Assembly (NCBI GenBank): GCA_023898365.1
Contig: CP060219.1
Coordinates: 932,444-996,443 of the forward strand
From: Candidatus Woesearchaeota archaeon
GTDB taxonomy: Archaea > Nanobdellota > Nanobdellia > Woesearchaeales > GCA-023898365
Reading direction: 5' to 3'
Length of the DNA stretch: 64,000 nucleotides
Shown: positions 1 to 64,000 of the stretch, one piece after another
How the letters are laid out: each line of letters opens with the position of its first letter
How positions within the stretch are numbered: position 1 is the first letter of the stretch
The notes under the pieces: generated by a model
Seen by the model: only the letters and a program-made list of their open reading frames with translations
The model's database searches: none
Told to the model about the DNA's origin: nothing
Position numbers and translations under genes: made by a program

Positions 1-2
1 CA

Positions 3-2849
3 ACAAGTCATAAACTCATCCAAAACAATAAGGCTTTTCAAAAATACCTTGCCAATGGTGTTGAAGTAGAATATCGTTTTAAAGGAAGAATCAAAGGCGA
101 TATTGTTCAACTATTCAACTTTGATAAACCTAAACAAAATGAGTTCCTTGCAATCAACCAATTCACAATTATTGAGAACAAGAAGAACAGAAGACCCGAT
201 ATTCTTTTGTTTGTGAATGGGCTTCCAATTGTTACAATTGAACTTAAAAGTCCAACTAATCCGAAAGCAACTATTGATACTGCTTTCAAACAATTACAGA
301 CGTATCACGAAGATATTCCAACATTGTTCAATTACAACGCTTTTGAAATAATTTCTGATGGTAAAGATACAAGAGCTGGAACACTAACAGCTTCTTATGA
401 ATGGTTTTTGCCTTGGAGAACAGTTAATGGTGCTTTTCAAAAAACCACTTCTATGGAAACTACACTAAGAGGTATGTGTGATAGAGAAACAATCTTAGAT
501 ATTGCAAAAAATTTCTTAACATACACTAACGATAACCAAAAGATTCTTGCAGGTTATCATCAATATAACGCTACAAAAAAAGCAATTCAAAAAACTTACA
601 AAGCGATAGGTCATAACAAGAAGATTGGTGTTGTTTGGCACACTCAAGGTTCTGGAAAGAGCTTTACGATGGGATTCTATACTGCTTTAATGAATAAAGA
701 CCCTAAATTAAAGAATCCGACCATAGTAATTCTTACAGATAGAAATGACCTCGATGACCAACTCCACGACACATTTGCATCATTATCGTTATTTCAAGAA
801 CCCCCTAAGAAGATTAAGTCTCAAGAAGAATTGAAAACTGCTTTGAAAGTTTCTTCAGGAGGAATAATATTTACAACAATACAAAAATTCTTATCAAAGA
901 ACGGTTCAACATTTGAAGAATTATCAAGAAGAGATAATATTATTGTTGTTACAGATGAAGCTCACAGAACCCAATATGGATTTAAAGCAAAACTTCAAGA
1001 AAATGTTCTAAAATATGGTCTTGCTAAATACTTAAGAGATGCTTTACCTAATGCATCATTTATTGGTTTTACGGGAACACCTATTGAGTTTTCTGATAAA
1101 AGTACAAGAGAAGTATTTGGAGAATATATTGACATCTATGATATGCATCTTGCTTTAGAAGACCACCGAGTTGTAAAGATAATCTATGATTCCAAACTTA
1201 TTAAGCTTGGAAAGAATGAAGAGATTTTCAAACAAATTGATGATTTAATCTATGAGTTCACAGAACAAGAAGAAAAAGGTTTAGTAGAACAAGAAAAAGC
1301 TAAATGGTCAACAATCGAAGCACTCGCAGGAAGTGAGCCAAGAATAAGACAACTCGCAAAATCAATAATAAACCATTTCGAGATGCGACAACTCATCGGG
1401 AACGGAAAAGCAATGGTTGTTTGTATGAGTAGAAGAATCTGTATTGCTCTGCATGATGAGATAAAGAAACTCAGACCTGAATATTATCACAAAGATGATG
1501 ACAAGGGAATTATGAAAGTCATCATGACAGGGAGTGCATCTGATGGGAAAGAATACCTTGAACACACAAGAAATAAGGATAGGAGAAAAGAACTCGCAAA
1601 GACTTTCAAAGAACCTAACTCCGACTTCAAATTGGCAATTGTTAGAGATATGTGGCTTACAGGATTTGATGTTCCTTGTATGAATACGCTCTACATTGAT
1701 AAGATTATAAGACATCATAATCTGATGCAAACAATCGCAAGAGTAAACAGAGTTTACAAAGATAAAGAAGCAGGATTAGTTATTGACTTTATAGGGATTG
1801 CGGATGAACTAAGAAAAGCAGTTACGGTCTATACTCAAACAGCCAATAAAGATGACCCATTAAGTTATGGCGACCAAGCAATAGCGATTCTCAAAGAGAA
1901 ATATGAGATTGTAAAAGATATGCTTGATGGATGTAACTATCAAGAATATTATAAAACAAAGAACGCTAAGAAACGAATGGACATCTTCTTCAAGATTGAA
2001 GAACATATATTAAGTTTAGATGATGGAAAGAAACGATTTGTGAGAAACACGCAAGCATTGATGAAATCATTAGACCTTGCAATAACATCCAACGAAGCAA
2101 AACTTATCAGAGAAGATGCCGCTTTATTCCAATCACTTTCCAGGTCATTGATGAAAACAGAAACTGGTAAAGGCGGATTGTCTAAAGGTCTTTCAGATAG
2201 TGTCATCAAACAACTTGTTTCAAAGGCAGTTGAAGCAGAAGGAGAAGTAGATGTTTTCAAACACCTCAACATTCAACGACCAGAAATAAGCATCCTATCA
2301 GATAAGTTCCTAGAAACATTCCAAAACATGGAATACAAGAACCTTGCATTTGAGACATTAAAAAAACTCTTAGCAGACGAGATACGAACAAGGTTCAAAA
2401 CAAATAAGATAGCAGAGAAAAAGTTCTCCAAAATGCTTGAAGAAGCAATACTCAAATACCAGAACAGAAGCATAGACTCAGCACAAGTCATAGCACTACT
2501 TATAGAACAAGCAAAACAAATAAGAGTAGAACTTGACAGGGGAGAAGAACTAGGAGGACTAACAGATGAAGAAATAGCATTCTATGACGCATTAGCAGAT
2601 AATGATAGTGCAAAAGAGATACTCGGAGAAGAAGTACTAAAGAAAATAGCAAGGGAACTCTCAGAAAGAGTCAGAGAAAAAGCATCCATTGATTGGGAAA
2701 GAAGAGAATCAGTCAGAGCAGAACTACGAGTAATGGTCAAAAGACTACTAAAAAAATATGGTTACCCGCCAGACAAAACAGCAATGGCAACAGACCTTGT
2801 ACTAGAACAAGCAGAAGTATTGTCTCACAAATGGGCGGGGGAGGATTAG
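3..2849 (+). CDS. hsdR: Type I restriction enzyme R subunit (HsdR), 5'-truncated by the window edge
   Basis: I translated the frame by hand and it stays open from position 3 to the listed M at 207. The upstream residues ...NKKNRRPDILLFVNGLPIVTIELK give the PD...ExK nuclease motif typical of HsdR N-termini. SF2 helicase motif I is WHTQGSGKS and motif II is VTDEAHRTQ. The C-terminal tail EEIAFYDALADNDSA...KKYGYPPDK is typical of type I R subunits. Confidence 0.9.
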   Translation, partial: TSHKLIQNNKAFQKYLANGVEVEYRFKGRIKGDIVQLFNFDKPKQNEFLAINQFTIIENKKNRRPDILLFVNGLPIVTIELKSPTNPKATIDTAFKQLQTYHEDIPTLFNYNAFEIISDGKDTRAGTLTASYEWFLPWRTVNGAFQKTTSMETTLRGMCDRETILDIAKNFLTYTNDNQKILAGYHQYNATKKAIQKTYKAIGHNKKIGVVWHTQGSGKSFTMGFYTALMNKDPKLKNPTIVILTDRNDLDDQLHDTFASLSLFQEPPKKIKSQEELKTALKVSSGGIIFTTIQKFLSKNGSTFEELSRRDNIIVVTDEAHRTQYGFKAKLQENVLKYGLAKYLRDALPNASFIGFTGTPIEFSDKSTREVFGEYIDIYDMHLALEDHRVVKIIYDSKLIKLGKNEEIFKQIDDLIYEFTEQEEKGLVEQEKAKWSTIEALAGSEPRIRQLAKSIINHFEMRQLIGNGKAMVVCMSRRICIALHDEIKKLRPEYYHKDDDKGIMKVIMTGSASDGKEYLEHTRNKDRRKELAKTFKEPNSDFKLAIVRDMWLTGFDVPCMNTLYIDKIIRHHNLMQTIARVNRVYKDKEAGLVIDFIGIADELRKAVTVYTQTANKDDPLSYGDQAIAILKEKYEIVKDMLDGCNYQEYYKTKNAKKRMDIFFKIEEHILSLDDGKKRFVRNTQALMKSLDLAITSNEAKLIREDAALFQSLSRSLMKTETGKGGLSKGLSDSVIKQLVSKAVEAEGEVDVFKHLNIQRPEISILSDKFLETFQNMEYKNLAFETLKKLLADEIRTRFKTNKIAEKKFSKMLEEAILKYQNRSIDSAQVIALLIEQAKQIRVELDRGEELGGLTDEEIAFYDALADNDSAKEILGEEVLKKIARELSERVREKASIDWERRESVRAELRVMVKRLLKKYGYPPDKTAMATDLVLEQAEVLSHKWAGED

Positions 2850-2850
2850 G

Positions 2851-3282
2851 ATGCCAAACAACAAAATCACAGGAGATGTGGGAGAACAAGAAGTTTGCGA
2901 TTTAGTTCCTTGTCCTAATTGTAAAAAACCTTTGATGACACTTCCAAAGAATTATCCTCTTTATGATTTGCAATGCACTGGTTGTTCATTTAGAGTTCAA
3001 GTTAAAACAAACAACTCTAAACCTAAATCAGAAATTTTTGGTGCAGGGTGGGAGATCATAGATAAAGTTCTAAAATCAGGTTTTATGATACCTCCCTTAA
3101 TTGCAAATTATAGATGGAGTGAAAATGGTGTTGTAAAACAAACGATAATATTTTACCCGTTTATACCTAAATCGCATTTGAAGAAACGACAATTATTACC
3201 TACTGCACGGAGGGCTGATTACAAAATGTTCAACTATGTTGGTCTTGACAAACTTCCTCATTTTGTAGTTTTTGAGAAATAA
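2851..3282 (+). CDS. Hypothetical Zn-ribbon protein with a PD-(D/E)XK-like nuclease signature
   Basis: The start lies 1 nt after the hsdR stop. It has four Cys in two CxxC pairs (CPNC...CTGC). The pattern GDVGEQEV ... YDLQC ... VQVKT fits E / D / (Q)xK spacing of restriction-endonuclease-like folds, with the Zn ribbon inserted between D and QxK. No family name was recognised. Confidence 0.45.
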   Translation: MPNNKITGDVGEQEVCDLVPCPNCKKPLMTLPKNYPLYDLQCTGCSFRVQVKTNNSKPKSEIFGAGWEIIDKVLKSGFMIPPLIANYRWSENGVVKQTIIFYPFIPKSHLKKRQLLPTARRADYKMFNYVGLDKLPHFVVFEK

Positions 3283-4724
3283 TGGTTCTTCTTACCAAAT
3301 CTAAATTTATGAACGGGCTTCAATGTCCGAAGCTCTTATGGAGAGCTAATCAGAAGACTTTGCCTGAAATTACTCTTTCTGATGAGCATAAGTTTGCGCA
3401 GGGTCACGAGTTTGAAAAGTATGTTAAAATGCTTTACCCTGATGGCGTCGATCTTGGTGATTTAGGCTTCAAAGAAAACGTTGAAGCTACAACAAAAGCA
3501 GTTGAAGATAGGAAGCTTATTTTTGAAGCAGGTTTTCAAGTTGGAGAACTATTCGTTCGTTCTGACCTTCTAGAACCAGTTGAAGATGGTTGGAATTTAT
3601 ACGAGATAAAATCATCTTCCGAAGTAAAGCCAGTTCATTATCCTGACCTTGCTTTTCAGAAGTTTGTTTTAGAAAAAGCAGGGCTTACTATCAAGAAATG
3701 TTTTGTTATTTACATCAATAAAGAGTATCAAAAGAATGGAGAAATTGACCCTAATCAGTTAGTTGCAAAAGAAGAAGTAACTGAACAAGTTGATGCGGTT
3801 GAGAATTTGGAAGATAACTCGCAAAAATATTTAGAAATCATCAAAAGAGATACTGTTCCAGATTATGTTATTTCCCAGAATTGCAATAAACCATACGAAT
3901 GTCCATTAAAAGGAGAATGTTGGGGTGCATTACCTGAAAACAATGTTTTACAGATAACTAACTGGAGATTATATTGGAAGTTATTTGCAGAAGGAATTGA
4001 AGATATCAAGGATATTCCAACCGGAACAAAGCTTTCTGATAAAGATCAAGTTATTGTAGAAACTGTAGAGAAAGGAGAGCCTTATATTTCAAAAGAACAT
4101 ATAAGACACTTTCTTAATTCTCTGCATTATCCTTTGCATCATTTTGATTTTGAGACCTTTGATACAGCAGTACCAATATATGATAAATCAAGACCTTATC
4201 AAAAAATACCGTTTCAATATTCATTACATATCGAGCAAGAAGATGGTTCAACAGAACACAGAGAATTCTTGGCAGAAGGAAGTGAAGACCCAAGACCAGC
4301 ACTCCTTGAACAATTAAAGAACGACTTACAAGGAGAAGGAAGCATTGTTGTATTCAATCAAAGCTTTGAAATAAGCTTATTAAACAAACTTGCAGAAGAT
4401 TTTCCAGAACACAAAGAATGGATAACAGCAGCACTTGGAAGAATAGTTGATTTAGCAACACCATTCAAAGCATTCCACTATTACAACCCAGAACAAAAAG
4501 GCTCATACTCAATAAAGAAAGTCCTTCCAGCAATAACAGGAAAAAGCTATTCAGAACTTGAAATCAACAATGGAGGAGATGCAAGTATGCTTTTCTTTTA
4601 CAGCCACATACAACCAAAGCTGGAAAACAAAGAAGAAATAAGAACAAACCTCCTAAAATACTGCGGACTTGACACAGAAGGAATGGTCTGGATAATACAA
4701 AAGTTGAAGGAAATGGTTAAATAA
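3282..4724 (+). CDS. DUF2779-family protein: Cas4-like PD-(D/E)XK nuclease domain with a Cys cluster plus a DnaQ-like exonuclease-like C-terminal half
   Basis: TAATG overlap with the upstream gene. The N-terminus LTKSKFMNGLQCPKLLW matches the characteristic DUF2779 opening (SKS.f..GLQCPK.LW). It also has LYEIKSS (ExK), a Cys cluster CNKPYECPLKGECW, and HHFDFETF (a DEDD-type DxE motif) in the second half. Confidence 0.7.
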   Translation: MVLLTKSKFMNGLQCPKLLWRANQKTLPEITLSDEHKFAQGHEFEKYVKMLYPDGVDLGDLGFKENVEATTKAVEDRKLIFEAGFQVGELFVRSDLLEPVEDGWNLYEIKSSSEVKPVHYPDLAFQKFVLEKAGLTIKKCFVIYINKEYQKNGEIDPNQLVAKEEVTEQVDAVENLEDNSQKYLEIIKRDTVPDYVISQNCNKPYECPLKGECWGALPENNVLQITNWRLYWKLFAEGIEDIKDIPTGTKLSDKDQVIVETVEKGEPYISKEHIRHFLNSLHYPLHHFDFETFDTAVPIYDKSRPYQKIPFQYSLHIEQEDGSTEHREFLAEGSEDPRPALLEQLKNDLQGEGSIVVFNQSFEISLLNKLAEDFPEHKEWITAALGRIVDLATPFKAFHYYNPEQKGSYSIKKVLPAITGKSYSELEINNGGDASMLFFYSHIQPKLENKEEIRTNLLKYCGLDTEGMVWIIQKLKEMVK

Positions 4725-5080
4725 TGGTAAAGAAGAAAGCTCCTCTTGTTATTGAATTAAATAACTCTGAAGCTCTTGCTTTTTCTGGTTGTTTTGGTTT
4801 ACTATTTGCTTTACCCAATATCTATCAAATATTTCTAAATCAAATATTTCCAATAATTATTGAAACATCAACTAACTATACAGGACTATTCAAATTTCTA
4901 TATGCTATTGCAATCATTTTACTAACCTATGAAACATATCATTGGATTATTCAGCTTGTGAAGATAATGAGGAAAACTTATCGCATTCACAAGAATTACA
5001 GGTTGTATGTTTTTAAGCTAGTTATTTTTGGAATGCTTGGTTTTGCAGTAGCTATACTATTAAATAAATGGTTCTTTTAG
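4724..5080 (+). CDS. Small integral membrane protein (about 3 TM segments), hypothetical
   Basis: TAATG overlap with the DUF2779 gene. Three long hydrophobic stretches are present: AFSGCFGLLFALPNIY, FLYAIAIILLTY and FKLVIFGMLGFAVAILL. No recognisable family. Confidence 0.55.
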   Translation: MVKKKAPLVIELNNSEALAFSGCFGLLFALPNIYQIFLNQIFPIIIETSTNYTGLFKFLYAIAIILLTYETYHWIIQLVKIMRKTYRIHKNYRLYVFKLVIFGMLGFAVAILLNKWFF

Positions 5081-6184
5081 AATATCTAAATAATTTAGTT
5101 TAAAATTAATAGTATTAAATATACTTTTTTATATATCTTTAAAAGATTGTTTTAATTTGATATTAATTGAAAACAGTTATACTAAAATATATATAAAAAT
5201 GTATTTAAATTTTCCTCTTTTTTCCTAAATATTTCACTTCATTATTTCTATACGGAAAAAATATCAGTTTTGGTTGATTTGGTACACTATTTTTTTGCGA
5301 TAAAATCCTCTCAATTTTTTTGATCATTCGCACTTTTTATGTTTTTTCTAAAAAACACCCATTTTTTCGACAATTTCTAAAAAAACACACTTTTTTGGAA
5401 TGAATCAAAAAATTGCATCATTTTGTGTTTTTGCGTAAATCGAAACATTTTCTTTTTCAATACGTTGGAACTCTTTTCAGGGGCTTCTCTTCACTTTTTA
5501 CGAAATCTCTTCCAAGAAGGCACATAAGAATTTACTTGGAAAATAGCGATTTCTGTTTAAATTGCCTAAAACTACAGTATTCGAACACTTCAGACCTTCC
5601 AATATGGGAACCCTTATTAGAAATATTTAACGTTGGAAAAACACATCATCGCCTTATTGGAATGATAAATCCTTCATTCTAAGCGAATATACCCTTATAT
5701 CCGAACAATTATCCATTTTTATTAATATTTTCAATACTTTTTTTCTTAACAGTTAGTTCTTGGAAAATTTTTCAAAGAAAACTATCCAAAATTACCATAT
5801 GGTAATGATGACTTAATATTTTATAGTATTGCTTGAATTATATTAATAATGACTAAACTATATTTAATAAAATATATAATCTAATTATTATCTAAATATT
5901 TTAGTTTTTAACTGAAATTTTCAGAGTCAATTATTTTTGAGTCTAGAAACTATATTTTAACAAATTATTAATTAATTTAGTTATTAATTATAAATTTAAA
6001 GACTATAATAAAGTATATGTTAAAAAGCATTATTTGGTTTTCATACATATTTTTGTCTTTGTCTAATTGTTCTTACATGAATAATAAGATGTTCTTTTTC
6101 TTGAGGTCAGAACGGGTAACAAATTTACCTCGAAAAAATTGCTTGTTTTGATGAGTTAAACATTTAAACCCTAACGGTATTTCT
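5081..6184. other. 1.1-kb extremely AT-rich non-coding spacer
   Basis: No credible ORF. Sampled 60-nt lines have under 20% GC (for example 5881-5940 has 10 G+C of 60), against roughly 40-45% in downstream genes. A slightly GC-richer core lies at about 5400-5700. The motif TTCTAAAAAACAC occurs at 5346-5358 and, with one extra A, at 5375-5388. Confidence 0.6.
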
Positions 6185-7213
6185 TTGTGTATGGGTGATG
6201 TTGAGCGAAAGTTTCCACAAGATTATTTGGTCTACGATAAAGAACACCTTCTAAGCGATATCGAGAGTCTTCCCTTGCAAATAAAGGAAGGATTCGCACT
6301 TGGTAAAGGGGTAAAACTCCCAAAACAAACCTTTCGCAATATCATTATTTGTGGTATGGGTGGAAGCGCATTTCCTGGGTTTCTCTTACGAGCATATCTT
6401 CCTCACTTGCCTATTCATGTTCATAATGATTATGACGCGTCGCCTTATCTAACTGACCAATCCTTAGTGATTGCTTCTTCATACTCGGGCAACACCGAAG
6501 AAACACTCTCCGCGTACAAAGCAGCACGAAGAAAGGGCGCAACCATCATATCAATTGCATCGGGAGGAAAATTACAAAAACTTGCCGAATCAGATCATTA
6601 TCCGTTTATTCAATTACCAAAAGGAAAGCAACCTCGCGCAGGATATGGTTATTTCTTTTTTGCCTTACTTGCACTTCTTATTCAAAATAGTCTTGCAAAA
6701 GATCATGATAAAGAGATCAAAGTCTTATTAGCAGAACTTGACATGCGTGCACTGAAAGAGCGAGCAATCATTCTTTCAGGTGAAATTAAGGGAAGATTGC
6801 CGTTAATTTATACAGATCACGCGTTCAAAACTATTGGTATGCGCTGGCGCACCCAATTTAATGAAAATGCAAAAATTATTGCTCATTCAGCAATTTTAAG
6901 TGAGTGTAATCATAATGAAATAGAAGCGTATGTGCATAATACAGCGGATTTCATCGCTTTATTCTTAAGCCATGCAGGAGAACACCGCAGAATAAAAAAA
7001 CGTATTGAGATTACGCAAAAAGTTATTCGAAAGCGAGATATTCCTGTCGTAGAAATTGCAACGCAAGGATCAACGCAATTAACAAAGATGTTTCGTCTTA
7101 TCGCACTTGGCGATTTAACCTCGTTCTATTTAGCGCTGCGCTTTGAACAAGATCCCTCACTCGTGCCTGCGGTTGAGCAGTTAAAGAAAGATTTAGGCCC
7201 GTTCATTGTTTGA
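6185..7213 (+). CDS. Bifunctional phosphoglucose/phosphomannose isomerase (SIS domain)
   Basis: SIS-domain motifs IIICGMGGSAFPG and ASSYSGNTEET. The length and C-terminal half are typical of archaeal PGI/PMI. The listed start is TTG; an ATG follows at 6191. Confidence 0.75.
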   Translation: MCMGDVERKFPQDYLVYDKEHLLSDIESLPLQIKEGFALGKGVKLPKQTFRNIIICGMGGSAFPGFLLRAYLPHLPIHVHNDYDASPYLTDQSLVIASSYSGNTEETLSAYKAARRKGATIISIASGGKLQKLAESDHYPFIQLPKGKQPRAGYGYFFFALLALLIQNSLAKDHDKEIKVLLAELDMRALKERAIILSGEIKGRLPLIYTDHAFKTIGMRWRTQFNENAKIIAHSAILSECNHNEIEAYVHNTADFIALFLSHAGEHRRIKKRIEITQKVIRKRDIPVVEIATQGSTQLTKMFRLIALGDLTSFYLALRFEQDPSLVPAVEQLKKDLGPFIV

Positions 7214-7249
7214 TGCTGCGCGACAAACTTGAAAACGTGTTTTCATTGT

Positions 7250-8230
7250 TTAACGAGCTTCGTCATAACCGCGACATTCCGAAGGTGATTTTCCTTCGTA
7301 TAGTGCTCGTTTTTGTGCAAGAAGATCACTGATTTCTTTGCGAGGATTACTTGCTGGCGCTAATTCTGCAAACAACTCTCCTGTTTGGGGAGGCTCTTCA
7401 TGTAATTGGTGCAGGCCTGTGCCAACCCGTTCCATTAACGTTAAATAGGCAGTTTGCATTACTGTTTTGGCAGGACCGATGTCTGGTGATAGGAGTGTTT
7501 CTCCAATGACTTGCTCAAGAACTACGCCTTCAACAGGGTCTGCTTGGTCATAGCCGTTATTGGTTGCGGTGATGCAAAAAAAGGGAATGAGAATGGGGTG
7601 GCGTGCATTAATTATTTGGTTTGCTTCTTTATATTGTTGAATCCATGTGGCAAGTTCGCGCACTTGCGCTTCGTAATGAGGGATTGCTCTTGGATCCCAT
7701 ATTCTTGTTTGCAAAGAATGAAATGTATATCCTAACACGGAAAGACCTTCAAGAAACCGTAAATCAACATGTTCTTGTGCGGGCTTTTCAAGCGTGCGCA
7801 GGGTGTTCATGAATTGATAAAAAATGCGTGTTTTACTTTCAGGAATGCGTTTTGGAATGGTGCTTTCTCCTCGACTATCAAAACATCCTTCTTTTTCTAA
7901 GGTGCGAAGACTTTGCAGAATTGTTGCAGGAACTACTTGTGCTGCGGGAAAATTTGGTTGCTCGTTTGCGCGCATGCTGATGTAGTCATCGAGTGCTTCG
8001 TTGGTAATATGGTATTGTGAGGCGAAGCTTTCAAGTTTTGCTCGCAGAAGATCTTGAGGTGGCATCCAGGTACGCAGGTTTCTTCCCAGTGCTCTTGCGC
8101 GTTGTTCATCGAGAAGATATTGTTCTCGTGGGTTATCTGGTGGCGCAATATGTCTACTGTCGTTTCCTTGTCGCTGTCGGGGTTGTGGTATTCTTTTTCC
8201 GTTTGGGTATAATTGTATGACCTTCGCCAT
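7250..8230 (-). CDS. Hypothetical protein
   Basis: A 326-codon ORF with normal composition, co-directional with and downstream of gltX and the Cys-rich gene. No motif recognised. Confidence 0.55.
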   Translation of the reverse strand: MAKVIQLYPNGKRIPQPRQRQGNDSRHIAPPDNPREQYLLDEQRARALGRNLRTWMPPQDLLRAKLESFASQYHITNEALDDYISMRANEQPNFPAAQVVPATILQSLRTLEKEGCFDSRGESTIPKRIPESKTRIFYQFMNTLRTLEKPAQEHVDLRFLEGLSVLGYTFHSLQTRIWDPRAIPHYEAQVRELATWIQQYKEANQIINARHPILIPFFCITATNNGYDQADPVEGVVLEQVIGETLLSPDIGPAKTVMQTAYLTLMERVGTGLHQLHEEPPQTGELFAELAPASNPRKEISDLLAQKRALYEGKSPSECRGYDEAR

Positions 8231-8281
8231 GACCTTTAGTGGAACTTCAATCTTTATAAATGTTACTATCAGGTAGTAACA

Positions 8282-8752
8282 TTACGATTTCTTCGTTTTG
8301 ATGCAACTGCAGGGTTCTACTTCAACCTCCTTAGGTAATTCTTTAAAACTATCAAAATAAAGCCGCTCACTAATCTTTTTAGCAAACGGACAACTTAACC
8401 GATGATACTTACCGCCTTGAGCGCTCGCAACAAACTGCTTTTTTGAACCAAGAGAAAGCATACACGAACAAAACACAAAACCACCCGTCCGCGCCTCATC
8501 ACGCGTTGCAAACACGAGCTTATTCTCCTTGCCGATCCGCTTAGCATACGGACAACTAGGCACATGGACTTTGTTTGAACCGCGAGAAGCAAGAAAAGAA
8601 CCTTCAACCGCCTCATGTGTTTTTACGTGCTTTGCAAGTTGGCGTCGAGAAAAGGTTACATTGCAACCTTTACAGAAGAACTTGATATCATCATTGCCGC
8701 GTACATCCCCGCCACAGATGGGGCAGCCCTTTGCAATGAGTTCAACACTCAT
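8282..8752 (-). CDS. Cys-rich zinc-binding protein: N-terminal zinc ribbon plus two Ada-like H/C-x3-C...CxC repeats
   Basis: CPICGG...CKGC forms a ribbon. It is followed by two internal repeats, KVHVPSCPYAKRIGKENKLVFATRDEARTGGFVFCSCM and KYHRLSCPFAKKISERLYFDSFKELPKEVEVEPCSCI. These resemble the Ada N-terminal-type metal-binding module. Confidence 0.5.
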   Translation of the reverse strand: MSVELIAKGCPICGGDVRGNDDIKFFCKGCNVTFSRRQLAKHVKTHEAVEGSFLASRGSNKVHVPSCPYAKRIGKENKLVFATRDEARTGGFVFCSCMLSLGSKKQFVASAQGGKYHRLSCPFAKKISERLYFDSFKELPKEVEVEPCSCIKTKKS

Positions 8753-8791
8753 GACCTGATCAATAATGAGCTTATTTAAAGAATTTGTGGT

Positions 8792-10429
8792 TTAATGAGC
8801 AAACCAAAACGTGTTCTTACTGTCTTTTCTGCAGAATCCAAAGCGTTCAAACTGAATAATTTCACCGTTTGCAAGCTTGGCAACCTCTGCTTCTGCCTTT
8901 CCCGAAACCACAGTCGTATCAGGATTCATCACTGACACCTCAACAAGAGATTCATGAACAGGAAGGAAGTGAATAATTTTCTTGCCCTTCCCTTTAAACT
9001 CTGCAAAATTTTCTGAAACAAAAACAAACGAACCATTCTCCTTTTTCACATTGCAATAATCAATAAGGCGCACCACCTCTCCGTCCTGAATTGCTTCAAC
9101 ATCATCCTTAGCTAAGAAAAACTCATCACAGGTAACCGGCAAGACGCGCTCTTTGTTTTCATCGCTTGGCAATCGCTTAAGATGCACATCCTTTAGCGGC
9201 GCGCCAGTAATCGTTACTTTAGTCAATGGCTCAGGAATGAAAAAATATCGTTTTGCACTCGTATCAAGCACGCGTTTATTATGCATGATTAAATCATCCC
9301 AGGTCAGCATCGATTCGCTCTTTGACAATCCCGTGCTTAAAAGAAAACTTGTCAACGCTTCTGGCGTAAACCCTCGTCTGCGCAAAGCAACCAAGGTGAC
9401 AAGCCGAGGATCATCCCATCCAATGAACTCATGAGCAGCAATCTTCTCTCGAATGGTGCGGCCACTTGTTTCAGCACCCGCAATGTTAAACCTACCAAAC
9501 TCATACGTTTTTGTTACGCGAAGCCCCAGTTTTTCTTGAATCCAATGCTGCAACTCAACACGCAATTCAAACTCTTTGCCGCGAATACGAAACGTGATAC
9601 CATTTTCTGCATCAAGAATGGCCGTAGCAAAATCATACGTAGGCCACGTGCGAAACGCACTTCCAACATGAACATGCGGCTCATCAATGAGGCGAAGAAT
9701 GGTCGGATCAGTCATGGTCGTGTTTTGATGCGCCATATCAATCTTCAAACGAAGCACTGCTTCTCCAGCTCTTGCTTCTTCCAAGAACGAAAACGGTCTG
9801 TTTTCTTGAGCGCATGTACAACGTTCTTTTTTCTTTCTGCCCGCATGCATTTGCTCAGCAGAACACGTGCACACATACGCAAGCTTCTTTTCAAGCAACG
9901 TTTTTGCGTGCGCAATAATTTGAGCAAGATAATCACTTGCGATCACCAGTTTATCCCAAGAAATGCCAAGCCACGTAAGATCTTCTTGAATAATATCATA
10001 AAATTCTTGTTTTGCCAAGAGAGGATTCGTATCGTCAAGGCGCAAAATAAATTGTCCGCCTTTTTGCTTTGCAAGTAAATAGTTCACATACGCTGCCTTT
10101 GCATGACCAAGATGCAAATACTTGCTTGCTTCAGGTGGAAAGCCAGTCACCACCTGATCAGGCAGATCAAGAACCGCAAAGACGTCGCGCTCTTCTTTCT
10201 TTTTCTCAAGACGTGCAGGATCAAGACGTTCGAGTTCGATTCGCTGCTCTTCAACTGAAAGCGCATTTACTTCATCAACAACAGAAGAAAGCAGCGCTTG
10301 CATGCCCTTCATATCTTCTTTGCAAGAAGGAAACTCTTTAACAACCGCGCCGACAAGTGCTTTTGGATTTGCTTTACCATGATAACGAACAGCATTCGTT
10401 AATGCAAGCAATCGAATAAAGTCTTTCAT
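8792..10429 (-). CDS. gltX: Glutamyl-tRNA synthetase, archaeal/eukaryal type
   Basis: Class I HIGH region FPPEASKYLHLGHAKAAYVNY. The 545-aa length and anticodon-binding beta-barrel C-terminus are typical of archaeal GluRS. Confidence 0.88.
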   Translation of the reverse strand: MKDFIRLLALTNAVRYHGKANPKALVGAVVKEFPSCKEDMKGMQALLSSVVDEVNALSVEEQRIELERLDPARLEKKKEERDVFAVLDLPDQVVTGFPPEASKYLHLGHAKAAYVNYLLAKQKGGQFILRLDDTNPLLAKQEFYDIIQEDLTWLGISWDKLVIASDYLAQIIAHAKTLLEKKLAYVCTCSAEQMHAGRKKKERCTCAQENRPFSFLEEARAGEAVLRLKIDMAHQNTTMTDPTILRLIDEPHVHVGSAFRTWPTYDFATAILDAENGITFRIRGKEFELRVELQHWIQEKLGLRVTKTYEFGRFNIAGAETSGRTIREKIAAHEFIGWDDPRLVTLVALRRRGFTPEALTSFLLSTGLSKSESMLTWDDLIMHNKRVLDTSAKRYFFIPEPLTKVTITGAPLKDVHLKRLPSDENKERVLPVTCDEFFLAKDDVEAIQDGEVVRLIDYCNVKKENGSFVFVSENFAEFKGKGKKIIHFLPVHESLVEVSVMNPDTTVVSGKAEAEVAKLANGEIIQFERFGFCRKDSKNTFWFAH

Positions 10430-11535
10430 TTTATAGTCTCAATGGAAATTTTTCCTTTGGAAGCTCTCATAATTACTTCATCATCTTCAGAAATTTTAGA
10501 AAGCTTTGAAATAATTGGTGGAAGCAAAATGCGCGAACCGCGAAATTCGCATGTTGTCACAATATCAGGAGATGCTTCCATGTGTGGCACGGACAAGTCT
10601 TCCATGATTTTTTTCTTCGTCACTTCCTTGCCATCAGCAAGCCATTCCTTTGTTTTTTTTGCAAGATGCGCTGCAATTTTTTGGGCAACATTAACACCCG
10701 TTGATTCGGTAATGCCTTGCAAACCAGGAGAAATATTTGCTTCAAGCACCAGCGGACCCTTGGGACCAATGACAATATCAACACCACAAATTTCTGCACC
10801 AAGATGTTTGGAAAGTTGGATCGCAATTTTTTTCACTTCATCATCAGGATCAAACGCAACCGCATTTCCTCCTTTGTGTAAATTACTGCGCTTATCACCT
10901 TCTTTGCCAATGCGCTTCATGCTTGCAACGACCTTGTCGCCAACAACAAAGACACGAATATCTGTAGAATCTGACTCAACATATTCTTGAATAATAAATG
11001 ATTGATTTAACGAGGTGATAGCATCAAGCACGCTGGTAGCCGTCGCATAGGAATCAATAAAGAGCACACCTTTTCCTTGGGTTCCCTTGGGAAACTTGAA
11101 AATAACCGGATAATTAATCTTTTCCAGAAGCATCTGCGCTGCATCAATCGTTGGAGAAATATATGTTTTTGGCATCGGAATCCCCGCGCGCTGCATCGTC
11201 AAATGTGTGAGTAATTTATCATTAGCAATCTCATACGCTAACGGATCAATAGGCATGTAACATTTATTCTTGAGCAGCTCTGCCAATGTTTTAAGCAAGT
11301 CCGTATAGCGAAATGAACCTTTCAAATAGACGGCGTCATACGTAGGAAGTTTCTTTCCCTTATAGAGCACTTCAGATGTTTGGCCGCTAAAATTAATTTC
11401 GATAAACTTTAAGTTAAGATCATCAACTTCATCAAAATATTCTGAAAGCGCTTGCGCTGTCCAAACACTCGAAGTTGACTGCATACTAATCAGAGCACAT
11501 TTCATAACTAAACTACCTCGTCGGATCAATAACAA
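10426..11535 (-). CDS. rimK: RimK-family ATP-grasp alpha-L-glutamate ligase with a C-terminal extension
   Basis: ATP-grasp pattern (PVIFKFPKGTQGKGV, IIQEYV, GAEICGVDIV...LEANISPG). The more likely start is MKCALIS at 11505. An extra ~80 aa lies at the C-terminus. The stop overlaps the gltX start (ATGA). Confidence 0.82.
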   Translation of the reverse strand: MLLIRRGSLVMKCALISMQSTSSVWTAQALSEYFDEVDDLNLKFIEINFSGQTSEVLYKGKKLPTYDAVYLKGSFRYTDLLKTLAELLKNKCYMPIDPLAYEIANDKLLTHLTMQRAGIPMPKTYISPTIDAAQMLLEKINYPVIFKFPKGTQGKGVLFIDSYATATSVLDAITSLNQSFIIQEYVESDSTDIRVFVVGDKVVASMKRIGKEGDKRSNLHKGGNAVAFDPDDEVKKIAIQLSKHLGAEICGVDIVIGPKGPLVLEANISPGLQGITESTGVNVAQKIAAHLAKKTKEWLADGKEVTKKKIMEDLSVPHMEASPDIVTTCEFRGSRILLPPIISKLSKISEDDEVIMRASKGKISIETIK

Positions 11536-11965
11536 AATCTCCTTGTGTTAAAATATTCTGACCAATAAGAAGCGGATACGTTAAGTGGCTGCGATCAGCA
11601 AGAGAGAACAAGCCTTTCAAACGATGGCCTTCAAGCACAAGCTCAACCTCAACAAGAGGACGCACCTTTGATCCATGCGCGTTGCGAATAACGCTTGAGC
11701 GAAGCACGGGGCCGATACCAAGTTTTTTTGCCACGCCAAAATCAATAGACGATTTTGTAGCTCCCGTATCCACCTTAGCAATAAGCTCAATATGCTCCTT
11801 ATCTGATGAGAGATTATCAACATGACCGTTCTCTCCCGAACCCATCTGCACATCTTGGAGTTTACCATTGCGCTTAAAGACTTTGACACGTTCAACTAAT
11901 CCAATGATCGAGCGAGTCTTACCATCGACCTCTACTACTGCTTGTTTATTCTTCGTCGGTTGCAT
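11513..11965 (-). CDS. Retropepsin-like aspartic protease (RimK-associated 'ATP-dependent zinc protease' family, RimB-like)
   Basis: AKVDTGATKSSID carries a DTG active-site motif. LADRSHLTYPLLIGQNIL..FVIDP matches the family that accompanies rimK in bacteria. The gene overlaps the lysS stop by 20 nt. Confidence 0.8.
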   Translation of the reverse strand: MQPTKNKQAVVEVDGKTRSIIGLVERVKVFKRNGKLQDVQMGSGENGHVDNLSSDKEHIELIAKVDTGATKSSIDFGVAKKLGIGPVLRSSVIRNAHGSKVRPLVEVELVLEGHRLKGLFSLADRSHLTYPLLIGQNILTQGDFVIDPTR

Positions 11966-13460
11966 TTTTTAATAGGGGAAAGAGAAGAACATCTCTAATG
12001 GAAGGAACATTGGCAAACACCATGGCAAGGCGATCAACACCAAGACCAACACCACCTGTTGGTGGCATGCCATATTCCATAGCGGTAATAAACGCTTCAT
12101 CCATGGGATGCGCCTCATCATCGCCTTCTTCCTTTTCTTTCACTTGCTGCTCGAACAGCTCACGCTGGCGAATTGGATCGTTTAACTCACTGTACGCATT
12201 TGCAATCTCCCACGTGTTTATGTACGATTCGAAGCGCTCAATAATACCCTTCTCACCATCACGCTTTTCCTTGCACAGAGGAGTAGACTCCACCGGATGA
12301 TCAATAATGTGGATTGGCTGGACAAGATTATCCTCGCACAATTCTTCAAACAGCGCTTGCATGACTTTACCAGGAGAAGAGATGCCCGCAATGTTCAACG
12401 AATACTTCTTGATGTACTCGTCAAGTTTTGACTCATCAAAATCGATTTGTGCAAACTCCTTCAACGCATCTTTCATGCGCAATCGTTTCCAAGGAGCCTT
12501 CACATCAATAACGTTGCCTTGAAAAGGAAGTTTTGTCGTGCCATGAATTTTCATTGCGGCAAACTCAATGATTTCCTCAACTAACGACATCATATCCGTA
12601 TAATCTTTATATGCCCAGTACGCTTCAACCTGGGTAAATTCTGGGTTGTGGGTCTTATCAACACCTTCGTTGCGAAAGTCCGTTGAAAACTCAAAGACGC
12701 CCGTAAACCCGCCCATGATGAGACGTTTTAAGTACAACTCATTTGAGATGCGCAAATACATGGTCGTCTTGAGTGTGTTATGGAATGTAGTAAATGGTCG
12801 TGCAGCGCCGCCACCATAGACGGGCTGTAAAATAGGTGTTTGCGCTTCAAAAAAACCCTTCTGAACAAAGAATTCTCTAAATGCATCAATCAGTTGCTGA
12901 CGAATAATAAATCCTTGACGTGTCTCAGGATTCATGACCAAGTCCAAATATCTTTGACGATAACGCAATTCAGGATCTTTAAGACCGTGATACTTCTCAG
13001 GAAGTGGTCGAATGGTTTTTGTCAAGAGTTCAAACGACTTCGTGCGCACAGATAATTCACCTGTTTTTGTAGTAAACACCGCGCCTTTCACACCAACAAA
13101 ATCGCCAAGATCGAGCTTTTTTAGAAGACTGTACGCGTCTGCGCCCACTTCATCCTCGCGAACATACACTTGCAATTTGACGCCATTTTCATACAACGTC
13201 ATAAACGACGCCTTGCCCATCTTGCGCATCGTCATGATGCGACCAGCAACACAAACGTCCTTTCCCGTATCCGTATGAGGTTCAAGACCCGTAAATTCAG
13301 CTCTCACCGCCTCAAGACTGTGAGAAACATCATACCGATACGGATAGGGATTAATGCCGGCCTCTTTAAGTTCCTTTAGTTTGCGCAGACGCTCCGCCAC
13401 TAAACTATTTTCATCAGGAACAACTGGTTCACGAGGTTCTTTACCACTCATAACGCGCAT
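11946..13460 (-). CDS. lysS: Lysyl-tRNA synthetase, class II
   Basis: Its N-terminus ERLRKLKELKEAGINPYPYRY precedes an OB-fold anticodon-binding domain. Class II motifs are present (FRNEG, GGVGLGVDRLAMV). Confidence 0.92.
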   Translation of the reverse strand: MRVMSGKEPREPVVPDENSLVAERLRKLKELKEAGINPYPYRYDVSHSLEAVRAEFTGLEPHTDTGKDVCVAGRIMTMRKMGKASFMTLYENGVKLQVYVREDEVGADAYSLLKKLDLGDFVGVKGAVFTTKTGELSVRTKSFELLTKTIRPLPEKYHGLKDPELRYRQRYLDLVMNPETRQGFIIRQQLIDAFREFFVQKGFFEAQTPILQPVYGGGAARPFTTFHNTLKTTMYLRISNELYLKRLIMGGFTGVFEFSTDFRNEGVDKTHNPEFTQVEAYWAYKDYTDMMSLVEEIIEFAAMKIHGTTKLPFQGNVIDVKAPWKRLRMKDALKEFAQIDFDESKLDEYIKKYSLNIAGISSPGKVMQALFEELCEDNLVQPIHIIDHPVESTPLCKEKRDGEKGIIERFESYINTWEIANAYSELNDPIRQRELFEQQVKEKEEGDDEAHPMDEAFITAMEYGMPPTGGVGLGVDRLAMVFANVPSIRDVLLFPLLKNATDEE

Positions 13461-13501
13461 AACTCAGTCATAGCTTAAAAAGGTTACGTGAAAGAAGAAA
13501 C

Positions 13502-13577
13502 TAGCGGGGGGAGGATTTGAACCTCCGACCTCAGGGTTATGAGCCCTGCGGGCACTCCTAGCTGCCCTACCCCGCTA
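13502..13577 (-). tRNA. tRNA-Met (CAT), initiator type
   Basis: The reverse complement folds by hand as AGCGGGG-TA-GGGC-AGCTAGGAGT-GCCC-G-CAGGG-CTCATAA-CCCTG-AGGTC-GGAGG-TTCAAAT-CCTCC-CCCCGCT-A. The A1:U72 pair and three G:C pairs closing the anticodon stem are initiator hallmarks. CCA is not encoded. Confidence 0.85.
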
Positions 13578-13600
13578 TACCTTTCGTGGAACACGAGCTC

Positions 13601-13610
13601 TTTTATAAAT
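13601..13610 (-). promoter_or_regulatory. TATA box (ATTTATAAAA on the minus strand) about 24-33 nt upstream of tRNA-iMet
   Basis: The sequence ttttataaat lies at the archaeal TATA distance from the tRNA 5' end at 13577. Confidence 0.5.
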
Positions 13611-13611
13611 G

Positions 13612-14661
13612 CTACGGATTGCCGCGAATAATCTTTTCAACAACGGTTCGTGAAGCAGTCGTCTTAATAGCTGATAAACAGAAATGAGTTCTTGACGCAA
13701 GAAATCCTTTGTTCTTAAGCGCTGCAAGCAAGACATCTATTTTGATGGGCTCGCCAGTCTTTAACTCGCTTGCTAAGGTGTGCGTGTCATAATATCCGAC
13801 AACATCAAGTTCATTTTTCAAGAATTGAAACTCGGTACGCGGATGATCGATCTTCGCAATAAGCGCGGCATCTTTTAAGGGACCTGTCCAGATTGGCCCA
13901 TACTGCTTGCCGTTTTTTTCATACAGCTGATGTTGTTCTAAGATCGCATCAACTTTTTTCTTGCCCGTTTCAAAGCGAAAGAACCCGCGCATGTAATGAT
14001 CAAGCGTGTAGGATAATACTGGTGTTAACGCCTTATCGAACTGCGCTCCTAACAACTGCACCTTCCTAACTAAGATGCGAAGACCGATCTCGTGCATTTC
14101 TTCATCATGCAAAGGATTTGCCCAGTATTTGCGTTTGCACGCATCGCGGTACGTGCCACATAACGCGCTCGTGTCAGTTGCTGTTACAGCAACGATGCCT
14201 CCTCGACGCGTTCGCGAGAGTGCTGCACCTAAGAACTGATTGGGAGAACCAAACGGATCAATATCAACATAATCAAATCCTTTTGAAGCAAGCAAAAATT
14301 CATTCGCGTCAACTGAGGAGAGGGAGAATTGTTTGAGCGCAAACTTATTTTCCTTAATAGATTGTTTTACTGAAGTAACAAAGACTGGATTATGATCATT
14401 CATTGAAATATGCTCAACACGAGCGCATTCCTTTGCCATGCGCAACCCCCGAACGCCGCTGCCTGCAAGTGGAAGCCCAACAGTAAACGGTGAAGAAAAA
14501 TACGCATTCACCACAGCAACAGAAACATCTCTATTAAACTGCATGCGAGGATTGTAAAACACAGGATCGTTACGGCGCACCGTCTCTTTTTGCTCCCAAA
14601 AAAATGTAACGCCGTTCTCTTTAGCCCGAGATAGATTCATTCTAAGAAAAACGCAGAGCAA
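13612..14661 (-). CDS. trm1: tRNA (guanine26-N2)-dimethyltransferase Trm1
   Basis: The signature motif FYNPRMQFNRDVSV is present, along with a SAM-MTase core (DIDPFGSP). Confidence 0.88.
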   Translation of the reverse strand: MLCVFLRMNLSRAKENGVTFFWEQKETVRRNDPVFYNPRMQFNRDVSVAVVNAYFSSPFTVGLPLAGSGVRGLRMAKECARVEHISMNDHNPVFVTSVKQSIKENKFALKQFSLSSVDANEFLLASKGFDYVDIDPFGSPNQFLGAALSRTRRGGIVAVTATDTSALCGTYRDACKRKYWANPLHDEEMHEIGLRILVRKVQLLGAQFDKALTPVLSYTLDHYMRGFFRFETGKKKVDAILEQHQLYEKNGKQYGPIWTGPLKDAALIAKIDHPRTEFQFLKNELDVVGYYDTHTLASELKTGEPIKIDVLLAALKNKGFLASRTHFCLSAIKTTASRTVVEKIIRGNP

Positions 14662-14690
14662 ATACCTTTTTAAACTTTCTTACAACTCGC

Positions 14691-16454
14691 ATGTACATGG
14701 CAAGTAGAGCTCCCATCGTATCGGTTCTTGGTCACGTCGATCACGGAAAATCCAGTATTCTTGACGCGATCAGAGGAACGAATATCATTGCGGGAGAAGC
14801 TGGCGGTATCACCCAAGCAATTGGCGCTTCAATCATTCCCATTCATACCATTAAAAAAATGTGCGGGGCACTCCTTGATACGTTGCACATGGATTTTACC
14901 ATTCCAGGCGTTCTCTTTGTCGACACACCAGGACATGCAGCATTTACGAGCCTACGCAAACGAGGCGGCGCACTTGCAGACATTGCCATTCTTGTTATTG
15001 ATATAAATGAAGGGTTTCGACCACAAACAAAAGAAGCAATTGAAATACTCAAAAACGCGAAAACGCCCTTTCTTATCGCTGCAAACAAACTTGATCTTCT
15101 TGGAGGATTTCGAAAAACCGACTCTTCCTGCCTTGCAAGCATTGCAAAACAAACACCTGAAGTTCAACAAAAAATCGAAGAAAAACTCTACCTGCTCGTT
15201 GGTTCATTATATGACGAATTCGGATTACAAGCAGACCGATTCGATCGCGTTGATGATTACACGCAAAAAATAGCAATCATTCCGGTCAGTGCCAAAGAAC
15301 ACATTGGGCTGCAAGAACTGCTCATGATTCTCACCGGCCTTGCACAAAAATTCCTTGAACAAAACCTCCTCGTTTCTCTTAAAGGTCCGGCAAAAGGAAC
15401 CATTGTTGAAGTAAAAGAAGAAAAAGGATTAGGAAAAACGGTTGATGTTATCATATACGATGGCACGCTTCGTGTTGGAGAAAAAGTGCTTATTGGCACG
15501 CTTAGCGGTGTCAAAACCTGTAAAGTTAGATCTCTCTTTGAACCAAATCCTTTGCACGACATGCGCGATAAACATTCCAAATACCGTCCAGTAAAAGAAG
15601 TAACTGCGGCAACAGGTGTTAAACTATCTTCACCTGATTTTGATGATTCAATCATTGCAGGACTTCCCATTCGCGGATTTACTAACGATGAAGATGCCAT
15701 TAGAGAAAGCATCGAGCAAGAAATGAGTGAAGCAAGTATCATCACCGACCAAACAGGTATTGTTGTTAAAGCAGACACGCTTGGTAGTCTTGAAGCAATC
15801 GCAAAACTCTTCTCAGAAAAAGGATTTTCAATAAAAAAAGCAGAAGTAGGAGATATATCAAAAAAAGATTTTGCTGATGCAGAAGCAAACTTTGACGAAA
15901 GCCCTCAAGAAGCAGTCATTATTGGCTTTAATGTGAAAGCAACAGAATCAACTGACCGAGTCAAAGTAATCACGGGCGGTGTCATTTACAAATTACTTGA
16001 CGATTTAGAACTCTGGGTCAAAGAACAAGAAGAAGCGCAAAAAGCAAGAGAACTTGATGGCGTTACCAAGCCGTTCATGCTTGAAGTCTTACAAAATTCC
16101 TGCATCCGCGCGTCAAACCCCTTGATTGTTGGCATTGAAGTAATACGCGGAACGCTACGATCAGGAACGCGCCTTATTAGCGAAAAAGGAGAAGAACGAG
16201 GCGTTGTCAAGAGCATCCAATCAAATCGCGAAAATGTGCATGCCGCAGAACGAGGACGACAAGTAGCAATCAGCATTCCCGCCATGACATTTAACCGACA
16301 AATCTGTGAAGAACACCTCCTCTTTTCAGATCTGTCCGAAAGTGAATTTCGAAAACTCAAAGATTTGCAACGATTTCTAACAGGAGAAGAAAAAGAAGTG
16401 CTCAAACGCATTGCAGAAATAAAACGACAGGATAATCCTGTCTGGGGCGTGTGA
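14691..16454 (+). CDS. infB: Translation initiation factor aIF5B (IF-2 family GTPase)
   Basis: G1 is LGHVDHGKSS, G3 is DTPGH and G4 is NKLD. The 587-aa archaeal aIF5B architecture is present. Confidence 0.92.
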   Translation: MYMASRAPIVSVLGHVDHGKSSILDAIRGTNIIAGEAGGITQAIGASIIPIHTIKKMCGALLDTLHMDFTIPGVLFVDTPGHAAFTSLRKRGGALADIAILVIDINEGFRPQTKEAIEILKNAKTPFLIAANKLDLLGGFRKTDSSCLASIAKQTPEVQQKIEEKLYLLVGSLYDEFGLQADRFDRVDDYTQKIAIIPVSAKEHIGLQELLMILTGLAQKFLEQNLLVSLKGPAKGTIVEVKEEKGLGKTVDVIIYDGTLRVGEKVLIGTLSGVKTCKVRSLFEPNPLHDMRDKHSKYRPVKEVTAATGVKLSSPDFDDSIIAGLPIRGFTNDEDAIRESIEQEMSEASIITDQTGIVVKADTLGSLEAIAKLFSEKGFSIKKAEVGDISKKDFADAEANFDESPQEAVIIGFNVKATESTDRVKVITGGVIYKLLDDLELWVKEQEEAQKARELDGVTKPFMLEVLQNSCIRASNPLIVGIEVIRGTLRSGTRLISEKGEERGVVKSIQSNRENVHAAERGRQVAISIPAMTFNRQICEEHLLFSDLSESEFRKLKDLQRFLTGEEKEVLKRIAEIKRQDNPVWGV

Positions 16455-16963
16455 GTATGTCGCTGCGCAATCTTTCCATCTTAAATTCTAAAGAAGTAAA
16501 ACTCATCTTTAAAGATTTGCAAGAAAAATTCGGTGTTGAAGAAAAACGGCTTCCTTTTGTTTTTCTCAAAAACAGCAAGGACAGAATATTCTTAGTGAAT
16601 AAAGAAATTGAACTCGTCGATCTTGACGCGATCCGCGTTGACCTTATCGGCCTCTACATCGGCACCATCCAATCCGATGGCATGCGGTTATCTATCGAAG
16701 GCTCGCAACTCATCGCGCCACTTGCTTCAAAGAACGTTCTTGAACTTACGAAGAGTCAACGAGATGAATGGATAAAAGGACACGATCAGCCTTTTGCAGA
16801 AGAAGGATCACGAACAGTCATTGTCACGTATGCAGGCGACGTTCTTGGTTGTGGAAAAATCAAAAACAAAACCTTATTAAATTATGTTCCGAAAAGTCGA
16901 AGATTAGTAGTCATTAATGAACGAGAGGTGCACGATGGAGCCGTTTCCTGTAATCATTGTTAA
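16451..16963 (+). CDS. NIP7-like PUA-domain protein (ribosome biogenesis)
   Basis: ATGA-type overlap with infB. The ~170-aa two-domain layout and the motifs IGLYIGTI and VIVTYAGDVLGCGKIK...YVPKSRRL parallel archaeal Nip7 homologues, from memory of the Pyrococcus protein. Confidence 0.5.
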   Translation: MSMSLRNLSILNSKEVKLIFKDLQEKFGVEEKRLPFVFLKNSKDRIFLVNKEIELVDLDAIRVDLIGLYIGTIQSDGMRLSIEGSQLIAPLASKNVLELTKSQRDEWIKGHDQPFAEEGSRTVIVTYAGDVLGCGKIKNKTLLNYVPKSRRLVVINEREVHDGAVSCNHC

Positions 16964-17657
16964 CTTTAAGAATTATCCGCAAAGCATTGGCGAAAGCGGC
17001 AAGGCACTTGCAAAAATACTTGAGCGCGCCGCAGAAGAGTTACGCATCAACATCATTCTTGCAGTTAGCCCAGTTGAAGTGCATGCCATTTCAGAAGCGG
17101 TCTCTCTTGACGTCTTCTCAGAACATGTCGATCATGATGGTCAAGGAGCGCACACCGGAAAGATAACGCCCGAAGACTTGCTTGCAAATGGTGCGCGTGG
17201 CGTGCTTATTAACCATTCTGAAGATCCAGAACATCTCAACGTTATTGAAGAGGCGGTACGTGCGTGTCGTGCCCTCGGATTACAAACGATCGTCTGTGTT
17301 CCTGATGCGGAGCAAGCAGCAACCGTCGCTCCCTTTCGACCAGACTTTATCGCGGTTGAGCCACCAGAATTAATTAGTAGCGAAGTGGCATCAATTGCTA
17401 CGGCACGACCTGAACTTATTCAAGACACCGTTGAAGCTGTCAGTTCAATCACTGAAGTTCCCGTTCTTTGCGGTGCTGGCGTCAAATCAGCACTTGACAC
17501 CAGAATTTCGTTCGAACTTGGCGCGCAAGGAATTCTCGTTGCAAGTGCCGTGGTAAAAAGCCCTGATCCTGCAACAGTAATTAAAGATTTTGTCGTAGGC
17601 TTCGCTCTTGCACTTGAAGCGCGAGAACACGCAGAAGACGAAGAAGCAGACGAATGA
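16935..17657 (+). CDS. tpiA: Triosephosphate isomerase, archaeal type
   Basis: PVIIVNFKNYPQS, the catalytic region LINHSE and AVEPPELI are present. I chose the ATG at 16935 over the listed 16917. The protein has an acidic C-terminal tail. Confidence 0.85.
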   Translation: MEPFPVIIVNFKNYPQSIGESGKALAKILERAAEELRINIILAVSPVEVHAISEAVSLDVFSEHVDHDGQGAHTGKITPEDLLANGARGVLINHSEDPEHLNVIEEAVRACRALGLQTIVCVPDAEQAATVAPFRPDFIAVEPPELISSEVASIATARPELIQDTVEAVSSITEVPVLCGAGVKSALDTRISFELGAQGILVASAVVKSPDPATVIKDFVVGFALALEAREHAEDEEADE

Positions 17658-17710
17658 ACCCAAACATTTAAATAAAGGGACGGTCATAGAACTCATAGTA
17701 CGTTTGAGGT

Positions 17711-18688
17711 GTGATCATGACATTAAATCCATTCGTTGCGCTAAAGGGTGCAAAAATAGCTCTTTCTCATTCCATGCAGTCTACTGCTCGCCTCGCAGGC
17801 GTCTATGCAGATAGAGATCAAGAACAAGAAAAAGCACATGAAGATCTTGAAAAATTACTCAAAAAATTAGCAGCAGCCGTTAGTTCTGGCAATGGCGATG
17901 ACGTTGAAAAATCAATAACTATTGTGCTCGACCGATTTCATGATTTGCTGCTTGTTGATGAAGCAAAAGAAGAACTTCTCTTCGCGTTAACAAACCGGGA
18001 AGTTGGAGATATTCGTGGTGAGACAGATTTTGCTGTAGCATTCCTCAAAGAAATTAAAGACTTGCGAGAAGATCCAGCAATCAAACCTTTACTTGAAGAA
18101 TTAACAGGAAATTTACGACGTATCTACGGAGAACTAACCACGCAAGCAAGTCAATCAATGCGCATTTATCGTGGTTTGCGTCGAGACAAAGAGCGAATTG
18201 GACAACAATTCAGTGCAAACTTAGCGCAACTAGGCACATCAGAACACCAAATCGCCTCTCAACTCTCACAGGCACTTCGCACAGAAACGACTTCGGTGGA
18301 TAAATATAAACACTGTGTGAATGAACTTCTTGAACTTGCAAGAAAAAGCGATCCTGAAGAGCGAAAGAAAGGAGTCTTAACCAAACTTAAAGAACTTAAT
18401 GACATTGTTCGCGCTGAAAAAAACTGGATGATTCTTGCCATTACCTTAACGGGCAAATTGCAAAAAATTGCTGTCACCGAACACGAAACAGACAGAGATT
18501 ATGTGGCTCGCATCCATGCAGAATTTGTTAATCTTGCAAAACTTGGATTTTCGCCAAAAATACTCCAAGAAGCTGAAGAACGACTCGCTGCTGAGTATCG
18601 TAAAGACCGCGCAGATGGCAGACATGAGTATGGTCTTAGCAAGGATTTACGTAAGGATGCCCGGCATGTCAAAGTAGATGCTGCATAG
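17711..18688 (+). CDS. Hypothetical coiled-coil-rich protein
   Basis: A 325-codon ORF, helical and charged (E/K/L/R rich). No catalytic motif seen. Confidence 0.5.
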   Translation: MIMTLNPFVALKGAKIALSHSMQSTARLAGVYADRDQEQEKAHEDLEKLLKKLAAAVSSGNGDDVEKSITIVLDRFHDLLLVDEAKEELLFALTNREVGDIRGETDFAVAFLKEIKDLREDPAIKPLLEELTGNLRRIYGELTTQASQSMRIYRGLRRDKERIGQQFSANLAQLGTSEHQIASQLSQALRTETTSVDKYKHCVNELLELARKSDPEERKKGVLTKLKELNDIVRAEKNWMILAITLTGKLQKIAVTEHETDRDYVARIHAEFVNLAKLGFSPKILQEAEERLAAEYRKDRADGRHEYGLSKDLRKDARHVKVDAA

Positions 18689-18798
18689 AAAACCTTTATA
18701 AATTGTTTTTTACTTCTTCCTTGTACTTGGCTTTTAGATGTGGGCGTCGCTTGCCTGAATGAAGCTGAATGTGAACCAAATGGAGGCGAACCTGGAAA

Positions 18799-19368
18799 AT
18801 GGGTTATATTAAATATGTCCGCGAAGCATTTCGCAAACCTTCTGAAGAAGTAAGTGCTCTTCAACGAGAGCGACTCATCGGTATGCGCAGAGAACCTGCA
18901 ACGTTGCGATTGATGAGGCCAACAAAAATTGATCGTGCACGAAGCCTCGGCTACCGTGCTAAGCAAGGAATTCTTGTCGTCCGCCAACGCGTCATGCGAG
19001 GAGGAAGACAACGAGAAAAATTCAAGAGTGGACGCCGCAGTGCACATTACGGACGAAACAAAGTAGTTGCTATTAACTATCAGCGTGTCTGTGAAGAACG
19101 TGCAAACAAAAAGCATCCGAATTGTGAAGTGCTGAATTCGTATTATCTTGCAAAAGATGGTATCTATATTTGGTACGAAGTTTTGCTTCTTGATCGTGCA
19201 CATCCACAAGTGCAAGCAGATAAAACACTACTCGGTGTTGCGTCGCAGCGTGGACGTGTTAAGCGGGGTTTAACCAGCGCGGGAAAGAAATCTCGGGGTC
19301 TTCGAAACAAAGGACAGGGAGCTGAGAAACTTCGTCCAAGTCTTAATGCACATAAAGGACGACATTAA
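18799..19368 (+). CDS. rpl15e: 50S ribosomal protein L15e
   Basis: The N-terminus MGYIKYVREAFRKPSEE and basic R/K-rich body are typical of L15e. Confidence 0.92.
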   Translation: MGYIKYVREAFRKPSEEVSALQRERLIGMRREPATLRLMRPTKIDRARSLGYRAKQGILVVRQRVMRGGRQREKFKSGRRSAHYGRNKVVAINYQRVCEERANKKHPNCEVLNSYYLAKDGIYIWYEVLLLDRAHPQVQADKTLLGVASQRGRVKRGLTSAGKKSRGLRNKGQGAEKLRPSLNAHKGRH

Positions 19369-19378
19369 CTATTCTATT

Positions 19379-20014
19379 TTATATTTCTTTTATTGCTTTA
19401 ATTCTCTTTGGATCTTCAAGCACATGTTTGCCGCTGATAACAATTTCAACACCACAGTTCTTAAGGTCCTTTGCGCGTGAAACGGTAACGCCCCCGTCAA
19501 CAACAAGAGTCACCTTTTGCTTCCAAGAAGCAATTGTTTTTATCTTCTCCAGTTGAGATTCAAGAAATGATCTGCCGCTGCGACCAGGTGGCACTGTAAG
19601 AATAAGAACGTGTGAGAATAATGAAAGCACTGGCTTAATTTTTGCAGCTGCAGTTTTGGGATGAACTGCAAGACAAGGAACAATGTTCATCTTTCGCAAT
19701 GTTTCATTGAATGAACGCATATCATCATTTGAAACTTCTTCAAACTGATACGCAAGGATCTTTGCTTGTGTATAGCGATGAACCTTGTCTTGTGGACGCT
19801 TTGTCATTAAGTGCACAAACCAAGGTTTGTCTGTTGGCACTTTTGCAAGCACATCTCTGCGCAGAAAACGAGTGGAGCCTGAGACGAATTTTCCGTCAAC
19901 CACATCAATATGGTAGCCTGTAGCTGCTTTCAAGGAGGAAAACAATGACTGATCGGCAAGACTTGCATCAAGCAAGGAAACATAGACGTCCATAACCGCA
20001 CCTTTTACGTTCAA
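19379..20014 (-). CDS. rpe: Ribulose-phosphate 3-epimerase family protein
   Basis: YHIDVVDGKFV (H-x-D metal ligands), VHLM, ILTVPPGRSGRSF and VVDGGV correspond to the Rpe motifs. Confidence 0.72.
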   Translation of the reverse strand: MNVKGAVMDVYVSLLDASLADQSLFSSLKAATGYHIDVVDGKFVSGSTRFLRRDVLAKVPTDKPWFVHLMTKRPQDKVHRYTQAKILAYQFEEVSNDDMRSFNETLRKMNIVPCLAVHPKTAAAKIKPVLSLFSHVLILTVPPGRSGRSFLESQLEKIKTIASWKQKVTLVVDGGVTVSRAKDLKNCGVEIVISGKHVLEDPKRIKAIKEI

Positions 20015-20066
20015 TTAAACTTATAAATCCTTGGTGCTAAAAAGTTTATAAGACTTGTGAAAAAAA

Positions 20067-20489
20067 ATGGCAAAACGCATCGTACTAACCAGCGATCATG
20101 CGGGCTTTCGACTCAAAGAATTCTTAAAAAAAGATTTAATTGAGAAAGGCTATGTGGTCGTAGATGACAATCCCGTTCTTGAAGAAGGAGATGATTATCC
20201 TGATCGCGTCTTTTCTGCTGCGCCAAAAGTCAAACACGACCAAGGCATCTTCGTCTGCGGCACAGGTATTGGGATGTGTATTGCTGCAAACAAAGAAAAA
20301 GGCATCATCGCAGCTGATTGCTCGATGCCAAAAGAAGCGCATCTTGCACGCGCTCATAATAATGCAAACGTTCTCTGTCTTGGAGCAAGATTGTTAACAC
20401 GAGACCAAGCAAAACGTATTATGTACACCTTCTTAAAAACCTCTTTTGAAGGTGGCAGGCACGCACGACGCGTTGAGAAACTGGCGTGA
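20067..20489 (+). CDS. rpiB: Ribose-5-phosphate isomerase B (RpiB/LacAB family)
   Basis: LTSDHAGFRLKE and VCGTGIGMCIAANK are classic RpiB motifs. Confidence 0.88.
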   Translation: MAKRIVLTSDHAGFRLKEFLKKDLIEKGYVVVDDNPVLEEGDDYPDRVFSAAPKVKHDQGIFVCGTGIGMCIAANKEKGIIAADCSMPKEAHLARAHNNANVLCLGARLLTRDQAKRIMYTFLKTSFEGGRHARRVEKLA

Positions 20490-20544
20490 TACTGCTTAAT
20501 TCTTAATAATAATCGTTTTAAACAAACTTTGATTTCCTCACATT

Positions 20545-21144
20545 ATGAAACAACTTCTTGGCGCAACCATTCTTGCAATAGCATGTTCTCAAGGGTATGC
20601 TGCAACGTCAAGTGATATGTCAACTTTGGAGAGAGAATTAAAAACAGATCCTCGTGTTGAACAACTTCAGGAATCTTATAACGAAGGACCTTTTCAACTT
20701 GGTCATTCTTTTTCTACAGGAACGCTCGCTATTTCCTCAAGTAATCTTGGTCACCGTATTTTTGAGCCAATTTCGCCAGACTCGTTAACGTTTGTTCTTT
20801 ACGATTTTAATAAGGACGGTCTTGTTGACGCACTGGTTGGCACGAAAGTTATGCTTTCAGAAATGGATCATTATGCAGTGTTACGCGAGATATATGATGC
20901 GGGAGTCTCCGCGCCAAGAGCTCAAGAATTACTCGTTTTAGAACAAGCATTATCTGAGTTGAAAGGAGAGAATGCGGTTGCGTACCTTCGTGATCCTCAA
21001 GGCGATATTTTTCAAATTTATCTTCGGCATGGTAAAGTATATCAATCTTCTGAAGCTGAAGATATGTATTGGCTGGGACAACGCTTGTATGATGACTCAG
21101 TAAAAGAACTTCTTGACGCGCTCCTTGCTAACGACCGGTCATAG
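20545..21144 (+). CDS. Secreted or lipid-anchored hypothetical protein
   Basis: The N-terminal signal-like sequence is MKQLLGATILAIACSQG. The remainder is unrecognised. Confidence 0.5.
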   Translation: MKQLLGATILAIACSQGYAATSSDMSTLERELKTDPRVEQLQESYNEGPFQLGHSFSTGTLAISSSNLGHRIFEPISPDSLTFVLYDFNKDGLVDALVGTKVMLSEMDHYAVLREIYDAGVSAPRAQELLVLEQALSELKGENAVAYLRDPQGDIFQIYLRHGKVYQSSEAEDMYWLGQRLYDDSVKELLDALLANDRS

Positions 21145-21149
21145 CAATA

Positions 21150-21157
21150 TTTATAAA
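21150..21157 (+). promoter_or_regulatory. TATA box TTTATAAA upstream of tRNA-Val
   Basis: Located about 31-38 nt upstream of the tRNA 5' end at 21188. Confidence 0.45.
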
Positions 21158-21187
21158 TTATTACCAGTTCCAAGAAGGTATTCTTTT

Positions 21188-21261
21188 GGGCCCGTGGTCT
21201 AGTCCGGTATGACGCTTCCTTGACGTGGAAGATGTCCCCGGTTCAAATCCGGGCGGGCCCA
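21188..21261 (+). tRNA. tRNA-Val (GAC)
   Basis: Hand fold: GGGCCCG acceptor pairing with CGGGCCC, anticodon stem CTTCC/GGAAG with loop TTGACGT, T arm CCCGG-TTCAAAT-CCGGG, discriminator A. Confidence 0.88.
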
Positions 21262-21273
21262 TTTTCTTTCAAA

Positions 21274-22470
21274 CTAATTTTTGTGTGGTTTTTCATAACC
21301 TGCACTGGTTTCTGGATGTGCATGCATCTCGTACGCTCTTCTAAACTCCGGAAATGTTCTTCCAAGTAGGTGTACTGCTTTGAATGCTTGTTTTTGCGCA
21401 AGTTTTTCTACGACGCTTTGCACAGGTAATTGCCCGACCAAGGGTTTAACGTCCTTATCCTGCACTGCCCAGGAAAAGAGATTTGCAGCATAGGCAGCAA
21501 ACGAGTGAACATAATTACTTCCCACACCTGTTCTCGGTTCTTGTCCTGCTTTAAGATGGAGAATGGCAAGTACGCTATCAAAAATCTGAAGCTTGATGCT
21601 AGGACTTACAGGAAAGTGTTCAGGTCCTCTTGCTTGATCTCGCGTGCTATTAATTAACATTTCTTCTTCTGCGCGCGCTAAGTATGCTGCTATGTCTCTT
21701 GCAGTTTCTGCACCAATGTATACTCTGTCAGCTACGCTTTGGTTTAAGAGCGAGTAGTCTCGAGATAGCCTTTCAACAGCAGATCTTGTTTTTGTTTTTG
21801 CTCGCTGAACATTTGTTTGAGGTTCTTGTTCGCTCCGTAACGATTTTCTTATGATCTCAATCATGCGATGTTCCTTCGTTCCTTTTTCAAGTGCGTCGCC
21901 TGCTATTTCTTCTAACGCTAAAACAGTATCCACATCAGTTTGTTCTTCGTAAAATGAAATTGCTGCTTGAGGGAAGTTACTAATTTCTGTTAATAAACCA
22001 ACTCGCTCGACAAAGGTTCTTGCACCTATATGACTTATATCTTGATGTAATTGATCATACCATGCATTGACCTGTCTTTCAGGGAGTTCTAAACGCACCT
22101 GTTCGTCAGGGTATGCTTCATCCAGGAGTTGTTGCAACTGTCTTACTTCATTGACTCGCTCAACTAACGTTCCCGTGTGAGAAAGCGTTGTTCCGCTCAT
22201 GCCCAGCTCTGGTAGTGCTGGATCTTCAAGTAATGCATCTTGAACTGGAAGAAGTATTTCCGCAACTTGTTCCCGTAAGGTTTGTGATGGTAAGAATCCT
22301 TCAAGAAGCAAGTATGCTGTTGCATCTTGAAAGCGCTTGTTTTTTATGAGGTCAAGAAAAACATCACCTTGATGCACTCCTTGTGCTGATTGTCCGTGTG
22401 CTTGTCCTATCACTCTTTCTGCTCCTTTTAAGAATCGTCCTCTATCCATACTTTCACCAACTTTGTGCAA
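21274..22470 (-). CDS. Hypothetical protein
   Basis: A 398-codon ORF. No recognisable motif. Confidence 0.5.
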   Translation of the reverse strand: MHKVGESMDRGRFLKGAERVIGQAHGQSAQGVHQGDVFLDLIKNKRFQDATAYLLLEGFLPSQTLREQVAEILLPVQDALLEDPALPELGMSGTTLSHTGTLVERVNEVRQLQQLLDEAYPDEQVRLELPERQVNAWYDQLHQDISHIGARTFVERVGLLTEISNFPQAAISFYEEQTDVDTVLALEEIAGDALEKGTKEHRMIEIIRKSLRSEQEPQTNVQRAKTKTRSAVERLSRDYSLLNQSVADRVYIGAETARDIAAYLARAEEEMLINSTRDQARGPEHFPVSPSIKLQIFDSVLAILHLKAGQEPRTGVGSNYVHSFAAYAANLFSWAVQDKDVKPLVGQLPVQSVVEKLAQKQAFKAVHLLGRTFPEFRRAYEMHAHPETSAGYEKPHKN

Positions 22471-22569
22471 AAGATAACTTCTTTATATTTCTTTCCTTTA
22501 AAATGGTAACAATGCTTTGTTGTGTGAAAATCGCAAACTATTTAAAGTGTCTGCGTTCAGCTAGTTCCT

Positions 22570-22587
22570 GTAATCATGCATGATTAC
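22570..22587. promoter_or_regulatory. Perfect 18-bp palindrome GTAATCATGCATGATTAC upstream of the HU gene
   Basis: Read directly from the sequence. It lies 27 nt upstream of the HU ATG, between it and a GAGGGGTG Shine-Dalgarno-like motif. Confidence 0.4.
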
Positions 22588-22614
22588 GTGAACCTTGAGG
22601 GGTGTTAAGAAAAG

Positions 22615-22878
22615 ATGAACAAAGCTGAATTGATTGAAGTTGTAGCAAAAGATACGGGCTTGTCAAAAGCACAAACAGGAGTTGTTCTTAATAGCATTAT
22701 GGATGCAATTAAGAAGGCGGTGCGTAAGGATCCTGTCCAATTAATTGGTCTTGGAACGTTTAAAGTTGTTAAACGAAAAGCTCGTATGGGTATTAATCCT
22801 CAAACTAAAGAAAAAATTAAGATTCCAGCACGTAAAGCAGTTAAATTCACGCCTAGTGCTGAATTGAAAAACATTTAA
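22615..22878 (+). CDS. hup: HU/IHF-family DNA-binding protein (bacterial type)
   Basis: MNKAELIEVVA...LSKAQ... plus the beta-arm GLGTFKVVKRKARMGINPQTKEKIKIPARKAVKFTPS carrying the R-x-G-x-NPQT signature. Confidence 0.9.
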   Translation: MNKAELIEVVAKDTGLSKAQTGVVLNSIMDAIKKAVRKDPVQLIGLGTFKVVKRKARMGINPQTKEKIKIPARKAVKFTPSAELKNI

Positions 22879-22973
22879 GTTTGCTTGCTATTTATTTTAT
22901 TCTTTTTTATTTCTTTATTCTCTGTTTGTTGTTTCGAATTCTAAAAGTAGAAAAAAGAAATAAAAAAAGTTAT

Positions 22974-23345
22974 TTAATGCTGTGTTGTACTTTCGCCGCT
23001 GTATTGCGATCTGATTGCTAGCAGATGTGCAACAGTGCCTACTTGGTTGTCAAAGGAATTTTCTCTTCCTTTCTCTTGTGCTTCAACCACGCTTTGATAG
23101 TAGGCAACTAATGCGCCGTAGGCGGCTGATTGTTGCAGTTCCGGTTTTCCTTGCGCTTCACTGAGGACTTCTTCGAGTTGCATTCTTACACCTGCTATGC
23201 TCAAACCAGGTATGCGTGCAATAGAAGTTATTGCTCTGTCAACCAAACCCAATCCACTATCTTGTCCTGTTCTTTGCGTATTCATTGGTATGCACCGAAT
23301 TGGTTTGCACGTTTCTCTCTTATATACATTTGTATGATGGGGCAC
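22974..23345 (-). CDS. Hypothetical protein
   Basis: A 123-codon ORF. The start is uncertain; an internal M at codon 21 is possible. Confidence 0.4.
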   Translation of the reverse strand: MPHHTNVYKRETCKPIRCIPMNTQRTGQDSGLGLVDRAITSIARIPGLSIAGVRMQLEEVLSEAQGKPELQQSAAYGALVAYYQSVVEAQEKGRENSFDNQVGTVAHLLAIRSQYSGESTTQH

Positions 23346-23530
23346 TTACTTTTGTTGTGGGTTTCTTTTTGGTTTTTTGATTGCAGATTTTTGTTTTATC
23401 CTTCGAATTCTGCCTTCTCAGCACGTTTCACAACCATATTCGTGTCTTGAACCTATATTCTTGATAATCGAAATGTTTATATAGTAGTATACGTATTGGT
23501 ATATTGTTTTAGTTTTTGGGGTTATAAACA

Positions 23531-24445
23531 ATGCAAATTCAAAGTGTACGGGATGTGGATGTGCGAAATGTCGCGCAAGAGCTTAAACAGAAAGGATTGG
23601 CAATAAGTGATGCGCAAGCAATAATGCTTGCAGAAACCATGGTGAAAACCACAAAACGAGTTTCAAACGCGTCAGAAGAAAAACGTCACAGTAATGTCAT
23701 GTATGGAACAAATGATGCAAAACATCGAAAAGAACAACGCATCAAAGAAGCTGACGATGCAGAAAAAGAAAAACGCACCATCAAAGATGGACCGACCTCT
23801 TCCTATCAAAGCATTTCCTCACTTAAAGAACAAGTAAAACGAATGTTGGAACGACATCCAAACAGTGTCGGAAACTTTTATGTTCATAACGATCCTCGTT
23901 TGCGAAAACAACCAGTAATGAAGGAAGAAGCAACACCGCAAACATCAGTAGTGCAAGAATTGCATCAAGAGCTAACAGAGCTCCAAGAAGATCCCTTCAC
24001 TGAATTACAGCAAGACATGCAAGAAACAAACGAAGAGATCATGGAAGACTTACAAGAACTCGCCGTCCAAGATGATCTTGCAGAGAGGGATGATCCCTTT
24101 GCAACCCTATCATCGGAAGTATCGGCAAGCCCGGGAGAAATTGGTGAGACAAGACAGCAAGAAGAACAGATGCAGCAACTTTTCCCTGATGGGCAAAAAC
24201 TAGAAGACGATTTCATAATGAACACAAAGCAAGAAGAAGTGGCGGTTTCAGAGCACCCCCTCAATCCTCCCCAAACCCCTACAACAAATTCTCCAAGCTC
24301 TGGAGCTGCTCTTCATTCTTCTTCTCCTCCCACCCTTGAAGAAGAACGAGAAGCAAGACGTCAAGCCATTCTCCAAAATCCAAACGAGAAAACAAAAGGC
24401 ATGATGGAAGCAAACGTTGACTTAACAAATATTTTTCGGGTGTAA
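23531..24445 (+). CDS. Hypothetical acidic low-complexity protein
   Basis: A 304-codon ORF with an E/Q/D-rich middle and a P/S/T-rich segment. No motif. Confidence 0.5.
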   Translation: MQIQSVRDVDVRNVAQELKQKGLAISDAQAIMLAETMVKTTKRVSNASEEKRHSNVMYGTNDAKHRKEQRIKEADDAEKEKRTIKDGPTSSYQSISSLKEQVKRMLERHPNSVGNFYVHNDPRLRKQPVMKEEATPQTSVVQELHQELTELQEDPFTELQQDMQETNEEIMEDLQELAVQDDLAERDDPFATLSSEVSASPGEIGETRQQEEQMQQLFPDGQKLEDDFIMNTKQEEVAVSEHPLNPPQTPTTNSPSSGAALHSSSPPTLEEEREARRQAILQNPNEKTKGMMEANVDLTNIFRV

Positions 24446-24640
24446 ATTTATGCTCTTGTGGACGATACAGAATTTTGACGTGGTGCTCACTGTACTAACA
24501 ACTATTGGCACAACAGTCTCTTTGTTCGTCCACAATCTTTTTTCTTTCTAAGAATACTTTCTTAACAGAACATCTTATTGTTCTACTTTCTCTTCTCAAA
24601 ACAGTATCTTCTGAGAATTTTATTTTAACAAACAAAGAAT

Positions 24641-24919
24641 CTAATTGAGTTGTTCAGTTCGTAGACCAGGATATAATAATTTAACATTCTCAACAGGCTT
24701 GCCAAGAATTCTCTTCACTTCCTCAGGCAAACCACTCTCTTTAACTGCAATTCCAAACTGACTCATATGCGCTGGCCGATCAACATACAACGTATGCCTA
24801 ATCGTTCCATCGTGATCGATCCAGTAGGATTCAGAAATACACCCATGACCTCCGAGATTGCCAACAACAGTTGATCGTACAGCAATACCGTCCTTGTCAT
24901 AGTATACTGTATGTTCCAT
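24641..24919 (-). CDS. Hypothetical small protein
   Basis: A 92-codon ORF immediately downstream of cbf5 on the same strand. Confidence 0.45.
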   Translation of the reverse strand: MEHTVYYDKDGIAVRSTVVGNLGGHGCISESYWIDHDGTIRHTLYVDRPAHMSQFGIAVKESGLPEEVKRILGKPVENVKLLYPGLRTEQLN

Positions 24920-24972
24920 GAGAATGATTGCAAGAGATAACTTCCTTAAATAGATTTTCTTTTCAAATCCGC

Positions 24973-25968
24973 TTATTTTGATGCCAAGATGTTTTCTATT
25001 TTTGGATACACCGATGGATCCATGAAGACTTGTGAGCTTTTTACAGCAATGCCCTTTTCTTTTTGGCGTAAGTCCTTGCCGTGCACAAGAGCAGTTCCCA
25101 CACTGACCAATTCATTTTTCAGCGAAAGAAGAGCAACGCTATCATCGCGCGCAAGTTCAATCTCAAACTTATTAATGCCCGGAATTTTAAGTGTTGAACC
25201 AGTACATAATGAGTTAATAGCACTATCCTCGACCCAGATTTTAGGCAAGTGTTCAACTGCCCGCTCAAGAGGGAGCAGCATCTTGCGAAGTTTTGTCTCA
25301 TCTCCTTCTTTCGTGTAATAATAAAATGCGTCCTTAAGATCGTGAAGGGTAACAGCATCTTTTTCAGAAAAGGGACCTGCCATGGTTCTGCGAAGCTCAG
25401 CCATGTGCGCGCCGCAACCAAGTTTTTGACCAATATCACTACACAGTTTTCGCATATACGTACCTGCTTGACATTGCACGCGAAACAAATAATCTCTGCC
25501 CTTGGCATCCAGGAGTTCAATTTCGTAAATGGTGCGAAATCGTTGCCGACGTTTCACCGCGCTCTTTACTGGAGGAAGTTGGTTGATGCGACCAAGAAAA
25601 GACATAATTGCTTTATTGACGACATCAGGCGCTAAATCATCATGCACATGCATGAGCACAACATATTCTTTTCCTGCAGGAAGCAAGTTTTGTACAACGC
25701 GCGTTCCTTTTCCAAGAGCGACAGGAAGAACACCAACAACTTTTGGATCAAGCGTGCCTGAATGGCCTGTCTTCTTTATGCCAAGAATATCTCTGACATA
25801 ACTAGACACTTGGTGGCTTGTAGGGCCAGCGGGCTTATCAATAATAACAATGCTTGATGTGAGCAATTCTTGAATAGAACGGTCTTCAGGGCGCTTTCCA
25901 AATTTAGGATCTGTTGTGTTCTTCGTTCTTTGAAATACTTTTCCAGTGCGTTTCTGCCAACCAAACAT
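24973..25968 (-). CDS. cbf5: H/ACA RNP pseudouridine synthase Cbf5 (TruB family with PUA domain)
   Basis: IIDKPAGPTSHQV and the catalytic-Asp motif GHSGTLDPKVVGVLPV are present, with a C-terminal PUA-like region. Confidence 0.9.
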   Translation of the reverse strand: MFGWQKRTGKVFQRTKNTTDPKFGKRPEDRSIQELLTSSIVIIDKPAGPTSHQVSSYVRDILGIKKTGHSGTLDPKVVGVLPVALGKGTRVVQNLLPAGKEYVVLMHVHDDLAPDVVNKAIMSFLGRINQLPPVKSAVKRRQRFRTIYEIELLDAKGRDYLFRVQCQAGTYMRKLCSDIGQKLGCGAHMAELRRTMAGPFSEKDAVTLHDLKDAFYYYTKEGDETKLRKMLLPLERAVEHLPKIWVEDSAINSLCTGSTLKIPGINKFEIELARDDSVALLSLKNELVSVGTALVHGKDLRQKEKGIAVKSSQVFMDPSVYPKIENILASK

Positions 25969-25971
25969 TCT

Positions 25972-26382
25972 TTACTCCTCAAGACCAAGTTGTTCATCAA
26001 TAATATCTGCAATGCTCGAGAGATCCTTTAATGCTTGCTCAGTTTCTTGCTGCAAGGACTTCACAAGCAATTTAAGCGTTCTTACTTTCAAAAAATACCT
26101 ACTATTTTGCGTTTCGACAAGGCGAGATTCGAGGAGCTTATTCAAATGGTGAATAATGGTTCCTCTCGTTAATCCCGTAGCATAAGCAATTTCATCACTC
26201 GTTAACCCATCTCTGCTCTTCTTTCGATGACGAAGCAACGTGATGAAAATACGAAAACAACTCTTATCCTTATCACGTTGGTTAAACAATCCAATGGAGC
26301 CACCAAACCACTGCAGCAGTTCGTTAATATTTCTCTCACGTGGACGTTCAGTGCGAATAAGCGTAATTCTCGTAATGCGCAT
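25972..26382 (-). CDS. Winged-helix transcriptional regulator (ArsR-like)
   Basis: The HTH segment is LTSDEIAYATGLTRGTIIHHLNKLLESRLV. The gene lies 4 nt upstream of cbf5. Confidence 0.7.
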   Translation of the reverse strand: MRITRITLIRTERPRERNINELLQWFGGSIGLFNQRDKDKSCFRIFITLLRHRKKSRDGLTSDEIAYATGLTRGTIIHHLNKLLESRLVETQNSRYFLKVRTLKLLVKSLQQETEQALKDLSSIADIIDEQLGLEE

Positions 26383-26508
26383 ACACGAAAAAGAGTGTTT
26401 GCTGTTTTATATACTTTATCTTAAAAATGAGGTGAATAAGAGTTCCCTCTTGTTTTTCTCTTCTTAAGTAATGAAATATTTTTAAAGAAGCGAATTTGCC
26501 TTTCCCGC

Positions 26509-27354
26509 ATGAAGGGTTTGCTTGCAAAATTGTTTCCTGCAGATCAAGTATTTGGTGCTGAAGAACAAGAGTTGTTTGTTTCAGCAAACAGCATAGGGAT
26601 GTCGATGCTTGATAGAATTATTAGGGACTACAAGCGATTAATGGAACAAGTAAACAAAACAGGACTTGCACAGAATCCGCAAGGTGAGGTCACCCTGCTT
26701 GACACGACCCGCCTCCAAGGAGGATTACAAGGACTCCTTACTCTAGCCGCAACAATTCGTGGATCCCCAAGAGATGTATATGCGCTTGCCTTACACGAAT
26801 TCAACGAAACAATAAACGAACCTGACATATCAGTTCGCTTACACCTCTATGATGCTGCAAGAACCCTCCTTGAATCATTACCTTCTCAAGAGCGTCATCA
26901 TGAGCGATTACTGCTTGCAACACTGGTGCATGAAAGCCATCTTAACGATCAACTCATGCTCGCATCTGCAACCATTCCCGAAGATCTTGATAGACGCGCC
27001 GTGCTCCTTGCATCACGAATGGTTATGTATTCCCAACTTGACGCAACCGAACATCGCTACATAGGGCAAGCATTCGTGTTTCACGCACAACGATCAACAG
27101 CGATGCACTATGCAGAGCGATGTGAATTCTTTGCATGGGGAATAACACACATTGAATCATCACTTGTCATGAAAGGATCTGCGAACACACTCTACATCCT
27201 AGGATCAGCACTCGCAGACTTTAGCGAAGTTGTTTTTGAATCAGAAAAGCGTGATGCTCTGCGAGAACAAGCAAGAGAAGTTCTATGGCGATCATACGAA
27301 CTTGAAAAAAAACAAGAAGTGCTCGACACAATCGAAAAACTTGATGATGAATAA
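26509..27354 (+). CDS. Hypothetical helical protein
   Basis: A 281-codon ORF. No motif. Confidence 0.5.
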   Translation: MKGLLAKLFPADQVFGAEEQELFVSANSIGMSMLDRIIRDYKRLMEQVNKTGLAQNPQGEVTLLDTTRLQGGLQGLLTLAATIRGSPRDVYALALHEFNETINEPDISVRLHLYDAARTLLESLPSQERHHERLLLATLVHESHLNDQLMLASATIPEDLDRRAVLLASRMVMYSQLDATEHRYIGQAFVFHAQRSTAMHYAERCEFFAWGITHIESSLVMKGSANTLYILGSALADFSEVVFESEKRDALREQAREVLWRSYELEKKQEVLDTIEKLDDE

Positions 27355-27368
27355 GTAGGTGAAACGTA

Positions 27369-27821
27369 ATGGAAGAACAGCTTGGACAAGAACCAGCACC
27401 TGTTGGAACGGGTAGAACATTGGTAAACGCTCTCTTACCGGTGGCTTTAGGAGTAGGCGCTGCAATAGGGATTCATGAACTGAGTGACTTCGTTGGAATG
27501 GAAGGAGCTAGGGCTGCATTAGACGCCTCTGAAGCATATTCGGGACATGTTGGACGAACGATACTCTACAATATGGCAATCATAGCGCAATTAGGTGCTG
27601 AAGTATTTGGCGGATTATCCGTAGCACTCGTCTCAAGAGCAGCACTTACCAGACATCACACGCGCGAAACAGCAGCATATATGCGGGAATTAGAACAAGC
27701 ACTTCGAGATGACGGCACCTGCACAAATCTTGATCTTCCAGGATCAGCCGGACAGCGCATATATGAAATGGAACAAGACTCGCGAGCACCCTCGCCACAT
27801 AATTACCGGCACCGACCATAA
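27369..27821 (+). CDS. Hypothetical protein with hydrophobic segments
   Basis: A 150-codon ORF with two Gly/Ala-rich hydrophobic stretches. Confidence 0.45.
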   Translation: MEEQLGQEPAPVGTGRTLVNALLPVALGVGAAIGIHELSDFVGMEGARAALDASEAYSGHVGRTILYNMAIIAQLGAEVFGGLSVALVSRAALTRHHTRETAAYMRELEQALRDDGTCTNLDLPGSAGQRIYEMEQDSRAPSPHNYRHRP

Positions 27822-27857
27822 CTACTGTTTTAAACAGGTGTGGCAAATACACCGTAG

Positions 27858-28361
27858 ATGGGAAAAAAAATTATTGTGCGCGAACACTATCAACAAACCT
27901 ACGCTTACGAATTGACCGCGCCACAAGGAAAAAACTTCGACCCTGAATTCACACCAGAACTCACCCCGCAAGAAATGCTCTCACTTGGCGTGTTTAACGG
28001 CTACTACTTTCTTGGCACCATTCCAAAAGAATTTCCTGCCTTGTGGTTTGCAAAAGCAAAAGTATCTGATCATCCAAACCCCGAACTAAACTTCTTTAAA
28101 ATCTCCGCATCACAACCACTTGCCATTTGGCAAGCAAAAGGATGGATATGTCAAGATGATCCGCTCGGTTGGTTTCAATGGTACTGCAGATATTACTTCG
28201 GACGACGCCATCCAGACGATGCAAGACAAATCAATCGCTGGAAAGCAATAGCGCGACACATAGGTCAAATCAAAAAGAACTGCTATCCTGGAGACCTCAT
28301 GTGCAGAAGAAAACAACGACAAGCATTATTACACTGGGCACGAGACGCGAGAAAGTATTGA
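27858..28361 (+). CDS. Conserved-looking hypothetical protein (W/Y-rich)
   Basis: A 167-codon ORF. The distinctive segment GWFQWYCRYYFGRRHPDDARQINRWKAI looks like a conserved family motif, but I cannot name it. Confidence 0.5.
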   Translation: MGKKIIVREHYQQTYAYELTAPQGKNFDPEFTPELTPQEMLSLGVFNGYYFLGTIPKEFPALWFAKAKVSDHPNPELNFFKISASQPLAIWQAKGWICQDDPLGWFQWYCRYYFGRRHPDDARQINRWKAIARHIGQIKKNCYPGDLMCRRKQRQALLHWARDARKY

Positions 28362-28482
28362 TACTTGTTTTTTATGGCGTTTATTCTTAAAGATAGGTTA
28401 GAAAAAAATCTCAAACAGACAAGTCAGTTCCTCTACTCGTAAAAAAACAGAAAATTTTATATAATAATATATTTACCTTAAA

Positions 28483-28824
28483 GTGACAATGAGTGATGCA
28501 GCTTTTAGTGAAATGTTAAAGAAGTTAGCGAGTGTAACGCCAGGATTGGTAAGAGTAGTAACTACTATGCCTTCGCTTGAAATCGCTTTAGCGGCTGACG
28601 GAAGTCAACAATCGAGGAGGTTGCATGACTCATTAAGATCAACACACAAAAGTACAATTAATGGATACTTAGCACAATATAGATTAATTCAAGATGCATT
28701 CAACAATTATTTAGAAACTGTTGAAAGCCAAGAATCTAAGTCTGAAATAGAAGCATATACGCCTTTTTTTGAAGACACTATAACTTTTTTGGAAACGGCA
28801 CTAAGTCTCTATGAAAAGGATTGA
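28483..28824 (+). CDS. Hypothetical small protein
   Basis: A 113-codon ORF with a GTG/TTG-type start. No motif. Confidence 0.4.
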   Translation: MTMSDAAFSEMLKKLASVTPGLVRVVTTMPSLEIALAADGSQQSRRLHDSLRSTHKSTINGYLAQYRLIQDAFNNYLETVESQESKSEIEAYTPFFEDTITFLETALSLYEKD

Positions 28825-28990
28825 ACTAACGAAAAAGAATATAACGGAAGAATTCTTTGCGCGTCATTTCTCCAAATTTCTTTCGCTTTGATCAAGAAAC
28901 TGCTGATAATCTCAACGATAAAATTAAAAATAGATCTCAAAGGCAGGTTACACAAAAGACGCCAATCTTTTATTAACAGAAAATAAAGAA

Positions 28991-29073
28991 CGCCACGGCC
29001 CGGATTTGAACCGGGAATTCCGTGAGGAACCAGCTCTCAAGGCTGGCGCAATACCAGATTATGCGACCGTGGC
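28991..29073 (-). tRNA. tRNA-Ser (TGA), class II with a long variable arm
   Basis: The reverse complement folds as GCCACGG ... CCAGC-CTTGAGA-GCTGG, a variable arm TTCC-TCAC-GGAA, T arm CCCGG-TTCAAAT-CCGGG, CCGTGGC and discriminator G. Confidence 0.85.
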
Positions 29074-29201
29074 AAAAAACGTGTTTTTTGGTGATAGGTT
29101 GCGGTGTGAAAACGTGAAACGTTTGATCACTTGCGACTGTGGTAAAGGTCTTTTCTTCGTGCTTTTCTAGGTCGCGACCGACAATTCTATTGGCGTGCAT
29201 A

Positions 29202-29216
29202 CGACCGTGGCAAAAA
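29202..29216 (-). repeat. 15-nt direct repeat of the tRNA-Ser 5' end plus leader (second copy of 29064-29078)
   Basis: cgaccgtggcaaaaa occurs at 29064-29078 (tRNA positions 1-10 plus 5 upstream T) and again at 29202-29216, exactly 138 nt apart. Confidence 0.7.
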
Positions 29217-29249
29217 GGATTATATGTGTTTTCTATTCGTTTTTAAAGG

Positions 29250-30236
29250 TTGTTACTTTGTTTAGGCGCCATAAGGTTTATGAATTCTCTCTTCTTCTTC
29301 ACTTCCATGCTTCCTCGTTTCAAATCTAAGGCGTTTCTTGCTCCGATGGCTGGTGTGTCAGATTATTTCTTTCGTGAACGTTGTTTAGTGCAGGGTGCAG
29401 GTCTTGTTGTTTCTGAGCTTACGAGTGTTGAAGGTTTGGCAAGAGGCCATTATGTGCAGCGTAAGGATTCTGATTTGTCCATTCTTGCGTCAAGGCCACA
29501 GTCTCCTCTTTCTATTCAACTTTTCGGCAGCGATGTAAAGACCAGCTTGAAAGCAGTTGATCTTGTCGAACCGTACTGTGATATTATTGATTACAATCTT
29601 GGTTGTCCTGCACCGCATATTACCAAGCAAGAAGCAGGTGCAGCATTATTAGCGAAGGATGAGGCGCTCAAAAAACTCTTTTCTGCATTAGTAAAACATA
29701 GTGATAAACCTATTACGGCAAAAATAAGGGCTGGCATCTCGGAGAATAACCTTGTGCATATCAAGATTGGCAAACTTCTTGAGCAGGAAGGAGTTGATAT
29801 GATCTCGCTCCATGCGAGAACAGTAAAGCAGGGGTATAGTGGAACTGCACAGCTTGAATGGATCAAGGAACTTAAAGATACTCTTGACATTCCTGTCTGT
29901 GGCAATGGTGACATCACCACCCCTGTTCAAGCAAAACAAATGATGGAACAAACAGGCTGTGACTTTGTGATGGTGGGGCGAGGCGCGAGAGGAAACCCGT
30001 TTATATTCAAACAAATTCATGAGTATTTTGAAACGGGCACTTACAAAAATCCAACTGATCTTGCAATAAAGCAAGAATTCCTTTCTTATCTTGATTGTCT
30101 CACCGATCATTTCTCACTTGCCTCTATTAAGGCGAAAGCAATGCTCTTTACAAAAAACTTAAAAGGAGCAAGTGTTCTAAGAACAGCTATTGCAAACGCA
30201 TCATCTGTTGATGCGGTGCGTGAGGTTTTTTCATGA
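29250..30236 (+). CDS. dus: tRNA-dihydrouridine synthase (Dus family)
   Basis: LAPMAGVSD, NLGCP, TAKIRAG and SLHARTVKQGYSG are Dus motifs. The true start is probably an internal M (MNSLFF or MLPRF). Confidence 0.85.
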   Translation: MLLCLGAIRFMNSLFFFTSMLPRFKSKAFLAPMAGVSDYFFRERCLVQGAGLVVSELTSVEGLARGHYVQRKDSDLSILASRPQSPLSIQLFGSDVKTSLKAVDLVEPYCDIIDYNLGCPAPHITKQEAGAALLAKDEALKKLFSALVKHSDKPITAKIRAGISENNLVHIKIGKLLEQEGVDMISLHARTVKQGYSGTAQLEWIKELKDTLDIPVCGNGDITTPVQAKQMMEQTGCDFVMVGRGARGNPFIFKQIHEYFETGTYKNPTDLAIKQEFLSYLDCLTDHFSLASIKAKAMLFTKNLKGASVLRTAIANASSVDAVREVFS

Positions 30237-30874
30237 TTGTCGGGGGAATTGATGAAGCAGGACGAGGACCAGTCATTGGTCCAATGGTTATGGCCTTAGT
30301 TGAATGTCCAGAACTTCGCCTTGCAGAATTAAAAGAACTTGGTGTTAAAGATTCTAAACTCTTAAGTCCTCGTCAACGCGAAGAAATCTATGAAGTTCTT
30401 GTCAGAGATTTTGACGTGCATAAAATAATTTTACACCCGCAAGATATTGATGCTGCACTTACTGATCCTTCTATGAATCTTAACAAGCTTGAAGCAAAGG
30501 CAAGCGCTAGTCTCTTAGCTGAGAGTCTGGCAGAAAAAGTTATTCTTGATTGTCCAAGTGTTAATCAAATAGGTTATCTTGATCAATTACGCACGTTCAC
30601 TAAGGTGGACAAAGAACTCATAGCTGAACATAAAGCTGATGAAAAATATGTAATTGTTGGTGCAGCCTCAATTATTGCCAAAGTAACCAGGGATAGAATA
30701 ATTGATGAGCTAAAGAAAAAGATTGGCATTGATTTTGGCTCGGGGTATCCATCGGATCCGAAGACGATTGCGTTCATTAAAGCACACTATAAGGATTTTG
30801 ATTTCTTTAGAAAAACGTGGAAGACGTATAAGAATGCTGCGCAAAAGATGAGTTTGCAGGGTTTTATGCGCTAA
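30233..30874 (+). CDS. rnhB: Ribonuclease HII
   Basis: GIDEAGRGPVIGPMV and ADEKYVIVGAASIIAK are present. ATGA overlap with dus. Confidence 0.92.
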   Translation: MIVGGIDEAGRGPVIGPMVMALVECPELRLAELKELGVKDSKLLSPRQREEIYEVLVRDFDVHKIILHPQDIDAALTDPSMNLNKLEAKASASLLAESLAEKVILDCPSVNQIGYLDQLRTFTKVDKELIAEHKADEKYVIVGAASIIAKVTRDRIIDELKKKIGIDFGSGYPSDPKTIAFIKAHYKDFDFFRKTWKTYKNAAQKMSLQGFMR

Positions 30875-30930
30875 GACTCGGTAGAAAAGCATTTAAAGAT
30901 GCTCTTATTGCAGGATCAAGGGGTTTTCAC

Positions 30931-32349
30931 ATGCAAGAAGGATTAAGTTATGGTGATGTATTGCTCGTTCCAAAATTAGGAATTGTTGAAAGCAGAAAAG
31001 ATATTGATACGACAGGCAGAATAACAAAGGGCATTGCTGTAAAAGTTCCTTTTGTGTCTGTTAATATGGACACCGTTACCGAACACGATATGGCAATTGC
31101 CATGGCCCGCTATGGTGGTCTTGGTATTATTCATCAGTTTATGACTATTGAAGAGCAGGTTGAAGAAGTACGCCTCGTAAAACGAGCAACCTCACATATT
31201 ATTGAGAATCCTCTCTGTATTTCTCCCGATCTGACCTTGCAAGAATTGTTCACAACGTATTCAAGAAAGTATAGTTTTCTCGTAACGGATAAAGACCATA
31301 AACTTGTTGGCATTCTCTCAAACAGAGATTTTCTTTTCGAAACAGATTTTACAAAAACAATCAAAGAATTGATGACAACAAAAATTATCAGTGCTCCTGA
31401 AGACGTCACGTTAGTTGAAGCGAAACAAATTTTCAAAAAACATAAGATCGAAAAATTACCTTTAGTTGATGCGCAGGGGCATGTGAAAGGGCTTATCACC
31501 ACAAAGGACATTTTAAACAAAGTCCGCTACCCTCTTGCAAGTGTCGATAAAAAAGGAAGGTTTCTTGTCGCAGCAGCTGTTGGTGTAAAGAATGGATTTC
31601 TTGAACGCACAGGAAAACTCATCAAAGCAGGAGCTGACATCATCTGTGTCGATATTGCACACGGCCATTCAGAATTAGCAATTCGGACCGTTAAAGCAAT
31701 CAAAGAAGCGTATCCCAAAACTCAAATTCTTGCAGGAAACGTTGCAACAGGAGAAGGCGCAAAGGCATTAATTGAAGCGGGAGCTGATGGTATTAAAGTT
31801 GGTGTTGGTCCTGGTTCTGCTTGCACAACAAGAATTGTTGCAGGAACAGGCGTTCCTCAAATTACTGCTCTTCAAAATGTTTCCGCCGTAGCAAAATTGT
31901 ACGATGTTCCCATCATGGCTGATGGAGGTATAAAAACCGGCGGAGACATTGCAAAAGCAATTGTTGCCGGAGCAGAAAGTATGGGTGCGGGCAGTCTCTT
32001 TTCAGCAACTGCTGAAAGTCCAGGCAGGCTCATTGTTAAAGACGGCAAACGATTCAAACTCTATCGTGGATCAGCATCAACAGCAGCAAACATTATGCGT
32101 ACCAAACGAGAAGGACGATCGCTTGACACCACGTACACTGCAGAAGGAATTGACACACTCAAACCATTCAAAGGTCCGGTTATTGAAGTTTTCAATGAAC
32201 TCTTAGGAGGTTTTCGTTCAGGACTCAGTTATTGTGGGGCGCGAACCCTTAAAGAAGCGCAAGAGAACGGAGAATTTATTAAAATAACTTCAGCTGGTAT
32301 GGCTGAAAGTAAGGCACAATTCTCTTCCAACGGAAACGGAGATTTGTAA
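30931..32349 (+). CDS. guaB: IMP dehydrogenase with CBS pair
   Basis: [10 protein letters not shown], the catalytic-Cys loop [11 protein letters not shown], and a CBS insert. Confidence 0.92.
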
Positions 32350-32354
32350 GTGGT

Positions 32355-34259
32355 TTACTCCAATGTTGTTGTTTGCGCTTTAGTGGCAATCAATTTCTGC
32401 ACACGTTCTTTAAACTCTGCAAGATCCATGCCTTGTGTAACAGACCCATCAAGCGTGCGCACAGATAGTTTTCCCGTTTCTTGTTCTTGATCGCCTATAG
32501 TGATGATGAGGGGAACTTGTTCAAGTTGTGCGTTTCTTACTTTTTTGTTAAGGGTATCTGCGTTTTCATCAATTTCATACCGGAGTCCTAGTTCTTTTGC
32601 AACCTTTCTTGCATAGTCGAGGTGACGATCGGCAACGGTAATGAATTTAACTTGCACGGGTGCAAGCCAGAGAGGAAATTTTCCTGCATAATGCTCAATT
32701 AAGATGCCAATAAATCGTTCTAAACTTCCAAAGATTGCGCGGTGGATCATTACCGGGCGATGATCGTACGTTCCATCGTCTCCCATGTACGTAATGTCAA
32801 GGGTTTCCGGCATGGCAAAATCAACTTGGATGGTGCCGCATTGCCAAGTTCTTCCCATCGAATCTCTAATGTGAAAATCAATTTTTGGTCCGTAAAACGC
32901 ACCATCTCCTTCATTAAGTTGGTAGGCTATGTTCTTTTTTTCTAGTGCTTCGCGAAGCGCATTTGTTGCTTTGGTCCACATGTCTTCTGAACCGATGTGG
33001 TCATCAGGCATGGTTGAAAGTTCAACAGCAACATTGTCAAACCCAAACGTTGCATAAATTTCGTAGACTAGGTTAAGAACGCCAACGATTTCATCAGCTA
33101 CTTGCTCAGGTAAACAATAGATGTGCGCATCATCTTGGGTGAAACTTCTCACGCGAAAAAGTCCGTGTAACACGCCAGCTAGTTCATGTCGATGCACAAG
33201 ACCTAGCTCGCCAATTTTCATAGGTAATTCTTTGTAGGAACGTTTTCTTGATTTAAAGACAAGAACACCGCCCGGACAATTCATAGGTTTGACTGCGTGG
33301 TCTCCCCCATCTATTTTGAAAAAGTACATGTTTTTTTGATAATGATCCCAGTGACCCGACCGTTCCCAAAGTGATCGATTTAGCACAATAGGTGTTTTGA
33401 TCTCAACGTAGCCATCTCGTTTGTGCACGCCTTTCCAGTAGTCGATGATGGTGTTCATCAATTCCATACCTTTTGGATGCCAGAACGGAAAGCCTGCTCC
33501 TTCTTCATGGAAGCTGAACAGGTCAAGTTCTTTACCGATCTTTCGATGGTCTCTTTTTTTTGCTTCTTCAAGAACGGTAAGATATTCTTTGAGTAATTTT
33601 TTATCAGGAAATGAAATACCATAAATTCTCGTGAGTGCGTCATTTTCAGCATGTGCGCGCCAATACGCGCCGCTGGTCTTTGTCACTTTAAACGCTTTAA
33701 TCATGCCAAGGCGAGGAAGGTGTGGGCCTCTGCATAAATCAGTGAATTCTCCTTGAGTGTATGCGGTGATACCTCCTTCCATTTCTTCAATGAGCTCAAC
33801 TTTGTATTTGTTTGTTGCAAATTCTTTTTTTGCCGCATCCTTTGTTGCAAATTCTTTTCTTGTTGGCCGGAAATCTTGTTCGATGATTTTTTTTGCTTCT
33901 TCTTCGATCTTTACAAGATCTTCTTCAGAAATTTTTACGTTTGCAAAGTCATAATAAAATCCTTGTTCGATTGCAGGTCCAATTGTAGGTTTGGCTTCGG
34001 GAAATAAGCGCAAAACTGCTTGCGCAAGCACATGTGCTGAAGAATGCCAAAAGAGCTCTTTTCCTTGCGCATCATCAAAGGTGAGAAAAACAACGCTCGC
34101 ATCGCCCGTAAGAGGAGTTGCCAGGTCTTGCAGCTGTCCATTAACAGTTATAGCAAGCGCTTTTCTTGCGAAACCTTCAGAAATGCTAAGCGCGATGTCG
34201 CTTCCTGTAGTGCCCTCTTTGAACTCTTTTTTGCTTCCATCAGGAAATGTTATGTTCAT
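32355..34259 (-). CDS. thrS: Threonyl-tRNA synthetase (TGS + editing + class II core + anticodon-binding domain)
   Basis: The TGS start is MNITFPDGS. HSSAHVLA is the editing-domain motif, and class II motifs are present (LVHRHE..G, GTIQVDF). Confidence 0.93.
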   Translation of the reverse strand: MNITFPDGSKKEFKEGTTGSDIALSISEGFARKALAITVNGQLQDLATPLTGDASVVFLTFDDAQGKELFWHSSAHVLAQAVLRLFPEAKPTIGPAIEQGFYYDFANVKISEEDLVKIEEEAKKIIEQDFRPTRKEFATKDAAKKEFATNKYKVELIEEMEGGITAYTQGEFTDLCRGPHLPRLGMIKAFKVTKTSGAYWRAHAENDALTRIYGISFPDKKLLKEYLTVLEEAKKRDHRKIGKELDLFSFHEEGAGFPFWHPKGMELMNTIIDYWKGVHKRDGYVEIKTPIVLNRSLWERSGHWDHYQKNMYFFKIDGGDHAVKPMNCPGGVLVFKSRKRSYKELPMKIGELGLVHRHELAGVLHGLFRVRSFTQDDAHIYCLPEQVADEIVGVLNLVYEIYATFGFDNVAVELSTMPDDHIGSEDMWTKATNALREALEKKNIAYQLNEGDGAFYGPKIDFHIRDSMGRTWQCGTIQVDFAMPETLDITYMGDDGTYDHRPVMIHRAIFGSLERFIGILIEHYAGKFPLWLAPVQVKFITVADRHLDYARKVAKELGLRYEIDENADTLNKKVRNAQLEQVPLIITIGDQEQETGKLSVRTLDGSVTQGMDLAEFKERVQKLIATKAQTTTLE

Positions 34260-34322
34260 ACATATGCCTCACGATTATTTATCCTTACAAGAATTGATAC
34301 GATTTTAAAAAAGTTGTTGTCC

Positions 34323-34688
34323 TTACTTGCGCTTCGTCGGCTTTTTTGTAACGTGCTTCTTGTCAGTTGCTTTTTTTTGCACTGCTTTTTTCTTTGGAGC
34401 TACAGTTTTTTTAACAACTTTTTTTTCAGCAGGTTTCTTTTTTGCAACGGTTTTTTTCTTTTCAGCCGGCTTTGGAGCTGCTTGGACTTTCTTCTTCTCT
34501 TCCACGCAATAAATGAATGTGTTGCGCTTTCCTGTGTTCTTATAGGAAAGAAGATTTGTTTTTCGAAGTTTCTTTAGTGACATAGTAACAGAGCCAATAG
34601 ACACGTTCAAACTTTCAGAAATATCGCGAGACGTGAACCACTCACTCTTATGTTCAACTAAAAAGTCATATACTTCCTGCTGCCCCAT
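34323..34688 (-). CDS. Winged-helix protein with a Lys/Ala/Pro-rich histone H1-like C-terminal tail
   Basis: The N-terminal ~65 aa are wHTH-like (FTSRDISESLNVSIGSVTMSLKKLRK). The C-terminal ~55 aa read AAPKPAEKKKTVAKKKPAEKKVVKKTVAPKKKAVQKKATDKKHVTKKPTKRK. Confidence 0.6.
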   Translation of the reverse strand: MGQQEVYDFLVEHKSEWFTSRDISESLNVSIGSVTMSLKKLRKTNLLSYKNTGKRNTFIYCVEEKKKVQAAPKPAEKKKTVAKKKPAEKKVVKKTVAPKKKAVQKKATDKKHVTKKPTKRK

Positions 34689-34849
34689 AGGGTTTTCACT
34701 GAATAGAGAACTATATAAACTTATTGTTGTTACTTGTATGTAGTTTTGCCTTCAATTGCCGTTCTAGAGAATATACGGGCATTTTTTGAACTTTCTTGCC
34801 AGCAAATCCGAGGAGTAGATTTTTAAATCTTCTCAAACTGTTCATCCAC

Positions 34850-35944
34850 ATGCCTGATTACCTAAACAAAATCAAGGAACTTGAAGATCTCATAGCTGGT
34901 TCCAAATACAATAAACGAACGCAGCACGCAATTGGCATGTATAAGGCGCAGCTTGCAAAACTTAAAGAAAAAGAAGTAACACGGGGTTCAAAGAAAGCGG
35001 CAACAACCGGCTACAGTGTGCGCAAAACAGGAGATGGGACAGTTATCTTAGTTGGCTTTCCAAGCGTTGGTAAATCAACGCTCTTAAACAAACTTACTGA
35101 TGCAGAATCACCAGTTGGCGCCTACGCATTTACCACGCTTACAGTAATACCAGGGGTGCTTGACTATAAACATGCAAAAATTCAAATTCTTGATGTGCCG
35201 GGTATTGTTCAAGGAGCTGCACTTGGCAAAGGACGAGGAAAAGAAGTTTTAAATGTTGTTCAAAATGCTGACTTGGTTATTATTCTTCTTGACGCACTCC
35301 ACCCAGAACATCTTCCCGTCCTTCAAAAAGAATTGTACGATAGCAATATTCGATTAAACAAGAAAAAACCTTTTGTCAAAATACGAAAGCGTGCAAAGGA
35401 CGGACTACGAATTGGGCGCACCGTACTCACGCCAGATCTTGATGACGAAACGATTATGACAGTCTTAAAAGAATTTCGTATAAACAACGCCGAAATCTTA
35501 ATACGAGATCCAATTGATGTTGATGACTTAATTGATGTTATTGAGCAGAATAAATCCTATGTGCCTTCCTTGATTGTCATGAACAAGAAAGATCTTGTCT
35601 CTGAACAAAAACTTGCAGCAATCAGTAAGCAAACAAACTATGATATTGCCATTTCTGCAGATCAAGACAGTGATTTTGTCGAATTAAAAGAACTCATCTA
35701 TGATCGCTTACGTCTCATTCCTCTTTTTTTGAAAGAACCTGGAAAGGAAGCTGATATGAAGGAACCGCTCATCATGTTTAAAGATTGCACCATACGTGAC
35801 GTTTGTTCAAAGTTACATAAAGATTTTGTAAGCAAGTTCAAATTTGCAAGAGTGTGGGGCTTATCAGCTAAGTTTCCTGGACAGCGACTGACCTTACGTC
35901 ATATGCTCAAAGCAGGCGATGTGCTTGAGCTTCACGTGAAATAA
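34850..35944 (+). CDS. DRG/Obg-family GTPase with C-terminal TGS domain
   Basis: G1 is GFPSVGKST, G3 is DVPG and G4 is NKKD, and the C-terminus is TGS-like. I preferred the ATG at 34850 (MPDYLNKIKELE) over the listed upstream TTG. Confidence 0.88.
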   Translation: MPDYLNKIKELEDLIAGSKYNKRTQHAIGMYKAQLAKLKEKEVTRGSKKAATTGYSVRKTGDGTVILVGFPSVGKSTLLNKLTDAESPVGAYAFTTLTVIPGVLDYKHAKIQILDVPGIVQGAALGKGRGKEVLNVVQNADLVIILLDALHPEHLPVLQKELYDSNIRLNKKKPFVKIRKRAKDGLRIGRTVLTPDLDDETIMTVLKEFRINNAEILIRDPIDVDDLIDVIEQNKSYVPSLIVMNKKDLVSEQKLAAISKQTNYDIAISADQDSDFVELKELIYDRLRLIPLFLKEPGKEADMKEPLIMFKDCTIRDVCSKLHKDFVSKFKFARVWGLSAKFPGQRLTLRHMLKAGDVLELHVK

Positions 35945-36007
35945 CGTCTCCGTAAGCAATATGTTTATATATGTCCTCTGCTTTCACGACATACGGAGGG
36001 ATAAAGG

Positions 36008-36370
36008 ATGACAAAGGTTTTAATCGTTGAAGATGATGCTAATATTGCACTTGCAGAAGCTGAGATTCTCAAAGCTGAAGGATATGATGTGGTAATCGCA
36101 AAAGACGGACTTGAGGGTCTCGACAAGGCGGTGGAACATAAACCGGTGGCTGTTGTTTTGGATTTGATGATGCCGAAACTTTCAGGAATCGAAGTATGTC
36201 GACGCATCCGAGAAGATCCTTCTTTAAAACACACCAAAGTGGTAATGGTTACGGCAAAAGATACTGATCAAGACGAAGCCTACGGTATGCACGTTGGAGC
36301 AGATGACTACTTAGCAAAACCGTTTGAGCCAATTGAACTGGTGCACATCCTGCGTCAAGTTCTCAAATAA
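36008..36370 (+). CDS. Single-domain response regulator (CheY-like receiver)
   Basis: VEDD, the phospho-acceptor context VVLDLMMP, VTAK and AKPF are present. There is no output domain. Confidence 0.88.
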   Translation: MTKVLIVEDDANIALAEAEILKAEGYDVVIAKDGLEGLDKAVEHKPVAVVLDLMMPKLSGIEVCRRIREDPSLKHTKVVMVTAKDTDQDEAYGMHVGADDYLAKPFEPIELVHILRQVLK

Positions 36371-36383
36371 AAGAGCATGAGTT

Positions 36384-37859
36384 TTGGGGGAGACTACAAC
36401 CATGATAGCGACCTCTCTCGAATTATTTCATAGTATTAGTAGTTTTCTTTCCACACCAGGTGGTGTGCTGTTTGTTAATTTCTTTGAAGCAACCGTGCTT
36501 ATCATTCTTCTCTTTCTTACCTTTTCAGAATACCAGCGAAGTCGGTATCGACAACTTCGTTACTTTCTTACAGGTTTTTTCTTTTTGTTTTTTATAAAAA
36601 CTGCAAATGTCCTTCTCTTAATTCTCCAAATATTTACGCGAAATCCCTTAGCAGCATACATAAGTCCTTATTTTGTTGCTGTTGCAACCCTTCTATGCGA
36701 ACTCTTTGCCATTTCCTTAATAGGCACAGGATTTTTATATCCGTTGCGAAGCAAACTTCCTCACTATTTGAAAAACAAATTCTTGATAGAGTTAGTTGCT
36801 ATATTGCTGTTTTTTGCAATTACTTTGTTTGCATTTACAACAACAAACTTTCGAGGATTTGCGCTCACACTTGGTGTTGCTTTAGAAACCATCTTACTTC
36901 TTCTGTTTATTATCGTGCTGCAATTATACCATAATCGTTTTCGGTATTACCAAGGAATGCTCTTTGCTTTTTTGCTTTGGTTTGTTGGTCCGTTTGTACT
37001 CTTACTTGATTTAGTGTTGTTTCAAGGACTAAATATCCGACTTGTTGTACTTGCGCGGCCATTTCCTGTTTTAGGCATAATCTTTCTAACCCGAGTCATC
37101 TTCCTTAAATTAGTGGATAAAGCCTACTTGCGACGAGAATTACAGTCAGCAGAAAAACGATATCTTGAAATGAGAGAAGTGAGCATGATGAAAGATCACT
37201 TCATATCCTTAGTTTCCCACGAGCTTAAAACCCCTATTACTTCCATTCGCTTGTATGCAGACCTTATTATGCAATCAACGAAAGGAAAAACCAAAGAATT
37301 TAGTGGCATAATCAAATCAGAAATTAAGCGCCTAGGAGAAATGGTTGATGACTTGCTTAATTTTTCTAAGTTAAAAGAGAGAAAAATCAAATTGGAGTTC
37401 GCGCGAGTGGACCTCAATCAAATTGTTACCGAAGCGCTTATTCTTTCACGAAAAGCTAATGTGCTTGTCGAAAATAAAATCCCCAAGCATGCCTACATAT
37501 ATGCAGATCCAAAGCGACTCAAACAAATATTTCTCAATTTATTCACAAATGCCTTAAAATTTGCCAAGACAAAAGTGGTTATTTCCTATGAATACACCAA
37601 GACAAAAGAAATTCTCTCTGTCTCAAACGACACAACAGAAAAGGAACGTATTCCTGAAAACGAATATGAAAAAATATTCTTGCCCTTCTACCAAGTTGAA
37701 AATCACATGGTGCGAACAAAGAGTGGAAGCGGTTTGGGGCTTGCTATTGTTAAAGAGTTAGTTGATTTACATGATGGAGAAATATTTGTTATTTCAAGTG
37801 CTAAAGAAACTACTTTTACCGTTAGCTTACCAAGAAAAACTATGCCTGCTCACAAATAA
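36384..37859 (+). CDS. Membrane sensor histidine kinase
   Basis: About 7 N-terminal TM segments. The H box is SHELKTPITSI, the N box LFTNALKFA and the G box GSGLGLAIVKELV. Confidence 0.85.
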   Translation: MGETTTMIATSLELFHSISSFLSTPGGVLFVNFFEATVLIILLFLTFSEYQRSRYRQLRYFLTGFFFLFFIKTANVLLLILQIFTRNPLAAYISPYFVAVATLLCELFAISLIGTGFLYPLRSKLPHYLKNKFLIELVAILLFFAITLFAFTTTNFRGFALTLGVALETILLLLFIIVLQLYHNRFRYYQGMLFAFLLWFVGPFVLLLDLVLFQGLNIRLVVLARPFPVLGIIFLTRVIFLKLVDKAYLRRELQSAEKRYLEMREVSMMKDHFISLVSHELKTPITSIRLYADLIMQSTKGKTKEFSGIIKSEIKRLGEMVDDLLNFSKLKERKIKLEFARVDLNQIVTEALILSRKANVLVENKIPKHAYIYADPKRLKQIFLNLFTNALKFAKTKVVISYEYTKTKEILSVSNDTTEKERIPENEYEKIFLPFYQVENHMVRTKSGSGLGLAIVKELVDLHDGEIFVISSAKETTFTVSLPRKTMPAHK

Positions 37860-37913
37860 CTTCTCAAGTAATAGTGCTTATTTAAGAAAACTTCTGTAAG
37901 AACAAGATAAGGA

Positions 37914-38043
37914 TCCCCGCTCCCGGATTTGAACCGGGGACACGTCGGTATCAGCTGACTGATAGTCATTCACGAGGAAAGCTCCTTAGTCCTACCAGCG
38001 AAAATCTACAGCCGACCGCTCTACCAGGCTGAGCTAAGCGGGG
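37914..38043 (-). tRNA. tRNA-Tyr (GTA) with an intron of about 56 nt at the canonical 37/38 position
   Basis: Hand fold of the reverse complement: CCCCGCT-TA-GCTC-AGCCTGGTA-GAGC-G-GTCGG-CTGTAG[intron]A-CCGAC-GTGTC-CCCGG-TTCAAAT-CCGGG-AGCGGGG-A. The C1:G72 pair is the archaeal/eukaryal Tyr identity pair. Confidence 0.8.
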
Positions 38044-38067
38044 TTACAACAAAGGACTTATTTTCCT

Positions 38068-38075
38068 TTTATAAA
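38068..38075 (-). promoter_or_regulatory. TATA box TTTATAAA upstream of tRNA-Tyr
   Basis: Palindromic tttataaa lies 25-32 nt upstream of the tRNA 5' end at 38043. Confidence 0.5.
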
Positions 38076-38090
38076 AGTATTGTCCACTTC

Positions 38091-38462
38091 TTAAGACGTG
38101 ATGATAACGGAACAACTCGGCGTGACTTCAATGTAATGAGTTGCAGAACCATTTCTGTACGCTGCGCATTGATGTTCTGGATCGTTATCTGCAAGCGTTC
38201 GAGGAGTATGTGCGACATCACACACCCAATCAGTATTGGTTGGCATAGGATCAAGAAGACAAGGGCCTGAGGAGAGATTGACGCTTTGATTTCGAAGAGA
38301 GATGCATGTCGAGACACAAATCTTTGTCAATTCAACGCTAGGATTCTTAAGAAAAAATGAAGGATCTTCCTGTTGCCTGTCCTGCACGCCTCTATAGATG
38401 CCAATAATTGAAACGATAACAACCACTATACTTACAATCCAAATCATCTGTTTCGCATTCAT
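38091..38462 (-). CDS. Membrane-anchored or secreted Cys-rich hypothetical protein
   Basis: An N-terminal TM or signal segment IWIVSIVVVIVSIIGIY is followed by a Cys-containing ectodomain. The start was placed at MNAKQ. Confidence 0.45.
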   Translation of the reverse strand: MNAKQMIWIVSIVVVIVSIIGIYRGVQDRQQEDPSFFLKNPSVELTKICVSTCISLRNQSVNLSSGPCLLDPMPTNTDWVCDVAHTPRTLADNDPEHQCAAYRNGSATHYIEVTPSCSVIITS

Positions 38463-38527
38463 TTGCACTCGCAACAACATTGCTTCTCACAAGTACTTTT
38501 TTAAATACTTTGTTCTTTATCAAGGGC

Positions 38528-39268
38528 ATGTTTGTTGATGTCCATGCTCATCTTGATTTTCCAGATTTTGAAAATGACTTAGCTGAACTTCTCAGTCAAT
38601 GTAAGAAGCAGGCCATTTCCACTATTATTGTCAATGGAGTTGATCCTGCTTCAAACAGAAAAATCCTTGCACTTTCAAACACGTATCCGCTCATTAAGCC
38701 TGCCTTCGGCTTCTATCCAACGCATATTGAAGAAGAATCAGACGAGGTAATCGATCAAGAATTGCAATGGATCGAAGCGAACAAGCCACTGGCAATTGGA
38801 GAAGTGGGACTTGACAAGAAAGAACCAAAAAATTTTGAGCGTCAAGTGTTCTATTTCAAAAAGATTATCTTGCTTGCTAAAAAAATGAATATTCCTCTTA
38901 TTGTGCACTCAAGAAAGGCTGAGCGAGAAACAATTGATCTCCTTACGGAGCTGCATGCAAAGAAAGTAGTCATGCATTGCTTCTCAGGAAAGAAATCATT
39001 ATACAAAGAAATCATAGAACAAGGATGGAGTTTTTCTATTCCTTCCCTCGTTTCACGTGTTGAACAATTTCAACAACTTGTTATGGCAACACCAACAAAT
39101 CAACTTCTTACCGAAACAGATTCGCCCTTTCTCTCACCAACGAAAGATGAGCGGAATTCTCCATTAACTATTCCTCAAGCGGTTGCTGTTATCGCTGGAC
39201 TGAAAAAAATGGATACTACTTCAATGGAAGAGCTTATTTTTCAGAATTTTCAGCGCTTGTTTCTCTAG
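38528..39268 (+). CDS. tatD: TatD-family metal-dependent hydrolase/DNase
   Basis: FVDVHAHLD, GEVGLD, IVHSR, HCFSG and ETDSPFL are present. The start was placed at MFVDVHAH. Confidence 0.85.
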   Translation: MFVDVHAHLDFPDFENDLAELLSQCKKQAISTIIVNGVDPASNRKILALSNTYPLIKPAFGFYPTHIEEESDEVIDQELQWIEANKPLAIGEVGLDKKEPKNFERQVFYFKKIILLAKKMNIPLIVHSRKAERETIDLLTELHAKKVVMHCFSGKKSLYKEIIEQGWSFSIPSLVSRVEQFQQLVMATPTNQLLTETDSPFLSPTKDERNSPLTIPQAVAVIAGLKKMDTTSMEELIFQNFQRLFL

Positions 39269-39497
39269 CAACACCCCCAGTTTATTTATAAATGATCTGA
39301 AGATACTTGAAGCTAAATGCAAAAACTTTATAAAGACAAATGCCTCTATTTGTGCGGGGTAGAGGCACACAGAGTATTTTGATTCAATGCGACGTATAGG
39401 GGGTTCGCTGATTCATTGTTGCAACACCTCATAACACAACTTTTTGGAAACACCGACCAAAACCCACTGTATTGGAAAACAACACCTTGCACTGCTG

Positions 39498-39553
39498 ATG
39501 TCGACCAGAACGAAAATTCTCTTTTTGCGTTCCTGGCGACATTGGCTTTTTTT
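39498..39553 (+). terminator. 14-bp interrupted hairpin followed by a T8 run; candidate 3' end of an unannotated plus-strand RNA
   Basis: ATGTCG-A-CCAG-AACG at 39498-39512 pairs with CGTT-C-CTGG-CGACAT at 39528-39542 (one bulged base on each arm), followed by tggcTTTTTTTTc. It sits 230 nt downstream of the tatD stop in a gap with no credible ORF. Confidence 0.35.
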
Positions 39554-39620
39554 TCTTTTTTCAACTTTTGGACTCAACAGTCATAAGCTTTAAAAAAAGC
39601 AGCGTGCTTTACGTTATCTT

Positions 39621-40199
39621 ATGTTCATAACGTTCTTAGAAATAGTTGATCTTCTTGTCATGACAGGAGTACTTGCATACATTTTCATGGATATACTTCC
39701 TTCTCCGGCAAGAGCAAGAGATCCGCTTGAGATGTTTACAAAAAAAAAGAAACAATCATTTGAACAATTTATTTTTGCAGCTGGAGTTGTTGCAACAGGC
39801 ATCGTCTTGCATGAACTTGCTCATAAATTTGTAGCAATTGCACTTGGTCAAGATGCAGTTTTTCACGCCTCGTATAAGTTTCTCGCACTTGGAGTACTTC
39901 TTAAACTAATCCACTTTCCCGTCTTATTCTTCGTACCAGGCTACGTGAGTATCATAGGTGCTAGTTCTCCTTTCGAACATGCAATAACTGCTTTTGCCGG
40001 TCCATTTATGCATCTGCTCTTATTTGGCATTGCGTGGCTTATGCTTTCCCAAAAAGCACTCACTCCGAAAAAGCCAGAAATGAGAATGTTCTTAGCACTC
40101 ACCAAGCGCATTAATCTTTGGCTCTTTATCCTTAACATGCTTCCTATTCCCGGATTTGACGGATTCGGTGTTTTCAGCAGTATTTTTGCTATGATATAA
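39621..40199 (+). CDS. M50 (site-2 protease-like) membrane metalloprotease, short form
   Basis: The HExxH motif is VLHELAHK. The second motif is NMLPIPGFDG. Multiple TM segments are present. Confidence 0.78.
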   Translation: MFITFLEIVDLLVMTGVLAYIFMDILPSPARARDPLEMFTKKKKQSFEQFIFAAGVVATGIVLHELAHKFVAIALGQDAVFHASYKFLALGVLLKLIHFPVLFFVPGYVSIIGASSPFEHAITAFAGPFMHLLLFGIAWLMLSQKALTPKKPEMRMFLALTKRINLWLFILNMLPIPGFDGFGVFSSIFAMI

Positions 40200-40200
40200 A

Positions 40201-40995
40201 ATGAAAATAGTCCTCGATGTAAAAGAATCGCTTATTCACAATGCAGAACACTACTTCTCTTTAGCTAAAAAACAACGAAAAAAAGCAGAACATGCTCGCG
40301 AAGCGTTAACCATGCTGCGAGAAAAACTTGAGAAAAAAACTCCTGCACCTAACAAAAACCAAACAACCACCCTGCGGAAAAAGCAATGGTTTGATGCATT
40401 TCGCTCAACAAAACTTTCTTCAGGAAAACTTGTTGTTGGAGGAAAAGATGCAGAAAGTAATGAAGTGCTCATCAAGAAGCATGTACTAAAAGAAGATATT
40501 GTTTTTCATACGGAAGCGCCCGGTTCACCGTTTGTTGTTATAAAAACTGGAGGCAGTACGGTAACTGAACAGGACTTAGAAGAAGCAGCTCTTTTTTGTG
40601 CAGTGTATTCACGCGCATGGAAACAAGGATTGTCTCAAGCAGAAGTGTACTGGGTAACTCCCGAGCAAGTGTCAAAAGAAGCTAAAGCAGGAGAATACTT
40701 GCAGAAAGGGTCTTTTATGATCTATGGTAAACGAAATTTTTTCTCTCCAGGCCTGCGCTTTGCACTTGGCGTTATTGCACATGAAGTGATTGTGGGAACT
40801 GAAGAACATATCTCCTCACACTGTTCACAGTATGTTGTTTTACAACCAGGCGAGACCAAGACATCTGATGCTGCAAAAGAAATTGCAAAACATGTACAGA
40901 TTACTGATAGTAATGAAGTGCTTCGCGCTCTCCCTGCAGGAGGCGTATCAATTACCAAAAAGAAAGGAAATATTCTCAAGCGTGACGTTTTTTGA
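40201..40995 (+). CDS. NFACT-R (DUF814) RNA-binding domain protein, short Rqc2/NEMF-like
   Basis: A coiled-coil N-terminus is followed by VVGGKDAESNEVLIKKHV.KEDIVFHTEAPGSPFVVIK, typical of DUF814. Confidence 0.72.
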   Translation: MKIVLDVKESLIHNAEHYFSLAKKQRKKAEHAREALTMLREKLEKKTPAPNKNQTTTLRKKQWFDAFRSTKLSSGKLVVGGKDAESNEVLIKKHVLKEDIVFHTEAPGSPFVVIKTGGSTVTEQDLEEAALFCAVYSRAWKQGLSQAEVYWVTPEQVSKEAKAGEYLQKGSFMIYGKRNFFSPGLRFALGVIAHEVIVGTEEHISSHCSQYVVLQPGETKTSDAAKEIAKHVQITDSNEVLRALPAGGVSITKKKGNILKRDVF

Positions 40996-41722
40996 GTTTT
41001 TTCACATCTGGTTTCTTTGTTACAGTCCAATCAAGCGGTCTGGTAAAAGAATGTTCCTGTTTCTCCTTAACGAGTTTTCCTCTAACGTACTTGTAAATAA
41101 GAGGTTTACCTGTTGGCAATTCAAGTAAGGGAATGTCTTTATCAGAAATAGAATCAAGGTGTTTAATGATTGCTCGCAAACTATTTCCATGAGCTGAGAT
41201 GATAACATTTTTTTTACTTTGTACTATCGGCAGTATGGTTTTCTCAAAATAAGGAATGGTGCGTTTACACACATCCTGTAAGCTTTCTCCACCCGGCGGC
41301 CTTATTGCAAAACTTCTGCGCCACAAAAAGACTTGTTTTTCGCCATAGGTTTTGCGAGCAGTCTCCTTATTTCTTCCTTGAAGATCGCCATAATAGCGCT
41401 CATTAAGTGCAAGATCTGAGTAAATAGGAATTTCATTTGATTCACGCTTGCCATGGTGTTTTGCCCAACGCTTTTCTTTTACCGTGTCATGCATGAACAT
41501 TCCTGTATACGCTTGACGAGCAAGCACAAGTAAAAGCGTTTCTTGAGCTCGGGTAAGCTTCGACGTGAACGCAACATCAATTTTAAGCCCCTCAAGGTGA
41601 GCTGCAGCAATTAATGCTTCATGCACGCCAACCTCGCTTAAGGGGACATCAACCCAACCGGTGAATTTATTCACCATGTTCCAACGAGATTCACCGTGAC
41701 GAAGAAGAATAAGATAGGTCAT
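40976..41722 (-). CDS. gpmA: 2,3-bisphosphoglycerate-dependent phosphoglycerate mutase
   Basis: LILLRHGESRWN and ISAHGNSLRA histidine-phosphatase motifs are present. The start at 41722 gives an ATGA overlap with the upstream GNAT stop. The 3' end overlaps the convergent NFACT gene by 20 nt. Confidence 0.88.
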   Translation of the reverse strand: MTYLILLRHGESRWNMVNKFTGWVDVPLSEVGVHEALIAAAHLEGLKIDVAFTSKLTRAQETLLLVLARQAYTGMFMHDTVKEKRWAKHHGKRESNEIPIYSDLALNERYYGDLQGRNKETARKTYGEKQVFLWRRSFAIRPPGGESLQDVCKRTIPYFEKTILPIVQSKKNVIISAHGNSLRAIIKHLDSISDKDIPLLELPTGKPLIYKYVRGKLVKEKQEHSFTRPLDWTVTKKPDVKKLKKRHA

Positions 41723-42330
41723 GTTTTCACCGCAACACATTGTTTCATACGAATTATTGAAGAAAAACCTGCCTTCTTTGTTAAAAAGCCATATCTTGTT
41801 TTTGCAACCGCAGAAAAGCCCATTCGTTCATACAGGAAACGAGCGCTTGTATTTGTATCAACTACTTGCAATGAAATAGTATGAAATCGCATGTGCTTTG
41901 CAAAATTGATTGCTTCATGAAGAAGCTGGGAGCCAATTCCTTTTCCTCGCATGTCTTTTCGAACTGCAAGTGCTTTGATGGTTAATTCTCCTGATCGCGG
42001 TTTGCGCACTTCATCAACCCAGGAAGCAACTTTTCGATAGATTGCTCCAAATAAGAAGAATTCTTTAGATAACGTTGACCATTTTAATTTAAGAAACCGA
42101 TGTCCTTCATAATCGAGTCCCATAACACCAACAACATCGTTTTTACTAAGAACATACCTACCGGCTTCAAAATTAATGTTTTCTTCATATATTCGAAGTG
42201 CTTGCTTTTTCGATCGAGGAAAGAGAATCAGCCGATCACGCTTTTGTGCGAATGCTTCATGATAAATTTCACAAACCTGACGCCTCTGACGCCTAGTTAA
42301 AACACCCTGTACAAGCGTACAACACCTCAT
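41719..42330 (-). CDS. GNAT-family N-acetyltransferase
   Basis: The acetyl-CoA motif is LAVRKDMRGKGIGSQLLHEAI. Confidence 0.8.
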   Translation of the reverse strand: MRCCTLVQGVLTRRQRRQVCEIYHEAFAQKRDRLILFPRSKKQALRIYEENINFEAGRYVLSKNDVVGVMGLDYEGHRFLKLKWSTLSKEFFLFGAIYRKVASWVDEVRKPRSGELTIKALAVRKDMRGKGIGSQLLHEAINFAKHMRFHTISLQVVDTNTSARFLYERMGFSAVAKTRYGFLTKKAGFSSIIRMKQCVAVKT

Positions 42331-42393
42331 ACTCTTGCTAGCGTTTTATGCATTTATATATTTTTTGAAGGAGAACAAAAAGTGTACGCCTCA

Positions 42394-42762
42394 TTAATCA
42401 AACGAAATGCTGTTATCCTGGCCATTATCAGTAACAATAAAGCCAAGATCTGAAGGAATATGAATGTCATTTCCGTTTCCAATAACTTCAATACGGACAT
42501 AGAATGAATGCTCAAGAACGGAAACTGTGTTATTATTTCCAATTATTGTAAGCACACACGGTTCTTGCGAATACACTTCATGCGTTTCATGAGTGGTCAT
42601 AATTCGTTCTTCGCAAAGTTCAGAAGCAACATCAGCTTCTCCTAAAGAAAGATTATCTTGAGACGCTTCTCCAGTTCCTTGTTGGTCGCTTTGTACGTAT
42701 GAGCAAGAAGCAAGAGACAAACCAGCCAGGAACAAAAAGATGATAAGCACGCTACCCTTCAT
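42394..42762 (-). CDS. Putative lipoprotein/secreted hypothetical protein
   Basis: The signal peptide MKGSVLIIFLFLAGLSLASCS has a lipobox-like LASC. Confidence 0.5.
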   Translation of the reverse strand: MKGSVLIIFLFLAGLSLASCSYVQSDQQGTGEASQDNLSLGEADVASELCEERIMTTHETHEVYSQEPCVLTIIGNNNTVSVLEHSFYVRIEVIGNGNDIHIPSDLGFIVTDNGQDNSISFD

Positions 42763-42834
42763 ACACGAGTTACAATCGTTTGACTATATAAATCTTGTGA
42801 AGATTTAAAAAGCAACAGATCTTTATACTGTGAA

Positions 42835-43836
42835 ATGAAAACCAGTATTGAAATGGGCAACGCTGGCATCCAGAACGCAGCAAAACTTTTACTCTCCGGT
42901 GAAGTCGTTGCGTTTCCAACAGAAACTGTCTATGGGCTTGGAGCCAACATTGGCAATCCCCTCGCCATACAAAAAATTTTTACAGTGAAAGGAAGACCTA
43001 GCGATAATCCACTCATTGTTCATATTGCTGAATTTTCACAACTTTCTTTGCTTACTCCAAGAATATCTCCTCGCGTTAAACTTCTCGCAAAGCTATTTTG
43101 GCCAGGACCTTTGACGCTGGTAGTGTCAAAGCGAAAAGAAATTTCTTCACTTCTCTCTGCAGGACTTCAAACGGTTGCTGTTCGCATGCCTTCGCATCCC
43201 CTCGCACGAAAATTGCTATACGCATGCAATGTTCCTCTTGCAGCTCCTTCAGCAAACTCGTTTGGCAAACCAAGTCCAACAACTGCATCTCATGTGTATG
43301 AAGATCTTCACGGCAAAATTCCGCTCATTCTCGATGGCGGTCCGTGCAAATTTGGTATTGAATCAACAATTCTTGATATGACCACTTCTCCTCCAACCTT
43401 ACTTCGTCCAGGTGGAGTAAGTCTTGAACAGCTTGAAAAACATCTTGGTCGCGTAACGCTTCATCCCGTTGTCAAAGACCCGAAAGTTAAACAAGTCTTT
43501 GCAAAAGCACCAGGAATGAAATATCGACATTATGCTCCTCGAGCTAACGTAAACGTTCTTCTCACAAGAAAAGAACTTGAAACAGTAGCAGTAGCAGAAG
43601 GAAAGAACAAGACAACGCATTTTCTTGTTCTCAAAAAACCACTTACGGGGGTGGTTAATCAAACAGTGTATACGTGCGCATCTCACCTCGCCCATGATCT
43701 CTTTGCTGCATTTCGTCGACTTGACGCAAAAAATACTACGCAGATTATTGTTCAAGCTCCTTCCGAATCCCATGTGGGAAGAGGGGTGAGAAACCGCCTT
43801 CTTAAAGCAGCAACACATATAAATGATAAGAACTAA
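42835..43836 (+). CDS. sua5: L-threonylcarbamoyladenylate synthase Sua5 (YrdC + Sua5 domains)
   Basis: VVAFPTETVYGLGAN, KGRPSDNPLIVHI and SANSFGKPSPT are present, with a C-terminal Sua5 domain. Confidence 0.88.
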   Translation: MKTSIEMGNAGIQNAAKLLLSGEVVAFPTETVYGLGANIGNPLAIQKIFTVKGRPSDNPLIVHIAEFSQLSLLTPRISPRVKLLAKLFWPGPLTLVVSKRKEISSLLSAGLQTVAVRMPSHPLARKLLYACNVPLAAPSANSFGKPSPTTASHVYEDLHGKIPLILDGGPCKFGIESTILDMTTSPPTLLRPGGVSLEQLEKHLGRVTLHPVVKDPKVKQVFAKAPGMKYRHYAPRANVNVLLTRKELETVAVAEGKNKTTHFLVLKKPLTGVVNQTVYTCASHLAHDLFAAFRRLDAKNTTQIIVQAPSESHVGRGVRNRLLKAATHINDKN

Positions 43837-43845
43837 AATACTTGT

Positions 43846-44463
43846 ATGTTATCACCAGAATTCGTAACAATTGTGGAATTATTTATTGTCTTCTTCATAC
43901 CACTTCTTATGATTTATTTGCGCATTATTCCGTTTGAGTATCAAATGCAAGTTATCTATGCGCTCACAATTGGTGTTGTCTTTGCCATGATTGCTGAAGG
44001 ATGGACAGCAGAAATGATGGGGTTTACCACAGATAATCTTCTTCTGAGTATCGTTGTCTACGGCTTATTTACTCTTGTTGGCGTACTCATACTTGAACTC
44101 CTTGCAAAATTTACGACGCGACCTGTGTGGTATGATTGGCGCAAGGATAAGAGTTTACTCTATGGATTTTTTCCTATAAGTGTTGGTCAAGAACTAATTT
44201 TTCGCTCATACTTAATTCCCGTGCTCTTTGTTTTCTTTGATCAAGTTTGGCTTGTTATTCTTGTAAACGCACTTCTTTTTGCTTCCATGCATCTTATCTT
44301 TAAACTACCGAAGACAGTATTTCTCACTCTTTTTGCAGGAGGTGCTGCGTTTGCAGGCATCTATATTGTGCTGCCAAACATCGTACTTATTTCCCTCAGC
44401 CATGCCGCATTAAACTTTGTGATTGTCCACTTTGGATTCTTACGAGAAGAACATCGCATATGA
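43846..44463 (+). CDS. CPBP-family intramembrane glutamic endopeptidase (CAAX protease-like)
   Basis: A multi-TM protein with GQELIFRSY (EExxxR variant), FASMH and HAALN motifs. Confidence 0.72.
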   Translation: MLSPEFVTIVELFIVFFIPLLMIYLRIIPFEYQMQVIYALTIGVVFAMIAEGWTAEMMGFTTDNLLLSIVVYGLFTLVGVLILELLAKFTTRPVWYDWRKDKSLLYGFFPISVGQELIFRSYLIPVLFVFFDQVWLVILVNALLFASMHLIFKLPKTVFLTLFAGGAAFAGIYIVLPNIVLISLSHAALNFVIVHFGFLREEHRI

Positions 44464-44630
44464 ATGCGCGATAAGCTTCTTCAACCCAATGTGCCCACGA
44501 AATACTCATTCCTTTTTCTTCAATAGATGTGCTGTTGTGTTCAGTTGCACATGAATAGTTCTTGACCTGGAAAAACAAGCCAGGTTGTCAAATACTAACC
44601 GTTTCATTCAGAGAAGATCGAAGAAAGTGA

Positions 44631-45443
44631 TTAATGCACGAATGCAAGCAAAAATGAAATAATGATTCCTGCAATAAACACGACAGCAGGCAAAACACTC
44701 TTCTTATGTGAGTGAATCTCCGGAACGATATCTGCTAAGGAGATATAAATAAAACCGCCAGCAGTTAATGCAATAAGCACAGGCAGTGCATTTTCGAAAG
44801 ATCCTAAAATGTAAAACGAAACTGCGGCACCTACAACACTGAACAATGCGCTAATAAAATTCCATACGAGCGCTTTTCCTTTAGAGAATTTGTTATGCAA
44901 AAGAATGGCCAAATCACCAATTTCTTGAGGAATCTCATGAAAGATAATGGCAATAGTTGTCACAATGCCAATGCTTGTTCCTGCGTGAAATGCAGCGCCA
45001 ATTAGAAGACCATCAATGAGGTTATGTAATCCATCTCCCACAAGACTTAACGTTGTTACAGGATGATTATCGCAGCACACATCGTGATGGTGATGCCAAT
45101 GGATTGCTTTCTCAATAAGAAAGAACAACAATATACCGATAAGCACAAAATAGCTAGGAAGTATTGCAGGATTTGTATCGCTTAGCAAATCATTTTGAGG
45201 AAGAGGAGCAGCATCAGGTGTTGGCAACACATAGTCACTTGAGAGTTTCTCAATACGTAACTCGACACTCTCAGGAATAAGATGGAAAAACGACGTGCCA
45301 AGAAGCATGCCAGCAGCAAACGCAATAAAGAACAGTAAGTACTTATTGACTTTTTGTTCCTTCCAAATAAAGAGAATCGCGCCAGCAAATGAAACTAAAC
45401 TTACAATAAAAGAAGCAATAAGTGCATATACGAGTGCTGACAT
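44631..45443 (-). CDS. ZIP-family divalent metal (zinc) transporter
   Basis: HNLIDGLLIGAAF and FHEIPQEIGDLAIL are present, with a His-rich loop WHHHHD. Confidence 0.88.
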   Translation of the reverse strand: MSALVYALIASFIVSLVSFAGAILFIWKEQKVNKYLLFFIAFAAGMLLGTSFFHLIPESVELRIEKLSSDYVLPTPDAAPLPQNDLLSDTNPAILPSYFVLIGILLFFLIEKAIHWHHHHDVCCDNHPVTTLSLVGDGLHNLIDGLLIGAAFHAGTSIGIVTTIAIIFHEIPQEIGDLAILLHNKFSKGKALVWNFISALFSVVGAAVSFYILGSFENALPVLIALTAGGFIYISLADIVPEIHSHKKSVLPAVVFIAGIIISFLLAFVH

Positions 45444-45642
45444 AGTTGGTACTATATCGATTCTATTTAAAAACTTTTTTTATATGATTTGTTAGAAAGT
45501 ATTCTATATTTGTGAGATAGGCGATACTCTGGATGAACATCGATTTCTGAAATTTCATCAATTACTAACTAATGATTTTCTTCCAACAAGAAACACAAAA
45601 AGGAGCAATATAAACAAATATTCTCAAAACAAAAACTATTTC

Positions 45643-45951
45643 ATGCTTCTTCTCAAAAACGATGAAGAGCTTGCAGGATATGTTGCCTACAAATTATTAT
45701 CTAAGAAACGCTGGAAAATTATTGGAATTGCCATAAAAAAAGAGTATAGGAAGAAAGGATTTGGCGAGAAACTCATCAAATCTGCTTTGACAAGAATTGA
45801 GAAAACTGGTCCAACTGCCATAATTGCACGCACAAGGGAATCGAACAGAGGATCTCAAGCCCTACTTACCCGAGTAGGTTTTGAAAAATATAGAACTATA
45901 CTTGATGACCGTGTTAATGGGGAAGCAACAATCTGGTTTCGGAAGAAATAG
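45643..45951 (+). CDS. Short GNAT-family acetyltransferase (possibly N-terminally truncated)
   Basis: It has the motif IGIAIKKEYRKKGFGEKLIKSAL but is only 102 aa. The reading frame stays open 147 nt further upstream without any ATG/GTG/TTG. Confidence 0.6.
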   Translation: MLLLKNDEELAGYVAYKLLSKKRWKIIGIAIKKEYRKKGFGEKLIKSALTRIEKTGPTAIIARTRESNRGSQALLTRVGFEKYRTILDDRVNGEATIWFRKK

Positions 45952-45962
45952 AGATAAGAAAC

Positions 45963-46055
45963 TGCTCCCGCCGGGATTCGAACCCGGGTCGTCGCCTTTC
46001 TCCAAATGAAACATTCGAGAGGGCGACATGATTGGCCGGACTACACCACAGGAGC
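45963..46055 (-). tRNA. tRNA-Glu (CTC) with an intron of about 18 nt in the anticodon loop
   Basis: The reverse complement begins GCTCCTGTGGTGTAGTCCGGCCAATCAT, the typical archaeal tRNA-Glu 5' half. It continues TCGCC-CTCTCG[AATGTTTCATTTGGAGAA]A-GGCGA, then CGAC, CCGGG-TTCGAAT-CCCGG, CGGGAGC-A. Confidence 0.8.
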
Positions 46056-46075
46056 ATAAAAAGAAAAAAAGAACC

Positions 46076-46360
46076 TTATACTTTGACAAGGGTTATGGTG
46101 ATTGTTGAGACGCGCACATCTTTTTCTTCTTTGTTTTTGAAATCTTCTGAGCTTGTCTCAATCTTTAATTTCTTGATTTTTCCTTCGAGAAATCGGTGAA
46201 CAGCAACTTCAACAATATCTACTGCTTTGGTGATAAACTTTCCACGAGCTTTTACAATAACTTCGCTTGCTTCTTTGGTGGTAAATTGCATAACAATGCC
46301 CGTCACATAATTCATGAACGGTTTGTTACCAACAAAAATCAAATTATCTTGCTCTTCCAT
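46076..46360 (-). CDS. albA: Alba DNA/RNA-binding chromatin protein
   Basis: NLIFVGNKPFMNYVTGIVMQF...VIVKARGKFITKAVDIVEV is the typical Alba core. Confidence 0.9.
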   Translation of the reverse strand: MEEQDNLIFVGNKPFMNYVTGIVMQFTTKEASEVIVKARGKFITKAVDIVEVAVHRFLEGKIKKLKIETSSEDFKNKEEKDVRVSTITITLVKV

Positions 46361-46370
46361 ACGTCATCCC

Positions 46371-46559
46371 TTATTCTTCTTTTTTTGCGAGTCGCGTGAC
46401 GTATCCTGCAATGATGTTTCTTAGTTTCTTACTCTGGACGTCAGTAAATGTTACGACTTTCTCTTTATTTTCCTTAAATTTCTTACTAAACGCTCCTGGA
46501 TGCTGTGCCATCAGATCCTGCGTCTTCGCTTTAATTACTCGAGTTTTAATTCTTCCCAT
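46371..46559 (-). CDS. rps17e: 30S ribosomal protein S17e
   Basis: MGRIKTRVIKAKTQDLM... in a 62-aa protein, typical of archaeal S17e. Confidence 0.9.
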   Translation of the reverse strand: MGRIKTRVIKAKTQDLMAQHPGAFSKKFKENKEKVVTFTDVQSKKLRNIIAGYVTRLAKKEE

Positions 46560-46713
46560 CGTACCACTTCGAAGCTGATATTTCTTTATAAATTTTGTTT
46601 TTTAGCAGCTTAGAAGGTCATTTTCAAGCGTTCAAGCTGCTCTTGCTCCTTTTACTGATTTGACATATGTTCTGTCAGAAAATTAAATAAAGAGAAGGCA
46701 TGTACGCAGAAAC

Positions 46714-47448
46714 GTGATGGATCTTAAAGACTTTGCTTTAGCATTTGCAGCTGCAAGAAAAGCTGGAGAATCGCTCGTCTTTTTCTGTACGTGCGCCATT
46801 ACCTATTCAGGAAGAGCTGAAGCTCGACTTGGAGAGGGTGAACGCCTTGTCGTCATTAAATCTGATGGCGTCTTGCTCATTCATCAACCTACCGGGGGCA
46901 TGCCTATTAATTATCTCAAAGCAGGATCAACGTTAACGCTAGAAAAAAAGGAAAAACATTACCTGCTTAAAGGAGTTTTTCAAAAAGAAATCCTTGAAAT
47001 TGACTTATATCGGGTTTTTTCTTGCATGTCAAGGCGTCTAGATGACGGGGCGAAACAAGTCCTTGCAGGCAATGAGAAAGATATGAGTGATATGATCAAA
47101 GATAATCCTCACCTCATCAGTCCCGATTTTATTCCGCTTTCTCGTGAAGAACACACCAAATTCGGGTTTATTGACGTGTTTGGGCATGATGCGAAAGGAA
47201 ACCTTATCATTATAGAGTGTAAACGGTTTACTGCTTCGCTTGCGGCAGTCACCCAACTTCGCCGGTATGTGGAAAAGATAAAGAGTTTGAAAGGCATTTC
47301 CAGCGTAACAGGCATTTTAGCTTCACCAACAATTTCTCCGAACGCCCTATCTATGCTTCAAGAATGGGGTTTTTCCTGGAAAGAAGTTCATCCTCCAAAA
47401 CGTCTTGAACATTTTAACAAAAAACAGCAGAAGCTTGATGCATTTTAG
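46714..47448 (+). CDS. nucS: Endonuclease NucS/EndoMS
   Basis: The N-terminal half-barrel segment is YSGRAEARLGEGERLVVIKSDGVLLIHQ. The C-terminal RecB-like motif is IDVFGHDAKGNLIIIECKR. Confidence 0.9.
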   Translation: MMDLKDFALAFAAARKAGESLVFFCTCAITYSGRAEARLGEGERLVVIKSDGVLLIHQPTGGMPINYLKAGSTLTLEKKEKHYLLKGVFQKEILEIDLYRVFSCMSRRLDDGAKQVLAGNEKDMSDMIKDNPHLISPDFIPLSREEHTKFGFIDVFGHDAKGNLIIIECKRFTASLAAVTQLRRYVEKIKSLKGISSVTGILASPTISPNALSMLQEWGFSWKEVHPPKRLEHFNKKQQKLDAF

Positions 47449-49115
47449 AGCGATTGTAACAATCCATCAAGAGACTGTAAAGAAACACCTTCTCGCGCAT
47501 GAGTTTCGTGAAGGGTTTCTAGACCTCTTTGCAGGAGAAGTGGTCGAGATGAGTCTCCAGATGTTTCAAGACCATATGCGGCTCTTGAAATGCTTTTAAG
47601 GACGCGAAAGAGTTCAATGTGGGCAAAAACTCGGGTGGTGCGAGGGTCATCAGTAAGTAAATGAAGGGAATATGCTTCTTGCAATCCTGATGTGCGGTAT
47701 TGTTCGTCCATCACCTCAAGAAGTTCAGTTCTTAGCTGTTCATACCCCTCAAAATCATAACGAACAGCAGCGGAAGTAAGTACATCAGCAGTAGTCAGTA
47801 AATGTCCTACATCTCCAAAATGGTCTTCTCCCGCACTACGCACATCACCTAAGTCACAAAAATACGCTTCCACCTCTCCTGATTCTTGAAGAACAAAACT
47901 TCCATTAAATATATGCGAATCTCCTTGAATATCCATGCCAAGCCAGCGAACAACGTCTGTGTGACCTGCCTGAAGAGATTCATGAAATTCCCTCTCATGA
48001 GCAGTGATAAATGATTTAATTTGTTCTGGATCTAAAGAAAGCGCACGTAAATATTGGATCATATTTCTTCTCATCCAATCAACGCCATGATAACGCAACG
48101 AGTCAACATATTTAACAGGGGGTTTTTGCATACGCTCCTCTTCAGTTAATGTGCGTTGGCTTCTGCGACCATTAATTTTAGTTAAAAGGGCAAGACGCAA
48201 CTCGTTATTGTACGCACTATATCCAATGTATGCTTTCAGAAGTTCATGCAAAGCTATGCGTCGTTGCTTTGCTGATTGAAACAAATCAGGTTTTTCAAAA
48301 AGTGAGAGGCCGGGCAATTTGCCCATGAGAATAAATTCTTCATCAGAAAGTCCATAAATATGGCTTGAAGAGAATCCTGGAATGGGTGTACGATCAAACG
48401 CGTCGATATGCACACCAAAGTATCTTGACGGGTGTGCTGCTGCGCGAAGATTGAAAAGCTCTCGATCAAACCCTGTCCGGTAGGGTTTACTTCCCTGTAT
48501 GGGGGTCTTAACAACAAGTGTTCCAAAATAAATTTTTCCTCTTGCGTCTTCAAAGCTAATATCATGAAAAGAAACTTTGTTTGTAAAAAGACCTGTGCGT
48601 GTACGGTTACTCGATTCATCTATTCTCAAATTTCGAAGTGGGCGAGCAGTATCTTGATCTCCAAAAATAGCAAGAGCTATTTGTTCAAGAGCAACTTTAT
48701 CGATCCCTTTAAGATTTTCTTGTACGTGAACAGGTTCTTCTCCCGCATGAAGACGCCGCATAGTTTCTTTTCGTCCATCAGCAGTGAGGCTGTCAATTTC
48801 AACAACTTGAATTTCTCCTGACTCGATTAATTTTCTTGATCTTCGCTCCGAAATCATGCCAAGCACTTGCGAACTTACAGAAACCGGAACTCCTTTGCGG
48901 CGAGCAAAAGCAAGCGATTCTTCTAACATTCGCAGATCGGTTTTTTTTACAGAAATGCCTGTTTCAATTTTATCAAGAGGGATAAGATCAGTTGGCGCAT
49001 AAACGGTAATGTGCTCTATTTCTTCATTTTGGCAAAGTCTCCGCACTATATTAATCAAATCATTTCGAGAGTTCTTTGATTTTACCATTCTTATCAAACA
49101 GATGTTTACTACCAC
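47445..49115 (-). CDS. Hypothetical two-part protein with a possible kinase-like (APH/ChoK-type) C-terminal half
   Basis: A 556-codon ORF. DIQGDSHIFNG resembles an HGDxHxxN catalytic loop, and FCDLGD resembles a DFG-type Mg site. The N-terminal ~150 aa are unrecognised. This is a weak, motif-only call. Confidence 0.35.
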   Translation of the reverse strand: MVVNICLIRMVKSKNSRNDLINIVRRLCQNEEIEHITVYAPTDLIPLDKIETGISVKKTDLRMLEESLAFARRKGVPVSVSSQVLGMISERRSRKLIESGEIQVVEIDSLTADGRKETMRRLHAGEEPVHVQENLKGIDKVALEQIALAIFGDQDTARPLRNLRIDESSNRTRTGLFTNKVSFHDISFEDARGKIYFGTLVVKTPIQGSKPYRTGFDRELFNLRAAAHPSRYFGVHIDAFDRTPIPGFSSSHIYGLSDEEFILMGKLPGLSLFEKPDLFQSAKQRRIALHELLKAYIGYSAYNNELRLALLTKINGRRSQRTLTEEERMQKPPVKYVDSLRYHGVDWMRRNMIQYLRALSLDPEQIKSFITAHEREFHESLQAGHTDVVRWLGMDIQGDSHIFNGSFVLQESGEVEAYFCDLGDVRSAGEDHFGDVGHLLTTADVLTSAAVRYDFEGYEQLRTELLEVMDEQYRTSGLQEAYSLHLLTDDPRTTRVFAHIELFRVLKSISRAAYGLETSGDSSRPLLLQRGLETLHETHAREGVSLQSLDGLLQSL

Positions 49116-49176
49116 TAGATAAGAATTATTTCTTTATATACTTTATTGCATTTTAGCACATTTTGCGAAGAAAACA

Positions 49177-51804
49177 TCAATCTTGCTGATTGGTGAGATG
49201 CTTGACATATTCAGAAACAAACTTACCAATACCAAAGATTCCTGCAGACACGATCACTATATGACCCCATTCAAAGATGGTGAGTGGAGTAAGTTTGAAG
49301 ATAAGGTTACCAATTGGCGTATAGATTAATAGAAGCTGGAGAGCAAGAATAAGAAGAATAGAGTAATTTAAGTATTTGTTCGAGAGCATGGCCGTGTGGT
49401 ATTGATCTCTAATCATCATGAGTCGAACAATTTCAAGCACGACAAGGGTTGTTACTGCCATTGTCCAAGCTTTCTCCGGTGAATGGGCAAGACCAACAGA
49501 GAATAAGTAAAGTGTTGCTGCCGTAAGAAGAATGCCAATGGCAATAATATTATAGAGCATGTTTCTTGTGATGATATGTTCTTTTGGATCTCGAGGTTTT
49601 CGATTCATTATTCCTTTATCAATAGGATCAACGCCCAATGCTAACGCGGGAAAACCATCTGTAATAAGATTAATCCAGAGAAGGTGAATGGCAAGCAAAG
49701 GAAGAACAAGAACACCGTTATACATGAAACCTATGAGCATTGCTACAAAGAGAACAAGAACTTCACTAAAATTACTTGAAAGAAGATAATTGACAAATTT
49801 TTTCATATTGTCATAAATACCTCGTCCTTCCTCAATAGCATTGACAATGGAAGAAAAATTATCATCAAGCAAGAGCATATCACTTGCTTCTTTTGCAACG
49901 TCAGTTCCGGAAATGCCCATGGCAATACCAATGTCAGCTTTTTTGAGTGCAGGAGCATCATTTACCCCATCTCCTGTCATCGCAACAATATGGCCTTTTT
50001 GTTGAAGAGCGTGCACTATCTTTAATTTATCTTCTGGATTAACGCGTGCATAGATGCCTATATCTTCAATTACCTTATCAAGATCAACTTTATCAAGGTC
50101 TTTTGCTTCAAGAGCACTTCCTTCAATACCGAGTTGTCTTCCAATTGCAACTGCTGTGCCAAGATGATCACCAGTAATCATGATTACTTTTATTCCTGCT
50201 CGCTTGCTCTTTGCAATTGACTCGGCCACTTCAGAACGAGGAGGGTCCATCATGGCAAGTAAACCAGTAAAAATTAATTTTTGCGCATAATCATTCTTTG
50301 ACTTTACTTTATCGTTATACGCAAATCCGAGCACACGCAAGGATTGTTCAGAAAATTTGTGAACAACACTTAGTAATTCTTTTTTTCGTTTGGGTGTAAG
50401 TTTGGAGACTTTTCCATTAACACTTATTTTTGTGCAATGCTCTAAAATAACATCTGGAGCTCCTTTCACATAACTTACTTTTTTGTTCTTTATCTTGTGA
50501 ATGGTTGCCATGCGTTTGTCACGAGAATTAAACGGAAGTTCATCAACTCGCTTTAGTTTATCTGCAACACCAGTAAACAGTCCAATACGATGACAGAGCA
50601 GTAAGAGTGCGGATTCGGTTGGGTCACCGGTCTTTTTTATCTCCCCTTCTTCTTCATACACAGAAGCATCATTACAATGCATACTCGCTGCTAAGAGTTC
50701 TTTATGAAGATATCTCTTAGCTTTTGCAATTTCCTTATCGTTCTTTAATGACACTACTTTATTGTTCGTCCAGGCTTTAACAACCGTCATTTCATTCTTT
50801 GTTAACGTGCCTGTTTTATCTGTACAAATTACCGTAACACTGCCTAATGTTTCAACTGAGGACAATCGTCTCATCAAAGCATTTTTTTTGACCATCTTTT
50901 GTATGCCAAACGCAAGAGCAATAGTAATAACAATCGGTAATCCTTCCGGAACAGCAGCAACAGAAAGACTTACAGCCGTAAGAAACATCTGGACAAGAGA
51001 GCCTCCTTTAAGAAGACCAACGATAAAGATAATGACTGAAATGACAATGGTAAGAAGTGCAAGGAATTTTCCAAGTGAAGCAAGTTTTAACTGCAATGGC
51101 GTGTGCTTTTCTTTTTGTGAAGTCACTAATTTGGCAATTTTTCCAACTTCTGTTTGCATACCAGTTGAGACAATAACTGCAACACCTTTACCTGAGACAA
51201 TGTTTGTGCCTGAAAACACCATGTTGATGCGATCACCAAGCTGGGCTGTTTCTTTGACAATACTAACTGTCTTGCGCACCGCATCACTTTCGCCTGTTAA
51301 TGCTGATTCTTGCACGCGAAGTTCGGTTGCTTCAAGAAGTCGCGCATCTGCAGGCACTTTATCTCCTTCCTCAAGAAAGATTATATCTCCGGGAACAACA
51401 TCCTTACTATCTATTACTTTTTTTTCATGGGCTCGCATTACGCGGGTTGTTTGCGCGACTAATTTTTGTAACGCCTCAATCGCTTTTTCAGCTTTAAACT
51501 CTTGCAAAAAACCCATGACTGCATTAAGTATAAGAATTGATAGAATAGCAATGGCGTCAACCCATTCACCAACTAAGCTCGAAATAATTGTTGCAACAAT
51601 GAGAATAAGAATAATAGGGCTATTAAATTGTGAAAAAAATATTCTTAAGGGAGAGGTGTGCTTTTCTAATGAGAGAATGTTCTGACCATACTGCTCAAGG
51701 CGTTTCTTTGCTTCATCATCAGAAAGACCGCCAATTTTTACCCCAAGATGAGTAAGGCAAGCAGTAGTTTTCATTGCATGATAAGAAGTCATACTATTCC
51801 CCAC
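49177..51804 (-). CDS. P-type cation-transporting ATPase (type II, Ca2+-ATPase-like)
   Basis: LTGES, the phosphorylation site [14 protein letters not shown] and [21 protein letters not shown] are present in an 875-aa protein with about 10 TM segments. The listed start is GTG; an ATG follows at 51792. Confidence 0.92.
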
Positions 51805-51831
51805 ACCTCACTCCAATTTGATATACTGCGA

Positions 51832-51839
51832 TTTATAAA
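51832..51839 (-). promoter_or_regulatory. TATA box TTTATAAA upstream of the P-type ATPase gene
   Basis: Located 28-35 nt upstream of the GTG at 51804. Confidence 0.45.
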
Positions 51840-51859
51840 AGTTGTCAAAAGAAAATAAG

Positions 51860-51867
51860 AAAAAAAA
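51860..51867 (-). terminator. Oligo-T (T8 on the minus strand) just downstream of the giant ORF stop
   Basis: An A8 run on the plus strand lies 12-19 nt past the TGA at 51879-51881. Oligo-T tracts act as archaeal terminators. Confidence 0.35.
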
Positions 51868-51878
51868 TATCGACGTGT

Positions 51879-54800
51879 TCACTTATGGTTGTGCAAGTGA
51901 CGATGCTTTTTCTTGTCATGCCACCAATGGCTGACAACAATCGCAAGGATTGCAAGCAAACCAAGGGCAAGGAATAACGCACCAGTTCCTTTTTGGCTGA
52001 GAAGATCAGCTAAACCTTGACCTTCATCGTCAGTATCGCTCGTGTCAACATCTGTGGTATCAAGTTGTTCGCCAAGACCGTCACCATCATTGGTTGTATC
52101 AGCAACACTTGCAGGCTCCTGATCAGGTATGGTTTCAGGTGCAGTTTCTACTTCTTCTTCAGGCTCTTCTTCAGTCGCTGGAAGCGATGGACTTGAGGAG
52201 GAACTAGGTGTCGTTTCCTCTTCTGCTGGTGTTGAGGATCCAGGACAAGCAGTTGCTCTCCAGACTCCTGAACAGATGTAACCACTATCACGATAGACAT
52301 TCAAACTATCATAACAACCTTGCGTTACCGCGGCGTTGGTGAAAATGTCCGCACAAAGGAGTCTGTCTCCACTCAAACCATAGCTTGAGAAGTGCGTCAC
52401 ATTTGCCCACACATAGTTATGTGACTCATTCACGCCTGTTGCATTGACAAAGTCCATCGCTGAGGATAACCGAGACCACGTATGGTTTGTCTCATTATAC
52501 CAACTCAGGAACAGTCCTGTTTCATTCAAACCAGACTCGTTTACTTCTTCATCCGTATAATACATGCGCAAGATCACCCATCTGATAGCAGCTGTCAAAT
52601 CAGCACTCTCATCAAAGGTGATGTATTTGAGCGAATCATTGATAGTTGTATTATCATACGGACTTTCTTCATCCAGCGTAATGTTCATTGCACCATTTCC
52701 AACAGAAGCATTTGTCGAAATGTTCACCGTAGCATTAACTCGTGATCCGTTAATCACAATGCTTTCATTTGCATTCGCTTCGATGTTTTCAAATCTGACC
52801 ACTTCAACAACACTTACGTTCGTCCTTGTTCTTACCACATTACCTGCAAGGTCGATAATAGATACATTAAATCTATATCTGCCAAGCGTGTCAAATGGCT
52901 CAAACGTGTATGTATACCTATTGTTTGTTGGTGATAATGTATACGCAGTCCTTGTTCCATTTGGATCTGTCACATTCAATGCAGCATACAAGCTTCCCGT
53001 TGCCGAGAAGTTAAGTGTCACTTCATCAACACCTTGTTGTGGTCTTGCAGGAAGAGCAAGAGCTGCTTGCGTTACAACTGGCGCTGTCGTGTCAACATTA
53101 ACCGTTAATGTTTTTGTTGCTTCAACATTACCCGCAGCATCAACAGTGCGATACTTGATCGTTCTATTATTCGTTTCCTTAAACGTATAATTCGTAGCTG
53201 CAACCCATCCAGTTGTACTGTTTCTCCAGATAAGTGTTGTTCTGTTTGAACCACCACTTGTTGAAGTAAACGATGCAAGCACGTTAGTTGTGTAATAACC
53301 GTTTCTTCCATTCACACTTGAAGGTGAAAGAGTGTAACTTGTTACGGGCACCGTACTATCACGATAGATATAATCTGTGCTCGTGTTTGTCTTACCACTT
53401 TCATCTGTTGCAACAACCGTTATGGTGTTGTTCGCATTATTGGTTAGCGATATTCTCTTATAATACACAGTTCCATTATACGACGCAACTAAACCGTTCA
53501 CACGAACATCTTTCAAGTTAGTATCATTTGCAGTAGCAGTTACATTAATGCTGTTTGCTGTTGTGTACGCTGGTGTGATGTTAAACATCATCTCTGGCGT
53601 TACACTGTCAACCACAATGGTTACTACGCTTGTCACATTATACCCTGTTGAAGAGTTTGCCCATACATATAAGGTAAGTGAAGCAGATTCTACTCCATTA
53701 ACAGTGTAATTTGCAACTCCACCGCTTATCGATGTTGGCGTTACGTTATCTGTTGAATTAAACCAGGTAGTGTCTGAGTTCATCACTTGAATGTTCACCA
53801 AACTACCATTACTTAAGTAATCACCATTGCTAATGTTAAAGACTATGGTTGGCAACGTGTCATTAATAACCACACTATAACTCGTATCTTCAACAGTATT
53901 ACTATACACATCTTCTGCTCTGATGGTTACCGTATATGAGCCATCTGTTGCTGGAAGTGTTGACCAGGTTCCCGTATAAGTTGATCCTGATGCGGTCATG
54001 GTAACATTCGATCCATTCAAATCTGCGGTTACACTTGTCAATGGATTCGTGTCAGTCACGCGCGCAGTCACCGTCACACTCGTTGTTGTTGTTCGTGCAG
54101 GATTTGGTGTTGCGTAAATATTGCTAACAACTGGCGAAGCGTTATCATAGTTAACGTATGCAGTTGTGCTACCTGCATTTCCAATTCCATCTCCAACTTG
54201 AACTGCAATTGTGTTCACTCCTTGTAAGAAAGAAGTGATTGTGTAATTCCAGTTGGTTCCACTCACATTGGCAACGGTCGTGTACGCGCCGCCATTAATA
54301 CTGATATTTATTGATGACGTCGTTTCACTTGTGTTACCAATTACCATCAGCGTGCTTGACGAATAATTCAATCCATCGCTTGCAGGTGTTGTTATCGTGA
54401 CTGTTGGCAACGTATTATCTACAATCAGTCTTACTGAAGCAGTGTGTGTTAAAGCACCATGTTCAGTCGCCCTAAATGAGAGGTTATATGTGCCATCACT
54501 AATACCTGCCGTATCCCAGGTGTACGTGAAATTATACAAGGTATTATTTGCAATAAATCCTTGCGACGTGCCATTTCTAAACACTTCCATGACCACACCA
54601 GGTGCAGAACTGCTCACATTAATACTTTGTATTCCTGAAACTGTTTGGTCGTTGGTATGTGTTAGTACAGAAACTACAGGTGCTGTCGTGTCAACAATAA
54701 CTGTCTTCGTGTATTGTTTTCCCGTCACTCCGGAATTATTATTTCCCGCATTGTCAACCGAGTACGCAATAATATTGTAGGTTCCATCACTGTTCAAGTT

Positions 54801-57800
54801 AAATGGTACCGTGTATGCCGTGTATGAAGTTCCACCGTTTGTTGAATAATACGTTCCAGCAATGCCCGAGTCACCATAGAGTTCTGGTTCTGTAACGGTA
54901 AGTGCAACTGTTGCTGCTGTTACATAGACGCCGTTTGATTTAGTTCCATTAATTACTCCCGTAACTGTTGGTGCGACTTTATCGATAGAGTACGAAACAT
55001 TTCCTGTGGTCATGGTGCCAAGCGTATCATTTGCTCGGTAACGCACCACACCAGTTCTGGTCACATTAAATGGTGCAGTATATGTTGTCCAAGATCCATC
55101 TCGTATTCTATATTGTAAGGTTGCCACATCACTTACTGCATCAACAGCTGACAAGTTAAGGAGTATATTTGTTGTGTACCAACTATTATCTCCTTCAGTG
55201 CCAGTCCAAATTGTTGGCGTGATAACTGGTCCTGCTGTGTCAACCGTTACATTGTAGGTGGATGATACACCAAGATTTGCGCTGTTGTCTAAGCACGTAA
55301 CATTCCAATCATATTGACCATCAGCTGCAAACGTGTACGCGTAGGTGTCTGCAAGACCGCTTGTCATTGATGCGTTGGTTGTTGTATTAATCAACTCATC
55401 AGTGCTGTTGTAAATGTTTAGTGTGCAACTAGCCAAACTCAATGCGTCAGTTCCTGTGTATGTAAAAGTTACTGCTCGTGATGTTGTCGCAGTATCATCT
55501 GCAGGTAAGGTTAATGCCACGCTTGGTCCGGTCGTATCATTTACTGAAATATTAATGATGGTGCTTGCAACAGATTGTCCCGCTAAATCATAGACGGTTA
55601 ATGACAACGCAACGCTTGATTCAACGTAATTTGCTGCGTTTGTCCAGGATACTGTCGTGTTCGCATCAGACGTAAACGAAACATTTGCTTGTCCAACACC
55701 ATTTTCTGCAAATTCAATATACCACGGATTCGCTTCGGTGACATTGATAATAAATTGCACCGCTTCTGATGAGTTAATTGAACTATTTGCCATAACTCCC
55801 GTTCTGTTTGCAGTTAATGCGTTAATTACTGGCGCAACTGAATCAATACCGATGTTTTGTTGGTTTGCAGTTTCCACGTTACCTGCTAAGTCAACACTAT
55901 AATACGTAATCGTCGTGTTTCCTTCACTTGAAACAGTAAATGGTGTCTGATCCCAATTCACAAGCGAACCATTGTTCACCCAGGTATTATTCGCATATAA
56001 TTCAGTGACACTAAAGTTTACACTAACACTTGAGGTATACCACGTGTTTGATCCTTGCGTTCCTGTTAGACTTATAGTTGTAACAGGATCGGTAAGATCA
56101 ACGATCAACGTTCGAGCTGTTGAGTTGGCCGTGTTTCCTGCTGCGTCCGTGCATCCAACAAGCCATGCATAGGTTCCTTGCGCAAAGCCAGAAACAGTGA
56201 TGTTCTGATTTGCAGCTGCAGACATTGAAGCATTAGTTGCATTCAAACTACCATTTACGTAAATACCGCAACTCAACGTTGCATCGTAAGCATCGCTCAA
56301 ATCAACGGTAAATTTCTGCGATGAAAGGTTCGTATACGCAGTTGCTGCAGGCGATGAAGCAGTTACCGTTGGAACGGTGGTGTCTACAACCGTTAACGTA
56401 ATGGTGCTCGTATTTGCCCACACTGAACTATCATTAGCTTGCATAGCTTCAACCTTGAACGTGTACGTGCCAGGTGTTGTGTCGCCAACAGTAAGCAATG
56501 CACTTCCTGATGCGGAGCTATCAAGGGTGATGTTACTTGCGTTTACTGTTCCCGTATCTGCACTGTTTATGTTGTACAATGTCAAGTTATACAGTAGCGC
56601 GTCAAGTGTTCCATTGTTGGTTACCGTCACAAGGAAGTCTTTCGTTGTTGATTCGTTAACTGAGGCGCTCGTTGCATTTACTGCAATGTGTACGCCGTAA
56701 ATCTCAGCTTCTGCAGTAGTAAAGGTATATTGTCCTGTTGTGTTACAGTTACCAGTTGCATCACAGCTTGTTACCGCATAATAATACAACGTGCCATTAA
56801 GCAAACTGCTAATAGTAAAGTTGTGTGCAGTAACTAAGCTTGCATTGCCTGTTGAACTACCGAGAGCAGATGTTGTGCCGTAGTTAATACTGCTATTTGC
56901 TGCTTCATCAGTAAGCCAGCCTATTGAGACAGACGTATCTCTTATGCTTTGATTTGTAACAGCAGTAATCACCGGCGCAACAGTATCGTTAACCGTTAAG
57001 GTCAACGTTGTAGTTGTAGCAGTAACAGTTGGCTCATCGTTCTTTGTTGCAGTAATAGTAAACTGGTATGTGCCAGGCGTCGTATCTCCAACAGTTAAGC
57101 TAACAAGTGCGCTTGCACCAATATCAAGCGTGACATTGCTCGTGTTAAGCGTTGCTGTATCAGCACTATTCGTGTTTACTCTGGTGATGTCATACGTGAC
57201 ATTATCGAGCGTTCCGTTATTTGTGAATAGCGCATAGAACACTGCAGTCGTTGATTCTGTTGCACTTGCAGTAGCACTAACAACAGTTGCATTCACATCA
57301 GCTCCTGAGGGAACAATTGTTGCTGCTGTTGTTACGGTGTATGGTCCTGTCGTGTTACAATTGTCATCTCCATCACAACTGGTAATATTGTAATAATACA
57401 ACGTGCTGTTAGTCAAACCAGTAACAGGAACGCTATGGTTTGTTGTAAGCGTTGCATTCGTAACAACACCATCACTTAAGTCAACCGTTGTACCATACGC
57501 AATGCTTGCATTCGCACTTTCATGTGTGGTCCAATTAACCACAAACGAAATGTTCGTGATACTTGCATTAACTACGCTTGAAATAATAGGCGCTTGCGTA
57601 TCCACAACAACCAACGTAATTGTTGGCGTCGTTGCAAACACCGCACCATTAGTAGACTGCGTAGCAGTTACCGTAAATTGATAGATGCCAGCATCAGGAT
57701 CACCTACCGTCAAAAGCACATCAGCACTAGCGCCGCTATCAAGCGTTAATGATGAATCATTAATCGTTGCAGTTGTCGCACTGTTAGCGTTAGTTCTGGT

Positions 57801-60800
57801 AATATTATAACTAATACCATCTTCAGTGCCATTGTTTGTTACCGTAACAACAAAGGAAACACTGGCAGTGTCCGAATTATTAATGAGCGCACCACTCGCA
57901 TTCACAGTAATGTTCACATCATAAATCACTGGACCTGGTGTGTCTGCTGTCGTAAAGTTATATGGTCCTGTTGTGTTACAGTTAGCACTAGCATCACAAC
58001 TCGAGACGTTATAATAGTAGAACGTACTATTCGTAAGGCCGGTCAAGTACACGCTATGACTTGTTCCCATACTCGCGTTCACTGTCGTGCCATCACCTAA
58101 TGCTAAGGTAGTGCCGTAAGCAACACTTGCATTCGCCGACTCGTTCGTCGTCCAAGTAATAAACGCAGTCGTATTCGTTACCGTACCGTTTGCCACACTC
58201 GTAATCTGAGGGGCAACAATATCAACAGCTGCAGCAGTTGTCACATTGAATGGTCCTGCAACATCACAATTATCACTACCATCACAAACTGTGACATTAT
58301 AATAATACAACGTACTAGGTGTCAAACCAGTAACCGAAACATTATGCGTCACCGACAAAGTAGCATTAACCACTTCACCATCACTAAGCGCAAGCGTCGT
58401 ACCATACAAGACACTCATGTTACCAGCTTCACCAGTTGTGGCCATGTTCACTTGGAAGCTCGTATTTGCAACTGACGTATTTGTCACACTACTAATGACA
58501 GGAGCGACTGTATCCAGCACCGTTAAGGTAAAGGTTGGCAACGTCATATTATTTGCAGAATCATTATTTTGAGCAACCGTCACAACAAAATTGTACGTGC
58601 CAGGCGTAGCATCACCAACGGTAAGCGAGATCATTCGAGACTCACCACTATCAATAACCACTCCTGAATCATTCTGCACATCATAATCTGCGCTATTTGG
58701 ATCGGTGTGCGTTACAAGATACGTCACACTCGTCGTGTTCGTACCATTATTATGCACATTAATGTAGAACGTTGCATTTTGCGATTCTATCACACTCGCA
58801 CTCGTTCCATTTGATGTAGCATTCACATCATACACTGCAGGAGGAATGGTTGCCAATGTTGTGAAATTATGCGGTCCTGTCGTGTTACAGTTACCTGCTG
58901 CATCACACGAAGTGACATTAAAATAATGAAGCGTCGCAGGAGTCAAACCACTTACATAAACACTTTGAGAAAGACCCATCGTCGCATTGACAGTTGTCCC
59001 ATCGCTCAAAGCAAGTGTCGTACCATAACTTACGCTAGCGTTTGCACTCTCACCAGTACTCCAAGTGATTACCGCACTCACATCAGTGATAGAACTGCTC
59101 AAAACAGTAGTAATGTTTGGAGCTACTATATCAGCTGCAGCCAAGGTGGTAAAGTTGTATGGACCACTAACTTTACAGTTAGCACTCGCATCACAACTGG
59201 TCACATTATAAAAGTACATTGTTGCAGGTGTAAGACCTGAAAGCGAGATGTTGTGCACTGTAGCAAGCGTTACATTAATTTCTTCACCATCGCCAAGAGC
59301 GGTCGTTGTACCATACCTGACACTGCTGTTAGCAGCCTCATTCGTACCCCAATTTACCTGCGCGCTCGTATTTGCAACTGACGTATTTGTCACACCACTA
59401 ATCGTTGGTGCGTTTGTGTCATTAACGGTCAATGTAAGCGTGACAGTTGTCGCATTCACACTTGAGTCGCTATTTCTCATTGCCGTGACGTTATACACGT
59501 AGGTACCTGGCGTTGTATCACTAACAGTTAGCTTTACAACAGTGGTTTCTCCACTATCAAGCGTGACACTTGACGTGTTCAAAGATGCAACATCACTGCC
59601 AGTAGCATTATTGACAGTCACATTATATACAACAGCGTTTGCAGTACCATTATTACCAATAGTTATGGAAAAAGTACCATTTGTTGTTTCTGTAGTTGAA
59701 ATTGTTATTGGACTTGCAGATACGTTCACACTATAAATTGGTGCTGCTGGTGTGTCTGCTGTTGTAAAGTTATATGGTCCTGTTGTGTTGCAATTACCTG
59801 CAGCATCACATCCACTGACGTTATAATAATACAACGTGCTGTTAGTCAAACCTGTTAGTAAAGCGTAATGCCCAGTTCCTAATGTTGCATTGTAATAAGC
59901 ACCATCGCTCAAAGCAAGTGTCGTACCATACGCAACTGTTGAGTTTGCCGCTTCACCTGTAGTCCAACTGATCACCGCGCTCACATTCGTTACCGTGCCA
60001 TTAGCAACACCAGTAATCGTAGGAGCAACAATATCAGCTGCAGCCAAAGTGGTTACGTTGTACGGTCCACTGGTTGCACAGTTACCTGCTGCATCACACG
60101 AAGTGACATTATAATAGTAAAGAGTGCTTGGTGTCAAACCAGTTATCGACTCATTATGCGTTGTTGCAACACTGCTGTTTGTCACACTACCACCAGATAA
60201 GGCAAGCGTGGTTCCGTAAGCAACACTTAAGTTTGCCGCTTCAGTTGTAGCAACATTTACTTGGAAACTCGTATTTGCAACTGACGTATTTGTCACACCA
60301 CTAATCGTAGGAGGCGTTGTATCATTAACTGTTAACGTAAGCGTTCCCGTACTAGCATTAATCGCGGAATTATTATTAACTCTCGCGGTAGCCACAAATT
60401 GATACGTGCCTGGAGTAGAATCACTCACATCTAAGCGAACAATACCGCTCTCTCCACTATCTAGCACCACAGTGCTCGTATTTTGAAGATCAAAATCCGC
60501 ACTATTCACATCAGTATGCGTAATAACATAGGTCACACCAGTTGTGTTCGTACCATTATTCGTAACAGTAATGTAAAATGACGCATTACCATTTTCCACA
60601 ATACTCTCAGCACTACTATTCACACTCACCTGCACATCGTAAACAGCAGGAATTGCTGGTGGAGGAGTTGCAGCAGTCGTAAAGTTATATGGTCCTGTGG
60701 TGTTACAATTTGGAACAGCATCACAGGCGGTGATATTATAGTAATATAATGTACTATTCGTCAAGCCAGTGAGTAACGCATAATGACTAGTTCCCGTAGT

Positions 60801-63800
60801 AGCATTGGTGTGCGTTCCATCACTAAGCGCAAGAGTCGTACCATACGCAACTGTTGAGTTTGCCGCTTCACCAGTACTCCAAGTAAGAACAGCACTCACA
60901 TTCGTTACCGTGCCATTAGCAACACCAGTAATCGTAGGAGCAACAATATCAGCCGCAGCCAAGGTGGTAAAGTTATACGGACCTGTCGTGTTACAGTTAC
61001 CTGCAACATCACAACTACTTATATTATAATAATACAAAGTGCTAGGAGTTAAGCCGCTTAATGACAAGTTATGAACTGTGTCAAGACTTGCATTAACAAC
61101 AACCCCATCACCTAATGCTAAGGTAGTTCCATAAGCAACACTACTATTACTTGCTTCGTTTGTAGCCCAATTAACTTTAGCACTCACATTAGCAATTGAA
61201 TTATTAATCACATTACTGAATGTAGGGGCAACCGTATCATTAACTGTTAACGTAAGCGTTCCCGTACTAGCGTTGACAGCACTATCATTAGCTTGTGAGG
61301 CAGTAACCACGAACTGATATGTGCCTGGCGTCGCGTCACTTACTGTTAACGAAATAATGCCACTCATACCACTGTCAAGCGTAATATTACTTGCATTCTG
61401 AGTATCAACATCTGCACTGTTTGGATCAGTGTGAGTGACATCATAAAACACCCCGGTCGTATCCGTACCGTTATTTGTTACTGAAATATAGAATGTTGCA
61501 CTCTGAGACTCAACAGTGTTAAGGCTCGTACCATTCGTAGAAACTTGCACCCCATACACTGCAGGTGTAGGTGCTGCTGGTGTATCTGCTGTTGTGAAGT
61601 TATATGGTCCTGTGGTGTTACAATTTGGAACAGCATCACAGGCAGTGATGTTATAGTAATATAATGTACTATTCGTCAAGCCAGTAAGTAACGCATAATG
61701 ACTAGTTCCCGTAGTAGCATTGGTGTGCGTTCCATCACTCAAAGCAAGAGTCGTACCATACGCAACTGTTGAGTTTGCCGCTTCACCAGTACTCCAAGTA
61801 AGAACAGCACTCACATTCGTAACTGTACCATTAGCAACACCAGTAATCGTAGGAGCGGTAACATCTGCAGCTGGAGTTGCTGTTAATTGCAGCACCAAAT
61901 CATCATTCGAGTTGAACGTGACCGTTGCATTGTTTGCCAAGGTGGATGTGATGTTGAAGGTGTATGTTCCTACAACTGATGCTTGCATAGTAAAGTTTGT
62001 AACAAAGCTCGCGTTCGTTGCAAGCACCACATTATTTACAGTGGTCGTTCCATTCAACCATGCTGTTGTATTTGCATTTTTCTCAATAGAGAAGTTATAC
62101 GATCGAGATACATTATCTCTATTAGTGATGTTCATAAGAACGGACACATTAACATTTACTGCTTCAGTTCTTGTTGCATTGGTTAAGTTTGCATAGGTCA
62201 AATTATACGTTATTGCTCCAGAACTATAGGTGGAAAATCCAAGTGTTGTTGGAATTCTCCAAATAGTATAATCTGGTGTTGAAGATACTAAAGCAACGCC
62301 TTGTGTTTGCGTTACATCTGTGCAACTTGTTCCAGAATCATCACAGTGATACAAATAGTCATCTTCGCCATTTGGCACTTGAATCAATAAATAATCCGTT
62401 CCAAACTTTTGCACTAATTCAAGCCAATCTGCATGTTCCATTCCCATGAAATCATCGTTATCCCCGGTGCTGTTCGCTAAGAATGCGCCAGTGAAATCGA
62501 TAATGTCTGCTTGCGAAAAGTCAAGGCCGACAAAGGTAATAGACCAATTGTCTGCTGCAGTTGCGTTAGGATTCAAGAAAGTTAAATTAACTCCAAACGA
62601 TGAGAAGTTAAAGTCTCCAACTCCAATATCCACGCCATTTGCCAGTATAGTGAGATCGCCTAGTGGATCAGAAGGATTTCCTTGTCCTGTGTAGTTGAAC
62701 TGCATGGAAACATTTTGTGCTGCCGCCGCCGTTGTAAAGTTCAAGCATTTAGACCTGGCGGTAAGATTTGCTTGATCTCTTGATCGAAGTTTGTAATAGT
62801 AGGCAGTATTTGGCTCTAATGAGTATCCAAGTGAATTATACTCAAGTACGACATGATGCCATGATTTGAAGTCATCAAATGTTGATTCTGCCATGCCATA
62901 ATCGAACACGGTTGCGTTGAGTTGTGTACAACCACTTGATTTATTGTAGAACAAGACACTACCGTTTGTTGGTTCATCATTAAGCCATTTGACAAAGGCA
63001 AGGTCTGATGAAACTTCAACTTCGCTATGTATAACATGGGGGGTCGTCGTATCTGCTAATGGACTATAGGTTGATTGCCCCGCACAATTAGGAGCCATTG
63101 CACATTCTGAATCATCACAATTTGTAAATCCATCAACGTCTTCGTCTCCTGGTGCAATGCAGTCTTCGAATGGCATATACTCGCCACCACCCAAATACAT
63201 AAATTCTGAGCCACATTGCGATGGGTTTTCAAAGCAATTGATTGGTTCAAACTCAATTGTTCCAGGCGTGTAATACGCATTCTCAGCAGCATCAAACGCA
63301 TATAGATTTGAGAAGTTTGCCCATGATCCATTTATGACAAAGATGCTAAAGCGCATATCGTCTTTTGGATTTCCTATGTCAGTTTTGTCAAGAACAACAG
63401 GAACAAAATTTCCTCCAGGGAATTCTGGATCTTCAGGCTCACATTCAACAGCGAAATAATTAAAGCCGTTTTCTGGATGTTGAGGATCTACCGGATCAAC
63501 TACCTGTACTGGAAGCACCGTTCCATCTTTTAACACCCACTCGCCTCTAAAGCAAGCCCAAAGTTGTCGGGTGTTATTGATTGTATAATTGATACCAGTG
63601 TAGTTTCCATATTTAACAAGGAATTCAAATCCTGTTTTTGTTGCGCCATTCACCGTAAGATTACATCCGCTTGAAAGGTTTGCATCGTTATCAATGCCGT
63701 ACAAATATTTTCTTGCAGATAAAGAACCACCACAAACATGCAATTCTGCTGTGCTACTTACAAACGCGCCAAGACCCATTCCTAAATCAGTCATAACAGC

Positions 63801-64000
63801 AATAACTGCTTTAATTTCTGTTGAAGCATTGGCTACTGTTGAATCAGCCGCATTATCATGTTTTAAGTCAAGAATGTTTGGCTCTTGCATACCCATTAAA
63901 CGCACCAACTGCGCATCATACTCATCATAGCCTTGATACGTGCCAACAAGTGTGTTGATATGAGCTCCACAGAATCGTGCGCTGTCTTGACAAGAACCTT
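51879..64000 (-). CDS. Giant cell-surface protein (more than 4,039 aa, N-terminus outside the window): FN3 / CARDB-like / Ig-like repeat protein with a C-terminal TM anchor
   Basis: The listed start at 63908 is TTG. I translated the 30 codons upstream (63909-63998) and found no stop, so the ORF runs off the window. FN3-like modules (YGTT..L..G......H...L.GL.P.T.YYYN..SCD..GNC) alternate with CARDB-like modules. WYT-containing Ig-like modules follow. The C-terminus is an acidic S/T/P/E linker, the hydrophobic helix GALFLALGLLAILAIVV, and a basic tail HDKKKHRHLHNHK. Confidence 0.9.
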   Translation of the reverse strand, partial: GSCQDSARFCGAHINTLVGTYQGYDEYDAQLVRLMGMQEPNILDLKHDNAADSTVANASTEIKAVIAVMTDLGMGLGAFVSSTAELHVCGGSLSARKYLYGIDNDANLSSGCNLTVNGATKTGFEFLVKYGNYTGINYTINNTRQLWACFRGEWVLKDGTVLPVQVVDPVDPQHPENGFNYFAVECEPEDPEFPGGNFVPVVLDKTDIGNPKDDMRFSIFVINGSWANFSNLYAFDAAENAYYTPGTIEFEPINCFENPSQCGSEFMYLGGGEYMPFEDCIAPGDEDVDGFTNCDDSECAMAPNCAGQSTYSPLADTTTPHVIHSEVEVSSDLAFVKWLNDEPTNGSVLFYNKSSGCTQLNATVFDYGMAESTFDDFKSWHHVVLEYNSLGYSLEPNTAYYYKLRSRDQANLTARSKCLNFTTAAAAQNVSMQFNYTGQGNPSDPLGDLTILANGVDIGVGDFNFSSFGVNLTFLNPNATAADNWSITFVGLDFSQADIIDFTGAFLANSTGDNDDFMGMEHADWLELVQKFGTDYLLIQVPNGEDDYLYHCDDSGTSCTDVTQTQGVALVSSTPDYTIWRIPTTLGFSTYSSGAITYNLTYANLTNATRTEAVNVNVSVLMNITNRDNVSRSYNFSIEKNANTTAWLNGTTTVNNVVLATNASFVTNFTMQASVVGTYTFNITSTLANNATVTFNSNDDLVLQLTATPAADVTAPTITGVANGTVTNVSAVLTWSTGEAANSTVAYGTTLALSDGTHTNATTGTSHYALLTGLTNSTLYYYNITACDAVPNCNTTGPYNFTTADTPAAPTPAVYGVQVSTNGTSLNTVESQSATFYISVTNNGTDTTGVFYDVTHTDPNSADVDTQNASNITLDSGMSGIISLTVSDATPGTYQFVVTASQANDSAVNASTGTLTLTVNDTVAPTFSNVINNSIANVSAKVNWATNEASNSSVAYGTTLALGDGVVVNASLDTVHNLSLSGLTPSTLYYYNISSCDVAGNCNTTGPYNFTTLAAADIVAPTITGVANGTVTNVSAVLTWSTGEAANSTVAYGTTLALSDGTHTNATTGTSHYALLTGLTNSTLYYYNITACDAVPNCNTTGPYNFTTAATPPPAIPAVYDVQVSVNSSAESIVENGNASFYITVTNNGTNTTGVTYVITHTDVNSADFDLQNTSTVVLDSGESGIVRLDVSDSTPGTYQFVATARVNNNSAINASTGTLTLTVNDTTPPTISGVTNTSVANTSFQVNVATTEAANLSVAYGTTLALSGGSVTNSSVATTHNESITGLTPSTLYYYNVTSCDAAGNCATSGPYNVTTLAAADIVAPTITGVANGTVTNVSAVISWTTGEAANSTVAYGTTLALSDGAYYNATLGTGHYALLTGLTNSTLYYYNVSGCDAAGNCNTTGPYNFTTADTPAAPIYSVNVSASPITISTTETTNGTFSITIGNNGTANAVVYNVTVNNATGSDVASLNTSSVTLDSGETTVVKLTVSDTTPGTYVYNVTAMRNSDSSVNATTVTLTLTVNDTNAPTISGVTNTSVANTSAQVNWGTNEAANSSVRYGTTTALGDGEEINVTLATVHNISLSGLTPATMYFYNVTSCDASANCKVSGPYNFTTLAAADIVAPNITTVLSSSITDVSAVITWSTGESANASVSYGTTLALSDGTTVNATMGLSQSVYVSGLTPATLHYFNVTSCDAAGNCNTTGPHNFTTLATIPPAVYDVNATSNGTSASVIESQNATFYINVHNNGTNTTSVTYLVTHTDPNSADYDVQNDSGVVIDSGESRMISLTVGDATPGTYNFVVTVAQNNDSANNMTLPTFTLTVLDTVAPVISSVTNTSVANTSFQVNMATTGEAGNMSVLYGTTLALSDGEVVNATLSVTHNVSVTGLTPSTLYYYNVTVCDGSDNCDVAGPFNVTTAAAVDIVAPQITSVANGTVTNTTAFITWTTNESANASVAYGTTLALGDGTTVNASMGTSHSVYLTGLTNSTFYYYNVSSCDASANCNTTGPYNFTTADTPGPVIYDVNITVNASGALINNSDTASVSFVVTVTNNGTEDGISYNITRTNANSATTATINDSSLTLDSGASADVLLTVGDPDAGIYQFTVTATQSTNGAVFATTPTITLVVVDTQAPIISSVVNASITNISFVVNWTTHESANASIAYGTTVDLSDGVVTNATLTTNHSVPVTGLTNSTLYYYNITSCDGDDNCNTTGPYTVTTAATIVPSGADVNATVVSATASATESTTAVFYALFTNNGTLDNVTYDITRVNTNSADTATLNTSNVTLDIGASALVSLTVGDTTPGTYQFTITATKNDEPTVTATTTTLTLTVNDTVAPVITAVTNQSIRDTSVSIGWLTDEAANSSINYGTTSALGSSTGNASLVTAHNFTISSLLNGTLYYYAVTSCDATGNCNTTGQYTFTTAEAEIYGVHIAVNATSASVNESTTKDFLVTVTNNGTLDALLYNLTLYNINSADTGTVNASNITLDSSASGSALLTVGDTTPGTYTFKVEAMQANDSSVWANTSTITLTVVDTTVPTVTASSPAATAYTNLSSQKFTVDLSDAYDATLSCGIYVNGSLNATNASMSAAANQNITVSGFAQGTYAWLVGCTDAAGNTANSTARTLIVDLTDPVTTISLTGTQGSNTWYTSSVSVNFSVTELYANNTWVNNGSLVNWDQTPFTVSSEGNTTITYYSVDLAGNVETANQQNIGIDSVAPVINALTANRTGVMANSSINSSEAVQFIINVTEANPWYIEFAENGVGQANVSFTSDANTTVSWTNAANYVESSVALSLTVYDLAGQSVASTIINISVNDTTGPSVALTLPADDTATTSRAVTFTYTGTDALSLASCTLNIYNSTDELINTTTNASMTSGLADTYAYTFAADGQYDWNVTCLDNSANLGVSSTYNVTVDTAGPVITPTIWTGTEGDNSWYTTNILLNLSAVDAVSDVATLQYRIRDGSWTTYTAPFNVTRTGVVRYRANDTLGTMTTGNVSYSIDKVAPTVTGVINGTKSNGVYVTAATVALTVTEPELYGDSGIAGTYYSTNGGTSYTAYTVPFNLNSDGTYNIIAYSVDNAGNNNSGVTGKQYTKTVIVDTTAPVVSVLTHTNDQTVSGIQSINVSSSAPGVVMEVFRNGTSQGFIANNTLYNFTYTWDTAGISDGTYNLSFRATEHGALTHTASVRLIVDNTLPTVTITTPASDGLNYSSSTLMVIGNTSETTSSINISINGGAYTTVANVSGTNWNYTITSFLQGVNTIAVQVGDGIGNAGSTTAYVNYDNASPVVSNIYATPNPARTTTTSVTVTARVTDTNPLTSVTADLNGSNVTMTASGSTYTGTWSTLPATDGSYTVTIRAEDVYSNTVEDTSYSVVINDTLPTIVFNISNGDYLSNGSLVNIQVMNSDTTWFNSTDNVTPTSISGGVANYTVNGVESASLTLYVWANSSTGYNVTSVVTIVVDSVTPEMMFNITPAYTTANSINVTATANDTNLKDVRVNGLVASYNGTVYYKRISLTNNANNTITVVATDESGKTNTSTDYIYRDSTVPVTSYTLSPSSVNGRNGYYTTNVLASFTSTSGGSNRTTLIWRNSTTGWVAATNYTFKETNNRTIKYRTVDAAGNVEATKTLTVNVDTTAPVVTQAALALPARPQQGVDEVTLNFSATGSLYAALNVTDPNGTRTAYTLSPTNNRYTYTFEPFDTLGRYRFNVSIIDLAGNVVRTRTNVSVVEVVRFENIEANANESIVINGSRVNATVNISTNASVGNGAMNITLDEESPYDNTTINDSLKYITFDESADLTAAIRWVILRMYYTDEEVNESGLNETGLFLSWYNETNHTWSRLSSAMDFVNATGVNESHNYVWANVTHFSSYGLSGDRLLCADIFTNAAVTQGCYDSLNVYRDSGYICSGVWRATACPGSSTPAEEETTPSSSSSPSLPATEEEPEEEVETAPETIPDQEPASVADTTNDGDGLGEQLDTTDVDTSDTDDEGQGLADLLSQKGTGALFLALGLLAILAIVVSHWWHDKKKHRHLHNHK
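56380..61880 (-). repeat. In-frame tandem array of about 6 supermodules (FN3 / CARDB-like / FN3), period about 903-915 bp
   Basis: The conserved junction sequence (cagtaatcgtaggagc and variants) recurs ending at 61856, 60941, 60026, 59123 and 58214. That gives spacings of 915, 915, 903 and 909 nt. The protein shows the matching repeat pattern. Confidence 0.85.
60682..60941 (-). repeat. 260-bp near-identical copy of 61597-61856 (one FN3 module)
   Basis: By hand alignment there are 8 mismatches in 260 nt with an offset of exactly 915 nt. The encoded 88-aa modules (APTITGVANG...GPYNFTT) are identical. Confidence 0.85.

Follow-up and report, generated by a model that had tools for sequence, protein, structure and literature searches.

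The first 5,080 nt of the stretch of Candidatus Woesearchaeota DNA analyzed here (64,000 nt, hereafter the window) are probably the 3' portion of a low-GC defense island that a small archaeal (DPANN-type) genome acquired horizontally, in which hsdR of a type I restriction-modification (R-M) system is followed by three co-transcribed, functionally independent accessory genes (Table 1). These genes would have accumulated at the 3' end of the restriction operon and would not form a three-part machine. They encode a predicted DpnI-like endonuclease, a DUF2779 protein with two nuclease halves and a small hydrophobic protein. We infer both the co-transcription of the block and any role of its genes in defense.

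Table 1. Features of the low-GC block at the start of the window and of the spacer that bounds it.
Feature	Coordinates	Strand	Basis
hsdR, 5' end cut by window start	1..2849	+	Open frame from nt 3 to TAG 2847-2849
143-aa DpnI-like PD-(D/E)XK Zn-nuclease, catalytic domain only	2851..3282	+	Pfam DpnI, AF2/Foldseek
480-aa DUF2779 protein, Cas4-like nuclease + DEDDy-type exonuclease	3282..4724	+	Pfam, AF2/Foldseek
118-aa small hydrophobic protein	4724..5080	+	ORF, Kyte-Doolittle scan
AT-rich non-coding spacer, right edge of low-GC block	5081..6184	.	23.6% GC, 1.1 kb

Gene organization and composition

The four ORFs are packed with almost no intervening sequence. The hsdR TAG and the ATG of the 143-aa ORF are separated by a gap of 1 nt, and TAATG sequences within 3279-3284 (overlap at 3282) and 4721-4726 (overlap at 4724) join the 143-aa to the 480-aa ORF and the 480-aa to the 118-aa ORF, respectively. 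These coordinates agree with the packing first described for the block. Gaps of 1 nt or less also occur in 8 of the 31 co-directional neighbor pairs outside it. Short gaps are thus no rarity in this genome, and the packing speaks for co-transcription but not for a common function.

All four genes (GC of 0.348 for hsdR, 0.336 for the 143-aa, 0.351 for the 480-aa and 0.283 for the 118-aa gene) fall more than 2 sd below the 51 genes called elsewhere in the window (0.416 on average, sd 0.030, with a minimum of 0.354), and GC3 is 0.23-0.27 in the block versus 0.338 ± 0.042 elsewhere in the window. The drop in GC noted from the sequence (28-35% versus 41.6 ± 3.0%) is thus real, as is the AT-rich spacer (GC 0.236) in which the block ends. 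Housekeeping genes begin at 6185, immediately to the right of this spacer, and include PGI-like, GluRS, RimK, class II aaRS, Trm1 and aIF5B genes. The low GC and the position of these genes bear out the idea of an accessory island. Neither an Rfam family nor a tRNA was found in the spacer, where a repeat scan recovered only a 20-nt AT-rich palindrome (5121-5204). Candidate bounding repeats or att sites of the island in 1-9000 were rejected, as these were merely short repeats at chance level. An ORF list and a repeat scan of 1-9000 revealed no cas gene and no CRISPR array in the block. The window shows no depletion of GATC, with 220 sites against an expectation of 232.

HsdR and the DpnI-like protein

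HsdR is the restriction subunit of a type I R-M system, with the N-terminal nuclease, the SF2 motor and the C-terminal assembly domain all present. The HSDR_N nuclease (9.5e-37), the SWI2/SNF2 ATPase (SWI2_SNF2, 5e-73) and a HindI-like C-terminal domain (T1RH-like_C, 4.7e-109) were identified with Pfam, along with T1R_D3-like (4e-20). The protein also matches PADLOC REase_I (E 3.5e-303, model positions 74-1024 of 1029) and TIGR00348 (E 8e-163; 543 bits versus a cut-off of 285). About 70 N-terminal residues fall outside the window, as do any hsdM and hsdS genes of this locus. In related loci with 45-47% identical hsdR, genes for HsdS- and HsdM-like proteins are located upstream.

The 143-aa protein had been described as a Zn-ribbon protein with a restriction-endonuclease-like E/D/QxK pattern, and this holds: it is recognizable as a DpnI catalytic domain with a Zn-Cys4 site and a D..QxK motif. 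It matches Pfam DpnI (PF06044, E 1.2e-12, 48.3 bits versus a cut-off of 26.7, profile positions 23-152 of 183) and PADLOC mREase_II (1.1e-6). The best PDB match of its AF2 model (pLDDT 90.3) in Foldseek is DpnI (4kyw, E 4e-8, TMq 0.73), as are all of the top three, and the alignment reaches no further than DpnI's N-terminal domain (TMt 0.43). The winged helix is absent, as the protein ends at residue 143 and the Pfam match stops at 152 of 183. This places the protein in a class that already has a name (the DpnI / Dam-replacing family; mREase_II in PADLOC), which also counts against the view that the trio is not a named system.

Based on published DpnI residue assignments (PMC3424567, PMC4117772), E12, C21/C24, D39, C42/C45 and Q50-x-K52 align to DpnI E25, Zn Cys, D53, Zn Cys and E64-x-K66, and L115, R121 and Y124 align to the methyl-pocket residues L129, R135 and W138. 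All active-site, Zn and methyl-pocket positions of DpnI are kept except for E64, which is replaced by Q. Tyr or His is found at the W138 position in DpnI homologs, and partial activity remains (PMC4117772). C21, C24, C42 and C45 are invariant and make up a Cys4 Zn site with the PD aspartate between its two halves. Q50 does not vary among 28 close homologs, and at least 90% of 22 distant ones have it too.

Having Q where DpnI has E64 might weaken cleavage or prevent it altogether. This position is a metal ligand in DpnI, where E64A abolishes activity (PMC3424567), and the winged helix missing here works together with DpnI's catalytic domain (PMC4117772). There is a small chance that the protein is catalytically dead and is instead a methyl-DNA reader or regulator that, for example, controls or targets the adjacent restriction enzyme. 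However, E12, D39 and K52 show little or no variation, and a complete active-site constellation under purifying selection is expected of an enzyme. The Q is near-invariant across the wider family, including a 254-aa relative with a C-terminal extension (P0394), and most copies of the gene have no restriction-gene neighbor to regulate. Moreover, the active monomeric restriction enzymes HinP1I (D..QxK) and MspI (D..NxK) reportedly carry the same substitution of the glutamate.

We prefer to view the 143-aa protein as a predicted methyl-adenine-directed endonuclease, with the methyl-dependence suggested by homology. As a minimal, monomer-type DpnI-like enzyme, it would bind and cut adenine-methylated, Gm6ATC-like DNA, and its targets would be foreign methylated DNA that is beyond the reach of methylation-sensitive R-M systems.

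The homologs of the 143-aa protein form at least 1257 clusters. The protein defines a compact, very conserved DpnI-like subfamily without the winged-helix reader (only 200 representatives remain at 50% identity, almost all 140-160 aa long), which is spread over DPANN archaea, CPR and Proteobacteria and occurs in both small-genome archaea and small-genome bacteria. Should it be active, the protein would rank with the smallest modification-dependent restriction enzymes and might be of use as an m6A-specific reagent. It has no real match among PLSDB plasmids. A viral origin of the 143-aa and DUF2779 families was considered and rejected, since pattern scans with both profiles found no relative in IMG/VR and PHROGs gave nothing significant. 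Both proteins are unusually conserved for defense genes, with 60-87% identity across phyla and, for the 143-aa protein, also across domains.

The DUF2779 protein

The 480-aa protein belongs to the DUF2779 family (Pfam E 1.5e-45, 154.9 bits versus a cut-off of 23.3, residues 286-410) and also matches Cas_Cas4 at residues 92-177 (E 3.3e-5, 24.5 bits versus 22.7). In its AF2 model (pLDDT 93.6), the N-terminal half resembles Cas4 (4r5q and 8d3l), RecE and MGME1 in Foldseek, and the C-terminal half resembles 3'hExo, TREX1 and DinG-exo. Across 30 homologs there is no variation at any Cas4 or DEDDy motif position (C15, C201, C207, C213, D95, E108-x-K110, Q126, D289-x-E291, E363 and Y460-x3-D464), and the four Cys belong to the Cas4-like nuclease. 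The Pfam, motif and structural evidence bear out the proposed combination of a Cas4-like nuclease, a Cys cluster and an exonuclease-like half carrying the DFET motif. The same two-nuclease architecture has been described for the family (PMC13621843, PMC3985635), and a DUF2779 protein of the minimal Mycoplasma JCVI-syn3.0, MMSYN1_0389, is quasi-essential (PMC13621843).

The protein would combine a Cas4-like, probably Fe-S-containing 5'-end nuclease with a DEDDy 3'-5' exonuclease, and could process or degrade DNA ends, including those generated by neighboring restriction enzymes. A CRISPR-associated role as the Cas4 of a cas operon next to cas1/cas2 was rejected, as the ORF list and the repeat scan of 1-9000 show no cas gene and no array in the block. 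Likewise, Pfam lists and neighbor scans identified no cas gene near DUF2779 in 15 related contexts. The family is large (more than 4288 homolog clusters), so far has only a domain description, and is also encoded on plasmids of Campylobacterota and others. Identity across DPANN lineages is 58-87%.

The 118-aa protein

No family was found for the 118-aa protein in Pfam, PADLOC, NCBIfam or PHROGs, and its homologs form only 11 clusters (58-67% identical). The original prediction assigned it three transmembrane segments. The Kyte-Doolittle scan shows one strong hydrophobic segment (92-118); the two weaker ones (~17-36 and ~54-70) were judged by eye, so that three segments are plausible only. In other loci the gene is also the last, overlapping one, following hsdM-hsdS (L105), a 313-aa PD-(D/E)XK-like/GcrA-like protein (L107, L115) or a Cys-rich protein (L114). 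It may be a lineage-restricted tail gene. Small genes that follow DUF2779 elsewhere were considered as members of one family with it, but the 110- and 111-aa genes of L116 and L112 are unrelated to the 118-aa protein, as are the genes after DUF2779 in L083, L095, L100 and L102.

Genomic neighborhoods of the accessory genes

The neighborhoods surveyed were 80 genome loci with 63-83% identical copies of the 143-aa gene, and 15 other contexts with 56-87% identical copies of DUF2779, a small sample picked by how long contigs were. A metagenome scan with a single DUF2779 protein provided only 12 loci, and the other contexts were obtained via exact-protein look-ups.

The three genes downstream of hsdR had been proposed to be one undescribed module, i.e., a new three-component system of nuclease, DUF2779 and membrane protein acting together with HsdR or after it. 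We give this very little credence. The shared strand, the 1-nt gap with two 1-nt overlaps and the common low GC would fit such a system, as would the recurrence of the whole arrangement in two ~2-kb contigs recovered by exact-protein look-up (L001, L002, both also beginning in hsdR), although these are 100% identical and represent the same population. Tight spacing, however, is frequent here, and the genes do not co-occur in the 80 and 15 independent loci. DUF2779 is adjacent to the 143-aa gene in none of the 80 (in two it lies 4-8 kb away), and neither the 143-aa nor the 118-aa gene occurs in any of the 15. The closest relatives of DUF2779 (87%, 76% and 73% identity) and those of the 143-aa protein (80-83%) all lack the partner gene. 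Family sizes are also discordant, as the membrane protein is almost unique compared with the other two families. PADLOC returned single-gene matches only for the block (REase_I, mREase_II and weak Cas4). The neighborhood data already largely refute a three-gene system, and it is useful to know that it dissolves. What is found instead is separate accessory genes beside differing restriction systems. Despite the lack of co-occurrence, the genes are not scattered among housekeeping genes; each recurs beside R-M or other defense genes, which supports the view of type I R-M loci as landing pads for accessory immunity genes.

An R-M gene is located within four genes of the 143-aa gene in at least 27 of 75 loci, a raw proportion. 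About two thirds of the loci are without an R-M neighbor, and some neighbors are housekeeping genes. In seven loci (L011, L023, L028, L033, L075, L078, L082), which span archaea, CPR and Proteobacteria, a co-directional type I hsdR occupies position -1 or -2. Also found were type III Res at -1 (L048, L081), Mod and Res downstream (L013), a type IIG enzyme and a methyltransferase (MTase) as flanking genes (L034, L052, L069), and EcoRI-type MTase with GmrSD-HNH nearby (L029, L050, L059, L079; only a GmrSD-HNH fragment in L027). HsdM or N6_N4 MTases are near the gene in 12 further loci.

Of the 15 contexts, 9 (again a raw proportion) have an R-M or type IV restriction gene next to DUF2779, and in three of them it directly follows hsdR, DpnII or GmrSD genes. 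The arrangements include hsdM-hsdS-PDC-S13-hsdR followed by DUF2779 (L083), type III Mod and Res upstream of it (L095), a Dam-like MTase and DpnII endonuclease, then DUF2779, a 110-aa gene and Shedu (L116), GmrSD, DUF2779 and a C5 MTase/MwoI-like gene (L118), DUF2779 ahead of HsdM-like and HsdR-like genes (L088), and C5 MTase/Eco47II beside DUF2779, a 111-aa gene and Shedu (L112). MTases are near it in L085 and L100. The remaining contexts contain HEPN/SNF2, MORC-like/nSTAND, nucleotidyltransferase or integrase/T4SS genes. Mod and Res of L095 share 46-50% identity with those before the 143-aa gene in L048, and the HsdR-like protein of L088 is 69% identical to that before the 143-aa gene in L082; the same R-M lineages carry either DUF2779 or the 143-aa gene. 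Other genes inside or beside type I operons in related loci encode YgjP-like (L028) and PDC-S13 (L083, L074) proteins.

DUF2779 could alternatively be a housekeeping repair or recombination nuclease for end resection, with its defense surroundings due to islands inserting beside it or to repair of self-inflicted restriction breaks, and the 143-aa gene an unrelated, solitary restriction-like gene. This seems rather unlikely to us. The quasi-essentiality of MMSYN1_0389 implies a housekeeping role in DNA metabolism in at least some lineages, and the very high conservation across DPANN and the absence of viral copies in IMG/VR are in keeping with it. L112 and L116 retain DUF2779, the 110/111-aa gene and Shedu but have different R-M cassettes upstream, the pattern that an adjoining insertion hot spot would produce, and in L090 the 3' end of the DUF2779 gene is repeated four times in attachment-site-like fashion (no such repeat is present in the window). 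On the other hand, no pair of DUF2779 contexts has conserved synteny beyond the island, the gene has the foreign low GC of hsdR in the window, it often overlaps or lies 2-15 nt 3' of a same-strand restriction gene (L083, L116, L118, L095), and it is also plasmid-borne.

We favor DUF2779 as an accessory gene of the island that may encode a restriction-associated exonuclease. RecBCD and AddAB degrade such DNA ends in bacteria. A more speculative extension, which we think has a modest chance of being correct, is that DUF2779 is a portable "finisher" for restriction systems where RecBCD/AddAB are absent (DPANN, and perhaps CPR and Campylobacterota plasmids), riding behind type I, II, III and IV endonuclease genes, degrading the DNA ends that these enzymes make or cutting them into short fragments, and so boosting immunity. 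The DpnI-like protein without a winged helix would be a second portable add-on, for methylated invaders. In DPANN archaea, DUF2779 has a reproducible address, as it adjoins or directly follows four types of restriction genes and also neighbors Shedu, and this makes for a testable hypothesis.

Comparison with known systems

The 143-aa protein shares its catalytic fold with R.DpnI and the Dam-replacing family (type IIM, Gm6ATC-dependent; PF06044; PDB 4ESJ, 4KYW), including the Zn-Cys4 insertion (one Cys pair on either side of the "PD" aspartate), the helix glutamate, D and K, and the methyl pocket (PMC4117772). Unlike DpnI (254 aa), it is without the C-terminal winged-helix reader of Gm6ATC, has an invariant Q for E64, and forms a separate subfamily that is tight and highly conserved.

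The nearest known counterparts of the 480-aa protein are DUF2779 / PF11074 (RNase-H-like family F.17; MMSYN1_0389; NCBIfam UU173), with its Cas4-like PD-(D/E)XK plus DEDD(h/y) architecture, and solo Cas4 nucleases. The DPANN clade keeps four Cas4 Cys versus two in the Mycoplasma protein (PMC13621843). Unlike CRISPR Cas4, it is never beside cas genes in the loci seen. A position behind restriction genes is not mentioned in PMC3985635 or PMC13621843, and comparison with PADLOC candidate families gave nothing beyond weak Cas4 matches.

DUF2779 has no helicase domain and no known Chi-type regulation, in which it differs from RecBCD/AddAB, and homology is limited to the Cas4/RecB fold. As a works-like comparison only, it may resemble them in pairing a RecB/Cas4-type nuclease with a second exonuclease, so that both strands of an end could be attacked, and in its genomic linkage to enzymes that make DNA ends.

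In the prr locus, prrC is an accessory gene embedded in a type I R-M locus, a setting also known for genes of YgjP-like peptidases and PADLOC PDC-S13. The genes of the block are instead appended behind hsdR with stop/start overlaps, not placed between hsd genes, and nothing suggests that the R-M enzyme controls them as in the case of PrrC. In the immigration-control island of E. coli K-12 (mrr-hsdRMS-mcrBC), a type I R-M system is flanked by modification-dependent nucleases. The accessory genes of the block come from other families but would follow the mrr/mcrBC logic, as the gene of a predicted methyl-directed nuclease, along with further accessory genes, directly adjoins that of a type I restriction subunit.

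Organization and composition of the hsdR locus

All but ~70 N-terminal residues of the type I restriction subunit HsdR are encoded within the window. Pfam domains HSDR_N, SWI2_SNF2, T1R_D3-like and T1RH-like_C were identified, along with matches to TIGR00348 hsdR (E 8e-163) and PADLOC REase_I (E 3.5e-303). Three genes follow, encoding a DpnI-like protein of 143 aa, a DUF2779 protein of 480 aa and a small hydrophobic protein of 118 aa. The four genes are as tightly packed as originally predicted, which argues for their co-transcription. The packing is little informative on shared function, as gaps of 1 nt or less are common in the genome (8 of 31 other co-directional gene pairs in the window, outside the block).

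Coordinates of features in the window and in related loci from other genomes and metagenomes
Feature	Coordinates	Strand	Remarks
hsdR, 5'-cut by window start	open frame from nt 3 to TAG 2847-2849	+	Pfam, TIGR00348, PADLOC
DpnI-like ORF, 143 aa	2851-3282	+	start ATG 2851, directly after hsdR TAG
DUF2779 ORF, 480 aa	3282-4724	+	start shares TAATG with end of 143-aa ORF
118-aa ORF	4724-5080	+	start shares TAATG with end of 480-aa ORF
Spacer	5081-6184		1.1 kb, 23.6% GC
AT palindrome	5121-5204		20 nt, within spacer
Cys-rich ORF, 156 aa	8282-8752	-	repeated C-x2-C / C-P-(Y/F)-A-K motifs
Rfam tRNA match	37914-38043	-	130 nt
Rfam tRNA match	45963-46055	-	93 nt
4009-aa ORF	51879-63908	-	
PDC-S13 protein	L083:6001-6831		PADLOC E 1.5e-124
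PDC-S13 copy	L074:21-866		46% identical
313-aa protein	L107:656-1597; L115:674-1615		
Mod and Res	L095:1563-6218; L048:5820-9756		46-50% identical
HsdR-like	L088:13505-15802; L082:7442-9745		69% identical
DUF2779, 110/111 aa, SduA_C (Shedu)	L112:7001-9830; L116:6001-8813		
DUF2779 3'-end copies	L090:6286-8855; L091:3683-6252		same in both

The lower GC content noted for the block also holds: values are 0.348 (hsdR), 0.336 (143-aa gene), 0.351 (480-aa gene) and 0.283 (118-aa gene), compared with 0.416 ± 0.030 (minimum 0.354) for the 51 other called genes in the window, and GC3 is 0.23-0.27 compared with 0.338 ± 0.042. The four genes are alike in composition and foreign. In the spacer that follows, no convincing ORF, tRNA or Rfam family was found, nor any repeat beyond the AT palindrome; it may be a degraded island edge, or a long regulatory or origin-like region. 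To its right are housekeeping genes (PGI-like, GluRS, RimK, class II aaRS, Trm1 and aIF5B). A Cys-rich ORF lacking a Pfam match sits between a 326-aa ORF without assignment and GluRS.

The host is an archaeon with a small genome (source contig 1.13 Mb), and the closest homologues are annotated as Woesearchaeota or Nanoarchaeota. Two tRNAs of the window presumably carry archaeal introns, seen as over-long Rfam matches missed by ARAGORN. Also encoded is a 4009-aa protein with many Ig-like repeats and fibronectin-like repeats of purple-acid-phosphatase-N / PhoD-N type; it is probably one of the giant surface proteins typical of DPANN archaea.

The downstream genes do not form a module

The original prediction treated the three genes after hsdR as one candidate undescribed defence module, a view contradicted by the neighbourhoods of their homologues. 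We examined 80 loci from 80 species in which the 143-aa gene is present at 63-83% identity. DUF2779 adjoins this gene in none of them (it lies 4-8 kb away in two), and the 118-aa gene is absent from all 80. Neither the 143-aa nor the 118-aa gene occurs in any of 15 other DUF2779 contexts (56-87% identical copies). The partner gene is missing beside the closest relatives of each of the two nuclease genes, and the arrangement is repeated only in two contigs (L001 and L002) whose sequence is 100% that of the window. The three genes therefore do not constitute a system.

Predicted proteins

Pfam assigns the 143-aa protein to the DpnI ('Dam-replacing') family (E 1.2e-12, profile positions 23-152 of 183), and PADLOC recovers it with its model for methyl-directed type II REases. 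DpnI structures are the sole significant PDB neighbours of its AlphaFold2 model (pLDDT 90.3) found using Foldseek (4kyw, E 4e-8, TMq 0.73), and the match is restricted to the DpnI N-terminal domain. The predicted Zn-ribbon and E/D/QxK pattern were recovered in the profile alignment to DpnI, read against PMC3424567 and PMC4117772: the helix glutamate E25 corresponds to E12, the Zn-site cysteines to C21, C24, C42 and C45, the catalytic D53 and K66 to D39 and K52, the metal ligand E64 to Q50 (Q50-x-K52), and L129, R135 and W138 of the methyl-binding cleft to L115, R121 and Y124. These positions are invariant or nearly so across 28 homologues. DpnI homologues with Tyr or His at the W138 position exist and retain partial activity (PMC4117772).

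Unlike DpnI, the 143-aa protein lacks the winged-helix domain and has Q50 in place of the metal ligand E64. Q50 is nearly invariant in relatives down to ~25% identity, including one of 254 aa with a C-terminal extension (P0394); thus, judging from the alignment, the replacement appears to be characteristic of the family and not a mutation that inactivates the enzyme. HinP1I (QxK) and MspI (NxK) are active restriction enzymes. Only 200 of 1.84 billion representatives matched in a full HMMER search; nearly all full-length ones are 140-160 aa, so the family is a compact subfamily. At least 1257 clusters (90% clustering) share 65-85% identity with the query; they originate from DPANN archaea, CPR bacteria and Gammaproteobacteria, among others. 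The DpnI-like gene represents a new subfamily, lacking the winged helix, within the named DpnI class.

The 480-aa protein matches Pfam DUF2779 (E 1.5e-45) and Cas4 (E 3.3e-5), and weakly the NCBIfam UU173 family; PADLOC v2 has no match for DUF2779 beyond weak Cas4 matches. Invariant among 30 homologues (58-87% identity) are four Cas4-pattern cysteines (C15, C201, C207, C213), a D95...E108-x-K110 nuclease motif with Q126, and a DEDDy exonuclease set (D289-x-E291, E363, Y460-x3-D464). Structure searches with the AF2 model (pLDDT 93.6) identified Cas4 (4r5q, 8d3l), RecE and MGME1 for the first half, and the exonuclease domains of 3'hExo, TREX1 and DinG for the second. Domain, motif and structure matches thus agree on the Cas4-like nuclease with Cys cluster and the exonuclease-like half that had been predicted. 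The same two-nuclease architecture is already described for the family, as RNase-H-like family F.17, a predicted 3'-5' exonuclease fused to DUF83 (PMC3985635), and as MMSYN1_0389 of JCVI-syn3.0, described as Cas4-like plus DEDDh/y (PMC13621843).

In the 118-aa protein, one hydrophobic segment is strong and two are weaker; it has no family match in Pfam, PADLOC, NCBIfam or PHROGs, and only 11 homologue clusters. In other loci, too, the gene for its homologue overlaps its predecessor at the end of a short operon, although the genes before it differ: hsdM-hsdS (L105, L106), a gene for a 313-aa protein (L107, L115) or one for a Cys-rich protein (L114). The 313-aa protein combines an N-terminus resembling PD-(D/E)XK nucleases (HPDL...IEVK) with a GcrA-like C-terminal domain and a very basic tail.

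Linkage to restriction genes

Genes immediately next to the 143-aa gene vary widely (78 and 100 Pfam families among 69 and 72 neighbours), and some are housekeeping genes; those that recur are restriction systems. In seven loci, ranging from Iainarchaeia to Pseudomonadales and CPR, a same-strand HsdR gene occupies position -1 or -2; some of these loci additionally encode HsdS, HsdM or a YgjP-like peptidase. Three loci have type III Mod-Res pairs nearby, with Res at -1 (L048, L081) or the pair downstream (L013). Other loci have a type IIG enzyme and MTase (L034, L052, L069), an EcoRI-type MTase with GmrSD-HNH (L029, L050, L059, L079) or a GmrSD-HNH fragment only (L027), and, in 12 further loci, HsdM or N6_N4 MTases. 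An R-M gene lies within four genes in at least 27 of 75 loci, a lower bound because many contigs are short. Between hsdS and hsdR of L083 we identified a Bro-N / PDC-S13 protein, a copy of which immediately precedes the DpnI-like gene in L074; it represents a further mobile accessory gene associated with R-M loci.

The pattern is stronger for DUF2779, which R-M or type IV restriction genes adjoin in 9 of 15 contexts (10 of 16 with the window).

Genes beside DUF2779 in other loci
Locus	Context
L083	hsdM, hsdS, PDC-S13, hsdR, DUF2779 (2-nt gap)
L095	type III Mod, 241 aa, Res, 274, 321, DUF2779 (overlapping)
L116	Dam-like MTase, DpnII REase, DUF2779, 110 aa, SduA_C (Shedu)
L118	GmrSD, DUF2779 (4-nt gap), C5 MTase / MwoI-like
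L088	DUF2779, HsdM-like, HsdR-like
L112	C5 MTase / Eco47II / ASCH beside DUF2779, 111 aa, Shedu
L085, L100	adjoining MTases
L086	HEPN and SNF2
L094	MORC-like ATPase and nSTAND
L099	nucleotidyltransferase
L102	integrase / T4SS pilin / HNH
L087, L090	only small ORFs without assignment

Distant bacterial DUF2779 genes occur on plasmids among nuclease, WYL, OLD-type, AAA and TA genes. The Mod and Res of L095 are related to the pair upstream of the 143-aa gene in L048, and the HsdR-like protein of L088 to its counterpart upstream of that gene in L082. Either accessory gene occurs with the same R-M lineages, as if the DpnI-like gene and DUF2779 were interchangeable add-ons to related restriction genes.

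The main rival explanation is that DUF2779 is a repair nuclease that happens to adjoin an insertion hot spot. It is favoured by the quasi-essentiality of the Mycoplasma member (PMC13621843) and by two gene arrangements. L112 and L116 share the order DUF2779, 110/111-aa protein, Shedu despite differing upstream R-M cassettes; the 110/111-aa proteins are 68% identical to each other and have no Pfam family on record. This could be a conserved unit, or the region upstream of DUF2779 could be an insertion hot spot. In L090 the terminal ~85 nt of DUF2779 occur in four copies in tandem register, like an attachment site. The copies are 64-100% identical, three of the four end in a stop codon, and small unrelated ORFs fill the intervals (copies 632-970 nt apart), a pattern suggestive of small cassettes having integrated one after another at the DUF2779 3' end; the window has a single copy. 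However, no synteny outside the islands is conserved among the DUF2779 contexts, and the gene's GC in the window is low; both points speak for DUF2779 being accessory cargo in its own right, as opposed to a core gene fixed beside a hot spot.

Proposed roles and comparison with known systems

The block is best read as layered, independent defences co-transcribed with hsdR. Type I R-M would target unmodified DNA. The DpnI-like enzyme, whose recognition and catalytic residues are largely conserved, would target DNA bearing foreign adenine methylation. DUF2779, which combines predicted nucleases for both strand polarities, would process or degrade DNA ends. Its location beside end-producing enzymes suggests, by association, that in organisms lacking RecBCD or AddAB it may complete the breakdown of restricted DNA.

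That R-M loci carry accessory genes is already known from prrC, the immigration control region of E. coli K-12, YgjP and PDC-S13. DUF2779 is an already known family, and its linkage to restriction genes is not mentioned in PMC3985635 or PMC13621843. What is new is the specific, recurrent linkage of both families, especially DUF2779, to several types of restriction genes.

Follow-up and report, generated by a model that had tools for sequence, protein, structure and literature searches.

A giant, probably glycosylated and membrane-anchored surface protein of probable fibrillar adhesin-like type in a DPANN archaeon

The giant gene and its genomic context

The window (the whole stretch of DNA analysed, 64,000 nt) ends inside a giant gene located on the minus strand. 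Translation of positions 51879-63998 gave 4,039 sense codons, closed by a single stop, in a frame that is open to the window edge, so that the uninterrupted frame of more than 12.1 kb described in the sequence-only reading was recovered with no internal stops. Its share of the window had been put at about 19% and amounts to 18.9% (12,120 of 64,000 nt). An oligo-T tract follows the stop codon, which lies at 51879-51881 (minus strand). At a GC content of about 42%, some 6% of random codons are expected to be stops by simple arithmetic, so that an open run of this length is not due to chance. In the ORF listing the gene appears at 51879..63908 (minus strand, 4,009 aa), counted from a TTG codon that had already been suspected not to be the true start. 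In fact, the frame stays open to 63998, and a publicly deposited protein (P0002, 5,012 aa) from a 1.13 Mb NCBI contig begins 973 residues further upstream. Residues 974-5012 of this protein are identical to the window protein and the codons of the 973 additional N-terminal residues fall beyond the window edge. The N-terminus of P0002 reads MIAIIVSFSIFFATLVAAALQ, a hydrophobic segment resembling a signal peptide, which supplies the end of the protein that the earlier reading had proposed to recover by extending the contig. The gene is real and encodes a 5,012-residue protein, already deposited in NCBI, with a mass of 528 kDa before glycosylation and a pI of 4.05. The 4,039 residues encoded in the window (the C-terminal part) include 16% Thr, 10% Ser and 10% Asn.

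The contig has 1,131,583 nt, and the organism is, as had been anticipated, an archaeon with a small genome. The best relatives of its aIF5B (59-60% identity) belong to Nanoarchaeia, Woesearchaeota and Nanoarchaeota MAGs, and intron-containing tRNAs as well as housekeeping genes of archaeal type are found in the window; it is a DPANN archaeon similar to Nanoarchaeota/Woesearchaeota. With about 15 kb, the giant gene takes up 1.3% of the 1.13 Mb genome, so that it represents a heavy investment by the organism. The gene found downstream codes for a P-type cation ATPase (E1-E2). The idea that this ATPase works together with the giant protein, perhaps in supplying Ca2+, was discarded since the adjacency is missing in the loci of three relatives. 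The relatives' loci did not contain conserved neighbouring genes pointing to a pathway either, and no other secreted, sequon-rich ORF was found within the 64-kb window, equivalent to 6% of the genome.

A long repetitive gene might also be an artefact of the assembly, with collapsed or expanded repeats, or a pseudogene, and the sequence-only reading had itself raised the first possibility. We consider this extremely improbable. It is true that the equivalent locus in the closest relative, from Woesearchaeota CG11 (L001/L003), is broken, with a frameshift near L001:10828 and a break at 11828-11924, and that both Logan contigs stop, at positions 58487 and 57173, within the array of repeats. However, the DNA repeats of the gene share only 66-72% identity and exact repeats all stay below 80 nt, which makes repeat collapse unlikely. 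The copies differ mainly by synonymous changes, no stop interrupts the 4,039 codons and the deposited 5,012-aa protein is an exact match. Furthermore, the Logan assembly of run SRR12358675 matches the window at 39177-58487 with a single mismatch, located outside the gene, and that of SRR12358676 is identical to the window at 47636-57173. These two assemblies (no paper citing the runs was found) cover 6.6 kb (L004) and 5.3 kb (L005) of the 3' part of the gene with 0 mismatches inside it, so that the C-terminal 2,202 residues are reproduced in assemblies of further sequencing runs. The support of a second assembly ends at 58487, and one assembly covers the remaining 5.5 kb towards the 5' side of the gene in the window (58488-63998).

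Topology and C-terminal region

By hydropathy, only residues 1-23 and 4975-5000 of the full-length protein are strongly hydrophobic. The N-terminal segment, outside the window, has no basic n-region, so that the true start may differ slightly from the annotated one. The other one is a single TM helix (GTGALFLALGLLAILAIVVSHWW; window aa 4004-4026, 51921..51989, minus strand like all features described below). It is followed by a basic, His-rich cytoplasmic tail of 13 aa (HDKKKHRHLHNHK; window aa 4027-4039, 51882..51920) and preceded by an acidic stalk of 77 aa rich in S/T/P/E/D (13 E, 11 D, 11 T, 9 S and 7 P; window aa 3927-4003, 51990..52220). Before the stalk there is a C-terminal domain with 4 Cys (window aa 3721-3926, 52221..52838) that had no family match in Pfam and NCBIfam scans, and the only detectable relative of this domain among the family representatives was found in P0005 (41% identity). 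The Cys-containing domain, the stalk, the single helix and the basic tail are thus all present as the sequence-only reading had listed them.

The window protein contains 248 N-x-S/T sequons, compared to 101±8 in shuffled versions. This corresponds to 6.1 per 100 aa, about 18-fold above the 0.35 per 100 aa found in 22 neighbouring ORFs, and the full-length protein has 304 of them. Both the sequon excess and the presence of just one signal-like segment at the N-terminus and one TM helix at the C-terminus agree with the surface-protein topology proposed before, and the protein is probably coated with sugars. The best reading of these features is that of a type-I membrane-anchored, N-glycosylated surface protein of fibrillar adhesin-like type, and a tandem-repeat stalk plus a cell anchor, one part of the operational definition of fibrillar adhesins, are both found in it.

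Archaeal proteins of the PGF-pre-PGF/PGF-CTERM class, the latter being archaeosortase substrates, were also considered. The model TIGR04213 gave no match to the giant protein even at E<=10 and there is no PGF motif before the TM helix. The same model matches two members of the family described below, P0007 (80 bits) and P0008 (75 bits), both named by NCBI after PGF-pre-PGF, a domain that the giant protein lacks. When the C-terminal domains were compared by hhalign the probability was 0.25%.

Tandem FN3 and Ig-like domains

Most of the window protein consists of small repeated domains. At 56373..61874 (window aa 709-2542) they form an array in tandem, with 11 FN3 and 7 Ig-like members arranged as five complete FN3-Ig-FN3 supermodules of about 305 aa, with a DNA period of 903-915 nt, followed by Ig-FN3-Ig. 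Pfam detected 11 FN3 stretches, all of them of the Pur_ac_phosph_N type, and the middle domain of the supermodule gave weak matches to Ig-like_KY, MtxA_IG-like and Y_Y_Y. The earlier description of about six FN3/CARDB-like/FN3 supermodules holds as to their number, with five complete and one partial, but the CARDB part is a resemblance only, as CARDB (PF07705) had no match at E<=0.05 on supermodule 1. TRF did not report tandem repeats because its period limit of 500 nt is shorter than the supermodule. Two of the FN3 copies, a1 and a2, share 97% identity as proteins and 92.7% as DNA, and their codons show 14 synonymous vs 3 nonsynonymous differences, so that the array is under purifying selection. 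Diversification by a DGR was discarded, since every direct repeat of 60 nt or more in the 64-kb window lies within the gene itself and no RT was found among the 42 ORFs scanned there. The array is lineage-specific and unique to this protein, as other representatives of the family carry 0-2 such domains.

The array is followed by about 13 Ig-like domains of 83-100 aa each that cover about 1,180 aa (window aa 2543-3720, 52839..56372), with matches to the families Big_13, Big_3_3, Big_7 and Glucodextran_B. Four of the domains in this region are of the OmpL47-type beta-barrel kind, located at about window aa 2633-2718, 2919-3005, 3005-3102 and 3546-3635; the domain model NF047446 reached 82.1 bits, well over its cut-off of 40. 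The sequence-only reading had described about 1,400 aa of Ig-like modules with recurring [WY]YT[ST] motifs. The Ig-like nature of the region stood, over the somewhat shorter length given above, but the motif has just 3 copies, each opening one of the OmpL47-type domains. Of the domain families that had been named for checking, the OmpL47 type is present and CARDB had no match. The presence of OmpL47-type domains does not make the protein an equivalent of Leptospira OmpL47, a multi-beta-barrel surface protein, with which the domain type alone is shared; the equivalog model NF047441 scored 62.9 bits against a cut-off of 250.

Other known classes were compared with the protein. Neither catalytic or ATPase domains nor known adhesive, lectin or carbohydrate-binding domains were detected by Pfam and NCBIfam, the former with the protein scanned both whole and in 10 pieces. 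A purple acid phosphatase or PhoD was discarded because only their FN3-like N-domains (Pur_ac_phosph_N, PhoD_N) matched and there was no metallophosphatase domain. Similarly, an RTX/T1SS adhesin was rejected: Ca_tandemer reached 27.9 bits, below its cut-off of 50, no RTX family matched and the C-terminus is formed by the TM helix and the basic tail.

The conserved core

The part of the protein located before the array belongs to a Cys-rich core of about 1,200 aa (about residues 500-1700 of the full-length protein), preceded towards the N-terminus by DUF11/Ig-like domains. This core is composed of two beta-sandwich domains, a Cys-rich linker, an FN3 domain and the part that comes after it, and also contains acidic mini-domains. 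The window starts with its second beta-sandwich, the Cys/Asp-rich 'head' domain (window aa 1-317, full-length 974-1290; 63048..63998). No other stretch is as conserved in the family, and the domain contains a D-x-D-x-N-x-S-x-G-C loop. Near its end there is an acidic DxDxDG/double-disulfide mini-domain (CIAPGDEDVDGFTNCDDSECAMAPNC; window aa 280-305, 63084..63161) that probably binds Ca2+. Its matches to NF033662 (acid_disulf_rpt) and to the C-rich domain of teneurin-4, which binds Ca2+, are weak. A Pur_ac_phosph_N-like FN3 domain comes next (window aa 318-423, 62730..63047), and the rest of the core (window aa 424-708, 61875..62729) is made up of a domain with no Pfam match, with conserved Cys at 552 and 559, and one Ig-like domain. 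Across the aligned members, 14 Cys and the acidic residues of DxDxN/DxDxDG are invariant in window aa 1-600, and whole columns of Cys, Asp, Gly and Pro in the core are invariant across the family. The Cys positions bear out the Cys/Asp-rich N-terminal region noticed before.

HMM scans did not assign the beta-sandwich domains of the core to any Pfam or NCBIfam family, and hhalign showed that the two are paralogous (probability 93.7%). AlphaFold gave a model of moderate confidence for window aa 1-600 with 12 sequences (pLDDT 63.8, pTM 0.39), and a pLDDT of 27 for the head alone with 2 sequences. Foldseek comparison of the 1-600 model with PDB and BFVD gave generic FN3, Ig and ConA-like beta-sandwiches with TM-scores <=0.20, including the top match, the BSP domain of Bap. 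The structure model is too weak for the fold of the core to be identified. In PDB the head had no match by sequence search, and its profile had only a marginal one to the teneurin C-rich domain.

Relatives of the giant protein

A profile of the head compared against 1.84 billion cluster representatives gave 90 matches, 54 of them at E<1e-10 and 27 at E<1e-30. In single HSPs the core aligns at 27-44% identity with the N-terminal part of relatives of 1,500-2,400 aa, and for the family as a whole the identity of the core is 27-47%. Most members have 1,500-2,400 aa, with a range in the family of up to 7,276 aa, and, as seen from the termini of 25 of them, they share the signal peptide and an acidic/Pro/Thr stalk with a single TM helix, ending in a tail that is basic and often His-rich. 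The giant protein has homology over the approximately 1,200-aa core as well as the signal, stalk, TM helix and tail, and belongs to this unnamed DPANN core family. All six members whose source is named come from Woesearchaeota or DPANN; examples of the family are COV93_02220 (Woesearchaeota CG11), MFT7615737.1, MFH0977727.1, NOZ81372.1 and MBT7931024.1. The region between the core and the C-terminus is swapped among the relatives, which carry subtilase, beta-helix, PQQ propeller or cadherin-like modules there. For example, P0006 has a Peptidase_S8 domain, P0005 shows D-H-S motifs and the CG11 relative (L001) carries beta-helix and PQQ propeller modules. By comparison, the giant protein has 18 FN3/Ig domains inserted that are found in no other representative.

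The other searches recovered much less. With the N-terminal 700 aa as query, the search for protein homologues gave one relative (P0001), and a profile of 12 sequences against the same protein database retrieved three irrelevant or weak matches, swamped by FN3-type words. When the alignment of the head was used to scan collections of genomes and of metagenomes, the Woesearchaeota CG11 contig alone was detected, once in each collection.

Comparison with known surface proteins

Bacterial fibrillar adhesins such as Bap, SiiE, LapA/MpIBP, Embp or the 7,651-aa adhesin of Mobiluncus are exported by T1SS or anchored by sortases. The giant protein resembles them in its tandem Ig/FN3-like stalk, the distal non-repetitive region and the Ca2+-binding motifs. 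The Bap match in Foldseek and the Ca_tandemer score, both with the low values given above, go in the same direction. Unlike them, it is archaeal, TM-anchored and probably N-glycosylated, and has neither RTX repeats nor LPXTG. The haloarchaeal S-layer glycoprotein has an acidic S/T-rich stalk beside a C-terminal TM helix. This arrangement, together with the basic tail and the glycosylation potential, is a point in common between the giant protein and both the S-layer glycoprotein and PGF-CTERM proteins, from which it differs in the absence of a PGF motif or PGF-model match, in size and in its architecture of tandem domains.

Giant surface proteins are also found in other DPANN. SPEARE-type proteins reach 8,880-9,409 aa in two genomes and include an ATPase domain of the VirB4/TraG kind, while the gene next to them codes for a VirB4-type ATPase (PMC10266531). 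It has been proposed that SPEARE and the giant surface proteins of Nanohaloarchaeota take part in the interaction with the host (Hamm et al. 2019, PMC6642349; PMC10266531). The protein described here is similar to SPEARE in being encoded by a giant gene in a DPANN genome of about 1 Mb, with a Sec signal, tandem Ig-like/FN3 arrays and a membrane anchor. However, no homology was detected, there is no ATPase domain, the cytoplasmic tail has 13 aa and the next gene is the E1-E2 P-type cation ATPase, so that it was not assigned to the SPEARE type. In the surface proteins of Nanobdella aerobiophila the number of Ig-like folds is 4-7 and that of sites 14-49, and related proteins whose length is given have about 900-1,300 aa (bioRxiv 10.1101/2023.10.27.564410). 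The giant protein resembles this description in its Ig-like folds, its abundant N-glycosylation sites and the TM helix at the C-terminus, but here there are more than 40 domains and 304 sequons. Since giant, anchored surface proteins rich in FN3 and Ig domains have already been reported in DPANN, the finding of another one was to be expected.

Possible function

We think it reasonably likely that the giant protein is a long, membrane-anchored surface fibre involved in attachment to a host cell, to another cell or to a surface. Host adhesion, already suggested in the sequence-only reading, would be read from the architecture. The protein would be exported through Sec by means of its N-terminal hydrophobic signal, N-glycosylated at many of the 304 sequons and tethered by the single C-terminal TM helix, with 13 residues left in the cytoplasm. 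Above the membrane the acidic stalk would probably be extended, and the about 30 FN3, Ig-like and OmpL47-type domains that follow may form a semi-rigid spacer with a length of roughly 100-170 nm, assuming 3.5-4 nm per domain. This spacer would keep the membrane-distal end, formed by the DUF11/Ig domains and the core, away from the cell. The core would be rich in disulfides, probably stabilised by Ca2+, and is the likeliest candidate for ligand binding, since no other part is common to the whole family. The FN3/Ig array could have originated by recent amplification within the gene and would mainly set the reach of the fibre, with attachment taking place by analogy with bacterial fibrillar adhesins.

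The same features might correspond to a shield of the glycocalyx or mucin type, similar to halomucin, providing hydration or protection from viruses or grazers with no specific ligand. The huge size, the pI of 4.05, the 304 sequons and the abundance of Thr, Ser and Asn described above would all suit such a role, as would the lack of an identified binding domain, but we regard it as unlikely. At the membrane-distal end the family has retained a specific core, about 1,200 aa long and rich in Cys, in which Cys, Asp, Gly and Pro residues are invariant. This is unexpected for a purely bulk polymer, and the repeats are folded FN3/Ig domains rather than low-complexity mucin repeats. An S-layer or coat, also put forward by the sequence-only reading, would have many copies tiling the cell surface, each anchored by its TM helix. 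It appears quite improbable because the candidate DPANN S-layer proteins have about 1,000 aa and about 5 Ig folds (bioRxiv 10.1101/2023.10.27.564410). The giant protein is five times longer and its more than 40 tandem domains are better suited to a fibre than to a lattice unit, in spite of its many Ig-like folds, the heavy decoration with sequons and an acidic S/T/P stalk with TM anchor that resembles archaeal S-layer glycoproteins. The variation of the family, from 1,500 to 7,276 aa with swapped middles, is also unlike a conserved lattice protein. That no other secreted, sequon-rich ORF was found in the 64-kb window could favour a coat, but with 6% of the genome covered this carries no weight.

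A surface platform for enzymes or effectors that degrade or penetrate the host envelope, in the manner proposed for SPEARE or for the subtilase-carrying relatives, is suggested by the Peptidase_S8 of P0006, the D-H-S motifs of P0005 and the beta-helix and PQQ propeller of L001, all of them in proteins sharing the core. For the giant protein itself we consider it very unlikely, given that the Pfam and NCBIfam scans, of the whole protein or of its 10 pieces, gave no catalytic or ATPase domain, that the Pur_ac_phosph_N/PhoD_N matches are to FN3-like N-domains only, that 13 aa are left in the cytoplasm and that the downstream gene codes for a P-type cation ATPase and not for a VirB4/TraG ATPase.

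Returning to the attachment fibre, the core deserves separate consideration. It is conceivable, although we put it forward tentatively, that it represents a previously undescribed host-recognition module specific to DPANN, with reach and accessory activity tuned by swapping or amplifying the modules that intervene between it and the membrane. The hosts and the attachment machinery of DPANN from non-extreme habitats are mostly unknown, and the core offers a concrete candidate for a recognition module. If this were true, the core family could constitute a general attachment system of Woesearchaeota-like archaea and the core might serve as bait for finding their hosts. It is common to about 50-90 protein clusters, whose named members are all DPANN, and could be expressed for pull-down or labelling of host cells.

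Full length and predicted membrane topology of the giant protein

The minus-strand frame at the end of the window, listed among its ORFs as 4,009 aa starting at TTG (51879-63908), had been described in the sequence-only reading as open to the window edge. Translation of 51879-63998 (-) bore this out, giving 4,039 sense codons followed by a single stop. A random sequence with the GC content of the window (about 42%) would have a stop at some 6% of its codons, and chance cannot account for such a frame. From 1.84 billion cluster representatives, a profile built from window aa 1-317 (the "head", see below) and its single known homologue recovered P0002, a public protein of 5,012 aa encoded on one contig of 1,131,583 nt (NCBI), whose residues 974-5012 are identical to the 4,039 residues of the window. 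Therefore, 973 N-terminal residues are absent from the window (full-length position is window aa + 973), and the N-terminus, whose recovery had been proposed earlier, is now at hand, opening with the hydrophobic MIAIIVSFSIFFATLVAAALQ. According to hydropathy the only other strongly hydrophobic segment among the 5,012 residues is the C-terminal GTGALFLALGLLAILAIVVSHWW. The sequence thus predicts a type-I membrane protein with a huge ectodomain and a basic, His-rich cytoplasmic tail of 13 aa (calculated mass 528 kDa, pI 4.05).

The part encoded in the window is rich in Thr (16%), with Ser, Asn, Ala and Val at about 10% each. Its 46 Cys are grouped at both ends, with additional C-x5-C pairs spaced by 96 or 204-209 aa across the repeat array. 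It also contains 248 N-x-S/T sequons, compared to 101±8 in 300 shuffles, a density of 6.1 per 100 aa versus 0.35 in 22 other ORFs of the window; the full-length protein has 304. This surplus is suggestive of selection favouring N-glycosylation sites, in keeping with an extracellular protein of an archaeon. A scan of 42 ORFs of the window revealed no gene for AglB.

Integrity of the assembly

An assembly artefact is improbable. Direct repeats of 60 nt or more occur in the window only within the giant gene, where supermodule copies start every 903-915 nt. The repeats of the gene share only 66-72% DNA identity overall and exact repeats are all shorter than 80 nt. The most similar pair of FN3 copies has 97% identity in protein versus 92.7% in DNA, with 14 synonymous versus 3 nonsynonymous codon differences, the signature of distinct, selected copies. 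Furthermore, the Logan assemblies of two further sequencing runs both contain the 3' part of the gene and the adjoining ATPase gene. The SRR12358675 contig agrees with window 39177-58487 except at 43413, a single mismatch outside the giant gene, and the SRR12358676 contig agrees with 47636-57173 throughout; this second-assembly witness covers the 3' part only, and the 5.5 kb of the gene nearest the window edge (58488-63998) lie outside it. Both contigs end within the repeat array, as would be expected of a short-k-mer assembler.

Domain architecture

Upstream of the window the protein carries DUF11-type/Ig-like domains (full-length 129-228 matches DUF11), a first beta-sandwich domain (about 560-745) and a Cys-rich stretch that terminates in an acidic double-disulfide repeat (NF033662 match below cut-off, E 6.7e-6). 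Comparison by hhalign showed the head, a second beta-sandwich (window aa 1-317) that had no matches in Pfam or NCBIfam, to be a paralogue of the first (probability 93.7%, E 1.9e-7). It ends in the most conserved motif of the family, ...GGGEYMPFEDCIAPGDEDVDGFTNCDDSECAMAPNC, with a weak match in a PDB profile search to the Ca2+-binding C-rich domain of teneurin-4 (E 0.008). An FN3 domain (318-423) follows, then a domain without Pfam match and an Ig-like domain (424-708).

The FN3/Ig array (709-2542) interleaves 11 FN3 domains of the Pur_ac_phosph_N type (122.7 bits, 11 stretches) with seven Ig-like domains, as five complete FN3-Ig-FN3 supermodules and then Ig-FN3-Ig. The FN3-flanked units of the sequence-only reading therefore exist, but their middle domain, taken there as CARDB-like, has no Pfam CARDB match at E<=0.05. 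Window aa 2543-3720 contain about 13 domains of 83-100 aa bounded by D-x-x-x-P linkers and matching Big_13, Big_3_3, Big_7 and Glucodextran_B, four of them OmpL47-type beta-barrels. The [WY]YT[ST] motif, reported as recurring, opens such barrels each time it appears, although there are just three copies. The C-terminal layout stands as first described: a 4-Cys domain (3721-3926), an acidic E/D/T/S/P stalk (3927-4003), a TM helix (4004-4026) and the basic tail HDKKKHRHLHNHK (4027-4039). Among family representatives the only detectable relative of the 4-Cys domain is in P0005 (41% identity).

AlphaFold prediction of the head from two sequences gave a pLDDT of 27. Window aa 1-600, modelled with 12 diverse family sequences, gave a mostly beta-strand structure (pLDDT 63.8, pTM 0.39). 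Foldseek (PDB and BFVD) matched it only to generic FN3, Ig and ConA-like folds with TM-scores <=0.20, the best in PDB being the Bap BSP domain and Sas6, and the model supports no fold-level claim about function.

A family sharing the conserved core

The head profile matched 90 representatives, 54 of them with E<1e-10, and pairwise comparison located the conserved block, or core, at full-length residues about 500-1700. Typical members (1,500-2,400 aa) have this block directly after the signal peptide and end in a Pro/Thr/acidic stalk, a single TM helix and a basic, often His-rich tail; three of them had no Pfam matches. Members with a named source are Woesearchaeota or "DPANN group archaeon", annotated as "hypothetical" or "PGF-pre-PGF domain-containing". 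TIGR04213 was found in the relatives P0007 and P0008 and is absent from the giant protein. His-rich cytoplasmic tails recur in P0003, P0016, P0017 and P0022 (e.g. HKHNKKPAHSHNHK; HHPPHHEVHHEGHAHHPHEHVHH) as in window aa 4027-4039, and might have a metal binding or sorting role.

In other giants of the family different modules lie between core and anchor. P0006 (7,276 aa, L007:8001-29831) carries Peptidase_S8, He_PIG, Big_9 and cadherin-like domains, and P0005 (ENA, 5,051 aa) combines a beta-helix with a subtilase in which D-H-S motifs can be seen, sharing its C-terminal array and Cys domain with the giant protein. Since both carry Peptidase_S8-like domains with the same core, the family mixes adhesin-like with protease-bearing giants. 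The closest homologous locus, from Woesearchaeota CG11 (PCVE01000035.1, L001:7397-19464), has Beta_helix and PQQ domains and is split by a frameshift. Homology to the giant protein persists past a change of frame near L001:10828 and an interruption at 11828-11924, reaching a 2,513-aa ORF (Beta_helix, PQQ, FN3) still open at the contig end. If the first ORF of the locus is begun at the TTG at 7397, it includes a signal peptide (MKGHIIFAFLLHLFMIVVAYGSYA). A second record of this relative (Ga0210019_1001584, L003:8252 onward) has the same layout, with a first ORF identical in length and relative position. Two DsbA/thioredoxin-like genes about 3-5 kb downstream of P0008 (JAZDKJ010000002.1, L006:20397-22709) might bear on how disulfides form in the Cys-rich core, at this one locus only. 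HMMs from the FN3 and Ig copies found 11 and 7 copies here versus 0-2 in each other representative, indicating that the array is a lineage-specific amplification.

Putative function

Giant FN3/Ig-rich anchored surface proteins are known in DPANN genomes, and this one was already in NCBI. New here are its full length, the definition of a core outside Pfam and NCBIfam common to about 50-90 clusters, and the private expansion of its FN3/Ig array. The predicted topology, sequon excess, tandem beta-sandwiches, conserved distal core, variable middle and DPANN restriction fit a membrane-anchored glycosylated fibre displaying a conserved, disulfide-rich distal module, probably Ca2+-stabilised. Analogy to the fibrillar adhesins of bacteria and to the surface proteins discussed for cultured DPANN makes attachment to a host or surface its most likely role. 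An S-layer subunit seems unlikely, and a SPEARE-type identity was ruled out, since neither the protein nor the adjoining gene has a VirB4-like ATPase. Membership of the PGF-CTERM, RTX, OmpL47 and purple-acid-phosphatase families was also rejected.

The organism and the gene neighbourhood

The window contains archaeal housekeeping genes (GluRS, class II aaRS, ThrRS, aIF5B, Cbf5, Trm1, NucS, Sua5, IMPDH and others). The best relatives of aIF5B are only 59-60% identical, those with a named source being Nanoarchaeia, Woesearchaeota or Nanoarchaeota MAGs. Rfam detected, and ARAGORN missed, two tRNA genes that have insertions (37914-38043, 130 nt, and 45963-46055, 93 nt, both minus strand), presumably archaeal tRNAs with introns. 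These features together place the organism among the DPANN archaea, as a divergent member whose genome measures 1.13 Mb or more.

Starting 86 nt past the stop of the giant gene, the same strand encodes a P-type (E1-E2) cation ATPase (49177-51792, -). The third gene in this run is a 556-aa ORF (47445-49115, -) without Pfam match or signal peptide, predicted to be cytoplasmic. A Ca2+ link between the ATPase and the acidic DxDxDG motifs of the giant protein is tempting. The ATPase was rejected as a functional partner, the adjacency being missing from three relatives' loci; the giant gene neighbourhood is not conserved in relatives. At the other end, GC falls to 0.28-0.36 over window 1-6000, versus about 0.41 elsewhere. 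The R subunit of a type I restriction enzyme (207-2849) is encoded in this stretch together with a DUF2779 protein (3282-4724), which makes it a possible defence or mobile island. A histidine kinase (HisKA and HATPase_c, 36384-37859, +) is also present in this reduced DPANN genome.
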